This document shows positions 1-64,000 of a stretch of 64,000 nucleotides of DNA, one piece after another. How positions within the stretch are numbered: the stretch's first letter is position 1; every line of letters starts with the position of its first letter. The notes below the pieces were generated by a model. The model was given only the letters and a program-made list of their open reading frames with translations, was not told the origin of the DNA and did not search any database. The stretch is from assembly GCA_051362555.1 (NCBI GenBank), contig CM120641.1:682001-746000 (forward strand), written 5' to 3'. This stretch comes from Lingula anatina. Its lineage: Eukaryota > Animalia > Brachiopoda. The position numbers and the translations under genes were made by a program.

Positions 1-1190
1 GTATAATTCAACATTGAATTATCACCTGGCGCTGTTTACTCCCAAAGGAAACTATTTCGTAACATCAGCGAAGATACATAGAAATCGTTTGTGAAGAAAG
101 ACTCCAACATTAAACAGCGTGTTTTCAGCGATATTGAACACGCGCAAGATTTTTAAAATAAACTTTTCATGTAACTGGTTATAATTTCCCCAAATACGTA
201 AATGCTCAACTGTTGTTACGTCTACTTAAAACCACACAGTGTATTATTTCCTATTAGTGATCTCGGGATATTAACGGCGTTGCATTATTTCCTTTATTAT
301 ATGACCTTCTGTAATAAAAAATTCCGTATTGCCATGTAACGATCATAAACTGTCACAGCATACGTATATACCAGTATTAAAATACAGAGTGTCCGCCCTT
401 TATAAGATACATACAGGGCAGGGTTAGCTGACGTAAGAGGGTGAAAATCTCGGACGTCCCCGAATCCTGTATCACAAGGGATTTTTTCGTTTGTGATCCC
501 TTGTTTCTGTCTTTTCACATGGCTGGAACTTTTAAGAAAAGTCAAAATGTTGATTTCATGTGAAACACCACATTTTTGTCACGATGTAGGATAAATTTAA
601 CAGGGGGTGAATGCTGGAACTCTTTTTCTTTATTTTTTCCCCTTTTTATGTTGTTTTATAACATTTTCAGTGCATCAGGATTTTATTTTGCGACCAATGA
701 GGCCAATCAAATCATTTATCAGAATGAAATGAAGATGAAAATGATTAGACTTTTGTTTGAAATTTGGATTTCAAGATCAGAAGCAAAGTTGTTACGAAAC
801 GACCCTCAAAAATTGAAAATAAGCGACATTTTATTTGACTACTAAAGGCTCGATTACGTACGTGACCTTCTCTAAGAGAGACAATCTTTTCATTTTTCCA
901 AAACAAATGACACTAGCATCCTGAAAAACGCTTATTTCAGGAAATTATTCACGCTAAACGAGACTGCAATAAGGTTAAAAGGCCAGCGTTGCCAAGTCAT
1001 AATGATCTGTGTATTTAGCCAATTTTGTTCATTTCTTCGTTTATATTAGCATTTTTTGTGATAAAAAACACAATGATAACAATGCTCATGTCTCAACTAC
1101 CGCAATGAAACCAACCTGCTAGCCACGAGCTCCATCTGGCGGAGACGGAACGACTGAGCGGGAAAGGAGTAGAAACTTTGGACTGCAAAA

Positions 1191-4100
1191 ATGACATTTA
1201 TTCGCTGGGTCATTTTCTGCCTTTTGATATTCACAAAGAAAAGCAGAGAAACTTGGAGGTAACAATTTAGTAAGAATTTGATTAGGATTTTTTAAAGTTA
1301 CGAGTATTCAAAATTGAGCGAGAAGATTCTGAAACCACCTGGCATCCTAGCGCATCAATATCTTTTTTTTCTTAGAATTTATCGGAAACTCACTGAATAC
1401 CAGTGTATTTAATAAGGACATGTGATACTCATACTGTTTTGTTGTAAAAGATGTGGCCAGAACAGGGATTAAAAATGCTAGTTCAGAAAATGATATCATT
1501 CAACCACACTTCATGAATTGAATTTCTCAAATTTAACACTGCCAGAATTTACTGATGATTTATGGTGATTTCTGTTTATGATATTTTAGATATGGTAATG
1601 AAATTGGGCAATCAGAACTTTTCAACACAAGAAATCCAGTAAGTAACACACTCTTGTTGATACTTTCTGTGAAAATCTAGACCTTTAAAGTGTACTCCAT
1701 CATTTTCTGCCAATGCTACATAATATAAACATTGTACTACTACAAGGCTGGTTCTGTAACATAAAAATTTGCATGATTGAAAACAAAAAAATCTGTAGCA
1801 GTAGTGATTGATTTTCAGTGAATCTTTTCTTTGTGATTTGTTAGATCAAGCTAGAGTATTTGGTTGAACAAGATGGAGTAGAGATAGAATGGCACATAAA
1901 TGGAAATTGCGTTGTCTCTAACAAGAGGTAAAAATGATTTATTTGCATAAAAATAATAAATCTAGTTTTCTTCTTCACTGTCCATATTTCCTCTATATGG
2001 GAAGTTTTGAAATGAATTCATTATGGCTAAATCAGTGAATAGAGGGGATTTTTATCATTTGAATTAAATAAATGTGAACATTTATTTATTATCTCTTTAT
2101 AAAACATTTAATTATATATTTGACATATTTAAATAATTTTTATTTCTTGTATGACCTGGCTCAGGTTAATGTTATTTATAAATAAGGAGTGGGAAAGATG
2201 CTTGAGATAGAAATAATTTTACTTATAGCTTCTGTGATAGTTTTAGTGCTTTTTTCTCAGTTCTCAAGTTGCCTCCCTGACTTGCAGTAAACCAGGACAG
2301 TATAAAGTAGATCTTAAGGTAAGGGACTGGTTTTTAATGTTAACCAACCAAACTGTTATTTCACTACCTGATCAGGCAAACATTTTTGAAGTAAAACTTA
2401 ACTTTATAACTTACTGCACTTATTTGTAGTGAAAGAAATAAAGATTTTGCTTTGTTTTATGATAATGAAAAAGTCATTATTGAATGTTTCTAGCTGAAGA
2501 TTATTGTAAATAGAAGAGGGGATTTTTCTCATTTCCTACATGCTTCTCAGCCTTGTAAACTGCTGTAAATTAACATTTTCTTTTATCTTCAGTTGAACGG
2601 CAGCAGCACAGAGGAAGCAGGCCGCTATATAAATGTTCAGGCCTACCACGCCTGTTATCGATGGTACTTGGTTAAAAGCGATAATCAGTAAGGGTTATTG
2701 TCTTATTGATTAAATAATAGTTTGGAATTTTTTGTGAGTCCTTTTAAATTAAGAAGACACATCTTTAACTAGTTTCAGTAAGTTAGATATGGAGACACGA
2801 ATACTTTGACAGAACTTGAAGTAGAAAAAAAATTAATAGCTGATTGGTATCCTTTGACTACATGGGCCAAGCTTGTGTCTTATACTATAGCAATGTATTT
2901 TTCCCTTTTCACAATATTTGTAAAGTCACTGGTACGTTTATTGTTGAATTTATTTCTCTTTTAGATCTTTATCTGTTTCAATTCATCATGAAAACACTGA
3001 ATCAACATCAGACCATACCATGGCAAGTAGAGCAGTGGATTTTTATTGTGGCCCTAATTTTAGTCCCTGATTTTTAATGTCTTTTTATTAGTCTGGTTTA
3101 AGTCACTTGTGAGGAAAATCATGCATAATATGTTTGCATTGAAATGAAGATATACATGTGCTTGTAGCTTTAGGGACTGTTTGTGGGATTTTGGCTCGGA
3201 ATTTTTTTCTGGTGTTATTTAAATATTTAAAGTGATTGTCATCATTAGATTTAATGTCTTGTTTATGTGTTTTTAAAGGCTTTTTTCATGACTTGTCTAG
3301 TAAGCAGTTATGATGTTATCTTCATTTTCACTTTGTTTTAGAAAATCAATAAAAAATAGTTTTTTCAAAACCTAAAAATATGATGAAACAGGACTTTCAC
3401 TCATGATCATAAATGCATTATACATGTACAAAAAAAAAAGACCAATTAAAACATCAAAATGGCTAAAATCTTACAAACAGTACCTCTAAACTTTTGACAT
3501 TAATTTTTGTCATACTCCTTTACTTATAGAATGAAATGTCACATTCTTCTGTCTGACTTCAGGATATCTACAAAGTATGGGTTGTGAATGATCAGCATGT
3601 ATCTGCCAGGGAAAGAAATGGTACAGCCCAGATCCCCTCAGCAGTAAGTATAAATATTGTCCATACTCAGCCCAGATCCCCTCAGCAGTAAGTATAAATA
3701 TTGTCCATACTCAGCCCAGACCCCCTCAGCAGTAAGTATATATATTGTCCATACTCAGCCCAGACCCCCTCAGCAGTAAGTATAAATATTGTCCATACTC
3801 AGCCCAGACCCCCTCAGCTGTAAGTGTTGATACTGTTTATAGATCCTCCATAGATGTTAAGAATGTGATTCGAAATATATGGTGTTTTCATTTTAGTTGT
3901 TGAATGATAAATATAAACCTTACAAAAAAAGAAAAAAATGGAATTAAAAGGATTAAAGATGACAAACTACCTTATTATTTAAAGAAAATTTATTCTGGTG
4001 GACGACTGCATGTCAAAAACCTCAAAAACCTATCCCATTTCTTATGACCCAAGACAAGGTAAAACTTGCATCTTATTTAAATAAACAATTCTTAATTTTC

Positions 4101-7100
4101 CAGAAATAAACAAAGCAAATTTACATTTCACGAAATTTGAATCTGACTAGCTTAATACCACGCTTTAAGTACAAATAGATAAAAAAGTTTGTTTCAGAAG
4201 ATGGACATTTGTTAAAAAAAAAAGTTTTAGCTAGCAGGATACATTGTCACCACTGAAGTTCTCAAAATTCAATACCAATAAATTGACAAAAGAGAAACCA
4301 ATAAACAAAGAAATTTAATGGTCTCAGATGTAAAGTAAGTTAGTCACCAGTGTACATAATATCCCAGCCTTACTCAAGGTATTTGAACTTTTTGACAATG
4401 TGATGGTCAGAGTCCGCCACATACACATGCCCGTCATTGGTCACTGCTATCCCCCTGGGCCAGTGGAGAGGGCTGCCTGTGCTTTCAATACACAACACGA
4501 ACTGACCGTTGCGGTCAAATACCTGGACTCTGTTGTTATACTGGTCTGCCACCAGAATATGGCCGCACTGGTCAGCTGCCACTCCCTGGGGCCCCCGGAA
4601 CTCCCCCTTTCTGTGCCCCTTCTGACCAAAGTTGAAAAGGTAGTTCCCCACCTCATCAAACACGTGGATGCAGTTGTTTGAAGTATCTGAGACCACGATA
4701 CTGTCGTCATCCATGACACACACACAGTTAGGGCCACGGAAGTTTTTTAATCCTCTTCCGCTGACTGTTTGTATTTGTTCCCCGCTGGTGTCCGAGAGGA
4801 TGTAGAGACACTTTCCAAACAGGTCAGCCACTATGATCTGATCCTTGCTGTTAATAGCCAGGTGCATCCCACACTGGAAGGGTTGGGTGGCCATGCTCAC
4901 CTGTTCTCCCGTTTTTGTTAGTTTTGCGATCGTGTTCACACACCCTCCCAGATGCTGGTCTTTCTTCATCAGAGGACAGATGAGCATGTCGTCAGAACTG
5001 CAAACAGCAACCCCCACGGCGTTGTAATCTTTCAGATCACCGTCCAGTTTGAAGTGACTCTTGAAAGTTCCAAGTTCGTTGAAGATCTGAACCCGACATA
5101 GCTCGTCGACTACGTAAACATCCCCTGTGAGGTCTACTGTGAGGGTACGAGGAAAGTTGAACAGCCCAGGTTCTTTTCCTTTTCCGCCAAACCAAAGGAC
5201 AGGATCATTGCTCTGTACGTCAAACTCAAACTGACTTCCTCGTACTGTAGTCTTGTTGTCAATCGGGTTGACGGACCCGTAGTGCATGCCTGAAACCTGG
5301 GGCTTGAAGTGAGCAGTGTATGTGCCGTCTTCATTGTCTTGAACAGCACACTTGATGACATCATTGTATTTGTCCCTTATCTCGACTTCCACTGGGTAAC
5401 CAGATAGTGCCACCTTGCTGCTGCTGGAGAGTGTTATGTCCGCTGTGGACGTGAAACCTGCTGTGGCGGGAACCGTCTCAACCTGGACCACTGCCGGGAG
5501 CTGCTTTTCGTCATGGCGGACTTGGATGTATTCCTGGGCAGACGACACATACTCTACGCAAGGACCGCTGTCAAACTCGATGTAATTTTTCCCAGAGTCT
5601 GTGTGGGTGTTGTTGTACTCCTGGACCTTGTTTTCCAACATTTTGCAGTGTGTTGTTGCCATGGTGACGAGGTTTGGGACGTCCAAGTCTCGTAGCGCAG
5701 CGTTGTATACTTGTACTGTGCTGTCCATACAGAGGATTTGGCTCTCACAGGAATCTATGTGCTGGTCAAGATGTTTGGATTTCTCTTGAAATTTCTCCTG
5801 AATGGTGGTGGTGACTTCCTGGTGTTTTTTCTTTATGACCTGTAAATAATAATATTACTGTAACTTCATAGGCTGTAAGTAAAATTGATCACTATTGCAT
5901 AAGTGTAGTTATACATTTTTTCACACCTTATCTGATCAAAAGCATAACAGTGGGGAAAATGTATTTCCTTTTTAACTTGAAGAACATATTTAATTAAATA
6001 GATATTATATAGTAAAACAGTTGAAAATAAGTATTAATTACCTCTATCATTTTAGCAAATATTTCGTCAGCTTTCTGCAGGGCTGTCTTCTTCACACTTG
6101 CCAACATTTCTTTCTCTGCCAGCACATCTTCCACATGCATCTGCTTATCACTCACCGCCTGTTTTACACAGACGATATCTTTGCGTAGTTTGTCAGCCAT
6201 AATTTCTCCAGCTTGGTATATGTCGCAGATGTCATGGTCGCTGTGGTTGACCATCGTACCTGATTCTTCAGTGGCTGGAAAGTGGTTGAGTTTTGTGCCA
6301 CTTGGTGCAGATTTCGTGGTGTTAAAAGATTTTTCGCTGCTAGTTTCATTTTCATCATCAGCGTCAGTTGTATGCTGACTTTGATGATCGTCATCTAGGT
6401 CTGTCCCATTGTTGCTTTCTAATTCTTGATGACGTAGGTTGTCCGAGTCGACACTTGTTGTGCTACAATTGTGTTGAGAAATTTCATTGGTTGTGTTGAC
6501 ATTGTTGACAGTTGTTGCCCTGGTAACTGCATGGGAACAGATATCGCAGACAGTTTTTTGACAAGTTTTACAAAACCCCGTAACGTCCTGCCCTGGATGC
6601 TCTGAGCAATGGACTGACTGAGAGCCAACATTTCTACGATCTGAATTGTTGATTGTTTCAATCAACTCCACCAAGTTGGTCTTTCCTTTAAGCTCTTGAA
6701 TATGTGAAGTATAATCAGGATCTTCTCTGTTACGGAACAGTAACAGTAGGGAGCAGTCTGGACAGAGCTCGTGGTCAAATGGCAGGTGTGTTAACTGAAG
6801 GTGCTGGTCAGTGTCTGAGAGGTACTGTGTTGTACACACCTGGCACACTGAACACCCCTCCTGAATACAGCTATTGTCTGGGCTGTCCATTGTGGGCTGA
6901 AAATAGAATTGTTTACTGTCATTGGTCAATAAATTTAAACAAGATGAATATTGATAAATTTCCTCAAACTTTGTTTTGTTAGTAATACTGTAAATTAAAT
7001 GATTCAGAAGTTTTTAAAAGTGATTTGGCTTTGTGACAGAAATTATGTTATTGTATAACATAAATGATTAAGTTTGAAAAAATTAGATATTTAAATAAAT

Positions 7101-10100
7101 TTTGAAAATTTCAAATAATTATGGTATTATTTGGAAGTTGACAGCCTGGTGATTTTTTGGGCGGGGGGGGGGGGGGGGTCACAATAGCTGTTGTCAATAT
7201 TTCAACATTGGTTCACATTAAAACTTAATTTATTGCACCTAAAAAATTTTAAGTTTCTATCTTCAGACTTTAGTGTTACTGAGAGGCAAAACCTTCACTT
7301 GGCCTTGCTATTACACTCTATTGTAACTGCCCAGATAGCATGTCTCTGGTGGGTTTTCATGTATAGATGGCGGACCAGTATGTATATATGTAGAACAAAT
7401 GACAGCTTGGATTTAGTTGAACGCCCTGTGTACAAGCTATCTATCAATCAATACCCCACACAGTCCCATCCCAGCCAATCTATTCAGTTTATGAAATTTA
7501 ACTTTGATAATTTCTGCCCCTAAGCCTTGTAACTAAGGCCTATCAAATCAGCTCTTAACAGAAATCAACACAGAAGTTAACTTTCATAGAGGCTATACTG
7601 ACTCACATCTGGTACACTAATGTAAATCCCATTTATACACTCCAGTTATATTTTAAATCCCTGAACTGATTTATTTCAGCATGTTCTCAGTACAGTATGC
7701 CTGGTGTAGCCTGCTTGTTACCATGGCATTTGTCATTAAATGATAAAGTTGTCAACGAGGTAAAAAGCGTAACCCACCTGTTCTGTGCCTGCTGCCCTGT
7801 ACCTGTGTTAACGTTGCTATGCAGGGAACATTTGTAGACTTATCGATGAACTTGAGATAAGAGCAGCCAATAGTTTGTGCTGAGCAAGGGAAAATCAATA
7901 TGGCTAAACACTTAAAAGGGTTGCAGTCTAAATCAATAAGTTATGAAAACGATCCGGGATCAATCAATAAGCTGATGTGCACATAGATTATTTTACTAGG
8001 GGTGTGGGACTGTGAAGTGCAATTTTTCACCCATTGGGCCATGTCGATCTAGCATGTGATCAAGATTTTTGATTTTTACCACAAAAATTGGGTCATGCTC
8101 ATTAAGTTGAATTATTGTCATGGCATTATAATTTTTATCATATCAGTAATGTATGGTTAATAAACGTAGCTATTCTAAGTGTGATTTTTTAAACAAAAGT
8201 TAATTGTTAAACTAAGGAAACATTTTAATGTCTATATTTCATAATGTTGGTGCAAATGTATGCAATTTTAGGCATGTAAGAAGTACATCAATAAGTTAAC
8301 AGTCATTATTTTAAAGTTTTTTTTCAAATTCTCATCTCTTTTCTAAATAAATTCCTGCACAATTTCCAGTATTCCCAAGTCCTAAGCAAACAATTCCATT
8401 ACCTGGGCCAGCAGCCTCATGTTCAGTTTGCCCTGCAGTCCAAACATATGCCTCACAGAGAGGTCACCTTGCGGGAATTTGACCAGAACTTGGGGTGAGG
8501 AGTGTATTTTTCCCTACCTCTGGAAATTACTAAAACTTGGTTTTTGTTTGAAATATGAAGAAAACCTTTTTAATGAATCAACTTAATACTGTAAGATATG
8601 TTGTCTGACAAGTTTAAAAAAAATGGGATTTTTTTTTACTGAAGTATGAATAAAAGATTATCATTAAGATGATTTAAACTGAAATGGAATTATATTAAGC
8701 ATCTTCAATGACAGTGAAGAGGTTTGCTACTCTCATTCAAGTCATTGTTTTCGTTTCTTTTTTGCATACAGGATTTGGATATTTTCAATTTCTTCCCACC
8801 CTGAAGATGTACAAACAAGCTTTAAGATAATTGGCAAACGACCAGTCGCTGTTTATGAGTGCTTCATAGAGTATGTAAACATCACTTGATTTTATTCCAT
8901 TTTATTTACTTTTAATTAACTTATAATTACTTTTAAATTTTCTTTTCGCAAAGATAAATCCAAAACTTTGAATGAAATTGATTTTCTTTGTATGTAGATC
9001 ATTAATATGTAGAATATATGAACAATTATTTCATTTAATTTTTTTAATGCAAAGATGAGAAATTTTGTGGGGAGATCTTTCCATAGTCAGACATTTTATT
9101 TGTATATTGTTTGTATTTTGTAGGGACACATTTATTTTGCAACCAGAAGAGAAATACCAGATGATGAGAGAATCAAGAACAGAGGTATATAATTTGTTTT
9201 TCTTCATTTAAAGGTAAAGAACCTAAATTTTTGTATCAGAACAGTGCATCATATGTGATTGTAATGGACTAATAGTTACAAAATTAAAATTTTGTTATAA
9301 AACCTTGAAAGCAAACCTCAATTTCTTTTTAGGACAGTATTTTCACTGCCAATAAGATCAAGCCTAGGATGATAAAGGTAACAAAGCAGAGGAAGGTCAC
9401 TGGTATTTGTTTCCTTGAAGCAAAAATTACAAAAGAAAAATGAAAATGGTTTATAGTAGGGATCTGTTGCTTTAAAACAGCAAGAGCTTATGAAAGAAAT
9501 GTGAAATTTCTTTTACATATATACCAAATATGCCTAACTCTGTAGGGCCTTTCTCGCTGCCTACCACTCTCTAAAAGTTCTTTCATATATATGGCAAGTA
9601 GATAACACAATATTATATCACATTACAAATTTATATTGGGTAAAAATTTGAATACAGCCAACCTCTGACCAAGTAAACATGACCATGAAGATAAAAGAAC
9701 TTGGTGAGAGAAGAGGTCCACGTCTTCATTTTTGCACACGTCCTTATTTGTTATTAAATCTGTCAATCTATTTCGCCATTTTGATCTCATTATGCCGACA
9801 TTTCTCTCCCTTTCTCCCCCAGGATCCTTGCATGCAAAATGTGGCTGTAGTTTTAGCCAGGTAGTCTAGCTGGTTGTTCTCTTGGGCAGGAGTGTCCTTG
9901 TGTGTTGTTCTGCTTAATGCTAATTCCATTTGTACTGTATATTTGGTTATTTACTTTGTATTCATTTTATGTTATTGTTTGGTGCTGTTGCTTCTTTATT
10001 AAATGTTTTATATTGAGGAAAATACTTTGGAGAGGTTTTTTATTGTAATCCATGTAAAATGAAGGTTAGCATTATTGTTTTTATTTTTAAATTTTTTCAT

Positions 10101-13100
10101 ACACAGCAAATAATTTGAAGCACAAAAAGTGCATTTTAAGTCCTGATCATTCTGAAACCATAATATGGATATTTTATTACATAGTGTGCATGTTTGTTGT
10201 TTGTGTATTGAACTCTATTTACAGTTTTATTACAGTTACATCTGTATGAATTTAATAAAAGCCTATTGTATTCCAGGGATGAGCTGTTATTGTCCCAGGA
10301 TAACTTTGCCAGTACCCAGCACTTGGGTGTGCCTGCAGGATTTCAGGTACTCCATTGTGTTGGGATGTTCCCCTGGCTCTCCTAACACAATCCATATGTT
10401 AAAATTACTGCACATTACTTGATTCCATCACACTGGTGGACAGGGGTATTCTGAGTTTCATTCCATTAAAGTTAATCTTGTTTTCCTACATACCCCTGCA
10501 ACCAGCAGGTAAAAAAAGCTGATGATCAAGTAAGAAATGGATAATTGGACAATTTTGTCTTTTTGACACCTGGAACAACTGAAATGATTTGGAACATATT
10601 ACGTTTTGTTCTGTGATGTTTCACAATGTGTTAATTTCATGTTTGAAAACATGTTTTAATGTGGGTGATCTTGGTGAATGAATTTAAATATATATTGAAT
10701 TTTAATTTTAAAGGCAATAAAATAGTAGCATTGGTTCAAGTAGTACAATGCAATTTTGTAGTCAGGAGTGTCCTCAAGTTATGAATTTGTAGACAAAGTA
10801 CCTTTTATTGGTTCACATGCACTTTTATATTTCTTGTGATGCAAGATGTTTTCCATTTTACGAGCAGAATTCTTGTAATAGTTATTTCTTTATAAACGGG
10901 GAGGTCTGGCAGAGGTCACTAAATGTCATAGCATGCTTTTCTTCCCAGCTCTTGGAAAATGGTCATTTGAATAATTTCTTTCATATGACAGCCTGGTATC
11001 AATTCTTATTCCAATCTTAATGATTCCTTGCCCAGGAGACCAAGGGTTATTACTATAAAGGATATTGATATCATTTGATTTCTCTCAGGGCGGCCGGACC
11101 ATTGATTGGGTGACCTTTATAGATGATCATATTGTGCTGCTGATAAATGGAAGTGTTTATCTCAGGGGGAAAACAAACGAATCACTCCTGGAAATTGAAG
11201 GTAGGTTTTGAATTGATGAATTCTATAAAAACTTGAATTGTGGGAGATATGGATATCGACAATCAGCTGGTTGTGACTAATGCTTGTGTCAATTTTTTGG
11301 ACGGGGGGGAGGATTTGACTGTAATAACCCGTGATTTAATTGTATAAGTTTGAGAGCAAAAGTTAATCGTGTTTATAATGTCATTCTCTGTGTGACAATA
11401 ATTAGGTATAGAATATAAATATAGAAACAAGACTTCTAACCTTTGCCCCTCAAATTATTTTGAAATTGTTCAAAATGAATTGAAGAACTTAAATCTCAAG
11501 GTTTTTATTGACAAAAACGAGAAATCTTGAAAATATTTTGGAATGTGCAATGATTTGTAGACAAAATACTATTACCACCAACTTTTAAATCATTGTCTAG
11601 CATCTTTTTGTTCTAAACCAGATTTTTTAATTAAGCCAATGCACCAATAAATAAATAAAGCTGTTACCAAAAATTAAAAGAGAAAATATCCATTTATAAG
11701 GCAAATGCATAAGTGCATTTTAGTAATTAAACGATATATTGTTTTGTAATGACAGGTTTTCCAGGTGACATCTTAGGTATCAGGGGCAGAGACACCTGCA
11801 GTGAAGGGGTGTTAGCACTGGTAAGTATCACACAGGTAGACAGGGATGGAGGGTGAGGGTGGGGGGTTGAAGAGACACCTGCAGTGAGGGGGTGTTAACA
11901 CTGGTGTCACGTCGTTAGATACTAATACAAGAATATTTATAATTATTGTTTTATTATTCTTATTCTTATGTAGAGACTTTTCTATATTTTATTTTTTCCA
12001 GAGGGAGAACAGCCACTTTGTAGCCTTCAGTAATACCAAGGTGTATCTATGTACTGCTAGTACAGTGGAGGAGTTAGAGTGGCCACAGACACTACTTCAA
12101 CTAGAGAACCTATTATTACAGGATCCACAGGTAAGACATAGGAACATATGACTACAGTGTTCATTATATGATCTTATAGTTGTATTATCTGTGTACTGCT
12201 AGTACAGAAGCAGTTAGAGTGGTCTGAGACACTGCTACAACTAGAGAACCTATTATTACAGGATCCACAGGTAAGACATAGGAACATATGACTACAGTGT
12301 TCATTATATGATCTTATAGTTGTATTATCTGTGTACTGCTAGTACAGAAGCAGTTAGAGTGGTCTGAGACACTGCTACAACTAGAGAACCTATTATTACA
12401 GGATCCACAGGTAAGACATAGGAACATATGACTACAGTGTTCATTATATGATCTTATAGTTGTATTATCTGTGTACTGCTAGTACAGAAGCAGTTAGAGT
12501 GGTCTGAGACACTGCTACAACTAGAGAACCTATTATTACAGGATCCACAGGTAAGACATAGGAACATATGACTACAGCAGGGTTCTGCCAAGGTCTCAAA
12601 AAAGGGGGGAGAATTCTCCCCTCTGAGCTTAAAAGTTGGGGAGATTTTGAGAAATAGTGGGAGATCAGGAAAAAATGATATTTTACGTAAAAACATACAC
12701 TGCTAGTCTGTGCTGGTATTTTATTAAAGTTCACAAACTGAAGTGATTCAACTTTGAAAGTAACTTTACATAGGCTGTATGTATATACAGTTGCAAATGA
12801 TTTTTTTATAAAGCATCTGCCTCATTATCATAGCGGAGCCAAGAATAATCTCTTAACCAATCGTGTTGAAATTTCTGTGGCACTACTTTCGGTTTCTTTC
12901 TTTCAGGCCCTTCGATGGTATTTGGTCTGCAGACCTAAAATTGAAGAAAAGTTAAAATTTTTCCTACTTACAAACTTGTAATTTCTGGAACCAGACAACA
13001 CAATCCAAAAGAATTTTTAGGTTTTGATGATTAATCATGACTTAATTAACACTTTTATCAGGAAAAATTGCATAATAGTGTTTGGGAAGGACATTTTTAT

Positions 13101-16100
13101 CTTTGATTTATCGTTTTCACAATATTGACTACTTTTTAAAATAAAGGCTAAAGTAAAAAAATATAGGTCACACATTTGGTTGAGTGCATTCTATGCAAAT
13201 ATCCTTGATTAGGAGGCCCTAACTTTTTTTTTTTTCAAATTACTAATTAGTATCCTCACACACATATACAGAGGAATAAACATATCAGAAACAGGCCTCC
13301 TTACTTCTTCATTAAAGTTAAACATTTCCTTTTTTTCAAATTTTTATTCTCACACACACACACATATATATACACTATAGAGTGATAGGAATAAACATAT
13401 CAAAAACGGGCCTCCTTACTTTTTTTAACTTCTTTTTCATATTATCATACTCACATAGGAGGAATAAACATCAATAACGGGCCTAAACTTCTTTTTCATA
13501 TTATTATACTCACGAAGGAGGAATAAACATATCAGAAACGGGACCCGTCATTTTTTAACTTTTTTTTTTTAATTTTCATACTCACATATAGAGGAATAAT
13601 CGTATCAAAAACGGGCCTATTACCTTTTTTTTTTACTTTCTTTCACATTTTCAAACGAAGTGTCAAGTGTCCTTCCAAAACGTAAAATAAAAATGCCACG
13701 GAATGAACATACCTTTATCGTCGACGAACTGTCAGTTTCATCTGGAGTCGCAACTTCAGAAATTTGTTTCTTCCTTTTCTCAGACTTGTCAGGCGGAGAG
13801 ACGGATTCATCTGAGGGGGGATTAACAGGAGTCTGACCTGATTTTTCACCGCTTGCCGTAGACTTTGGCATAAAGCTTAAAATCGATCTCTGTTTTTTAA
13901 CTTTCGCTTTCGGCGAGGAAGCCGCCATTTTAACCACGCTTCATCAGGCTGAATATCACTGTCACGCCGTCTATCATTGGTTGACTATCCCGCGAAATGA
14001 GAGAACCGCTCAAATCGCTCAACTAACTTTAATGCAGCGGAGTCACACGAGGATTGCCGATTGGACTGTAGTCATGAAGAGGTACTATTGATATTACGAC
14101 AACAAATGACGACGCTGCTTGAAACGATCTCTTACGAGGGTACATCGGAAACATCGTCGCAATGACAACGTTAGCTACACTGTGTTAACAAGTCAATGCA
14201 GCGGACGATGCGAAGAAATTTATACCGGTGATGATTATTTAGATAAACAATTTTAGACGCCACTCTCAATGTGTCTTTTATCATCTCAAGAACAATGATA
14301 GCACCCTCACTCGGTTTGTATGCGAGAATTTTCGCATCTTTGGTAATTTTTGTGCGAGAATTTTATTTTTTTGGCGAGAATCTCGCAGAATCGCGGCCTC
14401 GGCAGAACCCTGCTACAGTGTTCATTATATGATCTTATAGTTGTATTATCTGTGTACTGCTAGTACAGAAGCAGTTAGAGTGGTCTGAGACACTGCTACA
14501 ACTAGAGAACCTATTATTACAGGATCCACAGGTAAGACATAGGAACATATGACTACAGTGTTCATTATATGATTTTAAAGTTGTATTATCTGTGTACTGC
14601 TAGTACAGGGGAGCAGTTAGAGTGGTCTGAGACACTGCTACAACTAGAGAACCTGTTATAACAGGATCCACAGGTAAGACATAGGACTTCAGTGTTCATT
14701 ATGTGATCTTATAGTTTTTTAATGGGATTTTTTTCTTGGGGGGTGGGGGGGGGGACTTTTTGATAAATGAATTCCACTATTCTGAGTAACAGTGATTTAG
14801 ATACAACCCCTATTTCTTTTACTGTTTTGGCCCAAAGTTGACCGAGATTGTATTACTTTGTGATAATAATTTGAGTGGTTGGTGAGAGTAGTAGAATAAC
14901 AGGGTTTCTGCAAGATTTTGAACACAAACTAGAAAGAATCTGGGTGTGTATTCCTTAACCATTGCTGGACACTGTTTGAAAGTTTGTCTCTTTGTCAATG
15001 TTTAAAGAACCCCAAAAAGTAGTGCTGACAGTGGCAGAATTTTGGGTAGTATAATTGCTCAGCCTTGTGTATTTTCAGATACAAGTTGCTGTATCTAAGT
15101 TCATCATTTTTTGTTTCATTTCAAGGTTCAGGATGTGGCTTTTAATACATTCCCAGGGTCAGTAGGAATATTGCTAGCCATCAATGCTAATGGACAGTCA
15201 AAGGTAATGGGTTCTTCATAAAGTTGCTTAATTGTTCAAACAAACTACCCTTTAATGTTTTTTACCTTGTTCCTTAGTATCTGAGTATTGGATTAGACAT
15301 TAGTTCTCTGATGGTTTACAGTTGTTTTGGGTATTTTCAGATGGTAGGCAGGATGAAACACTGAACCAATAATGTTAAGAAATAGTATACGCAGACTGAT
15401 CAGTTTTTTTTTTCCAGGTTGTAGTATTGCTGTATAACATATATGAAGATGTTTGGGAGATTACACCTATGTGGATGGATTTTAACATTACAGGTAGGTC
15501 TGTCATGTGGGTTATGTATTTGTACTCGGAATCCATAGGTGACTTGTTATTCTTTTTTTTTTAAGTTGGTGGTGATTTAATTCATGCTGATCTCTGATTA
15601 AAATGATGTCTTATTTATGTCTACAAGATGATGAAATCTTCTACAATTTTCAAGTACCAATAAAAACAAACTTTACATCTCAAAATAACTGACTTGAAAG
15701 AGGACATTTTTCAAGGCTGATTTTGGACATTTCCATTGAACATTCTTGGTAAATATACATTTTGAGTATAATGTTCATTTTAAGTTGACCAAAAAAACTG
15801 TTTATTTAATGGTTGGTTCATTTAGAACAAATGAAATAATTTTCAGGTCCTGTCTTTTAAACCTGTTTGTATTACAAAGTAATTTCTCCTGATATTTTAA
15901 ATTTGCTCTCACTTTCAGAGTCTGGCCCGCTGAGTTTCATGTTCCAGGATGCTGGGAAGACGGCTTTCCTGCTCCGTGATTTACACAGACTCTATTACAG
16001 CTATGAAGAAGGTAAAAATATTTATAAAACTTTCTTGCATAATTTCATTTTCTTTGAAATGATAAGACCAGACATTTATATCTTTTTGACACAGTTTGCA

Positions 16101-19100
16101 GTGTGGTTGAGACATTGTGTCTGGTGTGAAATCTGTTTGAGAAGATAGATCACTATGCTTTAGATAGACATGCATTGTGTTAGGTGTGATATGTGTGCAT
16201 TGTGTTAGTTGAGATATGTGTACAATGTGTTAGGTGTGATATAAGCACATTGTGTTAGGTGTGATATGTGTACAATGTGTTAGGTGTGATATGTGTACAA
16301 TGTGTTAGGTGTGATATGTGTACAATGTGTTAGTTGAGATATGTGTACAATGTGTTAGGTGTGATATAAACACATTGTGTTAGGTGTAATATGTGTACAA
16401 TGTGTTAGATGTGATATAAGCACAATGTGTTAGGTATGATGTGTGTTAGGTGTGATATAAGCACATTGTGTTAGTTGAGATATGTGTATTATTTCAGGCA
16501 CAGAGAATGGTGTGATGACCTTGCTGAACTGTAACACAAGTGATCTGGTGGAGGAGGGAGAGTTCATACAGGAAGTGACCATTAGTATGCAGCCAACTTC
16601 ATTCTTTTATTTCTTGATTTCAAATTTGTTCAGAAATATATATCAGAAATTTGAAAACTGATGGAGCTCTTAAAAGTGAAAAATAGTAATGACATTAATA
16701 AAAACCTTAAAGACAGTCTCAGCGCGTTAAACCCTTAAAATAGCACGAAAATGAATTTTCCTGGAAATCTCACCAATTTCCCCATAATGACCAAGGTATA
16801 TCCTATCCAAAACCGTTGAGAAAATGAACCTACCTAATACCGTTTTTAAGTTCCATTAAATAATAAAAGACGACTCGTCTTAAATACTCAGCTACCACCT
16901 CACAGTACGGCTTCAGAACGCGCAATTTCTCGCTAAGTCTCGCGGTTTACTATGAATGAAGTACTACGGCTGAGACCCGGATGTTACTATTTGGCGCCAA
17001 AACAGCAAACATGGCTCAGACGCGCGTCAAGTCTGAAGAGGAGAGCGACAAAAGGGGACGAAAGAAAATAGCCACTCCAGTTCGAAAGATACGAAAGAAA
17101 ATTAGAGACAGACGAAGAAGCACTCAGACTGTGTATGTTGGGAGGGAGGTGGGGCGGTGGAGGACACTTAAAGCTGAGTTAGGACTCACATACGAGGCAA
17201 TGGCGAAACTACTCCTCGACACGTGAGTATGCGCTTCACAGGTCTCAAGTGTGTCTGATTATCATATTATCCTGTTCACAATAAATGACAATATTTGTGC
17301 TCATACAAAGTTGGTAACGTGTATAAGAGCGTTTTGGGCTTTACGTTGTCTATTTTTGATCGGTACATATACCGAAAAGATGGACAGGCGGCACTTACAT
17401 GTCTGACAAGTTTCGCTGTGTAGTCGTGACGTCTATCTCATTCTGACTGAAGCCTGCTGTGATTGGTCGTAAGCGTGGGAAAATCGAGGTCGTGACCTTG
17501 AGCCGGAAGTACTTCTGGCTGTGCTCCGAAATCATGATAAATAGTTTTCGTTTTCTAATTCTTTATTCTAGTTGTCTTAACAGGACTTTTGTGACCCAGA
17601 CTTATTAATATAATAATAAACAATCTCACAAAACACAAATCTGATCAAAGCTTTACATAGAACCTGCTTCTATACATTAATCTAACCCACTGAGACTGTC
17701 TTTAAGTTTAAGATGTGAAAATAATATGGTTAATAAGAAAGTGTATTAAGATATGAATTAAAACTGGAACCCACCAAAGGTAAAAAAAACTTTTTAACTA
17801 ATATCTTGTACCATGTTTTTATTCGGTTTATCTGATTGCCATTCATCCTGAAAATCCAATTTAATTATCATTATTTAGAAGCGATCTTAAGTATAGATTA
17901 CTTTGGAATAAAAGTTATTGGAATTAAAAAGTAAACAATTTTTAGTGTGTCATGTGAGTATTTGTTTATATATTCTTTTTTCAACAAATTGTGATGTGTA
18001 TATTTCCATCCTGCTCCCACAGGTCCCCTGAGAGAGATCATCATCCACACCTCACGAAATCATTTGTTTCACAGTAAGATGAAGATGAATCAAGTTCTGA
18101 AGGTGAGCTAACATTGATTATTTAATAAATGATATTGATTTGGAAAATTTAACTCGTTTCAAAGAATTTATATCAGAAAAAATAAAAAGGTGAACAACAA
18201 ATGTTATTGCAAGGAGAATGTTTTGAAGTAGCATATATTTCAGTGACTTGATGAAATACAATTTAGATGTGAGTCCAGGGACCTAGTTGATGAGATATTA
18301 CTAAGACACTAGGAATCGAGATTCGTACTTTATTGTCCTTTGAGATGTCTATTTGCCTGAACTATCGTCAAATAAAGAACAAACGTTTGTCTTTCCTTGT
18401 TCCATGTTATCTCTTAATAATAATAATAATAATTGTAATTAATGATGATGATGATTCTGATCATAATGAAAACAGTTGTTTCCATAATGTTGATGATGAT
18501 GATGATAATGTTTTCCAGCTGGAGTCAGGAGAACTGCCCAGCTCAGATGTGGTGGTAAGGTTTGATGCTCTAGATAGGATGTACCTGATGGTGTTAGAGA
18601 ACGGCACCCTGACCAGCAGAATTTATCCACTGAAGAATGAGATAAGCAGTGGGCTTTTTCCTCTACAACAGTGTCCTGTGAGTTGAGATGTGGGGGGGGG
18701 GGGAATTAATGTATATGATAAGGCTATATTGCGTAACAGTTATTGGTTTAACACAATATGGTATGGTTTAGACTGGCTGAAATCATGTAAGCTTCAGAAT
18801 AATTTTTGGGAACTAAAAAATATTGGCGCTAAAAAGTGGATATGGTAAGACCTTTCAGCTTTTAAACTAAAAATTATTGCAGGAGGTAACCCAGGAAATA
18901 CCCTGTATTCTGTATTGGATATTGAAAAAAAGCTATAATAAACTTAATCTAGATAGGGTGGTTCAGAAATAACTGGGGGTTTACAGAAAATAGAAGACAG
19001 ACATCAAAGTCGACCTTTTCATACCATCTACCAGTGTTCCATAATATTTCATAATATTTTCCAATTTGTATCTTTCTAGCACCTGTCATCAATATTTCAT

Positions 19101-19247
19101 GTATTGTTTATTTACATTGTTTTCAGTACCGTTACTTTGTACACAGTACAGTACAGGACTTATACAAGATAGATATGGGGGAGTCTATCCATGTCTGGGC
19201 AATGTTAGTGTTCCTTGATATCCACAGTGGATTTCTACAGGTAGGAT

Positions 19248-19307
<60 letters not shown>

Positions 19308-20902
19308 GGGGACAGGACCTGTACAAAATAAATATGGGGGAGGTCTATCCATGTCTGGGCAATGTTAGTGTTCCTTGATATCCACAGTGGATTTCTACAG
19401 GTAGGATGTGGTGGTGGGGGGTGGTAGGAGGGGGGGGGGGGGTAAATTAAAAAGGAACCTGTACAAGATTTGAGAGAAGTTAGTTTATATAATTAAGTAT
19501 TTCTGGTTATGAGAAATCACCCAGACCAGAGAATGCTGAATGTTTCTTTAGGTAAATGGATAAAGTTTATTTTCTGTGCTGAAACTTAAATTTCAGTTAT
19601 ATAGCACTAGTGTTGAAAAAAATTAATGATTGAAATTGAAAATTTTGAGCGTATTGTATTAAATATGTTCCAGATGTTCAATCATAACTCCACTCTTGTC
19701 AAGTCCAGAGCAAACTCTGACATTCAGTACGGAAGAGGAGTTATTGCTCATAACAAGGTCTGTAATATGTTCAGTATGGAAGAGGTGTTATTGCTCCTAA
19801 CAAGGTCTGTAATGTGTTCAGTATGGAAGAGGTGTTATTGCTCATAACAATATTTCAGTAATATGTTCAGTATGGAAGAGGAGTTATTGCTCATAACAAG
19901 GTCTGTAATATGTTCAGTATGGAAGAGGTGTTATTGCTCCTAACAAGGTCTGTAATGTGTTCAGTATGGAAGAGGTGTTATTGCTCATAACAAGGTCTGT
20001 AATATGTTCAGTATGATATTCAGGTTAGGTGTTTAGTTCCAGGGAATAAAAATGATAGCTGCGTACATTGTATTCTCTTGATTTTTTAAAAGCACAGGTA
20101 CACTATTAATGGTAATTTTAACAACTTTTTTAAACTTCTGCATTGAACAGAATTGTTTATGACACTGCAAACTTAGGTACTTACTGAAGATAAAATTAAT
20201 TCTGGAAAAAAAGTCCTACTTGGGAATATGATCTATCAAAGCTGAAAGACTAGCATTCATGTGTAGTTGGTTTATGTTTTATACCCTGTTTATTTTATTT
20301 GTATGAGGGGTTTAAAATGATTTAAATGTTATTTTACATTTCCAGTCTGTTACCTTTTACCACCATATGGATTTTTACAGGTCCCCAAATTACACTACTG
20401 CTAAGTAAGTGCAATAGTCATCTTAAATCAATTTTTTTAAAAAGATAACTTTTGACAATATTCAGACTTTGATATTTCCTAGAACCCATTATTGTAAATT
20501 GTTTTATCCAACATTGAATTTTTTCCAGATATCTTACCTACAAAATCAATCTCACGCTGACATTCAATATTTTTTAAAGTCTCACTGCATATTATGAACA
20601 TAATGTTTATAAGATGTAGACAGGATAATTAGTAAATAAATAAATAAATACATACTAGTAAGATAAATAAATAGTTACATTATTGGTTTTTTTTATCATT
20701 TTAGAAAACTTGCAACAGGTATCTCTTGCTTTGAGCTGATACCATCAAATATCAACCTGATATGCCCATCTCCTACCCAGATTGTAAGTATGTGATAAAT
20801 AAGTTTATAACAAATGAAAGACAGAAAGGGGAAGTTTTGCTTAAGTCAGAGTGATTGATCATTGTCAAAATTGGTTATTGGAGGGCACTTTTTGTACTCA
20901 GT

Positions 20903-20941
<39 letters not shown>

Positions 20942-23900
20942 GGGGAGGGGGACAGTTTGCATTTTTGTCACCAATAATTTCAAGAAAATTTAATATTTTG
21001 ATTTTACCCCAGGTCTCCTACCTGTCTGTGGGATGTCCAAAGGGAAGGCACCTGGTTTTAAAACGGTGAGTTAATTTACCTTTTTTTCAGTATAAAAACA
21101 AATAACTTCTGATTATAGATAAACTACCTATCCTGGCAAGAATTGAGGGCCAAATCTTAAGTTTTAAATTAATCAGTTTGTTTTATTAATAAATGATTTA
21201 TTTTTGTCAGCTATATTGATTGAGACAGCTTGGAGCTGTTTGAAGTAATTAATATCGACATTCTGTTTTTTAGATTAGGCTTGTGATGTAATCTTGAGTT
21301 GACAAAAGTTTGCCAGCATTTAAAATAATCTAAATGATTATTAAAATATTAATTATAAAAGAAAATTCAGAATTTAAAAAATTATGTTTTAGGCCAGCTG
21401 CAAGTGAACCCTGTGATACTGTTGATACATATACTATTGGAAAGTGAGTACCTCTCTTTAATTTGTTGCTTTTATATAATCCTTATATATTGTTGGAATA
21501 TTTTCATTCCATTCTATTCATTCCATGTAATACCTTTGACAGTTTTATCAGTTAGTATTCCATTATATGGTGTTATTGAAAACATTATGAATTTTTTGAG
21601 AGATATGTAACCTTGCAATAAATTAATGATGTCACTGGCATTTAAACTAATCATTTCAATTCCATCTTTACAGGGAACATTTCCTGCATTTGGATGGGAC
21701 ATCACCCACACAGGACAAGGTTAGTTTATTCTTGTCTAGATCCCATACTTGAGTGTAATTAATTGTTTTTATATAAGTGTGTTGTATTTTATTATTAACA
21801 AAAACAAAATTTTAATTGAAGAAAATACCCACCATACAGTGACACCTCTCCGGCAGTCAACATTGCATGCCATGGATATACATACATAGTCAGTATTTCC
21901 TCACTGGCCTTTAATAGACTTATATCTTACCTTACTGTGAAGAAATGTTAGTTAATACATTTAAATCAGTTACTCTTATATACTTATATAAAAATTAATT
22001 ACATTCTCAAAATGCTTTTAATTACCAACATAGAGTCTGATTACGATTTTTAAAATAAATTAAAATCTTTTATTTGAAAAAAGTGTTATAACTGATTTGA
22101 CTGGCTGTTATCTTGACATTGTACTATGTTTTGATATCTTAAAATTTTTAACTGTCCACATATCTGTTTACATTGTACTATACATTTTAATAACTTAACT
22201 ACCTATATATATTTTTAAGTTATTATTATTATTATTATTATTATTATCTCTAAGTCCTATTTACAGTATATTAAGTATACAATTTCTCTGTCTGTAATTC
22301 CTTCTTCTCCCCCAGGTTGTCCATTATGACCTGGTCAGGTTGGGATGTCCAGTTAGAGTGGACAGCAGTCACAACTTTTTGCCACAGTTAGAGCTGTAAG
22401 TGTATGGGAAATATGAAAATTGAATTATCAGTGAGACTTTTCTGCCACAGTTAGAGCTGTAAGTGTATGAAATATGAAATATGTACATGTAGTACGTGTG
22501 TGCAGTTATTTCTCCATGATCATGTTCATTATTTAAGTTTTAGAGCATTACCATTGGAAACTTTGTTAATATTTACTTTGTTTACTTTTTACTAATGTGT
22601 ATGAGTACCATGTGCATATACCGGTATTATTGCCAAGTTTGTGTTTGCACATGTCGTAGCCTTATTTATTTCTTTTTTCCCTGATTTAAGGTATGATGGA
22701 GAGGAATTTGTCCGTCCTGTGACTGGTAATTTCATACTATGGGAGGAGCAAGGTAGAACAGACTACAGTTATAATGCTACCATGAAACGGGTAAAACTTA
22801 GACTGCATTCCCACAGATTTTAGATTGATCTATCCCTCTGGGGAGTCTCACTAGATTGTTGTCAGCCTACTAAAAGCTGTAAGGAGGTAATTAACTTTCG
22901 TGTGCACTCGGCTGACAGCAATTTAGCGTGAACCCCCAGGGATATTTTTTTCGGTGACTACTTATTGATTAAAGGGGCAAAGTTTTTTTCCTCTTCAACT
23001 TAAAGCCAGTTTGGTGCATATTTGATTCAATTCTTCATATAAGGTCATGAATTATAAAGAGAATTAAAAAGTAATTGCTGTAATAGAAACTTAGTTGTTG
23101 TTTTTTTAAACCTTTTCCAGGCAGGGTGTCATAAGGTGGCTCAGACTTGGTCACAGATCAGAGACGAGCAGGGCATGCTCACTGACTGGGGACAGGGGTG
23201 GGGTCCTTGGGTAAATAGACTTACTATTATATTTACATATAACCCAGTTTCTTCATGTACTTGATGTTGTTTAGAGCTGTAGAGTTTAGTAGAAATGTAG
23301 GATCCTGGATTGAAATTCTATAATTTGTATTAAAACAACACGTATAATAGCCAAAGGAATATGATACAACAAATCTCAGAACTTATGAAGCAACATCAGC
23401 ATGGAAGAGTTACCAGGTCTTCAACTTTTAGTCATTTACTTTTAGAACACAGTGTCTTAGAGAAAAAAGCTGGTAAATTTTACGGTGAAAGGGCATTTAT
23501 GATATATGCACCCAAAGTTTGGAACACTTTACCCTCTGAAATACGAGCAGCAGGTGACATAGATACTTTTAAAAAGCTTTTGAAAACTCATATTTTTAGA
23601 ATAGCCTATCAGTAGCTATCATATAGTTAATTTTAGTTTTTAATAAGGTGTACTGTAATTTTATGATTAATTTTAAATGTTGTCACTTTAGGTTCTTATC
23701 ATTTTAGAATATGAATAATTGGTTCTTTAAATTAGTTCTTAGTCCTTTAAAATTGTAATGTGTTCTTATATTAGTATTGTGTTATTTAGCTCTTTTAAGT
23801 GAATGTTGTAAGGCGCATTGAGATTTTTAATGGAATGCGCCATAGAAAAATAAATTATTATTATTATTATTATTAAATCATATGAGATAAAAATGTTTTT

Positions 23901-24619
23901 TGTTTGTTTTCAAATTTTCTACCACAAAATTTAAACAGTATATTTTTTTAGAATTACAGGAGTTGTTTTGAAGAGACGAACACTGTAATTGACAACAGTT
24001 TGCTGCAGAGACCGTATCAGATTCTGAACTCCACAGGTGTGTCTTGGTTACAGTTTCCTAACACCCACGACAGTATGTACACCTTCCGGGCCAGAATTGT
24101 AGACCCCAACTACAGGTAAGACCATCTGCCATTTGTACTTAACATATGTAATGCAACCTTTTTGAATAATTATTTTTACTGGAGATCAGAAGATTTTCTA
24201 TACCTTTCAGACATTGCAGGCTGCAGAAAAGAAGCTATGAAGTAGGACAAAATTAGTTAATTTATTTTATATATTTAATTTATTTATATTATTTTGTCAA
24301 TTAGTGGTTCAGCTGTATCACCCAACATTATTTCTCATATTTCAGTTTCTGTGACTTGGAAATCTCCTTTGCGGTGCAGACATATGGAGCACAACATCCC
24401 GAGGACCTCACGGTTACCATGATAACAGTGGGAGGCATCATGGGAGCAGTCCTCTTGGGACTGCTGGGATCCTACTTTGTGTACCGCAAGCAAACCAGCC
24501 AGGCCTTTGCTACCAGGATGATGTTGGTGAAGATGCTGCACAAGGAAGATCATTCACATCAGAGGGAAAGTCCTGTTCCTAAAAAAAGAACCTCAGTTTT
24601 AGGGGATATATGGAGCTAG
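1191..24619 (+). CDS. CATSPERE: Cation channel sperm-associated auxiliary subunit epsilon-like (34 coding exons)
   Basis: Phase-consistent exons: 1191-1258, 1590-1638, 1845-1927, 2261-2318, 2593-2687, 2965-3022 (GC donor), 3563-3643, 8370-8494, 8772-8870, 9124-9184, 9333-9377, 9823-9860, 10277-10346, 11089-11200, 11757-11820, 12002-12130, 15126-15203, 15418-15493, 15919-16011, 16498-16585, 18023-18102, 18519-18677, 19127-19240, 19674-19757, 20346-20404, 20705-20783, 21013-21065, 21393-21443, 21674-21719, 22317-22396, 22691-22790, 23121-23210, 23952-24115, 24346-24619 (some ends may be off by 1-2 nt). Signal peptide MTFIRWVIFCLLIF, then WRY..FNTRNPIKLEY, LSKQFHYLGQQP, LSVGCPKGRHL, NFILWEEQGRTDYSYN, AGCHKVAQTW, WGPWNYRSCF, YTFRARIVDPNYSFCDL and one C-terminal TM helix. 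These follow the recalled motif order of vertebrate CATSPERE (LWRY..FSTRSTIKLEY..NFVLWE..GRDDYSFN..WGPENYKHCF..DPNYSFC). AATAAA at ~24772. Confidence 0.9.
3624..3826 (+). repeat. 44-bp tandem repeat (~4.6 copies) spanning the CATSPERE exon 7 end and its donor site
   Basis: Unit CAGCCCAGATCCCCTCAGCA|GTAAGTATAAATATTGTCCATACT starts at 3624, 3668, 3712, 3756 and 3800. Confidence 0.95.
4370..6890 (-). CDS. TRIM-NHL family protein (TRIM2/3/71-like: degenerate RING, B-box, coiled coil, filamin, NHL repeats), nested antisense in CATSPERE intron 7
   Basis: Two coding exons, 6890-6042 (ATG just after a TTTTCAG acceptor, GAG|GTAATT donor) and 5839-4370, join in phase 0 to give ~772 aa. B-box CSEH..FCKTCQKTVCDIC; filamin motif VQDNEDGTYTAHFKPQVSGMH; NHL repeats FNFPRTLTVD, FRGPQGVAAD..ILVADQYNNRVQVFD and LHWPRGIAVT..VYVADSDHH. 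Confidence 0.88.
12043..14715 (+). repeat. 140-bp tandem repeat of the CATSPERE exon 16 3' part plus donor, split by a transposon
   Basis: GGATCCACAG|GTAAGACATAGG recurs at 12121, 12261, 12401 and 12541, then again at ~14522 and ~14664 after the 12578-14412 insertion. Confidence 0.95.
12578..14412 (-). mobile_element. Internally deleted hAT-like DNA transposon
   Basis: TIRs CAGGGTTCTGCCAAGG / CCTCGGCAGAACCCTG (15/16 match). Flanking direct repeat CTACAG, checked against the empty array unit. Minus-strand spliced remnant 13928-13713 + 12934-12806 encodes MAASSPKAKVKKQRSILSFM... then KFQHDWLRDYSWLRYDNEADAL-stop, the start of a TTF-type zinc finger typical of hAT/ZNF862-like transposases. Confidence 0.8.
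16176..16488. repeat. 25-bp minisatellite (~12 copies)
   Basis: Variants of TGTGTTAGGTGTGATATGTGTACAA run up to the acceptor of CATSPERE exon 20. Confidence 0.93.
16711..17701 (+). mobile_element. Non-autonomous Kolobok-like DNA transposon
   Basis: TTAA on both flanks (16707-16710, 17702-17705). TIRs AGACAGTCTCAGCGCGTTA / TAACCCACTGAGACTGTCT (17/19) with AG..CT ends, unlike the CC..GG ends of piggyBac. Internal exon 17011-17222 ends at a GTGAGT donor. Confidence 0.78.
19153..19407 (+). repeat. ~95-bp duplication of the CATSPERE exon 23 3' part plus donor, separated by (GT)n and poly-G
   Basis: ATATGGGGGAGTCTATCCATGTCTGGGC...TTTCTACAG|GTAGGAT at ~19153-19247 and ~19313-19407; (GT)n at 19250-19290. 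Confidence 0.9.
19723..20014 (+). repeat. 47-bp tandem repeat (~6 copies) spanning the CATSPERE exon 24 end and donor
   Basis: Unit TTCAGTATGGAAGAGGTGTTATTGCTCATAACAAG|GTCTGTAATATG. Confidence 0.93.
22801..22942 (+). mobile_element. Truncated copy of a PIF/Harbinger-like MITE
   Basis: Shares GATCTATCCCTCTGGGGAGTCTCACTAGATT and AATTTAGCGTGAACCCCCAGGGA with the copy at 24834-25058. Confidence 0.7.
23335..23874 (+). mobile_element. 5'-truncated non-LTR retrotransposon 3' end (L2/CR1-group-like)
   Basis: ORF end GERAFMIYAPKVWNTLPSEIR..FKKLLKTHIF is the typical post-RT C-terminus of L2/CR1-group ORF2. It is followed by an AT-rich 3' UTR, AATAAA and an (ATT)n tail. Confidence 0.82.
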
Positions 24620-24833
24620 TGGGAAAAGGAAAAATGTTGGGTTACTTGTTTTTTGAAACTACAAAACAATAATAATAATAATAATAATAATAAAAAACAG
24701 AAGACACACTTTTTTGATATGACAAACAAATAATAGAGTTCTTATACAATTTGTCAGCATCACCCTTTTTGAATAAAGTTAACAATCTTAAAGTGCATAA
24801 AAAAAAATTTGAGGAATATTTTCGTGTGACTTA

Positions 24834-25058
24834 GACCCCATTCCCATAGATTTAAGATCGATCTATCCCTGTGGGGAGTCTCACTAGATTACTGTCAGCT
24901 TAGCCTGCTTAAGCGTCTGTCCCGCCTACTAAAAACTGTAAGGGGGTAATTAACTATGGTGCGCGCTCTGCTGACTGCAATTTAGCGTGAACCCCCAGGG
25001 AGTTAGGTTGATCAAAATCTAAATCTCTGGATCAATCTAAATCTCTGGGAATGCACCC
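24834..25058 (+). mobile_element. PIF/Harbinger-like MITE (full copy)
   Basis: TTA flanks both ends; imperfect TIRs (CATTCCCATAGATTTAAGATCGATC / GATCAATCTAAATCTCTGGGAATG). Related copies at ~22801, ~39600 and ~41514. Confidence 0.72.
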
Positions 25059-25684
25059 TTAGTGTGGGAGTCATCACTAGAATTAAATTTTGTAGATATG
25101 CTTAAAAATATTGAGTAATGTAGAGATTGGATTTTATGCAATAGTATTGACAAGAATAGTGTGCGGTCGAAACAAATTTATGAAGACATCCCTCCCCTAA
25201 AAAAGTGCAAGATGTCAAATTCCAACTTATGTTTAGCTTTTCAGGTGTTGTGTTTTGTTGACAAAATTTACAAGTGAGTGAAAAATAAATGTTATAAAGA
25301 AATTGTTTAATGTGATATTAAAGAAAAGTACATACCCTGGTATGTGAATTATTTTACATGAAATTCGTTGCAGGGGAGCGTTGTTGTAAACGTAACCTTA
25401 AGGATCGAGTGTAAGTAAAAAGTTTATTTCGCACAAGAATTATCCGTCTCTCCTCTCGTTTTCATTGCAAGCACAATGCAGCGGTATACTGCAGCAACAT
25501 TGTGCCAAAGAAGACGCGCGCAATCTGCCATTGGACTGTAGAACCCTTTCTTCAAAAGCAGTGAAATATATTTATTAGATGTTTTCTGAAATGATAAAAA
25601 TAAGACCACTTCATGTGGAAATAAAAATACTGTGAGTGAATCTGCCAGAATAACGGAAGGTACAGAGCTTTGTTTACAGAGCTT

Positions 25685-25819
25685 TGTTAGTATCATATTA
25701 ACTTTTTTCTATTTTCATTTGTTTTATTTTCACCGCCGTAGAAATAATTTTCACCATGGTGAAAATTCTATAAAATAAAACTTAAATGAAAATATAAAAA
25801 AGTTAATATGATACTAACA
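25685..25819. repeat. Fold-back inverted repeat with a central palindrome
   Basis: TGTTAGTATCATATTAACTTTTT..TTTTCATTT pairs with AAATGAAAA..AAAAAGTTAATATGATACTAACA; inner palindrome AATTTTCACCATGGTGAAAATT. Confidence 0.8.
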
Positions 25820-26597
25820 GAGCGCAGTAGGAAGGTATCCCACGACATCAGTGCTCTATCGCGAATACAGTGATTTGCATATGATAATATTGTGTAATCG
25901 ATTCGGGTTTTTGATTTCATTGTTGGAGGCAAACTTGAATTGAACATTTTTTCAAGAAAAATTTACTAATTAAAAACAGAAATAAAAAAACGTACTCATA
26001 TATATCTTTTAAGAAAAAAAAAGCATCATTCATCTTAAAAGAGCATTTAATAAATTGTGCTTTTTATGCCAAACACAATTTCTAACAATAGAATAATTTA
26101 CAATAGGTCCTAAGTTAGATAAAAACTGCTTTAAAAACGTGGAAACAACCTTATTTTATTGGGAGGAAAAAAACTGAATGAACAGAAGAATTGATGCGTG
26201 AGTGGGTATAATATGTAGTTAATCATATAATAAACATTACCCATGATATTATCAATTATAATCAACAGAAATACAAAATTGCGCGGGTTAATTGCGCTTT
26301 AAATGCAACACTTCTTTGTACATTAATCTAGACGATTTGTGAAAATTATTATTATTATCATTTGCCCCTGAAACTTTGATTAATACACGAGCAATCCTGG
26401 GTCGGCTCTAACATTACAATACCAACAACGTCACAACTCGATAAGAATTATTTTATTTTCAGTTCAAACAAACGCTTTAATGGCTCCATTTACAGTTACG
26501 GACGCACAATCCATGCGATTCCGTCTCGCTGGCTCGGAACAGAATGACACGGATTTAATGTTTGTGGGGGGTGACTAAACGAGATTTGAATAACAAG

Positions 26598-26612
26598 GTC
26601 GCTATGGGATAC
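26598..26612 (+). promoter_or_regulatory. Candidate RFX X-box upstream of the CXorf65-like gene
   Basis: GTCGCTATGGGATAC resembles the X-box consensus GTTGCYATGGYAAC and lies ~160 bp upstream of the ATG. Motif match only. Confidence 0.3.
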
Positions 26613-26769
26613 GGGCTTACTGCAAGCAGTAGGTCACACAGAGCCTATCACATCACTGTTTAACTAAAAGCCTTGAACATACTGAATAAGGTCGAGCTAG
26701 ATGGAGATCTCTCGAAATACTCCATGGACTATATGAAGGCTAGAGAGAGAATCTATATTATTTAAGACG

Positions 26770-28041
26770 ATGTTTATTATAGTTAAATACGGGAACAACG
26801 AGGAGTTGATCTGCAACCCGAGCTGTGCCGTTGTGAACCTGCTCAACAACATTAAGAAACGGACAGGCTTCGGTAACACTCCAGTTAGCCTGGACTTGTC
26901 CGACGAAACAGGTGAGGGTCGGTAGGGGGTTCTGTATCAAGTGGAACGTAAAATTAGTTAAGTATCTTTATGCAGCAAGACTCGGCTGTGATTTTGAGAA
27001 AAAGTGCTACCCGGCTCCAAGATCGTTTCCGTGAACTTTTGATAGTAAGATAAGGAACCGCCATATGAGTTCTAACACTAAGTTTTTTAGATCCCGACAC
27101 GTATTGCTAGTTAATCAAATTAGCATTTGAATTGTGTTACGTTTCATCGTGTTAATACCAGTCAAATCTTTATACTATCATGTACAGTGGTCTACGAAGT
27201 TTTCTCTCTTCGGACACATCGCTACTAAACGTACTCTACTACATGTACTACCGGGTCGGTACTACTATTACTACTAGAATAGTACTACTATCGTTCACTA
27301 TACTAATTACAATACATATGACATGCCATGAAAATCTGCTGAATTCGCCCTATCCCCCTTTAAATGAAATAACTGAATATCTGCCGGACCGGTATGGTTT
27401 ATTTAACAACTTGTATTTATGTACTCTTTCACTTCATTATAAGCACCTGAAAAATGTCGGTCGTGCATAAGAGTTCATCGGCTTGGTCAAATAACAACAT
27501 TTTATCATTCTAGTTCATTAATGAAAAAGTTAAAGATAAGCTAACCAAGTAAATAAAACATCAGCCCGTGGATGGGAGGTTTTATATAGTGTTTATTGAT
27601 CAAGAGTCGTCAATCATGTCATCATTAGTTTACATGCTATCTGAAGAGTGCCAATTTCTCGATTTAAAATGTCGTCTCAAGTAGATTTCTATATTTGCAG
27701 GTTTGATAAAGGAGTTGGATGCACACAAGCACGATTATGCAACCAAATATCTGGTCTCCCACAACACTTACATCCTAGTGGAGAAACAGATGCTCCCACC
27801 AGACGATGACAACTACAACGGGGACGGCGACTCCTCCTCTCCTTTACCAGGAAAATACCAATATATACCACTCTTGGAAAAACACAATGAGATTTTCCCG
27901 AACTTGAAACTTCACGTGGCTGAAGTACAGAAGAAGAGGAAGATGCGAGCGACCAGTAAATCCCCAAGTCCCGCCGGCCGGGTCACCCTTAGCTCCAAGT
28001 CCAAGAAGAAGCCGAGTCAGTCGAAAATTGCCAAGAAATGA
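26770..28041 (+). CDS. CXorf65/C22orf15-like uncharacterized protein (2 coding exons)
   Basis: Exon 26770-26911 (MFIIVKYGNNEELICNPSCAVVNLLNNIKKRTG..LDLSDETG, donor GTGAGG) joins in phase 1 to 27701-28041 (LIKEL..DYATKYLVSHNTYILVEK..YIPLLE..basic tail). This matches the recalled CXorf65 pattern MFIFIKHGDNQ..NTNCAVV..IDLCEQTG..EYASKYL..FVPLL. Confidence 0.85.
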
Positions 28042-30167
28042 GGCGGTGTCCTTCTTTCTAAATGTATTATTATTATTATTATGAATGTTCTAGTATAATT
28101 GTGATATCTGTGATAAAGATTAGCGTGTGAGAGTTTGATGTAGGAAGTAGGGAAATGTTTAGATTACTAAAAAGACGTAGGCTACAGATTGGGTAGTTGT
28201 GAATAGAAAACTGTGAAGGAATTTCCAACCTTGAAAGGTGAAAAGTAAAACGCCATTTATTTCGTATACTTGTATTGTTTGACAAAAGTAATCTTAAGGT
28301 GGATGGAGATGGCTGTGCACGTTAAGAAGAAGAGAGAACGTTATGGTTTTTGGGACTTAACTATTACGCATGAAACCAGGGGAAAACATCAACGATCTTA
28401 CCAATAACATAACTGCAATAGCCTAAGCAGGACAGGATACGATCAAATATATTTAGTATCCTAACATTGTTTCACAAAAGTAATAATTACTAATATTTAG
28501 GTGGATCGAGATGGGTGTGTTCGTAAAGAAGAAGAAAAAGCGCTGTCGCTTTTAGTTCCTTACCATACAATGTACAACCAGGGAAAGCTCAACGACCTTA
28601 CATAACTGCGCTAGCCTACGCAGGACAAAGGCAGGTTGTATGTTGTTACGCATTTAAAGGAGAAAAAAAACTAGACGCAGAATCTGATAAATATTGTGAG
28701 CATACACGAAAATGTCTCGCCCTGAGTTATAAACTGTTGACCATGGAATTCCACCACCAGAGCTAATTAATGTAGATGATAAACGTTCTTTGCTGGTATT
28801 GGGGAGAAAACTAAGCCATTGACACTAAATCTCGGTGCGATCAGTCTGTCGACTACTATAACGGCAGCCAGCAATTATTAATGTGTTTTCAAAATCGATC
28901 TGTCTGCAAACTATATCAGCGGCTAATCCTGCGAGGTGCCGGCGTTCTATCACATTTTCCCGTGCGCGAAATATCGACCGGTGCATTGTGAACCGTTTTC
29001 CGTTTTTTCTTCTTTACAGCCATTCAATTTACCATGACAACGGACAAACACATTAATATGTTGAATGTACACTCGTAGACTAACAATGCAGGGTGATTAA
29101 GTATCCAAGTTCTGGGCCAAACGATGGAAAAGAGTATAATTTTTTTAGTTTGTTCATCTAGGAATTTCAGTCTCGAGGCAGTTTATATAATAGAAACTTC
29201 AATCATGTTATTTGTATACTTGCATTCGAAAAGGTTAAGAATATTTTTTAACCCAGGTGTTCGATTCGGGGGCCATTTATTCCCATATCAGTATATACCC
29301 ACTGTGAGTCTCTTGAAAATGATTTTATGCTCACACAACTAATGAAAAGATGGTCGATTCATGGCACCCCGGATTATTCAACCAGCGCTTTGACTGTAGA
29401 ATATTAGAATTTTAACAGGGTTTTTATGTCCACTGACTGGTTCAGGTGCATGTTGTTTCCCCTATTATACTAGAATATCATAGTTTATTAAATAAAACTT
29501 AAGAAAACTGAACTGTATTCGTTCATTATTTCATCGCACAAACTAAAATTTTAATGCTTGGATCACATCTATATCCATGCTGAAAGTGCACGTTTCACAT
29601 CTTGTACTTATTAGTTGGTTTTTACATAACCAAACTGATTTTATATTGATTGTGACACTTTAAGTCCAGTGTTGACAACTGCATTAATAATAATAAATTG
29701 ATCTAAATAAATAAATGAAATATAAATAAATAAATAAAATAAATTTTAAAAAATGAATGGAATTGAGAAATATAATAAAGAAATTAATTAATTCAAATGC
29801 TTTATTCAATATTTTAGAGCAATGTCATACCCCCCCTCATTTTCAATTTTCCCTTTTTCAATTGGCTGTTTTTATGTCCAAAGACAACATACATCCTTTT
29901 CAAGTAACAGAATAACTACCCTCTGCTAAAAATGCACTCCCAAGATGCACTTTAGTTTACGTGTCCATTGCTATCCATGTTGATGCCAAAAGGGGAAAAT
30001 TTTTTTATCCAAACTGAATCAGCTCAGATTGTATGCCTTGCTCAATATCCGAGGAATGAGTTGCCTATGTCACTGAAATATGTTCACAGCATATTCAAAA
30101 TGACACACAGCCAGGATAAGCTGATGTCTGCTGAGTTACTATGTAGTTGATAAACACAGTGTCAAGG

Positions 30168-36652
<6,485 letters not shown>

Positions 36653-36736
36653 TATGGAACTTCCACTCTAAATACATGTGCGCATGTCCCAATTCTTTGT
36701 CGATAGAGGTCACTGCTGTAAACCTCCCTTTGGTTA

Positions 36737-36947
36737 TAACTCCTTGTCATAACCAAGATAGAACAAGTCCTTATCTTCATCCGGTGTGTTTATATGGTAT
36801 AAAAACCATTCTTAACATGAACGATCTGGAAAAGATATGGACTAACCCAGCTTCAATATCTGATAAGATAACTCAGACCTTAACCTATAAGTCTCTGCAC
36901 TCTGTATATCAGGACTAGTGGGAAAAATTAATGAGCAGCAGAACGGG
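36737..36947. promoter_or_regulatory. Putative bidirectional promoter spacer between the two mirrored first exons
   Basis: Lies between the divergent ATG|GTGAGT exons at 36652(-) and 37032(+). Each arm carries an NRF1-like CATGCGCACATG and an ETS-like GGAAGT just upstream of the ATG. Function is inferred from position. Confidence 0.5.
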
Positions 36948-37031
36948 TAACCAAAGGGAGGTTTACAGCAGTGACCTCTATCGACAAAGAATTGGGACAT
37001 GCGCACATGTATTTAGAGTGGAAGTTCCATA

Positions 37032-40000
37032 ATGGTGAGTACGCTCTAATTTGTTATTGTGTATTTGGTTGTAGTATCCCATTGAAATTATTTTAAAGTG
37101 AAAGCTTAAAAGTGATAACATAGTGTCGGATTGGTACTTTCTGAACTAAACTTGAAATAATGGTTAGATATTCATGGTAATAGAAGATATTTTTAAATGC
37201 CGGTTCAATTCGTCTCCCGATTTTTTCTCCAATTTTTTGCTGAATCACATTTGCAACTGCCTACCTATGCAACCTATGATGGGTCACGTCAAAATACTCA
37301 CCCAAGAGCCCCAGCTGTCGGCTCTCTTGTGTTTGTTTCCCTTGGTTCTATTGTGAGTTATTGTAGCCATATCCCTGGAGTGTGGGGGTTCATCGCAGTT
37401 AGAGTGGAAGGTCTTTTCAAGTCTGCTTTTGAAACTATTTAGGTATATCAGAAAATTTTTCAAACTGATCAGAAAGTTAAAATACTTATATCTTCTGAAA
37501 AGTAATGCAAAAAACAGATGAATTCTTAAAATTTTATTTTTAAAATATTCCTACAAGCAACATAGATATTGAAGTATTTTAACTGCAAAATTTCACCAAA
37601 AGTGTCCACACTTTTCAGCTAAAGACCCATGACCACTGACCAGCAGTAATCACTCAGCTGTAGCTGCAGCTCAAAATGCTTATGACCAATTAGGGCTCTA
37701 TGTTAATCTAATGACCCAAAAACTAACCCAAATTGGCGACTGCACAATCACATGGCTGGGATGGCTTCGGTGCAGATCATGTACTATAAATGTTGCGCAT
37801 CAAATAAACTATACTTCGCATGGTTTAATTTTCATGATTTTTTAGCATAAAATTGCAAATTTCATTAACTTTAGTAGTTTACACAGAATAAATTACAAAA
37901 ACTTCCATGTAGTACTTATCTGAATTTTTTAACATTTTGTCGAGGCAAAACTTAAAAGTTCTCTTTTTGAAAGCACATTAATTGCATTACTTCAGACACC
38001 TGCTTTGAACACGACAGGACTTAGCAGTGCTACCCAAGCCCCTTTTTCTAGCTTATCAAATCTTTCAAACTGAGACCTCTAAAAGCGATATGAATATAAT
38101 AGTTTTCTTTGTTTAGATAATGATTTTATTATACAAGAATTCTGACTGTATATTAATGAACTGGGTGCGTATACGTCATGGTGTTCCAGTAGGAAAAATT
38201 GCTTTAAAAATAGTACACCACCATCGTTGATAAAGTCGCCACTGACGCTAGAAAATCCTTTTGATGGCCATTTCCCTGAGCTAAATACGTAAGTGAATAT
38301 CAACAAACAGTTGTCACGCGTATTTGTTCACAGATATACTTGATACAAACGATAAAATATACCTATTACAACATGCATCTGGTGTAAACTGAAATTGCAG
38401 CCCGTTGGCCATGGAGGAGTGTTGGTATTATCGCTGATAAAATCACCATTAGCTCTAGAAAATCCTCCTGAGGCCCATTGACTGACACTAAAAACCCTAG
38501 TGAATATAACCAAGTGGTTGTCACTAGTAATTGTCCTCTGGTCTGCTTGATATGAACGATCAAAGTTCACCAATTTAACATTGAGAGTTATGGGCGCAAG
38601 CCGATGTTTTACCCTAGTCCAAAATGAGAGCCTCGTTCTGGGTTCAGTAATCCGGTAACCGACTGTAAGAATACGCATAACGAACCTTTCTGAGATCGCA
38701 TTTGGTTTCTGTATCGTATAAATAAACTTAATTTTGCTTCAGAAATGAGTTTTATTGAACCTTTTCGCTATTACATCTTTGGAGGACAAGACAAGGTCAT
38801 CGGTCATTCACTGGTCGCCATTTTCGCGAACGAGGCAACAACTTGCTTCACTTTTCGAACTTAGAACAGAATTAGACATATGAAAGACCCCAATTTAATA
38901 ATTCAAACTATAAATTTTAGACTAAAGTACCAGAACAGAAGCTGCATAAATGTATGCAACATGATAATAGAACGTAGACGTAAGTACTCTTTGTAAGATA
39001 AGACTTTGATTACCTGTGGACCATTCTGATTGCCAAAAAGATAAATAAACCATCTTTCTTGTGCCAAAAGGTAGGTTTTTTTTATGAAGAAGAACCCAAA
39101 TGCCATCTCAGAGAGGTTTGCTATGCATACCTAGAAGTAAATATCGGTCCATTTCTATCTTTATAAGAAACACCCCTGGCATTGCTACAGTTCTTGTATT
39201 ATTGGAATAGCAGACAATACTTATGTCATTACATAATTTAATTCTGAAAAAATTATTGTTGAAGATGTTTAAGGGGCCAATTGCAAAACTGCTGGGATTT
39301 ATCTCCCACAATTTAATTAATTTATTTTTTTGCCAAAACATTTTAAAGTTACATTTATTAAAAAGAGTGTGGATTCTCAGTAATGCAAATAACCATTTCT
39401 ACTATGTTTTTGATATGACTTAGATAAAGTCCAAGACTGGATTTAAAAAGGTGAAATATCATAACAGAGCCGTGTATGTTGATGGCTCCATCAAGCTGGA
39501 GTCAATGCCGTAGGCGCTCATGTCAAAATAAACCATCCCTTAACAACCCCCCCCCCCCCCCCCCCCCCAAGTGTTGTACATCCCAGTGACAATTAGAGCG
39601 GGTTCTCATGCCTAGATCGATCATCTGGATCAGTAAAACTTCCTGGGGAGTCTCACTAAATTGCTGTCAACTCAACCAGCTCAAATGTCTGTCATGCCTA
39701 CCGAACTTGGGTAAAGATGATTACACCCTAACAGTTTTACTAGGTGTGACAGACATTTAAGACATTTAAATTTGGTACAATTTCCATAATAAGTGTTATT
39801 GAGCATTTGGTTTTATTTTTAGGACCAAAGCCAGTCTGGAGCTGAAGCAGGAAGGAAGAAAGAAGAAAAAAAATTAAAAGGATCTGAAGCAGATATAAAG
39901 TTGCCACAAAGTATTATTTTTAACAATGTTACTAATTAGACCTAGATTGTTAAATAACTATGTTGTAATCTAGTGTGCCCTTGCAATTCACAGTATGGGC

Positions 40001-43000
40001 TATGGAATTTATCATGTGAGTGATCACTGCAGTGATTTTCAGGTCAGAAGTATTCTATCTGAATTCAATAAATAGATCTGCTTGTGTTGTTTTTGGTAGC
40101 CTTAACTCCACTGTTCTCGTCCAACACACTGCTGTGTGTTTTTTCATGTAACCATTATAGATGTATTTTGCAGTGGCAATGAATTTATGTTTTCATATTT
40201 CACAGGATGGATTCCATGGCCAATTTGGAAAAAGTTGCTGATTTTTTTTATTGCTTCTACCATAATGCCGCCAGTTACAGCCAACCTAGAGGAGACATGC
40301 AAAAATGGTAAGTTTTCACAGAGATTAAAGTATATTTAGTGAAATAGGTATAAGCATTATTGTACCACCAGTGTGTTGCTGGCAGTGCACGTGCTTTTAG
40401 TCCCTACCCATCTCGTCCACCTCCTCCGCCGCCATGTTACCACTATCACTTCTCCTCCTAGACTATAAGAGCCTGAGTACCCATCTCTTGGATTTAGGTC
40501 ACATATAAACTTGATGCGTTCCACTTAAATTTTTAGCTTTGTGGGTGCTCGGGTCTGGGTGGGGCGCTCGTCACAATGCACCCTTGTCTGTAATTTGCAA
40601 GTCTGATAAACTAGCACAAACTGTTATGTCTATAAGCATTTTTATTGTGATTGGGCACAAAAGAAATGAAAAGTTTTTCTATTTCCAGATAAGATCTTCA
40701 ATTAATTGTTTTTTTTTCTTATTGATGAGAGCTATTGAAAACAATATATGTTATGCCCAAGCCATGTAATCTCTGAGGGAAGTCCTTTAACAAATGTGAA
40801 CCAAATAGTTACAATATGTGGCTACTTCAGCATAGGGGTCAAATATGTAGCTTTTTACCTTCTTGCACTAAGGGTAACATTCACATTTCCTTCTCTTATT
40901 TGATCCTTATTGTGTAAATATACATAACTCTTTTCAAATATCTAGAAGTGTTAATACCTAATTCATCAAGTAAATAGATATTACAATTTGTTTACAGCAA
41001 ATGTAACGGCACTAAGTGGAAAGGACTTCACCTGTAGCTTTCAACTACCAGTAAGAGAGTCTGTGTTTTCGACTTATGTCTTGTGGAATTCCCAGCAACT
41101 ATTTCAGCATGTGCAAAATTCTGATGAGCCGATACATCGGTTTACCAATTTTACTGGGCTGAAAGACAGGAGGTACATGACCATTCTTGCTGGGCTGAAA
41201 GACAGGATGAACGTGACCATTCTTAACAATGGACATGTAAGCATGCGAATAAAGGCTGCAAGACCAGAAGACAGTGGAACGTACACATTCCAGCAAGTAT
41301 TTTCAGACAGGAAGCCTATAAACACTTCTTTGAAAATAAATTTTGTTAATGGTAAGTGAAAGTACTCATATTTTCTACTAACTCAAATCATAAAGATAGA
41401 GGGCATGTTTTCCTGAAAGTCATTGGGCAATACTAAAAAAATGCATCACAGTCCTGATTTATATATTTAAAGGTAGTCTTCAGTGTTGCATCTGGGTACT
41501 AAAAACTGGGAAAGGGTGCTTTCCCAGAGATTTAGATCGATCTAAAGATTAAGATTTAGATTGACCTAACTCCCTGGGGGTTCCCGCTAAATTGCAGTCA
41601 GCCGAGCAGGCACCATATTTAATTACCCCCTTACAGCTTTTAGTAGGCAGGACAGACGCTTAAGCCGGCTAAGCTGACAGTAATCTAGTGAGACTCCCCA
41701 CAGGGATAGATCGATCTAAAAATCTATGGAAATGGGGTGAAATACTACAATTAAAACATCATCAAGATAGAGCATGCTGTCCTTGTAATGCACAGCTGAG
41801 TACACTTCATACAATTCTTGTAATCACATGTATAATCTTCTTTACCTTTACTATAAACAGTGCACTCGGTAGGATTTTTCTAAGGGAGTACCGTAACCCT
41901 TGCCCAAAAAAAGAAGGGGTAATTTTCAAAATGAAGGGGTAAAATTAAAAAATGCTCATCAAGGTGTAATTACTATGTCACCTTATAGTGTTGTTTCTTT
42001 GGCTTTTTCTCCAAAAATCAGTGGGGGGGGGGGGGGGGGGGGGGGGGGGGGTGGTGAAAATATAACATGTAATTTATTAGAGATTTTACATTGCTTTTAA
42101 ATTACCACAGAAACAATCAAAATACAACAAGTACGACTGCACTTCATAGCCAAAAATTTACAATCTATTCTTGACTGAGATTTAAAAATGCTCCTGGCCT
42201 AACTGCTTCCTTAGTAAAGTTTTTAAAAAAACAAGCGCTCTGTAATAGTTGGGAGATGGAGAGATAGAGAACGGCGCCAAAATGTCTGGACATTGACAAG
42301 TAGTCACCCAGTATCGGTCTCTGTCAAACAAGCATTTTTTAGTATACTATGTGAGAAGGGACACAAAATTTACATATTTAGCCATTTTAATCAATCAAAA
42401 TGTTCATACTTCTTACTCTTCCTAGTGTTTCTCCCTAAAATTGATGCTGACAAAAAGTAGGTCAAGTCGGGAACATTAGTTTTACTAAATTGTTTATAAA
42501 AATTAAACCTTTGCTTTCAATTTGTAAATAATTACTAGAAATGTTATTTCACAGTTTGTTGAAAGATAATTTTTATTTATGTTTGTTAGCGCAGCACTTC
42601 AAGTTCAACTGTTTTCTAAGCTGGCCAAATCTGGAGCTAGCCGGTTGCTGCAAACCACTTTGTTTCCAACCGGCAAATGACTGCCAATAATAAACGATCT
42701 ATTTTGTCTGTGATAATAAATTTTACACTTCAAATTTTCCGGGCAAGTGAACAGCCGAAAGTCACTTGCGTTTCCGGGCAACTACCAGCTAAATTTTAGT
42801 TGCCCGGCTGATAAAACTAGTTGCGAAACGCAACCATCGCAAGTAGGTATGTTGGACTCTGAAATCTATAGTAAATAACTTTGCCTACCTTGCATGACAA
42901 AACCTTTTAATTGACTGTTGTTTTTTTCCTTTGCTTTTCCTTTTTCTCGTCATTTTGTCATCACTGGTAATCAGCAGAGCTGGAAATTCCCGGTCGCCCG

Positions 43001-45752
43001 CTCATCAAATGCGACTAAAAATTTATTCTGACGACTAAAACTACAAAAGTCACAAGGGTTACTGGCCTAAAGTATTTGGTCTGGGCGAGTGATTTAAATT
43101 GGTCCTAAATGTATGGTTGCTCAATTAAAATGTTGAACAATTATGTGAATAAAAAAACGATCATTTCATCGTTGTTCATACCTTGTTTATACTAAAGAGA
43201 GGCACACGTGCTTTGACCTAAAACTTGCATATTATGACCAATCAGAGAAGATTACGTCATCCTCTGCGGGTCAGTGAAAGAAGAAGCATGTTTTAGTCGG
43301 GTAATTCAAATATCTTAAGAAAAAAATGAGACACTTGGGAATCAATTATGACATTTTCAACATGAGTCTGACCGTCAACAGTCAACGGACTGGTCAACAT
43401 CGCCGATCTTCAAAGCCAAAGGTGTGCGTATTCGTACGCGCTGGGGCTCCAGCCAATGCGTAAAAACAGCAAAACAACGCGTAATTACGCACTCTCATAC
43501 GCTAACGAGTTTACTGTATAAATGTATAAAAGTTATTGCAAAGCAAATTATAGAGATGTGCTTTACATTTTCAGCGGAGACCAATAGCTCCATCCCAGAG
43601 AACACCACAATCCCTGAGACTGGTAAGTATCGACCCAGCACTAGTTTAGCATTATATCTCTACTGAATTCATTCAAAGCCGTTACAAAATAGTGAATGAC
43701 ATTGTTGAAGAACCTGCATTTTTTTTGAAGTTGTTCTTGTTTGTAATTGTACCACCAGCGTTAGCGCTGGCGGTACACATGGTTTTAGTCCCGTCCGGTC
43801 CGTTCCACCGGCATGTTACCGTTACCGCTTCTCCTCCTAGACGGTAAGGGCCCCCATACCCATCTCTTGGATTTAGGTCACCTATAATCTCAACTCGTTC
43901 CACGTAAAATTTGGGCTTTGTCGGTATTGGGGTCTAGGTGTGGCACTCATTGCAATGCACCCTTGTCCAAAAATGGCAAAATTAAATGCTAATTATCTAC
44001 CCTACGGAAGGAATTATGGGAAAAATTTCTACAGACGGCTTTCCAAAAGTCATATGTGTAGATTTCAAATATGCCCTTGGATTTGACCTTTGACCTTTAT
44101 TTCAAGGTCAAACGGGCAAAAATTTTCAAAAAAATGAATTTTTTTACGAAAAAAAATTTATTTGCGCTGTTATTCAGACACCACACAGACTTAACCAATA
44201 ATATTATTGGAAAATGTTACCCTTCAGGTCATCTTTCATCTATGTGAATTTGGGGTCAATCGGTGCATTTTCACGGGTGTAGCGGCCATAAGATACCGAA
44301 ACTGAAAACTGTCTCTAATTCGGGAACCGTTAATGCTAGAGACCCATTCTTTTTTGCATTTTGTAGAGCATGTAAAGCCCAACACTGGAGGTGGTCTCCA
44401 TTTTTTTGTATTCCATACGGTTTTCGAGTTAAGCTGTATCAAAAAGTACATATTGGTGGTGAAAGCAAAATGTGCAGTACGGTAATGGATAATAAATTTT
44501 GAACTCTGGAAAAATAAAACATAAGGCTTGGCAAAGCAGACAACTTGTGGTCAAAAATGACATTATTTCATCAAATTAGAACATCTGGAACTTTAGAGCA
44601 CCTCCCATTTCAAGAATTTTGACCAAAATGACCTTTTCTGTATTTTAATTAATTTTTTCTGTACGAAATTTATGGCACATTATGGTAACTCCAAAATTAT
44701 AACATTTAGTCCCTTATATCTCCAAAACTGGCAGAGATAGGTCCTTAGTTACTAAACTTGAATGGAAAGTCATATACTGGCAATCTAAATGTGACTTTGA
44801 AATTGACCTTTGACCTACTTTTCACCATGAGTTGAACTTTGCAAATTTTGGTTCCCTTTTATCTCCAAAACTGGCAGAGAGAGGTCCATAGTTACTTTTG
44901 AACTTGAATAGGAAGTCATATACTGGCAATCTAAATGTGACCTTGAAATTGACCTTTGACCTACTTTTTATCATGAATTGAACTTTGCAAATTTTGGTTC
45001 CCTTTTATTTCCAAAACTAGCGAGATAGGTCCATAGTTACTATTGAACTTGAATATGAAGTCATATACTGGCAATCTAAGTGTGACCTTGAAATTGACCT
45101 TTGACCTACTTATAATCATGAACTGAACTCTGCTAATTTCTTTCTCTTTTAACTCCAAACCTGGCAGAGATAGGTCCATAGTTACTATTGAACTTGAATA
45201 GGAAGTCATATACTGGCAATTTACTGTGACCTTGAAATTGACCTTTGACCTACCTTACGATGAACTTAACTTTGATTGTACCATTTTAAGTTATATATAT
45301 TTTTTGCGTATTTTGAAAATTCTTGTTGATTGCATTTTTATAGCTTGTCAAGCATAAGACTGGTGGCTGTGTCCCTTATTTTGTGTATGTAGGGGTCTAT
45401 ACGAATGCGCTTGCTCCAGCTGGTGGTACAATATTCGGAGGCGGTATCGCCTCTCTGATCCTCTAGTTAATGTGTGTATTTTTTGTTTGATATTATACTA
45501 TAGTATTAGTATAGCTGTTTCCTTGAAAGAAAAGTTGAGATGGATTGTTGGACTTGTTTTATGTTGCGTTGGGTTTGGGTTGTTGTCTATTTAAGGTGTT
45601 TCCTTGAATGATTTTCAGATTCACCTTTGCCACCAAAAGGCAATTGGGAATGGATTGCTGTAGTTGTTGTTTTGGTGACTGTTGGTGTTCTGGTTGGTCT
45701 GGTTCTTCTGGTTGTCTTTCTTAGGAGGAAGAAAAGGGGAAGCTGTACAGTG
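37032..45752 (+). CDS. Putative chimeric type-I membrane protein: PSMC1-derived N-terminal leader, signal-like segment, V-type Ig domain, S/T/P stalk, TM helix (3' end uncertain)
   Basis: Phase-consistent exons: 37032-37034 (ATG), 39823-39910 (DQSQSGAEAGRKKEEKKLKGSEADIKLPQ), 40206-40307 (RWIPWPIWKKLLIFFIASTIMPPVTANLEETCKN), 40998-41351 (phase 1-1 Ig exon, ..GKDFTCSF..W..VSMRIKAARPEDSGTYTF), 43575-43622 (AETNSSIPENTTIPET), 45619-45752 (WIAVVVVLVTVGVLVGLVLLVVFL then RRKKR). The next exon may be 52039 (GAT TGA) or 58563. Confidence 0.72.
39600..39750 (+). mobile_element. Degenerate copy of the PIF-like MITE
   Basis: Contains TAGATCGATC and CCTGGGGAGTCTCACTAAATTGCTGTCA, shared with 24834-25058. 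Confidence 0.55.
40361..40600 (+). mobile_element. 5' fragment of HINE-like family A
   Basis: TGTACCACCAG start and CCCATCTCTTGGATTTAGGTCAC match the 5' ends at 43748 and 48980. Confidence 0.65.
41514..41738 (-). mobile_element. PIF-like MITE, reverse orientation
   Basis: Reverse complement of the 24834-25058 element (GGGTGCTTTCCCAGAGATTTAGATCGATC ... GTGAGACTCCCCACAGGGATAGATCGATC). Confidence 0.75.
43748..45468 (+). mobile_element. Helentron-associated (HINE/DINE-1-like) non-autonomous element, family A, with ~4 copies of a 146-bp repeat
   Basis: 5' subTIR TGTACCACCAGC with adjacent hairpin; 3' subTIR GCTGGTGGTACA (45419-45430); GGAGGCGGTATCGCCTCT hairpin; CTAGTT end; internal array ~44715-45255. 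Confidence 0.75.
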
Positions 45753-46439
45753 GTAAGGATATTTGTAAATTGTATTTATTATTTTTTTTTAATGTTTATA
45801 AATAAATTTTTCTAGAGTTTAAAAGTTCTAGACCTTTACTGATCACATATTTAAGTATGTTTTTTCTTTAGCATACGGTAAAGTCTTGAAAATTTTGTCG
45901 TTCTTGAAAACCTCGTCAGCAGACGATTTTCCGCCGACGTAATTTTTTTCCCTTTGAAAACTTCGTCGACTTTGAAAACGAGGTACTGGATAATTTTTGA
46001 AAAGTTCATCACCAAATATGGCCGCGTTGTCCAGCTCAAACATGAAGGTAATACGTCAGTTGATTCAAGACAATGATACGATCAGGATATCATTGCCGAT
46101 AACACTCTCAATGGGAGATAGGAACAATAGTGCGCCCCTGCGAGCAGTTACTCACAATATAGATGGTTTAGATGTGAATTCCCGTTCTCAATTGCGGGAA
46201 CGTCGGCCTTTTGTCTTTAGTTTCATTACTATTACCTGGCTTAAGGTGCGTTATCAAGCTGGCAAATAGAAGTCACAGGCCGCGGCTTTGTCACTTTTAA
46301 CGCCGTTATTGTTATCGGCAGCTGTCTTAAATGAGGAAGACACAATGAAAAAACCAAGATATTATCTCAAATGAAATGTACCCATCACTTCTATTCATGT
46401 CCATGTTCAATTTAGGACCATTTAACGATTACCTGGCTC

Positions 46440-47486
46440 GTACATGGAGATCATTCGCAATGCGAATGGGACGAGATCGTTCGCGCTGTAAGCGAGAATA
46501 AAATGCAGTTTTCATATTAGTTCAAGGGAACTTCGTTCGTGGAAGATCGTCAGCAGGAGATCATTATTTACCCCCTCCTCCCCCTTTGAATTTTATAAAT
46601 AATATATATTTTTCATTTTATCTTTTACCCCCCTCCCCCGCTCACGGCATATCTTCAGCGGAGAATCGTTCGCGTAATATCGTCAAGACTTTGTTCGCGT
46701 AAGATCGTCAGAGGGAGATCGTTCGTGATCCCAGCGAGACGAAAAGGCAATTTTCAAATCTTCATCGGGAGATTGTTCGCGATGTAAGCAATAATAAAAT
46801 GCAGTTTTCATATTAGTTCAAGGAACTTAGTTTGCGAACGATCGTCAGCGGGAGATCATTATTTTAACCCTGCCTCCCCCTTTGAATATTATAAATAATA
46901 TATATATTTAGTTTTATCTTTAACCCCCCCTTCCCCGCTCACGGCATATCTTCGGTGGAGAATCGTTTGCGTAATATCGTCAGGCCTTTGTTCGCGTAAA
47001 ATCGTCAGAGGGAGATTGTTCGCGATCTGAGCGAGACGAAAAAGCAATTTTCTTATCATCATGGGGAGATCGTTCGCGATGTAAGCAAGAATGAAGTGCA
47101 ATTTTCATATTAGTTCAAGGGATTTAGGGAACTTCGTTCGCAGAAGATCGTCAGCGGGAGATCATTATTTAACCCCTCCCCCCCAACACACACACACTTT
47201 GGATTTTTTTAAAATATTCATTTTCATTTTATCTTTAACCCCCCCCCCTTCCCCGCTCACGGCATATCTTCGGCAGAGAATCGTTTGCGTAATATCGTCA
47301 GGACTTTGTTCGCGTAAAATCGTCAGAGGGAGATCGTTCGCGATACGAGCGAGACGAAAAGGCTATTTTCATATCATCATCGGGAGATCGTTCGTGATGT
47401 AAGCAAGAATGAAATGCAATTTTCATATTAGTTCAAGGGATTTAGGGAACTTCGTTCGCGGAAGATTATCAGCGGTTGATCATTAT

Positions 47487-47532
<46 letters not shown>

Positions 47533-47660
47533 ACTTTGGATTTTTTTTAAATATTCATTTTCATTTTATCTTTAATCCGCCCCTGCCCCGCTCATGGTAT
47601 ATCTTCGGCAGAGAATCATTCGCGTAATATTCTCAGGACTTTGTTCGCATAAGATCATAT
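46440..47660. repeat. ~300-bp tandem repeat (~4 copies) built on an AGATCGTTCGCG sub-motif
   Basis: TTTTCATATTAGTTCAAGG recurs at ~46510, 46805, 47102 and 47420; variable poly-C and (CA)n tracts. Confidence 0.88.
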
Positions 47661-48979
47661 CAGAGGCTTTAAACTTAAAGAATTTGCAGGTAAAGCTTAA
47701 TTGGACCATTTTTCAAAATATTATGCTGTTTTTTTTTTTGGGGGGGGGCATATATGCAATACTGATAAAACATTTCAAGGAAAACTAATACCCTAACTAA
47801 CTAACTTTAGTGATCAGTCTTACTAAAATACAGGTTGAGTTTGGAAATCAGCTTGATTAGACAATTTTTACAAAAGTAATGCAGGTTTTTTTTCACTTTT
47901 TCAGCATATTTTATCGACCATTATACTGGAAGCATGAAAACTGTGACATATTTTGTTTTAAAACTTGTAGAACCAATTCTGTGTATGATCATATCAAGTT
48001 TGAAAATAAGCTTAAAGGGATAATATGGTAATTCTCCGATCTATACGAATGATTTTAATTAATTATTTTTGGAAGATAATCATTTTGTTCGTAAGGTTTG
48101 AAATGCAATCCGCAAAAAATTGCCACGCGTTCGTATCCTTTGAAATACGAATGGAATATGGCTGTACCGGAAGTTATCTCCACTTACCTACATCGCTAAG
48201 TGTAAGCATTACTTTCAGATTAAATCACTGCTTTTAGCACAAACAAATTATTCTTGCGATATTGCAAATCAAACAAACTAAACAAAAGTCGTGTATTCAA
48301 GTTAAAACAACCTCTTAATACTAAAGAGGTACCGTTTCTCCCAAGACAGGACAACATCGTTTTTCCCTGTACAGTTTCTACCAAGACAGGACAACATCGT
48401 TTTTCCCAACTTATGTCAAAAACAGACAAGAATATTTTCATTTCCAGTACATTAAAATTTTTCTACAGGAATCATGAACTGTATAGCTGTTATTTGTGTT
48501 GCATATTTTATTTATTGCGTGTTTACTTTTAACATGATATCACAGAGAGAAAATTTGCAATATTAATAATTTCACAACCTTTACCCCATTACATAAACTT
48601 CTTCCGCCAAAAGAAAATGCTTGAAACTCCTCAACAACGTTAATAAACGATTTTACTTGATATAAAAATATCATCAGCTCAATTCAAGTCTATTTATGAA
48701 AGTCTTTTACAGCATATTCATTTGCACGTAATCAATGTAAATGTAAGTAGAAAAAAATGCAGAAGAACTGCAGGCAAATTTGTATAAAGCCAATGGAATC
48801 CACAAAAATTGACGTTTTCAGGTAAAATTTTAACTTGGCAATGTACCTATACATTGTCTTCAAGATTCCTCTGGCCTTATATATTATAAAGTAAAAGCTG
48901 AGTTGGCGCACAGGAGTGTAACAAGACATATGCATGGATGCACTGTGCCTGCAATTTTTTTGGGGCCAAGCATTATATT

Positions 48980-51898
48980 TGTACCACCAGCGTTAGCGCT
49001 GGCGGTACACATGGTTTCGGTCCCGTCCGGATCGTTCTGCCGGCTCTGCCAGCTCCGCCGGCTCCGCCGGATGGCTACCGTTACCGCTTCTCCTCCTAGA
49101 CGGTAAGGGCCCCCGTACCCATCTCATGGATTTAGGTCACCTATAATCTCAACTTGTTCCACGTAAAATTTGGGCTTTGTCGGTATTGGGGTCTGGGTGT
49201 GGCACTCATTACAATGCACCCTTGTCTAAAAATGGCAAAATTAAATGCTAATTATCTACCCTACGGAAGGAGTTATGGGAAAAATTTTTATAGACGGCTT
49301 TCCAAAAGTCATATGTGTAGATTTCAAATATACCCTTGGATTTGACCTTTGACCTTTACTTCAAGGTCAAATGGGCCAAAATTTTCAAAAAAATGAAATT
49401 TTTTACGAAAAAAATTTTTTTTGCCCTGTTATTCAGACACCACACAGACTTAACCAATAATATTATTGGAAAGTGTTACCCTTCAGGTCATCTTTCATCT
49501 CCATGAATTTGGGGTCAATCGGTGCATTTTCACGGGAGTAGCGGCCATAAGATACCGAAACTGAAAACTGTCTCTAATTCGGGAACCGTTAATGCTAGAG
49601 ACCCATTCTTTTTTGCATTTTGTAGAGCATGTAAAGCCCAACACTGGAAGTGGTCTCGGTTTTTTTGTATACCATACGGTTTTCGAGTTACGCTGTATCA
49701 AAAAGTACATATTGGTGGTAAAAGCAAAATGTGCAGTACGGTAATGGATAATAAATTTTGAACTCTGGAAAAATAAAACATAAGGCTTGGAAAAGCAGAC
49801 AACTTGTGTTCAAAAATGACATTATTTCATCAAATTTGAACTTCTGAAACTTCAGAGCACCTCCTATTTCAAGAATTTTGACCAAAATGACATTTTCTTT
49901 ATTTTAATTAATTTTTTCTGTACGAAATTTAAGGCACATTATGGTAACTCCAAAATTATAACATTTAGTCCCTTATATCTCCAAAACTGGCAGAGATAGG
50001 TCCATAGTTACTATTGAAGTTGAATAGGAAGTCATATACTGGCTATCTTTCTGTGACCTTAAAATTGACCTTTGACCTACTTTTCACCATGAACTGAACT
50101 TTGCAAGTTTTGCTTCCCTTTTATCTCCAAAACTGGCAGAGATAGGTCCATAGTTACTATTGAACTTGAATAGGAAGTCATATACTGGCAATCTAAATGT
50201 GATCTTAAAATTGACCTTTGACCTACTTTTCACCATGAACTGAACTTTGCAAATTTTGCTTCCCTTTTATCTCCAAAACTGGCAGAGATATGTCCGTAGT
50301 TACTATTGAACTTGAATAGAAAGTCATATACTGGCAATCTAAATGTGACCTTGAAATTGACCTTTGACCTACTTTTCACCATGAATTGAACTTTGCAAAT
50401 TTTGCTTTCCTTTTATCTCCAAAACTGGCAGAGAAAGGTCCGTAGTTACTATTGAACTTGAATAGGAAGTCATATACTGGCAATCTATATGTGACCTTAA
50501 AATTGACCTTTGACCTACTTTTCACCATGAATTGAACTTTGCAAATTTTGCTTCCCTTTTATCTCCAAAACTGGCAGAGCTAGGTCCATAGTTACTATTG
50601 AACTTGAATAGGAAGTCATATACTGGCAATCTAAATGTGACCTTAAAATTGACCTTTGACCTACTTTACACCATGAACTGAATTTTGCAAATTTTGCTTT
50701 TCTTTTATCTCCAAAACTGGCTGAGATAGGTCCGTAGTTACTATTGAACTTGAATAGAAAGTCATATACTGGCAATCTAAATGTGACCTTGAAATTGACC
50801 TTTGACCTACTTTTCACCATGAATTGAACTTTGCAAATTTTGCTTTCCTTTTATCTCCAAAACTGGCAGAGATAGGTCCGTAGTTACTATTGAACTTGAA
50901 TAGGAAGTCATATACTGGCAATCTATATGTGACCTTAAAATTGACCTTTGACCTACTTTTCACCACGAATTGAACTTTGCAAATTTTGCTTTCCTTTTAT
51001 CTCCAAAACTGGCAGAGATAGGTCCGTAGTTACTATTGAACTTGAATAGGAAGTCATATACTGGCAATCTATATGTGACCTTAAAATTGACCTTTGACCT
51101 ACTTTTCACCATGAATTGAACTTTGCAAATTTTGCTTTCCTTTTATCTCCAAAACTGGCAGAGATAGGTCCGTAGTTACTATTGAACTTGAATAGGAAGT
51201 CATATACTGGCAATCTAAATGTGACCTTGAAATTGACCTTTGACCTACTTTTCACCATGAATTGAACTTTGCAAATTTTGCTTTCCTTTTATCTCCAAAA
51301 CTGGCAGAGATAGGTCCGTAGTTACTATTGAACTTGAATAGGAAGTCATATACAGGCAATCTTTCTGTGACCTTAAAATTGACCTTTGACCTACTTTTCA
51401 CCATGAACTGAATTTTGCAAATTTTTCTTCCCTTTTATCTCCAAAACTGGCAGAGATAGGTCCATAGTTACTATTGAACTTGAATAGGAAGTCATATACT
51501 GGCAATCTAAATGTGACCTTAAAATTGACCTTTGACCTACTTTTCACCATGAACTGAACTTTGCAAATTTTGCTTTCCTTTTGTCTCCAAAACTGGCAGA
51601 GATAGGTCCATAGTTACTCTTGAACTTGAATAGGAAGTCATATACTGGCAATTTACTGTGACCTTGAAATTGACCCTTGACCTATCTTACATCTTACGAA
51701 GAACTAAAATTTGATTGTACCATATATATTTTTTGCAAAAGTTTAAAAATTCTTGTTGATTGCATTTTTACAGCTTGTCAAGCACAAAACTGGTGGCTGT
51801 GTTCCTTATTTTGTGTATGTGGGGGTCTATACGAATGCGCTTGCTCCAGCTGGTGGTACAATATTCGGAGGCGGTATCGCCTCTCTGATCCTCTAGTT
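48980..51898 (+). mobile_element. HINE-like family A, second full copy, with ~12 copies of the 146-bp repeat
   Basis: Same termini and body as 43748-45468. TATCTCCAAAACTGGCAGAG recurs at 49976, 50122, 50268 ... 51582 (period 146). Confidence 0.8.
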
Positions 51899-52493
51899 TT
51901 ATCTATAAATTTAGTGCATTTTATATTATAATCAAAAAAACCCCTACGATGTTAGTTTATGTCACCTGTATGCACAAATCCTCTGTAAAACATGTTATGC
52001 ATCATTGTTCTGACACCCCATCTTGTTTGCTTTCACAGGATTGAGGCAAACAATGCTAGTTACCTGCAGGAGTTCTATCTTAATCGTCCATTTAGCTGAA
52101 ACTTCATAAATTCTTAATTAATTGGCGGGTTAAGTGCCCTTCAACCCTCAGGTAGCCTTTGTCTTGAGTGTATCGAAAGCACTCTCGCTAGCTATTCAAT
52201 TCAATTCAATTCAGTATGATGGAAGGCCCTATAATTTTCTATTAGTATTAGTTTTTTTTAAATTTTCAGCTTCATAAACCATTTAACGACGTAACGCTGC
52301 ATCGAGGCAACTAAATCTGTCTAAACTGACAAACTATAGGCTGCATTTTTATGGTCTATGAGTATTGCGTTGATTTAGAAAGTTTAGGCATTTCAATTTG
52401 CTCATTTTTCAATTAAATTAATTAAAGTAATCTTGTTATACTCGTACATTTAATTTTAACTCTTATCATTACAATATCAGATATAAAATATAA

Positions 52494-55400
52494 GGCCACA
52501 CTTTTTTAATTTTATGGATGACATCCTGCGCGCGCACGGATTTTCGCCCGTTCTCAAAAAAAAAAAAAAAAAAAAAAAAAAGCCCCCCAGCCCCCAACGA
52601 AGTCGGTTGTCGCAAACGTTGTTATTGAATTTGCAAGGAAATGAGCTTTCTGCGCATGCGTATTTTCGCCACGTGGAAATGCGGCCACGTTGCTGTCAAA
52701 TTCATCTCTAGGATTACTTTCAAATTACACAACAATAAAAGTCGTCAAGAGAACGGGCGCCATCGTTTTGGATTGGTATGCCATTGATATTGGGCATGGA
52801 GATATCACCTTTTTATGTACAGACACAGATGTGTCTGTACATATTGCCATCGCCTGCGTCTGTCGTCGCCGTCGCCGATGCCGATGCCGATGCCGATGCC
52901 GATGCCGTCGCCGTGCACTTTCCTTGTAAACACGATAAGTGGAGGGCAGTTTTACTTTTTGGCTTTATATTTACAGAGCTGATGAATATTCATAAAACGC
53001 AGGTCAAGTTCGAAAATCAGCATGATCGGGCCATTATTGTCGAAGTTATGCTGTTTTTTAACTTTTCAGCATATATGCAACCCTGTAAACACATTTTAAG
53101 GAAAACTGTTAGGCCTGTTGTCATGAAACTCACAGGAGTAATCAATCTTACTAAAACCCAGGTCAAGTTCGAAAATCGGGATGATCGGGCCACTATTTTA
53201 GTAGTTATGCTGTTTTTTCATTTTTCAGCATATATGCAACACTGTAAACACAATATAAGAAAAACAGATAAGCCAATTGTCATTAAACTCACAGGAGTGG
53301 TCAATCTTACTAAAACGCAGGTTGAGTTCGAAAATCAGCATAATCGGGCCATTATTTTAAAAGTTATGCTGCTTTTTCACATTTCCTCAGATTCAATTCT
53401 TAGGCATGTTAACAGTCTAATTATTTTACTAATAAGATACATAAAAGTGTTTGTTTGACATTTCCTGCATCTTTACAACATTGTTAGTTGATTATGTAAA
53501 AATGATGGTAAACTTGTTATCGTGTATTGTGTAATAAAGTGTCAAAAATGGAAATAAACTCATATCATTGCAGTTTGTCAGATTCAATCATTCACTATGT
53601 TCAGAATCTCAGAATGGAGGAAATTGGACATTTAACACTATTCTATTGATATTTTTCCCATCTCATCAATTTTCTTAGTTGATCATATAAGAATTGCAGT
53701 AAACTGTTTATTTTGTTTTATGTTAAAAAAAGTGTTAAAAATGGAAATAAACTCATGTCAGAACAGTGCTGTCTTGTTTCACATTTCCTCAGATTCAATT
53801 CTTAGGCATGTTAACAGTCTCATTATTTAACTAATAAGACATGTAAAAGTGTTTGGTTGACATTTCCTGCATCTTTACAACATTATTAGTTGATTACGTA
53901 AAAATAATAGTAAACTTGTTATCGTGTATTGTGTAATATAGTGTCAAAAATGGAAATAAACTCATATCATTGCAGTTTGTCAGATTCAATTATTCACTAT
54001 GTTCAGAATCTCAGATAGGAGGAAATTGGACTTTTAACACTGTTTTTTTTTTTGATAATTTTGCCATCTCATCAATTTTCTTAGTTGATCATATAAAAAT
54101 TGCAGTAAACTGATTATTTTGTTTTATGTTTAAAAAGTGTTAAAAATGGAAATAAACCCATGTCAGAACAGTGCATGTCAGAAAATGTCTTTGTTTACAT
54201 TTTGGCATTTTCAAGTTGTGACTTTGAAGTTCCTTGGGCCTGAAGACCTTTGCTAGTCACATTTTCTGAATATCCATGATATTAATATTTTATTATTAAA
54301 AATTGATGGTCATTATGCTGTTAAACATTATGTAATATTGCATCAAAATTTGAAAAAAAAAACTATTTTGGGCACTGCTCCCATGATGACCATTTAAGGA
54401 AAACCATGTCACTTACTGTTCTGAAACAGTACAGTAAATATGTACAGATGTGTCTGTACATATTGCCATCACCTGCGTCTGTCGTCGCCGACGCCGTCGC
54501 CGGCGCCGTGCACTTTCATTGTAAACACGATAAGTGGAAGGCAGTTTTACTTTTTGGCTGTATATTTACAGAGCTGATGAATATTCATAAAATGCAGGTC
54601 TAGTTCGAAAATCAGCATGATCAGGCCATTATTGTAGAAGTTATGCTGTTTTTTCACTTTTCAGTATATATGCAACACTGTAAACACATTTCAAGGAAAA
54701 CCGATAGGCCTGTTGTCATAAAACTCACAGGAGTTATTGATCTTACTAAAATGCAGGTCAAGTTCGAAAATCGGCATGATCGGGCCACTATTTTAGTAGT
54801 TATGCTTTTTTTTTCACTTTTCAGCATATTTAAAATTTGATGTTGAATTTGCAGTTTAACATAATGTATTTTTGCATCAGAATTGACAGTAGCCTATTTT
54901 ATGCATAGTTATTTCCTGTTTTTTCTCTGTACATTTGACAGCTTTGCTGCCTTGTTACAATTGTGCGAAAGGCTGGCGGTGGCCGAAACATTTCTGTGAC
55001 ATTCTGTATAAAGCAGCACATTAATACCAGGTTTTCTGTAGCGAAAAAAGGGTCGACAAGGGCGTCGAGGTATTTGGTGGGCTGAAGGTCGGACAGGCCA
55101 CCTGACAGTTTAGCTGCTTCGTGTGAGTTGAAGTTGACAAAATGGCATCGTCTGAAATGACCTTTAATAGATTTGGTAGTATTAAGCACATCTTTGCATC
55201 ATTTTTTAAACATTGCTGTGAAGTATTCAAAATGTTTTAATATTCTGAGAATACAAATAAAGACGCACTGTTTGATTGATATTTGTTTTATTGATTGCTA
55301 TACCAAATGAATGCATGAAATAACCTTAAATAGATTTGGTAATATGAAGTATATCAATTCATGCCTTTTTTTTTACATTTCTACGAAGTATTCACAATGC

Positions 55401-55609
55401 TTTAATATTTTGAGAGCATGGATAAAGACATATTGTTAGTTTGATACGTGTTTCTGTGGTTAAATTTGTGTTTCCAGCTGTGTACTGACAGCATTCCTTT
55501 ACTTAAGCAATTTTTTTTTTTTTTGGACTGTTTTTTTTTTTTTTCGCCCTCTCGCACCGATTTTGGGGTACCCAGAGGATGTCATCCATAAAAATAAAAA
55601 AGTGTGGCC
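52494..55609. mobile_element. PIF/Harbinger-like non-autonomous element (~3.1 kb) enclosing HINE family B sequence
   Basis: 34-bp TIRs GGCCACACTTTTTTAATTTTATGGATGACATCCT / AGGATGTCATCCATAAAAATAAAAAAGTGTGGCC (33/34); TAA on both flanks. Confidence 0.8.
52810..54830 (+). mobile_element. HINE-like family B copies (5' palindrome, (GCCGAT)n tract, ~161-bp repeats, ~400-bp tandem duplication)
   Basis: Palindrome TGTACAGACACAGATGTGTCTGTACA; repeated GCAGGTCAAGTTCGAAAATCAGCATGATCGGGCC; CACATTTCCTCAGATTCAATTCTTAGG at 53378 and 53780; a second 5' end at ~54441. Confidence 0.65.
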
Positions 55610-58562
55610 TAAATAGGCCTACAAAAACTTTTCCTGATTAAATTAAACAACGCCCCACCTCACGGAAGAGATAATAACGTCACTTTCACCACACCAGCTT
55701 GTCGTGTGTGTGCGCTGATCTCATCCACTACGACCGATCGACCGACTTTTGTCGGCCGGCGAAAAATTGTTCTGTGTGCGGCGGGCTTTAGATAAAATCT
55801 GGACAGCGAGCTGAATAAGGACCAAGAGAAACAAAGGAAGAATTTTCCTGCAAAGCTTCAAAGAACTAACATGGTGACAATTTTCACAAACAAATAATTA
55901 ATATAAGATATATCAGAGCTCTATCTTGTCTTATAATTGGTACCCTGAGTGTCAGAGCAACGTAAAAGCTAGCTTGTTAAATATATACCTTGTGATGGAG
56001 TCGCTTTTACTAGCTCTGACGAACAGTGACAATCTGAGGACGTTCTTCTTCAAATTTTTGCCTGGGGCGCTTCCATATTTGGAAGTCACACCTCACAGCT
56101 GTGTCCGCCTGGATCCATATTTGGAAGTCATAAGTCTCGTACGTCACAGGTTTGGCCGCCTGGAGCTGCCTTTCCCGCCTCACGCTGAAGTTATCTCGTG
56201 CAGATGAGACAAGAAGCAAAGTGCCTGACGAAGTTTGAATTGAAAATGTCTTGCAGTCGAAGGTCAGTGCCACAATAGAAGCAACATTCCGCTTTAAAAA
56301 CTGATTTTGGTGTAGCCATTGCGCAGCCCTTATAGTGGTATCGGGCATACAGTGTAGCTGTCAAATTTTGCACACGGCAAGCACGTGTATTGCGCATGTG
56401 TACATCTCAGGACTAAATGTTCTTTGATAAGCAAAAAATACAAAAACATTGGATATATCTTTTCTGTTCGAAGAATATTATTTATTTCTTCACTTTACAT
56501 CTTAAATACAGCAAATAAAATTAAATAAAGCAGAATTAAATCTGTTTTACGTTTCTTTTTGGTCTGATGACATTCAATTGCAGATTCACTGCGGAGCAGT
56601 TCTATTTGATTGATGGAAGTGTAACATGGCCGCTGGTCACTAGAGCCGGTATTGTTTATATGGGTTATATATGAAATCAAGATCGAGCTGGCAATACCGG
56701 AATCTAGAACCTAGGGTAATAATTGGTTGATTTTGGGAGACCTGCACCCCCATGTAAGAGGAATGATAGCTATCTTTCCAATAAATTATCACTGTTTCTT
56801 CACCACCAAGAAAAATTTATCTTCCATTTTATGATCAGTATTTCACGTCGAACAACAGTACTGCACCGTTATTCAGAATTCAGCTCGTCACAAGCAGGCA
56901 TAATCAGCAGTGCTTATAGTGTCTAAATTTCTTAAAAGTTTAAAGTTAAAAGTTTCTCCTTGTTAAATAAATATACTGTTCTGGGTGAAATAAATATACT
57001 GAAATCTTATTAAATCGGGAATATTTTAAACTTTTACTGATGATTTTATTAGTAGTACAAATAAGGCTGCCCTTCATCTGTTGCGTAAGTCCACATTTGG
57101 CTGTACCTGTGAATTTTAAAAGGTCTGGTTACGCCCCATGTAAACATTTAGTTATTCATAAGCGATTATCAAATAGTTGGCAGAAATTAAGTGTATGTTT
57201 CAACTCTGGAATATCATAAAGCAAGTCTTTGTAACACGAGCCTTTATCCATTTTCTCTGTAATTTCTAATTCCTTACTTTTATCAAGCACATTTAAGTAA
57301 TCCCAGAATGCCTTGCGCAAGACATTCGTCTGGCGTAGGAGCATGTGATGGCACATATAGATCATTGATGTAGCTCTCGGCGATAAAGTTGAATATATTG
57401 CTCAGCAAGTTAAGAAATGATAATAAACAGTAAGTAATTTGTGTACCAATGCTTTCATAATTTTTTAATAACAATGGTGGTGGTTTTAAAATTGGCCTGC
57501 AGCTGCCGGCGGGCAGGTTGAGTCCTCCAATCGTCTCTTTCAAAAACAGCACTAATAAGTGATAACAATCTCTCCTGTCAAGTGGCAGTTCCTTTGTTCG
57601 GAACGGTGGTCTGAAAACTCAATTTGATGAATCATGGGGTGAGTTTCAATTAGGCACACTTCCTTGCGTTCGGAAAATTAAAATTGTGCCCAAGGTGAGT
57701 CCAGCGATCGTTCATACAGAACGGAGGAAGAAAATTCAGGTTCAGAGAAAAAGCGTTTTGTTTGTAATTATCGTGGCGTTCGTATAGATCGGAGAATTAC
57801 CATAACTATTCATATGAGATCTATATTTCACAATAAAAACATTGTGAATAACTCACAGAAATATTATATATTCTGTTTTACAAGAAAACAGCAGTTATAG
57901 CTATTATTCTGATATCTGAGCTTGTTTTTAGACCATATGACCTCCATTGATGTCTATACTCTGTTAAAATCTCTTAAGAGATTTTAACCAAAAACCAAAC
58001 TTTATAGAAAAAAGCAGGGACTAACTTTGAATGTAAAAATGGATTCATTAACCATTGGTTAGTATAGGAAAATTGTTGTTTACTCCAGGAAAATTCATTT
58101 TTTTGGCCGAAACGAAGAGTTATTATCCCTTTGAACTCTTTTTCACTGGTCGATTACATAAAAATGATGGTAAACCTGTTGTCGTGTATTGTATAATTGA
58201 GTGTCAAAAATGGAAATGAACTCTGTTCAGTGCAGTTATCTCTTGTTCAAACATTGGGATTTTCATTATGTGAATATGAACTCTTGAAAGTGTAATTTTA
58301 TACATGGGTGGATTGAGAATGTCTTCTGGATCTTCGGGAAGACGGTCAGATTTTAAAGTTTTCATTGATCTTTTTTTTCTGTTGGAAGACCATCAAAATG
58401 GAGGATGGATCAACAAAGTTTTAATTAAAATTTAGAATACTGTCAGAAAATATCTCATGGCTAATTAACAAGCAACATAATCATACTTTCAGTTATTTTG
58501 TATGAAATGAAAAAGTGCAATGACACATTGGGAATTGATTTTTTCTTACTATTTTTGCACAG

Positions 58563-58742
58563 CTGATGCGTATGGCGTCACGTCTCTGCAAGAGGCAAAA
58601 ACTGGATGATCCTGCGACTTTAACTGACACTACATCCTCTTCGGATGCTAATGGCTCCCCCCCTTCGCTGGGTAATGACCTAAACACTCTTGAGATGATG
58701 GCATTAAGAACATTGGGTGGAAAAGCACAGTTAAATGACAGT
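58563..58742 (+). CDS. Orphan putative coding exon (phase 0-0)
   Basis: Good acceptor (TTTTTGCACAG) and donor (GTAAGT); open frame LMRMASRLCKRQKLDDPATLTDTTSSSDANGSPPSLGNDLNTLEMMALRTLGGKAQLNDS; upstream CAAG|GTGAGT donor at 57694. No family recognised. Confidence 0.4.
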
Positions 58743-58821
58743 GTAAGTTATTTCATATTTGTAAAAAAGGTCGACTCGCATGTTAACTATTTGTCAAAAT
58801 GCAAGAGAATGGGCCATCACA

Positions 58822-61800
58822 TTTTTATGTACAGACATATATAGCTGTCACCTGTGTCTGTCATTGCCGTTGTCAATGTTGCCATTGTGGCCGTTGCCAT
58901 GCACCTTGAATGATAGCATAATAAGTGGAAAAATGTTTTACCTTTTGTCTTCAACTTTGTGGAACTGATGAATATTCATAAAATACAGATCAAGTGTGAA
59001 AATCGGCTTGATGAGGCCATTTTTTCAAAGGTTATGCTGTTTTTACCACTGCCAAGGAGGTTATGTTTTCACCCCTGTTTGTTTGTCTGTCTGTTTGTCA
59101 TCAACATAACTCAAAAAGTCAGAAGTGGGCCAAAAAATCAAAAAGCTAAATCGTTATAGAATGAAAATTTAGGGGTGAAACGGCATTGGGTGGAGACTTT
59201 GCTGCCTTGGCAGAGGTCTCAGAGTGCTTTTCTGGTTCTATCTTTATCTTTTTTATGTACAGACACAGATGTGTCTGTACATATAGCCATCTTCTGCGTC
59301 TGTCGGCGCCGTCGTCGCCGTCGTGCACTTTTACCGATAACACGATAAGTGGAACACTGTTTTTGCTTTTGGCTTGAAACTTACAGAACTGGTGAATATT
59401 CCTAATACGCAGGTCAAGTTCGAAAATCAGCATGATCGGGCCATTTTTAGGGAAGTTATGCTGTTTTTTCACTTTTTTCAGCATATATGCAGCACCGATA
59501 ACACGATAAGTGGAAAACCATTTTACTTTTTGGCTTGAAACTTACAAAACTGATGAATATTCATAATCCGCAGATCAAGTTCGAAAATCAGCATGATCGG
59601 GTCATTTTTAGGGAAGTTACGCTGTTTTTTCACTTTTCTCAGCATATATGCAACACCGATAACATGATAAGTGAAATAACTTTTTACCTTTTGGCTTGAA
59701 ACTAACAGAACTGATGGATATTCATAATACGCAGGTCAAGTTCGAAAATCAGCATGATCGGGCCTTTATTTTAGAAGTTATGCTGTTTTTTCACATTTCC
59801 TCAGATTCAGTTATTAGGCATGTTAACAGTCTCATTATTTAACTAATAAGATACGTAAAAGTGTTTGTTTGATATTTCCTGCATCTTTACAACATTGTTA
59901 ATTGATTGTGTAAAAATGATGGTAAACTTGTTATTGTGTATTGTGTAATAAAGTGTCAAAAATGGTAATAAACTCATCATTGCAGTTTGTCAGATTCAAT
60001 CATCCACTATGTTCAGAATCTCAGAATGGAGGAAATTGGACATTAAACACTGTTCTATTGATATTTTTCCCATCTCATCAATTTTCTTAGTTGGTCATAT
60101 AAAAATGGCAACAAACTGTTTATTTTGTTTTATGTTAAAAAAAATGTTAAAAATGGAAATAAACCCATTTCAGAAAGGTGCTGTCTTGTTTACATTTTGG
60201 CATTTTTAAGATGTGACTTTGAAGTTCCATGAGCCTGCAGACCTTTGCTAGTCACGTTTTCTGAATGTTCATGTGACTAATATTCCATTATTAAAAATTG
60301 ATGGTCATTATGCTGTTAAACATTATGTAATATTGCATCAAAATTTGAAGAAACCCCTATTTTGGGCACTGCTCTCATAATGACCATTTAACAAAAATCA
60401 TGTCAATTACCGTTCTCAAACTTACAGGACAGAAACATGGGTCTAAAATACAGCTTCAGTTGGCAATGCAGTCTGTTTGGTAATTTTTTCTGGCAGTTAA
60501 ACAGTTTTTTGTGAAAATTTAATTTTTCACATATTGGCATTTTCAAGGTGTGACTTTGAAGTTCCATGAGCCTGCAGACCTTTGCTAGTCACGTTTTCTG
60601 AATGTTCATGTGACTAATATTCCATTATTAAAAATTGATGGTCATTATGCTGTTAAACATTATGTAATATTGCATCAAAATTTGAAGAAACCCCTATTTT
60701 GGGCACTGCTCTCATAATGACCATTTAACAAAAATCATGTCAATTACCGTTCTCAAACTTACAGGACAGAAACATGGGTCTAAAATACAGCTTCAGTTGG
60801 CAATGCAGTCTGTTTGGTAATTTTTTCTGGCAGTTAAACATTTTTTTGTGAAAATTTAATTTTTCACTTATTGGCATTTTCAAGATGTGACTTTGAAGTT
60901 CCATGATCCTGCAGACCTTTGCTAGTCACGTTTTCTGAATGTCCATGTGACTAATATTCCATTATTAAAAATTGATGGTCATTATGCTGTTTAGCATGCT
61001 GCTGCTATGATGAGCATTATGGGAAAACTGTGTTATGACTGTCAAGCCTTTAAAAAAGAAACACAGGACTAAAATGCAGAATGAGTTGGAAAAGCAGTCT
61101 AATTGGCTTCTTTTTCTGGAAGTTATACATTTGAGTGAAATATTCATTATCTTTTTGGCATATTCATTGTGGGACTCGGAGCTCCCATGGACATGAAGCC
61201 GAATGGTAATCAAATTTTCTACATGTCCATGCTATTTATTGTCAATAATCAAAGATTGGTGATAATTGTTCTATAATTTATTATGTAATGTTACATCAAA
61301 ATTGACAACAATATTTTTGCATTGCTACTGCAAACATTATGAAAAGAAAACTGTGTTACTTATTATTATTTTTAACTTACAAGTATGATTTTTAGGATTG
61401 GCATGCAGTTCAAATTAGAAAGCCAGGTCAATTGGGTTATCATTTATTATTGAATTTATGCAATTTTGTGTGAAATTTTCATTTTTCTCATTCTGGCACT
61501 TTCTAAGTATAAACTTGAACTCTGATGGGCCTGAAGCCTTATGCTTTTACTTTCGTCGTTGTTACCTGTTGTGCAAAATTAAAATTTGATGTTGACTGTG
61601 CAGTAAAACATAATGTATTATTGCATCAGAATTGGTAGTCTCCTATTTTGTGCATTATTGTTTTGTGCTTTTCTTAAGATGTGACTTATGGGCCTGAAAG
61701 ACCTTTGAGAGGGTCAGTCTGTTAATATCCCTTGGGTATCACTTAGCTAATTTCTGAGTTATAAAGTCATTTGCCTAATTGATAGGCCATTAAAGGAGAT

Positions 61801-64000
61801 TACATAAAGCACACTTGTTGATATTTCCTTGTAAACTCCCAAAAGTTAAGCTCTCTGCTAGATTAATAATAAGGAAGCAGTGATAATTATGCAGGTTATT
61901 ATATAAATATATAATCAAAGATTAAAAGTTTGAATAGCAGCTTCATTGAAATTATATTTACCTCAGGCTCTGCCTAGGAGGTTATATTTTCACCCCTGTT
62001 TGTCTGTCATCAACATAACTCAAAAAGTTATGGACCGATTTTGCTGAAATTTTCGGGAACTGTCAGAATTGGGCCAAAGAGGACAATGATTAGTTTTTAG
62101 TGGTGGTCTGGCTCAATAATCAACAATAATCAACAATTGCTGCCTTGGCAGAAGTCTGCACTCTCGGTGGTTTTCTAGTTTTGTTATGTTTTCCTTTACA
62201 ATTTTTATGTACAGACACAGATGTGTCTGTACATATAGCCATCATCTGCGTCTGTCATCGCCGTCGTCGCCGTCGTGCACTTTTACCGATAACACGATAA
62301 GTGGAACACCGTTTTTTCTTTTGGCTTGAAACTTACAGAACTGATGAATATTCGTAATACGCAGGTCAAGTTCGAAAATCAGCATGATCGGGTCACTAAT
62401 AGGGAATTTATGCTGTTTTTTCGCTTTTTTCAGCATATATGCAGCACCGATAACACGATAAGTGGAAAACCGTTTTACCTTTTGGCTTGAAACTTACAGA
62501 ACTGATGAATATTCCTAATACGCAGGTCAAGTTCGAAAATCAGCATGATCGGGCCATTTTTAGGGAAGTTATGCTGTTTTTTCACTTTTTTCAGCATATA
62601 TGCAGCACCGATAACACGATAAGTGGAAAACCATTTTACTTTTGGCTTGAAACTTACAAAACTGATGAATATTCATAATCCGCAGGTCAAGTTCGAAAAT
62701 CAGCATGATCGGGTCATTTTTAGGGAAGTTACGCTGTTTTTTCACTTTTCTCAGCATATATGCAACACCGATAACACGATAAGTGAAATAACATTTTACC
62801 TTTTGACTTGAAACTAACAGAACTGATGGATATTCATAATACGCAGGTCAAGTTCGAAAATCAGCAAGATCGGGCCTTTATTTTTGAAGTTATGCTGTTT
62901 TTTCACATTTCCTCAGATTCAATTATTAGGCATGTTAACAGTCTCATTATTTAACTAATAAGATACGTAAAAGTGTTTGTTAATTGTTAATTGATTGTGT
63001 AAAATTGATGGTAAACTTGTTATCGTGTATTGTGTAATAAAGTGTCAAAAATGGTAATAAACTCATCATTGCAGTTTGTCAGATTCAATCATCCACTATG
63101 TTCAGAATCTCAGAATGGAGGAAATTGGACATTAAACACTGTTCTATTGATATTTTCCCCATCTCATCAATTTTCTTAGTTGGTCATATAAAAATGGCAA
63201 CAAACTGTTTATTTTGTTTTATGTTTAAAAAATGTTAAAAATGGAAATAAACCCATTTCAGAACAGTGCTGTCTTGTTTACATTTTGGCATTTTTATGTA
63301 CAGACACAGATGTGTCTGTACATATAGCCATCACCTGCGTCTGTCGTCGTCGCCGTGCACTTTCACCGATAACACGATAAGTGAAAAACCGTTTTACCTT
63401 TTGGCTTGAAACTTACAGAACTGATGAATATTCATAATATGCAGGTCAAGTTCGAAAATCAGCATGATCAGGCCATTTTGATGGAAGTTATGTTGTTTTT
63501 TCCCTTTTTTCAGCATATTTATAACACCGATAACACAATAAGTGAAAAACCATTTTACCTTTTGGCTTGAAACTTACAGAACTGATGAATATTCATATTA
63601 TGCAGGTCAAGTTCGAAAATCAGCATGATCGGGCCATTTTTATGAAAGTTATGCTATTTTTTCATTTTTTTCAGCATATATGCAACACCGATAACACGAT
63701 AAGTGAAAAACCATTTTACCTTTTGGTTTGAAACTTACAGAACTGATGAATATGCATAAAACGCAGATCAAGTTCGAAAATCAGCGTGATCGGAGCAATT
63801 TTATGGAAGTTATGCTGTTTTTTCAGCATATATGCAATACCGATAACACATTTCAAGGAAAATCAATTGGCCAATTGTCTTGAAATTCACAGGGGTGATC
63901 AGTCTTACTGAAATACAGATGAAGTTAAAAAATAAGTTCGATCGGTTCAGTTTTGGTGAAGTTATGCCTTTTTTTGTATATAAGTGTTTTTTATTCAGAT
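58822..64000 (+). repeat. Cluster of HINE-like family B copies with 161-bp arrays, ~338-bp tandem repeats and a ~1-kb duplication
   Basis: Palindromic 5' ends at ~58827 (degenerate), 59256, 62208 and 63297. CACGATAAGTG recurs with period 161 (59341, 59502, 59663). 59250-60210 is similar to 62204-63292. ~338-bp unit at ~60201, 60538 and 60876. Confidence 0.82.

Follow-up and report, generated by a model that had tools for sequence, protein, structure and literature searches.

A chimeric gene was identified in Lingula anatina, in which the 5' end of PSMC1, present as an inverted copy, is in frame with exons encoding a predicted Ig-domain membrane protein. The chimera is real and well preserved. 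The reading that we favor and consider reasonably probable is that the first 2.1 kb of PSMC1, copied in inverted orientation and head-to-head with PSMC1 itself, is in frame with a V-set Ig gene, to which it was likely fused within the signal-peptide exon of the latter, and that the predicted type I membrane protein likely uses the copied proteasome promoter and the copied ATG. The evidence supports the view that an Ig-domain membrane-protein gene co-opted the promoter region, ATG exon and leader of PSMC1: the DNA homology is clear, the parent PSMC1 is intact, and RefSeq independently models the same junctions.

The promoter, the ATG and the 42-residue N-terminal leader are likely proteasome-derived, while the hydrophobic core is not, and the fusion point likely lies inside exon 40206-40307. 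The 5' part of the chimera is homologous to one gene (PSMC1), introns included, the 3' part is homologous to a different gene family, and a single continuous ORF spans the join. Direct observations are the homology, its end after a KLL motif, the open frame, an identical RefSeq model and a leaderless paralog (LOC106171838) with a plain signal peptide. An earlier sequence-only reading had proposed that a proteasome promoter and leader were co-opted for an Ig protein, with the signal peptide perhaps also evolving from proteasome coding sequence; the first part of that proposal is supported, and the second part is supported up to the KLL motif but not for the hydrophobic core. The features of the locus are listed in Table 1.

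Table 1. Features of the PSMC1/chimera locus; positions are those of the window, the whole 64-kb stretch of DNA that was analysed.
Feature	Position	Strand	Basis or remark
PSMC1 (Rpt2, 26S proteasome ATPase subunit 4), intact parent, 11 coding exons	30168..36652	-	PDB matches and exon chain
Inverted repeat, left arm: 84 nt upstream of PSMC1 ATG, exon 1 and first 923 nt of intron 1	35727..36736	-	
Single-copy spacer, 211 nt, putative shared (bidirectional) promoter region	36737..36947		promoter role presumed
Inverted repeat, right arm, 99.7% identical to left	36948..37957	+	3 mismatches in 1010 nt
Chimera exon 1, coding part (ATG), copy of PSMC1 exon 1	37032..37034	+	only ATG/GTRAG on + between 36737 and 39822
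Intron 1 remainder, without PSMC1 similarity, repeat-like insertions	37958..39809		shuffles
Chimera exon 2: PSMC1 exon 2 5' part and exon 3 3' part, in-frame deletion of ~375 nt between; weak donor AAA/GTATTA	39823..39910	+	
Intron homologous to PSMC1 intron 3	39911..40205	+	alignment; contains stronger alternative donor after 40015, leading to stop
Exon 3, 5' part: remodelled PSMC1 exon 4 start, ends in KLL; putative fusion point ~40241	40206..40241	+	
Exon 3, 3' part: predicted core of the signal peptide with its cleavage region (residues 42-56)	40238..40307	+	homologous by register to paralog's signal peptide
V-set Ig domain exon, phase 1-1, without second canonical Cys	40998..41351	+	Pfam, model, Foldseek
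Stalk exon, two N-glycosylation sequons	43575..43622	+	
Transmembrane exon, then basic stop-transfer stretch	45619..45752	+	19-mer hydropathy 3.35
In-frame cytoplasmic-tail exon copy, 54/60 residues identical to RefSeq tail	58563..58742	+	RefSeq's own copy outside window

The parent gene and the inverted repeat

PSMC1 is intact on the minus strand, head-to-head with the chimera. Its exons 3 and 4 match 26S regulatory subunit 4 in the PDB (E 8e-11 and 6e-18), and the eleven-exon chain, in which a few boundaries are ambiguous, gives an open frame of 438-445 aa with Walker A, Walker B and the GLYL end. The ATGs of PSMC1 and of the chimera are 380 nt apart and lie in the two arms of an inverted repeat of 1010 nt with 3 mismatches (99.7% identity) and a 211-nt spacer. 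The halves of the spacer were not complementary to each other beyond chance (590/1000 shuffles), and an 8-bp hairpin was found at its left edge when inverted microhomology was looked for at the spacer edges.

As had been suggested from the sequence alone, the right arm carries the ATG/GTGAGT exon of PSMC1. The motif is present at 36652 (-) and 37032 (+), which are the only ATG/GTRAG sites on either strand in the stretches scanned, and five weaker ATG/GT sites occur besides 37032 in the same + strand region. The RefSeq X1 protein described below opens with a Met that is necessarily encoded by an upstream exon. ARE-like and TATA matches near exon 1 were near chance level and were not used.

Two ages within one copy

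Identity between the copy and PSMC1 is about 69% in its old part and 99.7% over the 1010 nt around exon 1, with JC distances of 0.40 (intron, old part) and 0.003 (arms), so that arm identity is, in the one haplotype analysed, far above that of the flanking paralogous DNA. The arm is separated from the old part by 1.85 kb without PSMC1 similarity (score against PSMC1 reached by 68/200 and 146/300 shuffles) and with repeat-like inserts at 38223-38564, 38672-39129 and 39644-39761. The two ages are most simply, and likely, explained by gene conversion that acts close to the centre of the palindrome and is stopped by the insertions.

Alternatively, and this is a serious possibility if somewhat short of an even one, the near identity of the arms might be due to a second, recent duplication, or to collapsed repeats and filled gaps in the assembly, rather than to ongoing gene conversion. 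The published L. anatina assembly, from which the window may originate, consists of short-read contigs built from 454 and Illumina reads with Newbler and GapCloser at 1.6% heterozygosity (PMC4595640), so that arm identity may be overstated. The abrupt drop in identity and the lack of old similarity beside the arm point in the same direction. However, the 3 mismatches and the small indel at the outer edge of the right arm, which is followed by 7 more matching bases, are unlike a plain collapse, and the older copy beyond the arm, in the same orientation and order, requires an ATG exon at this place. A recent re-duplication and one large conversion are indistinguishable with one genome.

Remodelled PSMC1 exons in the old part

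Exon 39823-39910 was aligned with PSMC1 exon 2 at 42/53 nt and with PSMC1 exon 3 at 47/59 nt, scores that were reached by 0/500 dinucleotide shuffles in either case, and it keeps the phase-1 end. GGAAG is common to both ends of the ~375-nt deletion, but the stretch is purine-rich, so that this microhomology is no more than suggestive. The intron that follows (295 nt) matched PSMC1 intron 3 (297 nt) in 183/265 aligned columns with 0/500 shuffles reaching the score, whereas scores against the control PSMC1 introns 2 and 4 were reached by 82/500 and 483/500 shuffles. The sequence-only reading had described both the fusion of exons 2 and 3 with its phase-1 donor and the match to intron 3, and the alignment of 39823-40205 to PSMC1, on which this description depended, was significant (0/500 for the exon parts and for the intron).

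In exon 40206-40307, AAAGTTGCTGA is located 25 nt from the acceptor, exactly as in PSMC1 exon 4, and an 11-mer match lying no more than 10 nt away from this offset would arise by chance with a probability of 7e-6. The first 36 nt of the exon are PSMC1-like in global alignment (p=0.0012, 5000 shuffles), but no similarity to PSMC1 exon 4 was detected for nt 37-102 (p=0.98 global; 124/500 local) or for the whole exon in local alignment (249/500 shuffles reach the score), and none to PSMC1 for the intron after it (205/300). The earlier observation of KLL at the PSMC1 exon 4 offset was thus correct, while the similarity does not extend through the whole exon. At 39.0-41.5 kb, the CpG o/e of 0.21-0.34 shows a depletion like that of the PSMC1 body, which is weakly in favor of an origin by copying.

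The copy stops in exon 4, and the one match besides it is an 84-nt intronic repeat. The chimera has neither the OB and AAA+ ATPase domains of Rpt2 nor its Gly2, residue 2 being Asp; Rpt2 is myristoylated at Gly2 (PMC10686573). Rpt2 is no longer recognised at the protein level, as the leader exon gave 0 matches in the PDB at E 10, and none of the 7 matches obtained when 1.84 billion representatives were scanned in full by HMMER with the chimera protein was PSMC1.

Origin of the signal-peptide core

One of the 7 matches of the HMMER scan, LOC106171838 of Lingula (182 aa, on another scaffold), is a paralog that has a signal peptide, a V-set domain and a TM helix but no PSMC1 leader; a search for Ig paralogs lacking the leader had been put forward as a check in the sequence-only reading. 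HMMER aligned residues 42-184 of the chimera to residues 5-137 of this paralog (E 3.5e-10), starting exactly where PSMC1 similarity stops. With the register set by the Ig domain (offset 37 residues), residues 42-56 and the signal peptide of the paralog align gap-free with a score of 18 (p=0.0004 against full shuffles; p=0.011 when the last three residues are kept constant), and residues 43-56 scored +14 against the paralog's signal peptide versus -19 against PSMC1 in register. Residues 57-67, by contrast, gave no such signal (p=0.49). One of the 8 other leaders tried, that of the unrelated P0004, reached 17 in free register, close to the paralog's 18; because of this, the case for Ig ancestry of the core is made at the protein level, from the register together with one paralog. 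Ig leader exons usually end in phase 1, as does exon 40206-40307, whereas PSMC1 exon 4 ends in phase 0.

It is therefore very improbable that the whole signal exon is a remodelled PSMC1 exon 4 and that proteasome coiled-coil sequence gave rise to the signal peptide, as first suggested. That proposal gains from the opening of the exon in PSMC1 exon 4 sequence with the frame kept and from the unrelated leader that nearly equals the paralog in free register, but it is opposed by the loss of DNA similarity past nt 36 and in the next intron, by the exon phase and by the in-register scores, and it was not sustained for the core. On sequence grounds, the hydrophobic core can be firmly held not to be proteasome-derived, and it is likely, at moderate strength, to be the Ig gene's own.

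The Kyte-Doolittle 9-mer mean is 2.6 at residues 42-50, the net charge is +4 in residues 1-40, and V-x-A is present at residues 54-56, in register with the paralog. A 56-residue cleaved signal peptide is predicted, with cleavage after Ala56; an uncleaved anchor would equally leave the Ig domain outside the cell. The first in-frame ATG of the exon (40265) is inside the hydrophobic stretch, in agreement with the earlier statement that none precedes it.

RefSeq models and splicing

The Ig exon as query gave a 100% match to LOC106152829 of Lingula anatina, and the six-exon model, an open frame of 243 codons, is identical to residues 1-243 of RefSeq XP_013382020.1 (LOC106152829 X1, 'uncharacterized'). 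The exons thus join in frame to the Ig domain, stalk and TM helix as proposed in the sequence-only reading. The gene extends past 45752, the X1 protein having 345 aa. Three RefSeq proteins exist for the locus, X1 and the 295-aa X2 with two accessions; X2 starts at Met51, so that two of the three are without the leader.

Support for the fused transcript consists of the X1 model and a rule of the NCBI pipeline, which is taken from a buffalo annotation paper and assumed for Lingula. According to this 2017 description, a model of a gene with several variants needed complete support from a single long alignment or from the RNA-seq of a single sample, and a low-quality label marks models in which a frameshift was corrected (PMC5737279); Gnomon falls back to intrinsic signals where evidence is thin (PMC12605758). 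X1 does not carry the low-quality label and is probably transcript-backed.

The donor at 39910 matches the consensus at 5/9 positions and its PSMC1 equivalent at 7/9, while a competing donor 105 nt on, after 40015, matches at 8/9 and leads to a stop; RefSeq models the weak AAA/GTATTA donor despite the better one. Exon skipping (37034 to 40206) also ends in a stop, and the X2 records would be explained by the early stops in which both alternative splices tried end.

The possibility was also considered that the PSMC1-derived exons serve as promoter and 5' leader RNA only, with the proteasome frame being an upstream ORF and the protein starting with a short signal peptide at the ATGs at 40207 or 40216, if the assembly, or the allele present here, is wrong by one base in a homopolymer of this exon. 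These ATGs are out of frame by one base and just upstream of A5 and T8 runs, and the part of the published assembly description that covers 454 and Illumina reads in Newbler mentions no polishing (PMC4595640). Nevertheless, the frame as assembled is continuous from the PSMC1 ATG, the 25-nt offset equals that of PSMC1, X1 has no frameshift label, no RefSeq isoform starts at these ATGs, and Illumina coverage was included in the assembly (PMC4595640), which together make this explanation improbable.

The predicted receptor and its relatives

The Ig exon scored against Pfam V-set with E 2e-5 and 25.1 bits, just under the cut-off of 26, and the paralog LOC106171838 carries PF07686. An AlphaFold2 model of the domain from a 4-sequence alignment had a pLDDT of 82, and Foldseek matched it to V domains of TCR, IgLON5 and PD-L1 (E about 2e-5), in agreement with the Atlas; a V-set Ig fold is therefore predicted for the chimera. 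The canonical B-F strand disulfide is absent, the only Cys being at residues 62, 77, 241 and 252 and the F-strand motif having no Cys, as in the paralog. The canonical disulfide is likewise missing from certain V-like domains, for instance that of CD2. A 36-nt in-frame tandem duplication (12 codons) is located at 41154-41226 within the Ig exon. The ectodomain has six sequons and is followed by a single TM helix at residues 213-231, as judged by hydropathy.

The RefSeq tail is 100% identical to LOC106171837, which is numbered next to the paralog LOC106171838 and lies on another scaffold, and the 54/60 copy in the window is of the first exon of this tail. A small Ig cluster with local duplications, or an overlap of scaffolds, may lie behind these matches. 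No further Ig copies were found within the 64-kb window, and no orthologues outside Lingula were found at close range by a word-limited search (in one search, the best 7997 candidates were scored). Among the 7 HMMER matches, P0006-P0009 were weak generic ones. The tail match to P0004 (E 5e-12) was rejected as summed weak matches to seven repeats.

The fold, stalk, single TM helix and cytoplasmic tail are also those of single V-set type I membrane proteins (CD7, CD83, CD226, SLAM, PD-L1-like), from which the chimera differs in having 11-19% identity in structure matches and no canonical disulfide, and in that its only close relative is the Lingula paralog.

Selection and decay

Over 25 codons of the leader, five deletion-joint codons being excluded, 8 nonsynonymous and 7 synonymous changes were counted (dN 0.15, dS 0.62). 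The 8 nonsynonymous changes compare with 10 expected under neutral decay scaled by the intron (P=0.29), and the difference gives P=0.025 if scaled by dS. In neutral simulations with four parameter sets, the frame, the absence of stops, three splice dinucleotides and an in-frame deletion were all kept in 0.4-4% of runs, a figure to which ascertainment bias may contribute.

It is possible, although rather unlikely, that the gene is a decaying chimera, transcribed from a copied strong housekeeping promoter, with X1 as a minor splice form and a protein of little or no function. Such decay would fit the weak donor with its stop-producing alternatives, the two of three RefSeq proteins without the leader, leader substitutions not clearly distinguishable from neutral decay, an Ig domain with a 12-codon internal duplication and without the second Cys, and the failure to find a relative outside Lingula. 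It is less easily reconciled with a frame and splice sites kept at a pairwise divergence of ~0.4 substitutions/site (0.4-4% under neutrality) and with signal, Ig, stalk, TM and tail exons that are all open; the paralog is without the same Cys, and the internal duplication is in frame.

Comparison with known systems

Chimeric genes formed by partial duplication are a known class, and no description of the locus itself was found in a literature search confined to main texts outside subscription, which returned 0 papers naming the two loci or accessions. In DNA-level chimeras such as fog-2, Hun, SRGAP2C and DM-W (PMC3449122), as here, part of a gene including introns was copied and foreign sequence completes the ORF; the present case differs in that an existing Ig gene was joined within an exon, that the copy lies in inverted orientation, 380 nt away from the ATG of its parent, and that its 5' kilobase is still 99.7% identical. 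The hominoid PIP5K1A-PSMD4 chimera PIPSL is likewise a new gene with proteasome-subunit coding sequence, but it arose by co-retroposition of a read-through RNA (PMC2773790), whereas the Lingula copy is DNA with introns and promoter, and its proteasome part is a short leader.

SIGLEC11 and SIGLEC16 are head-to-head Ig receptors in which gene conversion has kept the upstream region and the first exons at 97-99% identity, with divergence in the distal parts (PMC5701461), a pattern like that of the chimera. These two are complete paralogs separated by 9 kb, and their ligand-binding domain is included in the conversion (PMC5701461); in Lingula the partner is a housekeeping gene unrelated to the receptor, and the homogenised tract consists of promoter-side DNA, one codon and intron only. 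In the eelpout type III antifreeze gene, derived from sialic acid synthase, the secretory leader is likewise built in part from the opening codons of a housekeeping gene for a cytosolic protein, with the signal peptide formed de novo from 5' flank (as reviewed in PMC3449122), whereas the core likely pre-existed in the Ig gene in Lingula. Fold-back inverted duplications share the inverted copy, the unduplicated spacer and the joining of the far end to other sequence (PMC3907307), and the 211-nt spacer found here is short and single-copy, as in such events. The described cases are human disease rearrangements of kb to Mb with spacers of at least 766 bp (PMC3907307), while the Lingula copy is 2.1 kb and has been fixed long enough to diverge.

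Proposed mechanism and significance

The following course of events may be proposed. A fold-back or template-switch event would have produced the inverted copy with its 211-nt single-copy spacer and would have attached PSMC1 exon 4 at codon 5-6 of a leader exon already present in the Ig gene, so that the copy took the place of the promoter, ATG and n-region there. A microhomology-flanked in-frame deletion would then have merged exons 2 and 3, Gly2 would have become Asp, and insertions in intron 1 may have split the old copy, its inner 1 kb being homogenised by gene conversion and its outer part diverging to about 69%. The 56-residue N-terminus would act as a long cleavable signal peptide that places a glycosylated Ig domain outside the cell, with the leader residues likely being tolerated passengers that are removed by cleavage. 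The gain was likely regulatory, in that a receptor for adhesion or recognition would have acquired a broad expression resembling that of PSMC1.

A more far-reaching proposal, which must be regarded as speculative and unlikely as it stands, is that gene conversion across the 2.2-kb palindrome keeps the Ig receptor permanently tied to the PSMC1 promoter, so that it would be co-regulated with the proteasome and display proteasome-gene activity, for example induction by proteotoxic stress, at the cell surface, with the proteasome-derived basic leader as the n-region of the 56-residue signal peptide.

In conclusion, the birth of a signal peptide from proteasome sequence is not what the locus shows. 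The locus is an unusually legible record of the birth of a new gene, in which the duplication, the fusion point within an exon, the exon-merging deletion and the leaderless paralog can all be read. The two ages within one copy suggest that a chimera can go on sharing an updated promoter with its unrelated parent, and, if co-expression holds, the locus would serve as a natural test case for the capture of a promoter by an invertebrate receptor family.

Genomic surroundings and repeats

The other genes and the repeats of the window are listed in the table. One of the two genes ending towards PSMC1 has a weak match to Pfam PF15874, and one has a transmembrane exon as its last. Pieces related to the two-copy repeat element were also found at 40359-40588.

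Other genes and repeats in the window
Feature	Position	Strand	Remarks
TRIM-NHL-type gene	4370-7013	-	two long ORFs; B-box, filamin, NHL repeats
Last exons of two further genes	27685-28041; 21670-24619	+	both end towards PSMC1
MITE-like dispersed element	22806-22942; 24835-25060; 39644-39761; 41512-41738		200 nt, inverted ends
Repeat element, two copies	43741-45497; 48973-51930		~90%; element carries a 146-nt tandem array
Large repeat family	52884-63975		tandem repeats (159-161 nt) and duplications (300-400 nt); within the Ig gene's long intron

Inverted arms and spacer

A strong donor-like site, GG/GTGAGT, is located in intron 1 at 36383 (+) and has a mirror site in the right arm, each being antisense to its respective ATG exon; these sites could mark another first exon. 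An 8-bp hairpin at the left edge of the spacer (36730-36756), a TATAAAA within the spacer (36798), and ARE-like matches over the exon-1 donors (37036 and 36648) were all near chance level.

Ig exon and cytoplasmic tail

The Ig exon contains an in-frame tandem duplication of 36 nt (41154-41226, +; 31/36 identical), which appears as a helix insert in the structure model.

At 58563-58742 (+) the cytoplasmic-tail exon recurs as a second, diverged copy that is in frame, matches at 54/60 residues and has kept both its AG and its GTAAGT; the RefSeq model leaves this copy out. The 101-aa RefSeq protein of LOC106171837, whose number adjoins that of the leaderless Ig paralog LOC106171838 and which lies on another scaffold, is identical in sequence to the tail of the chimera, an identity that may reflect either recent duplication or overlapping scaffolds.
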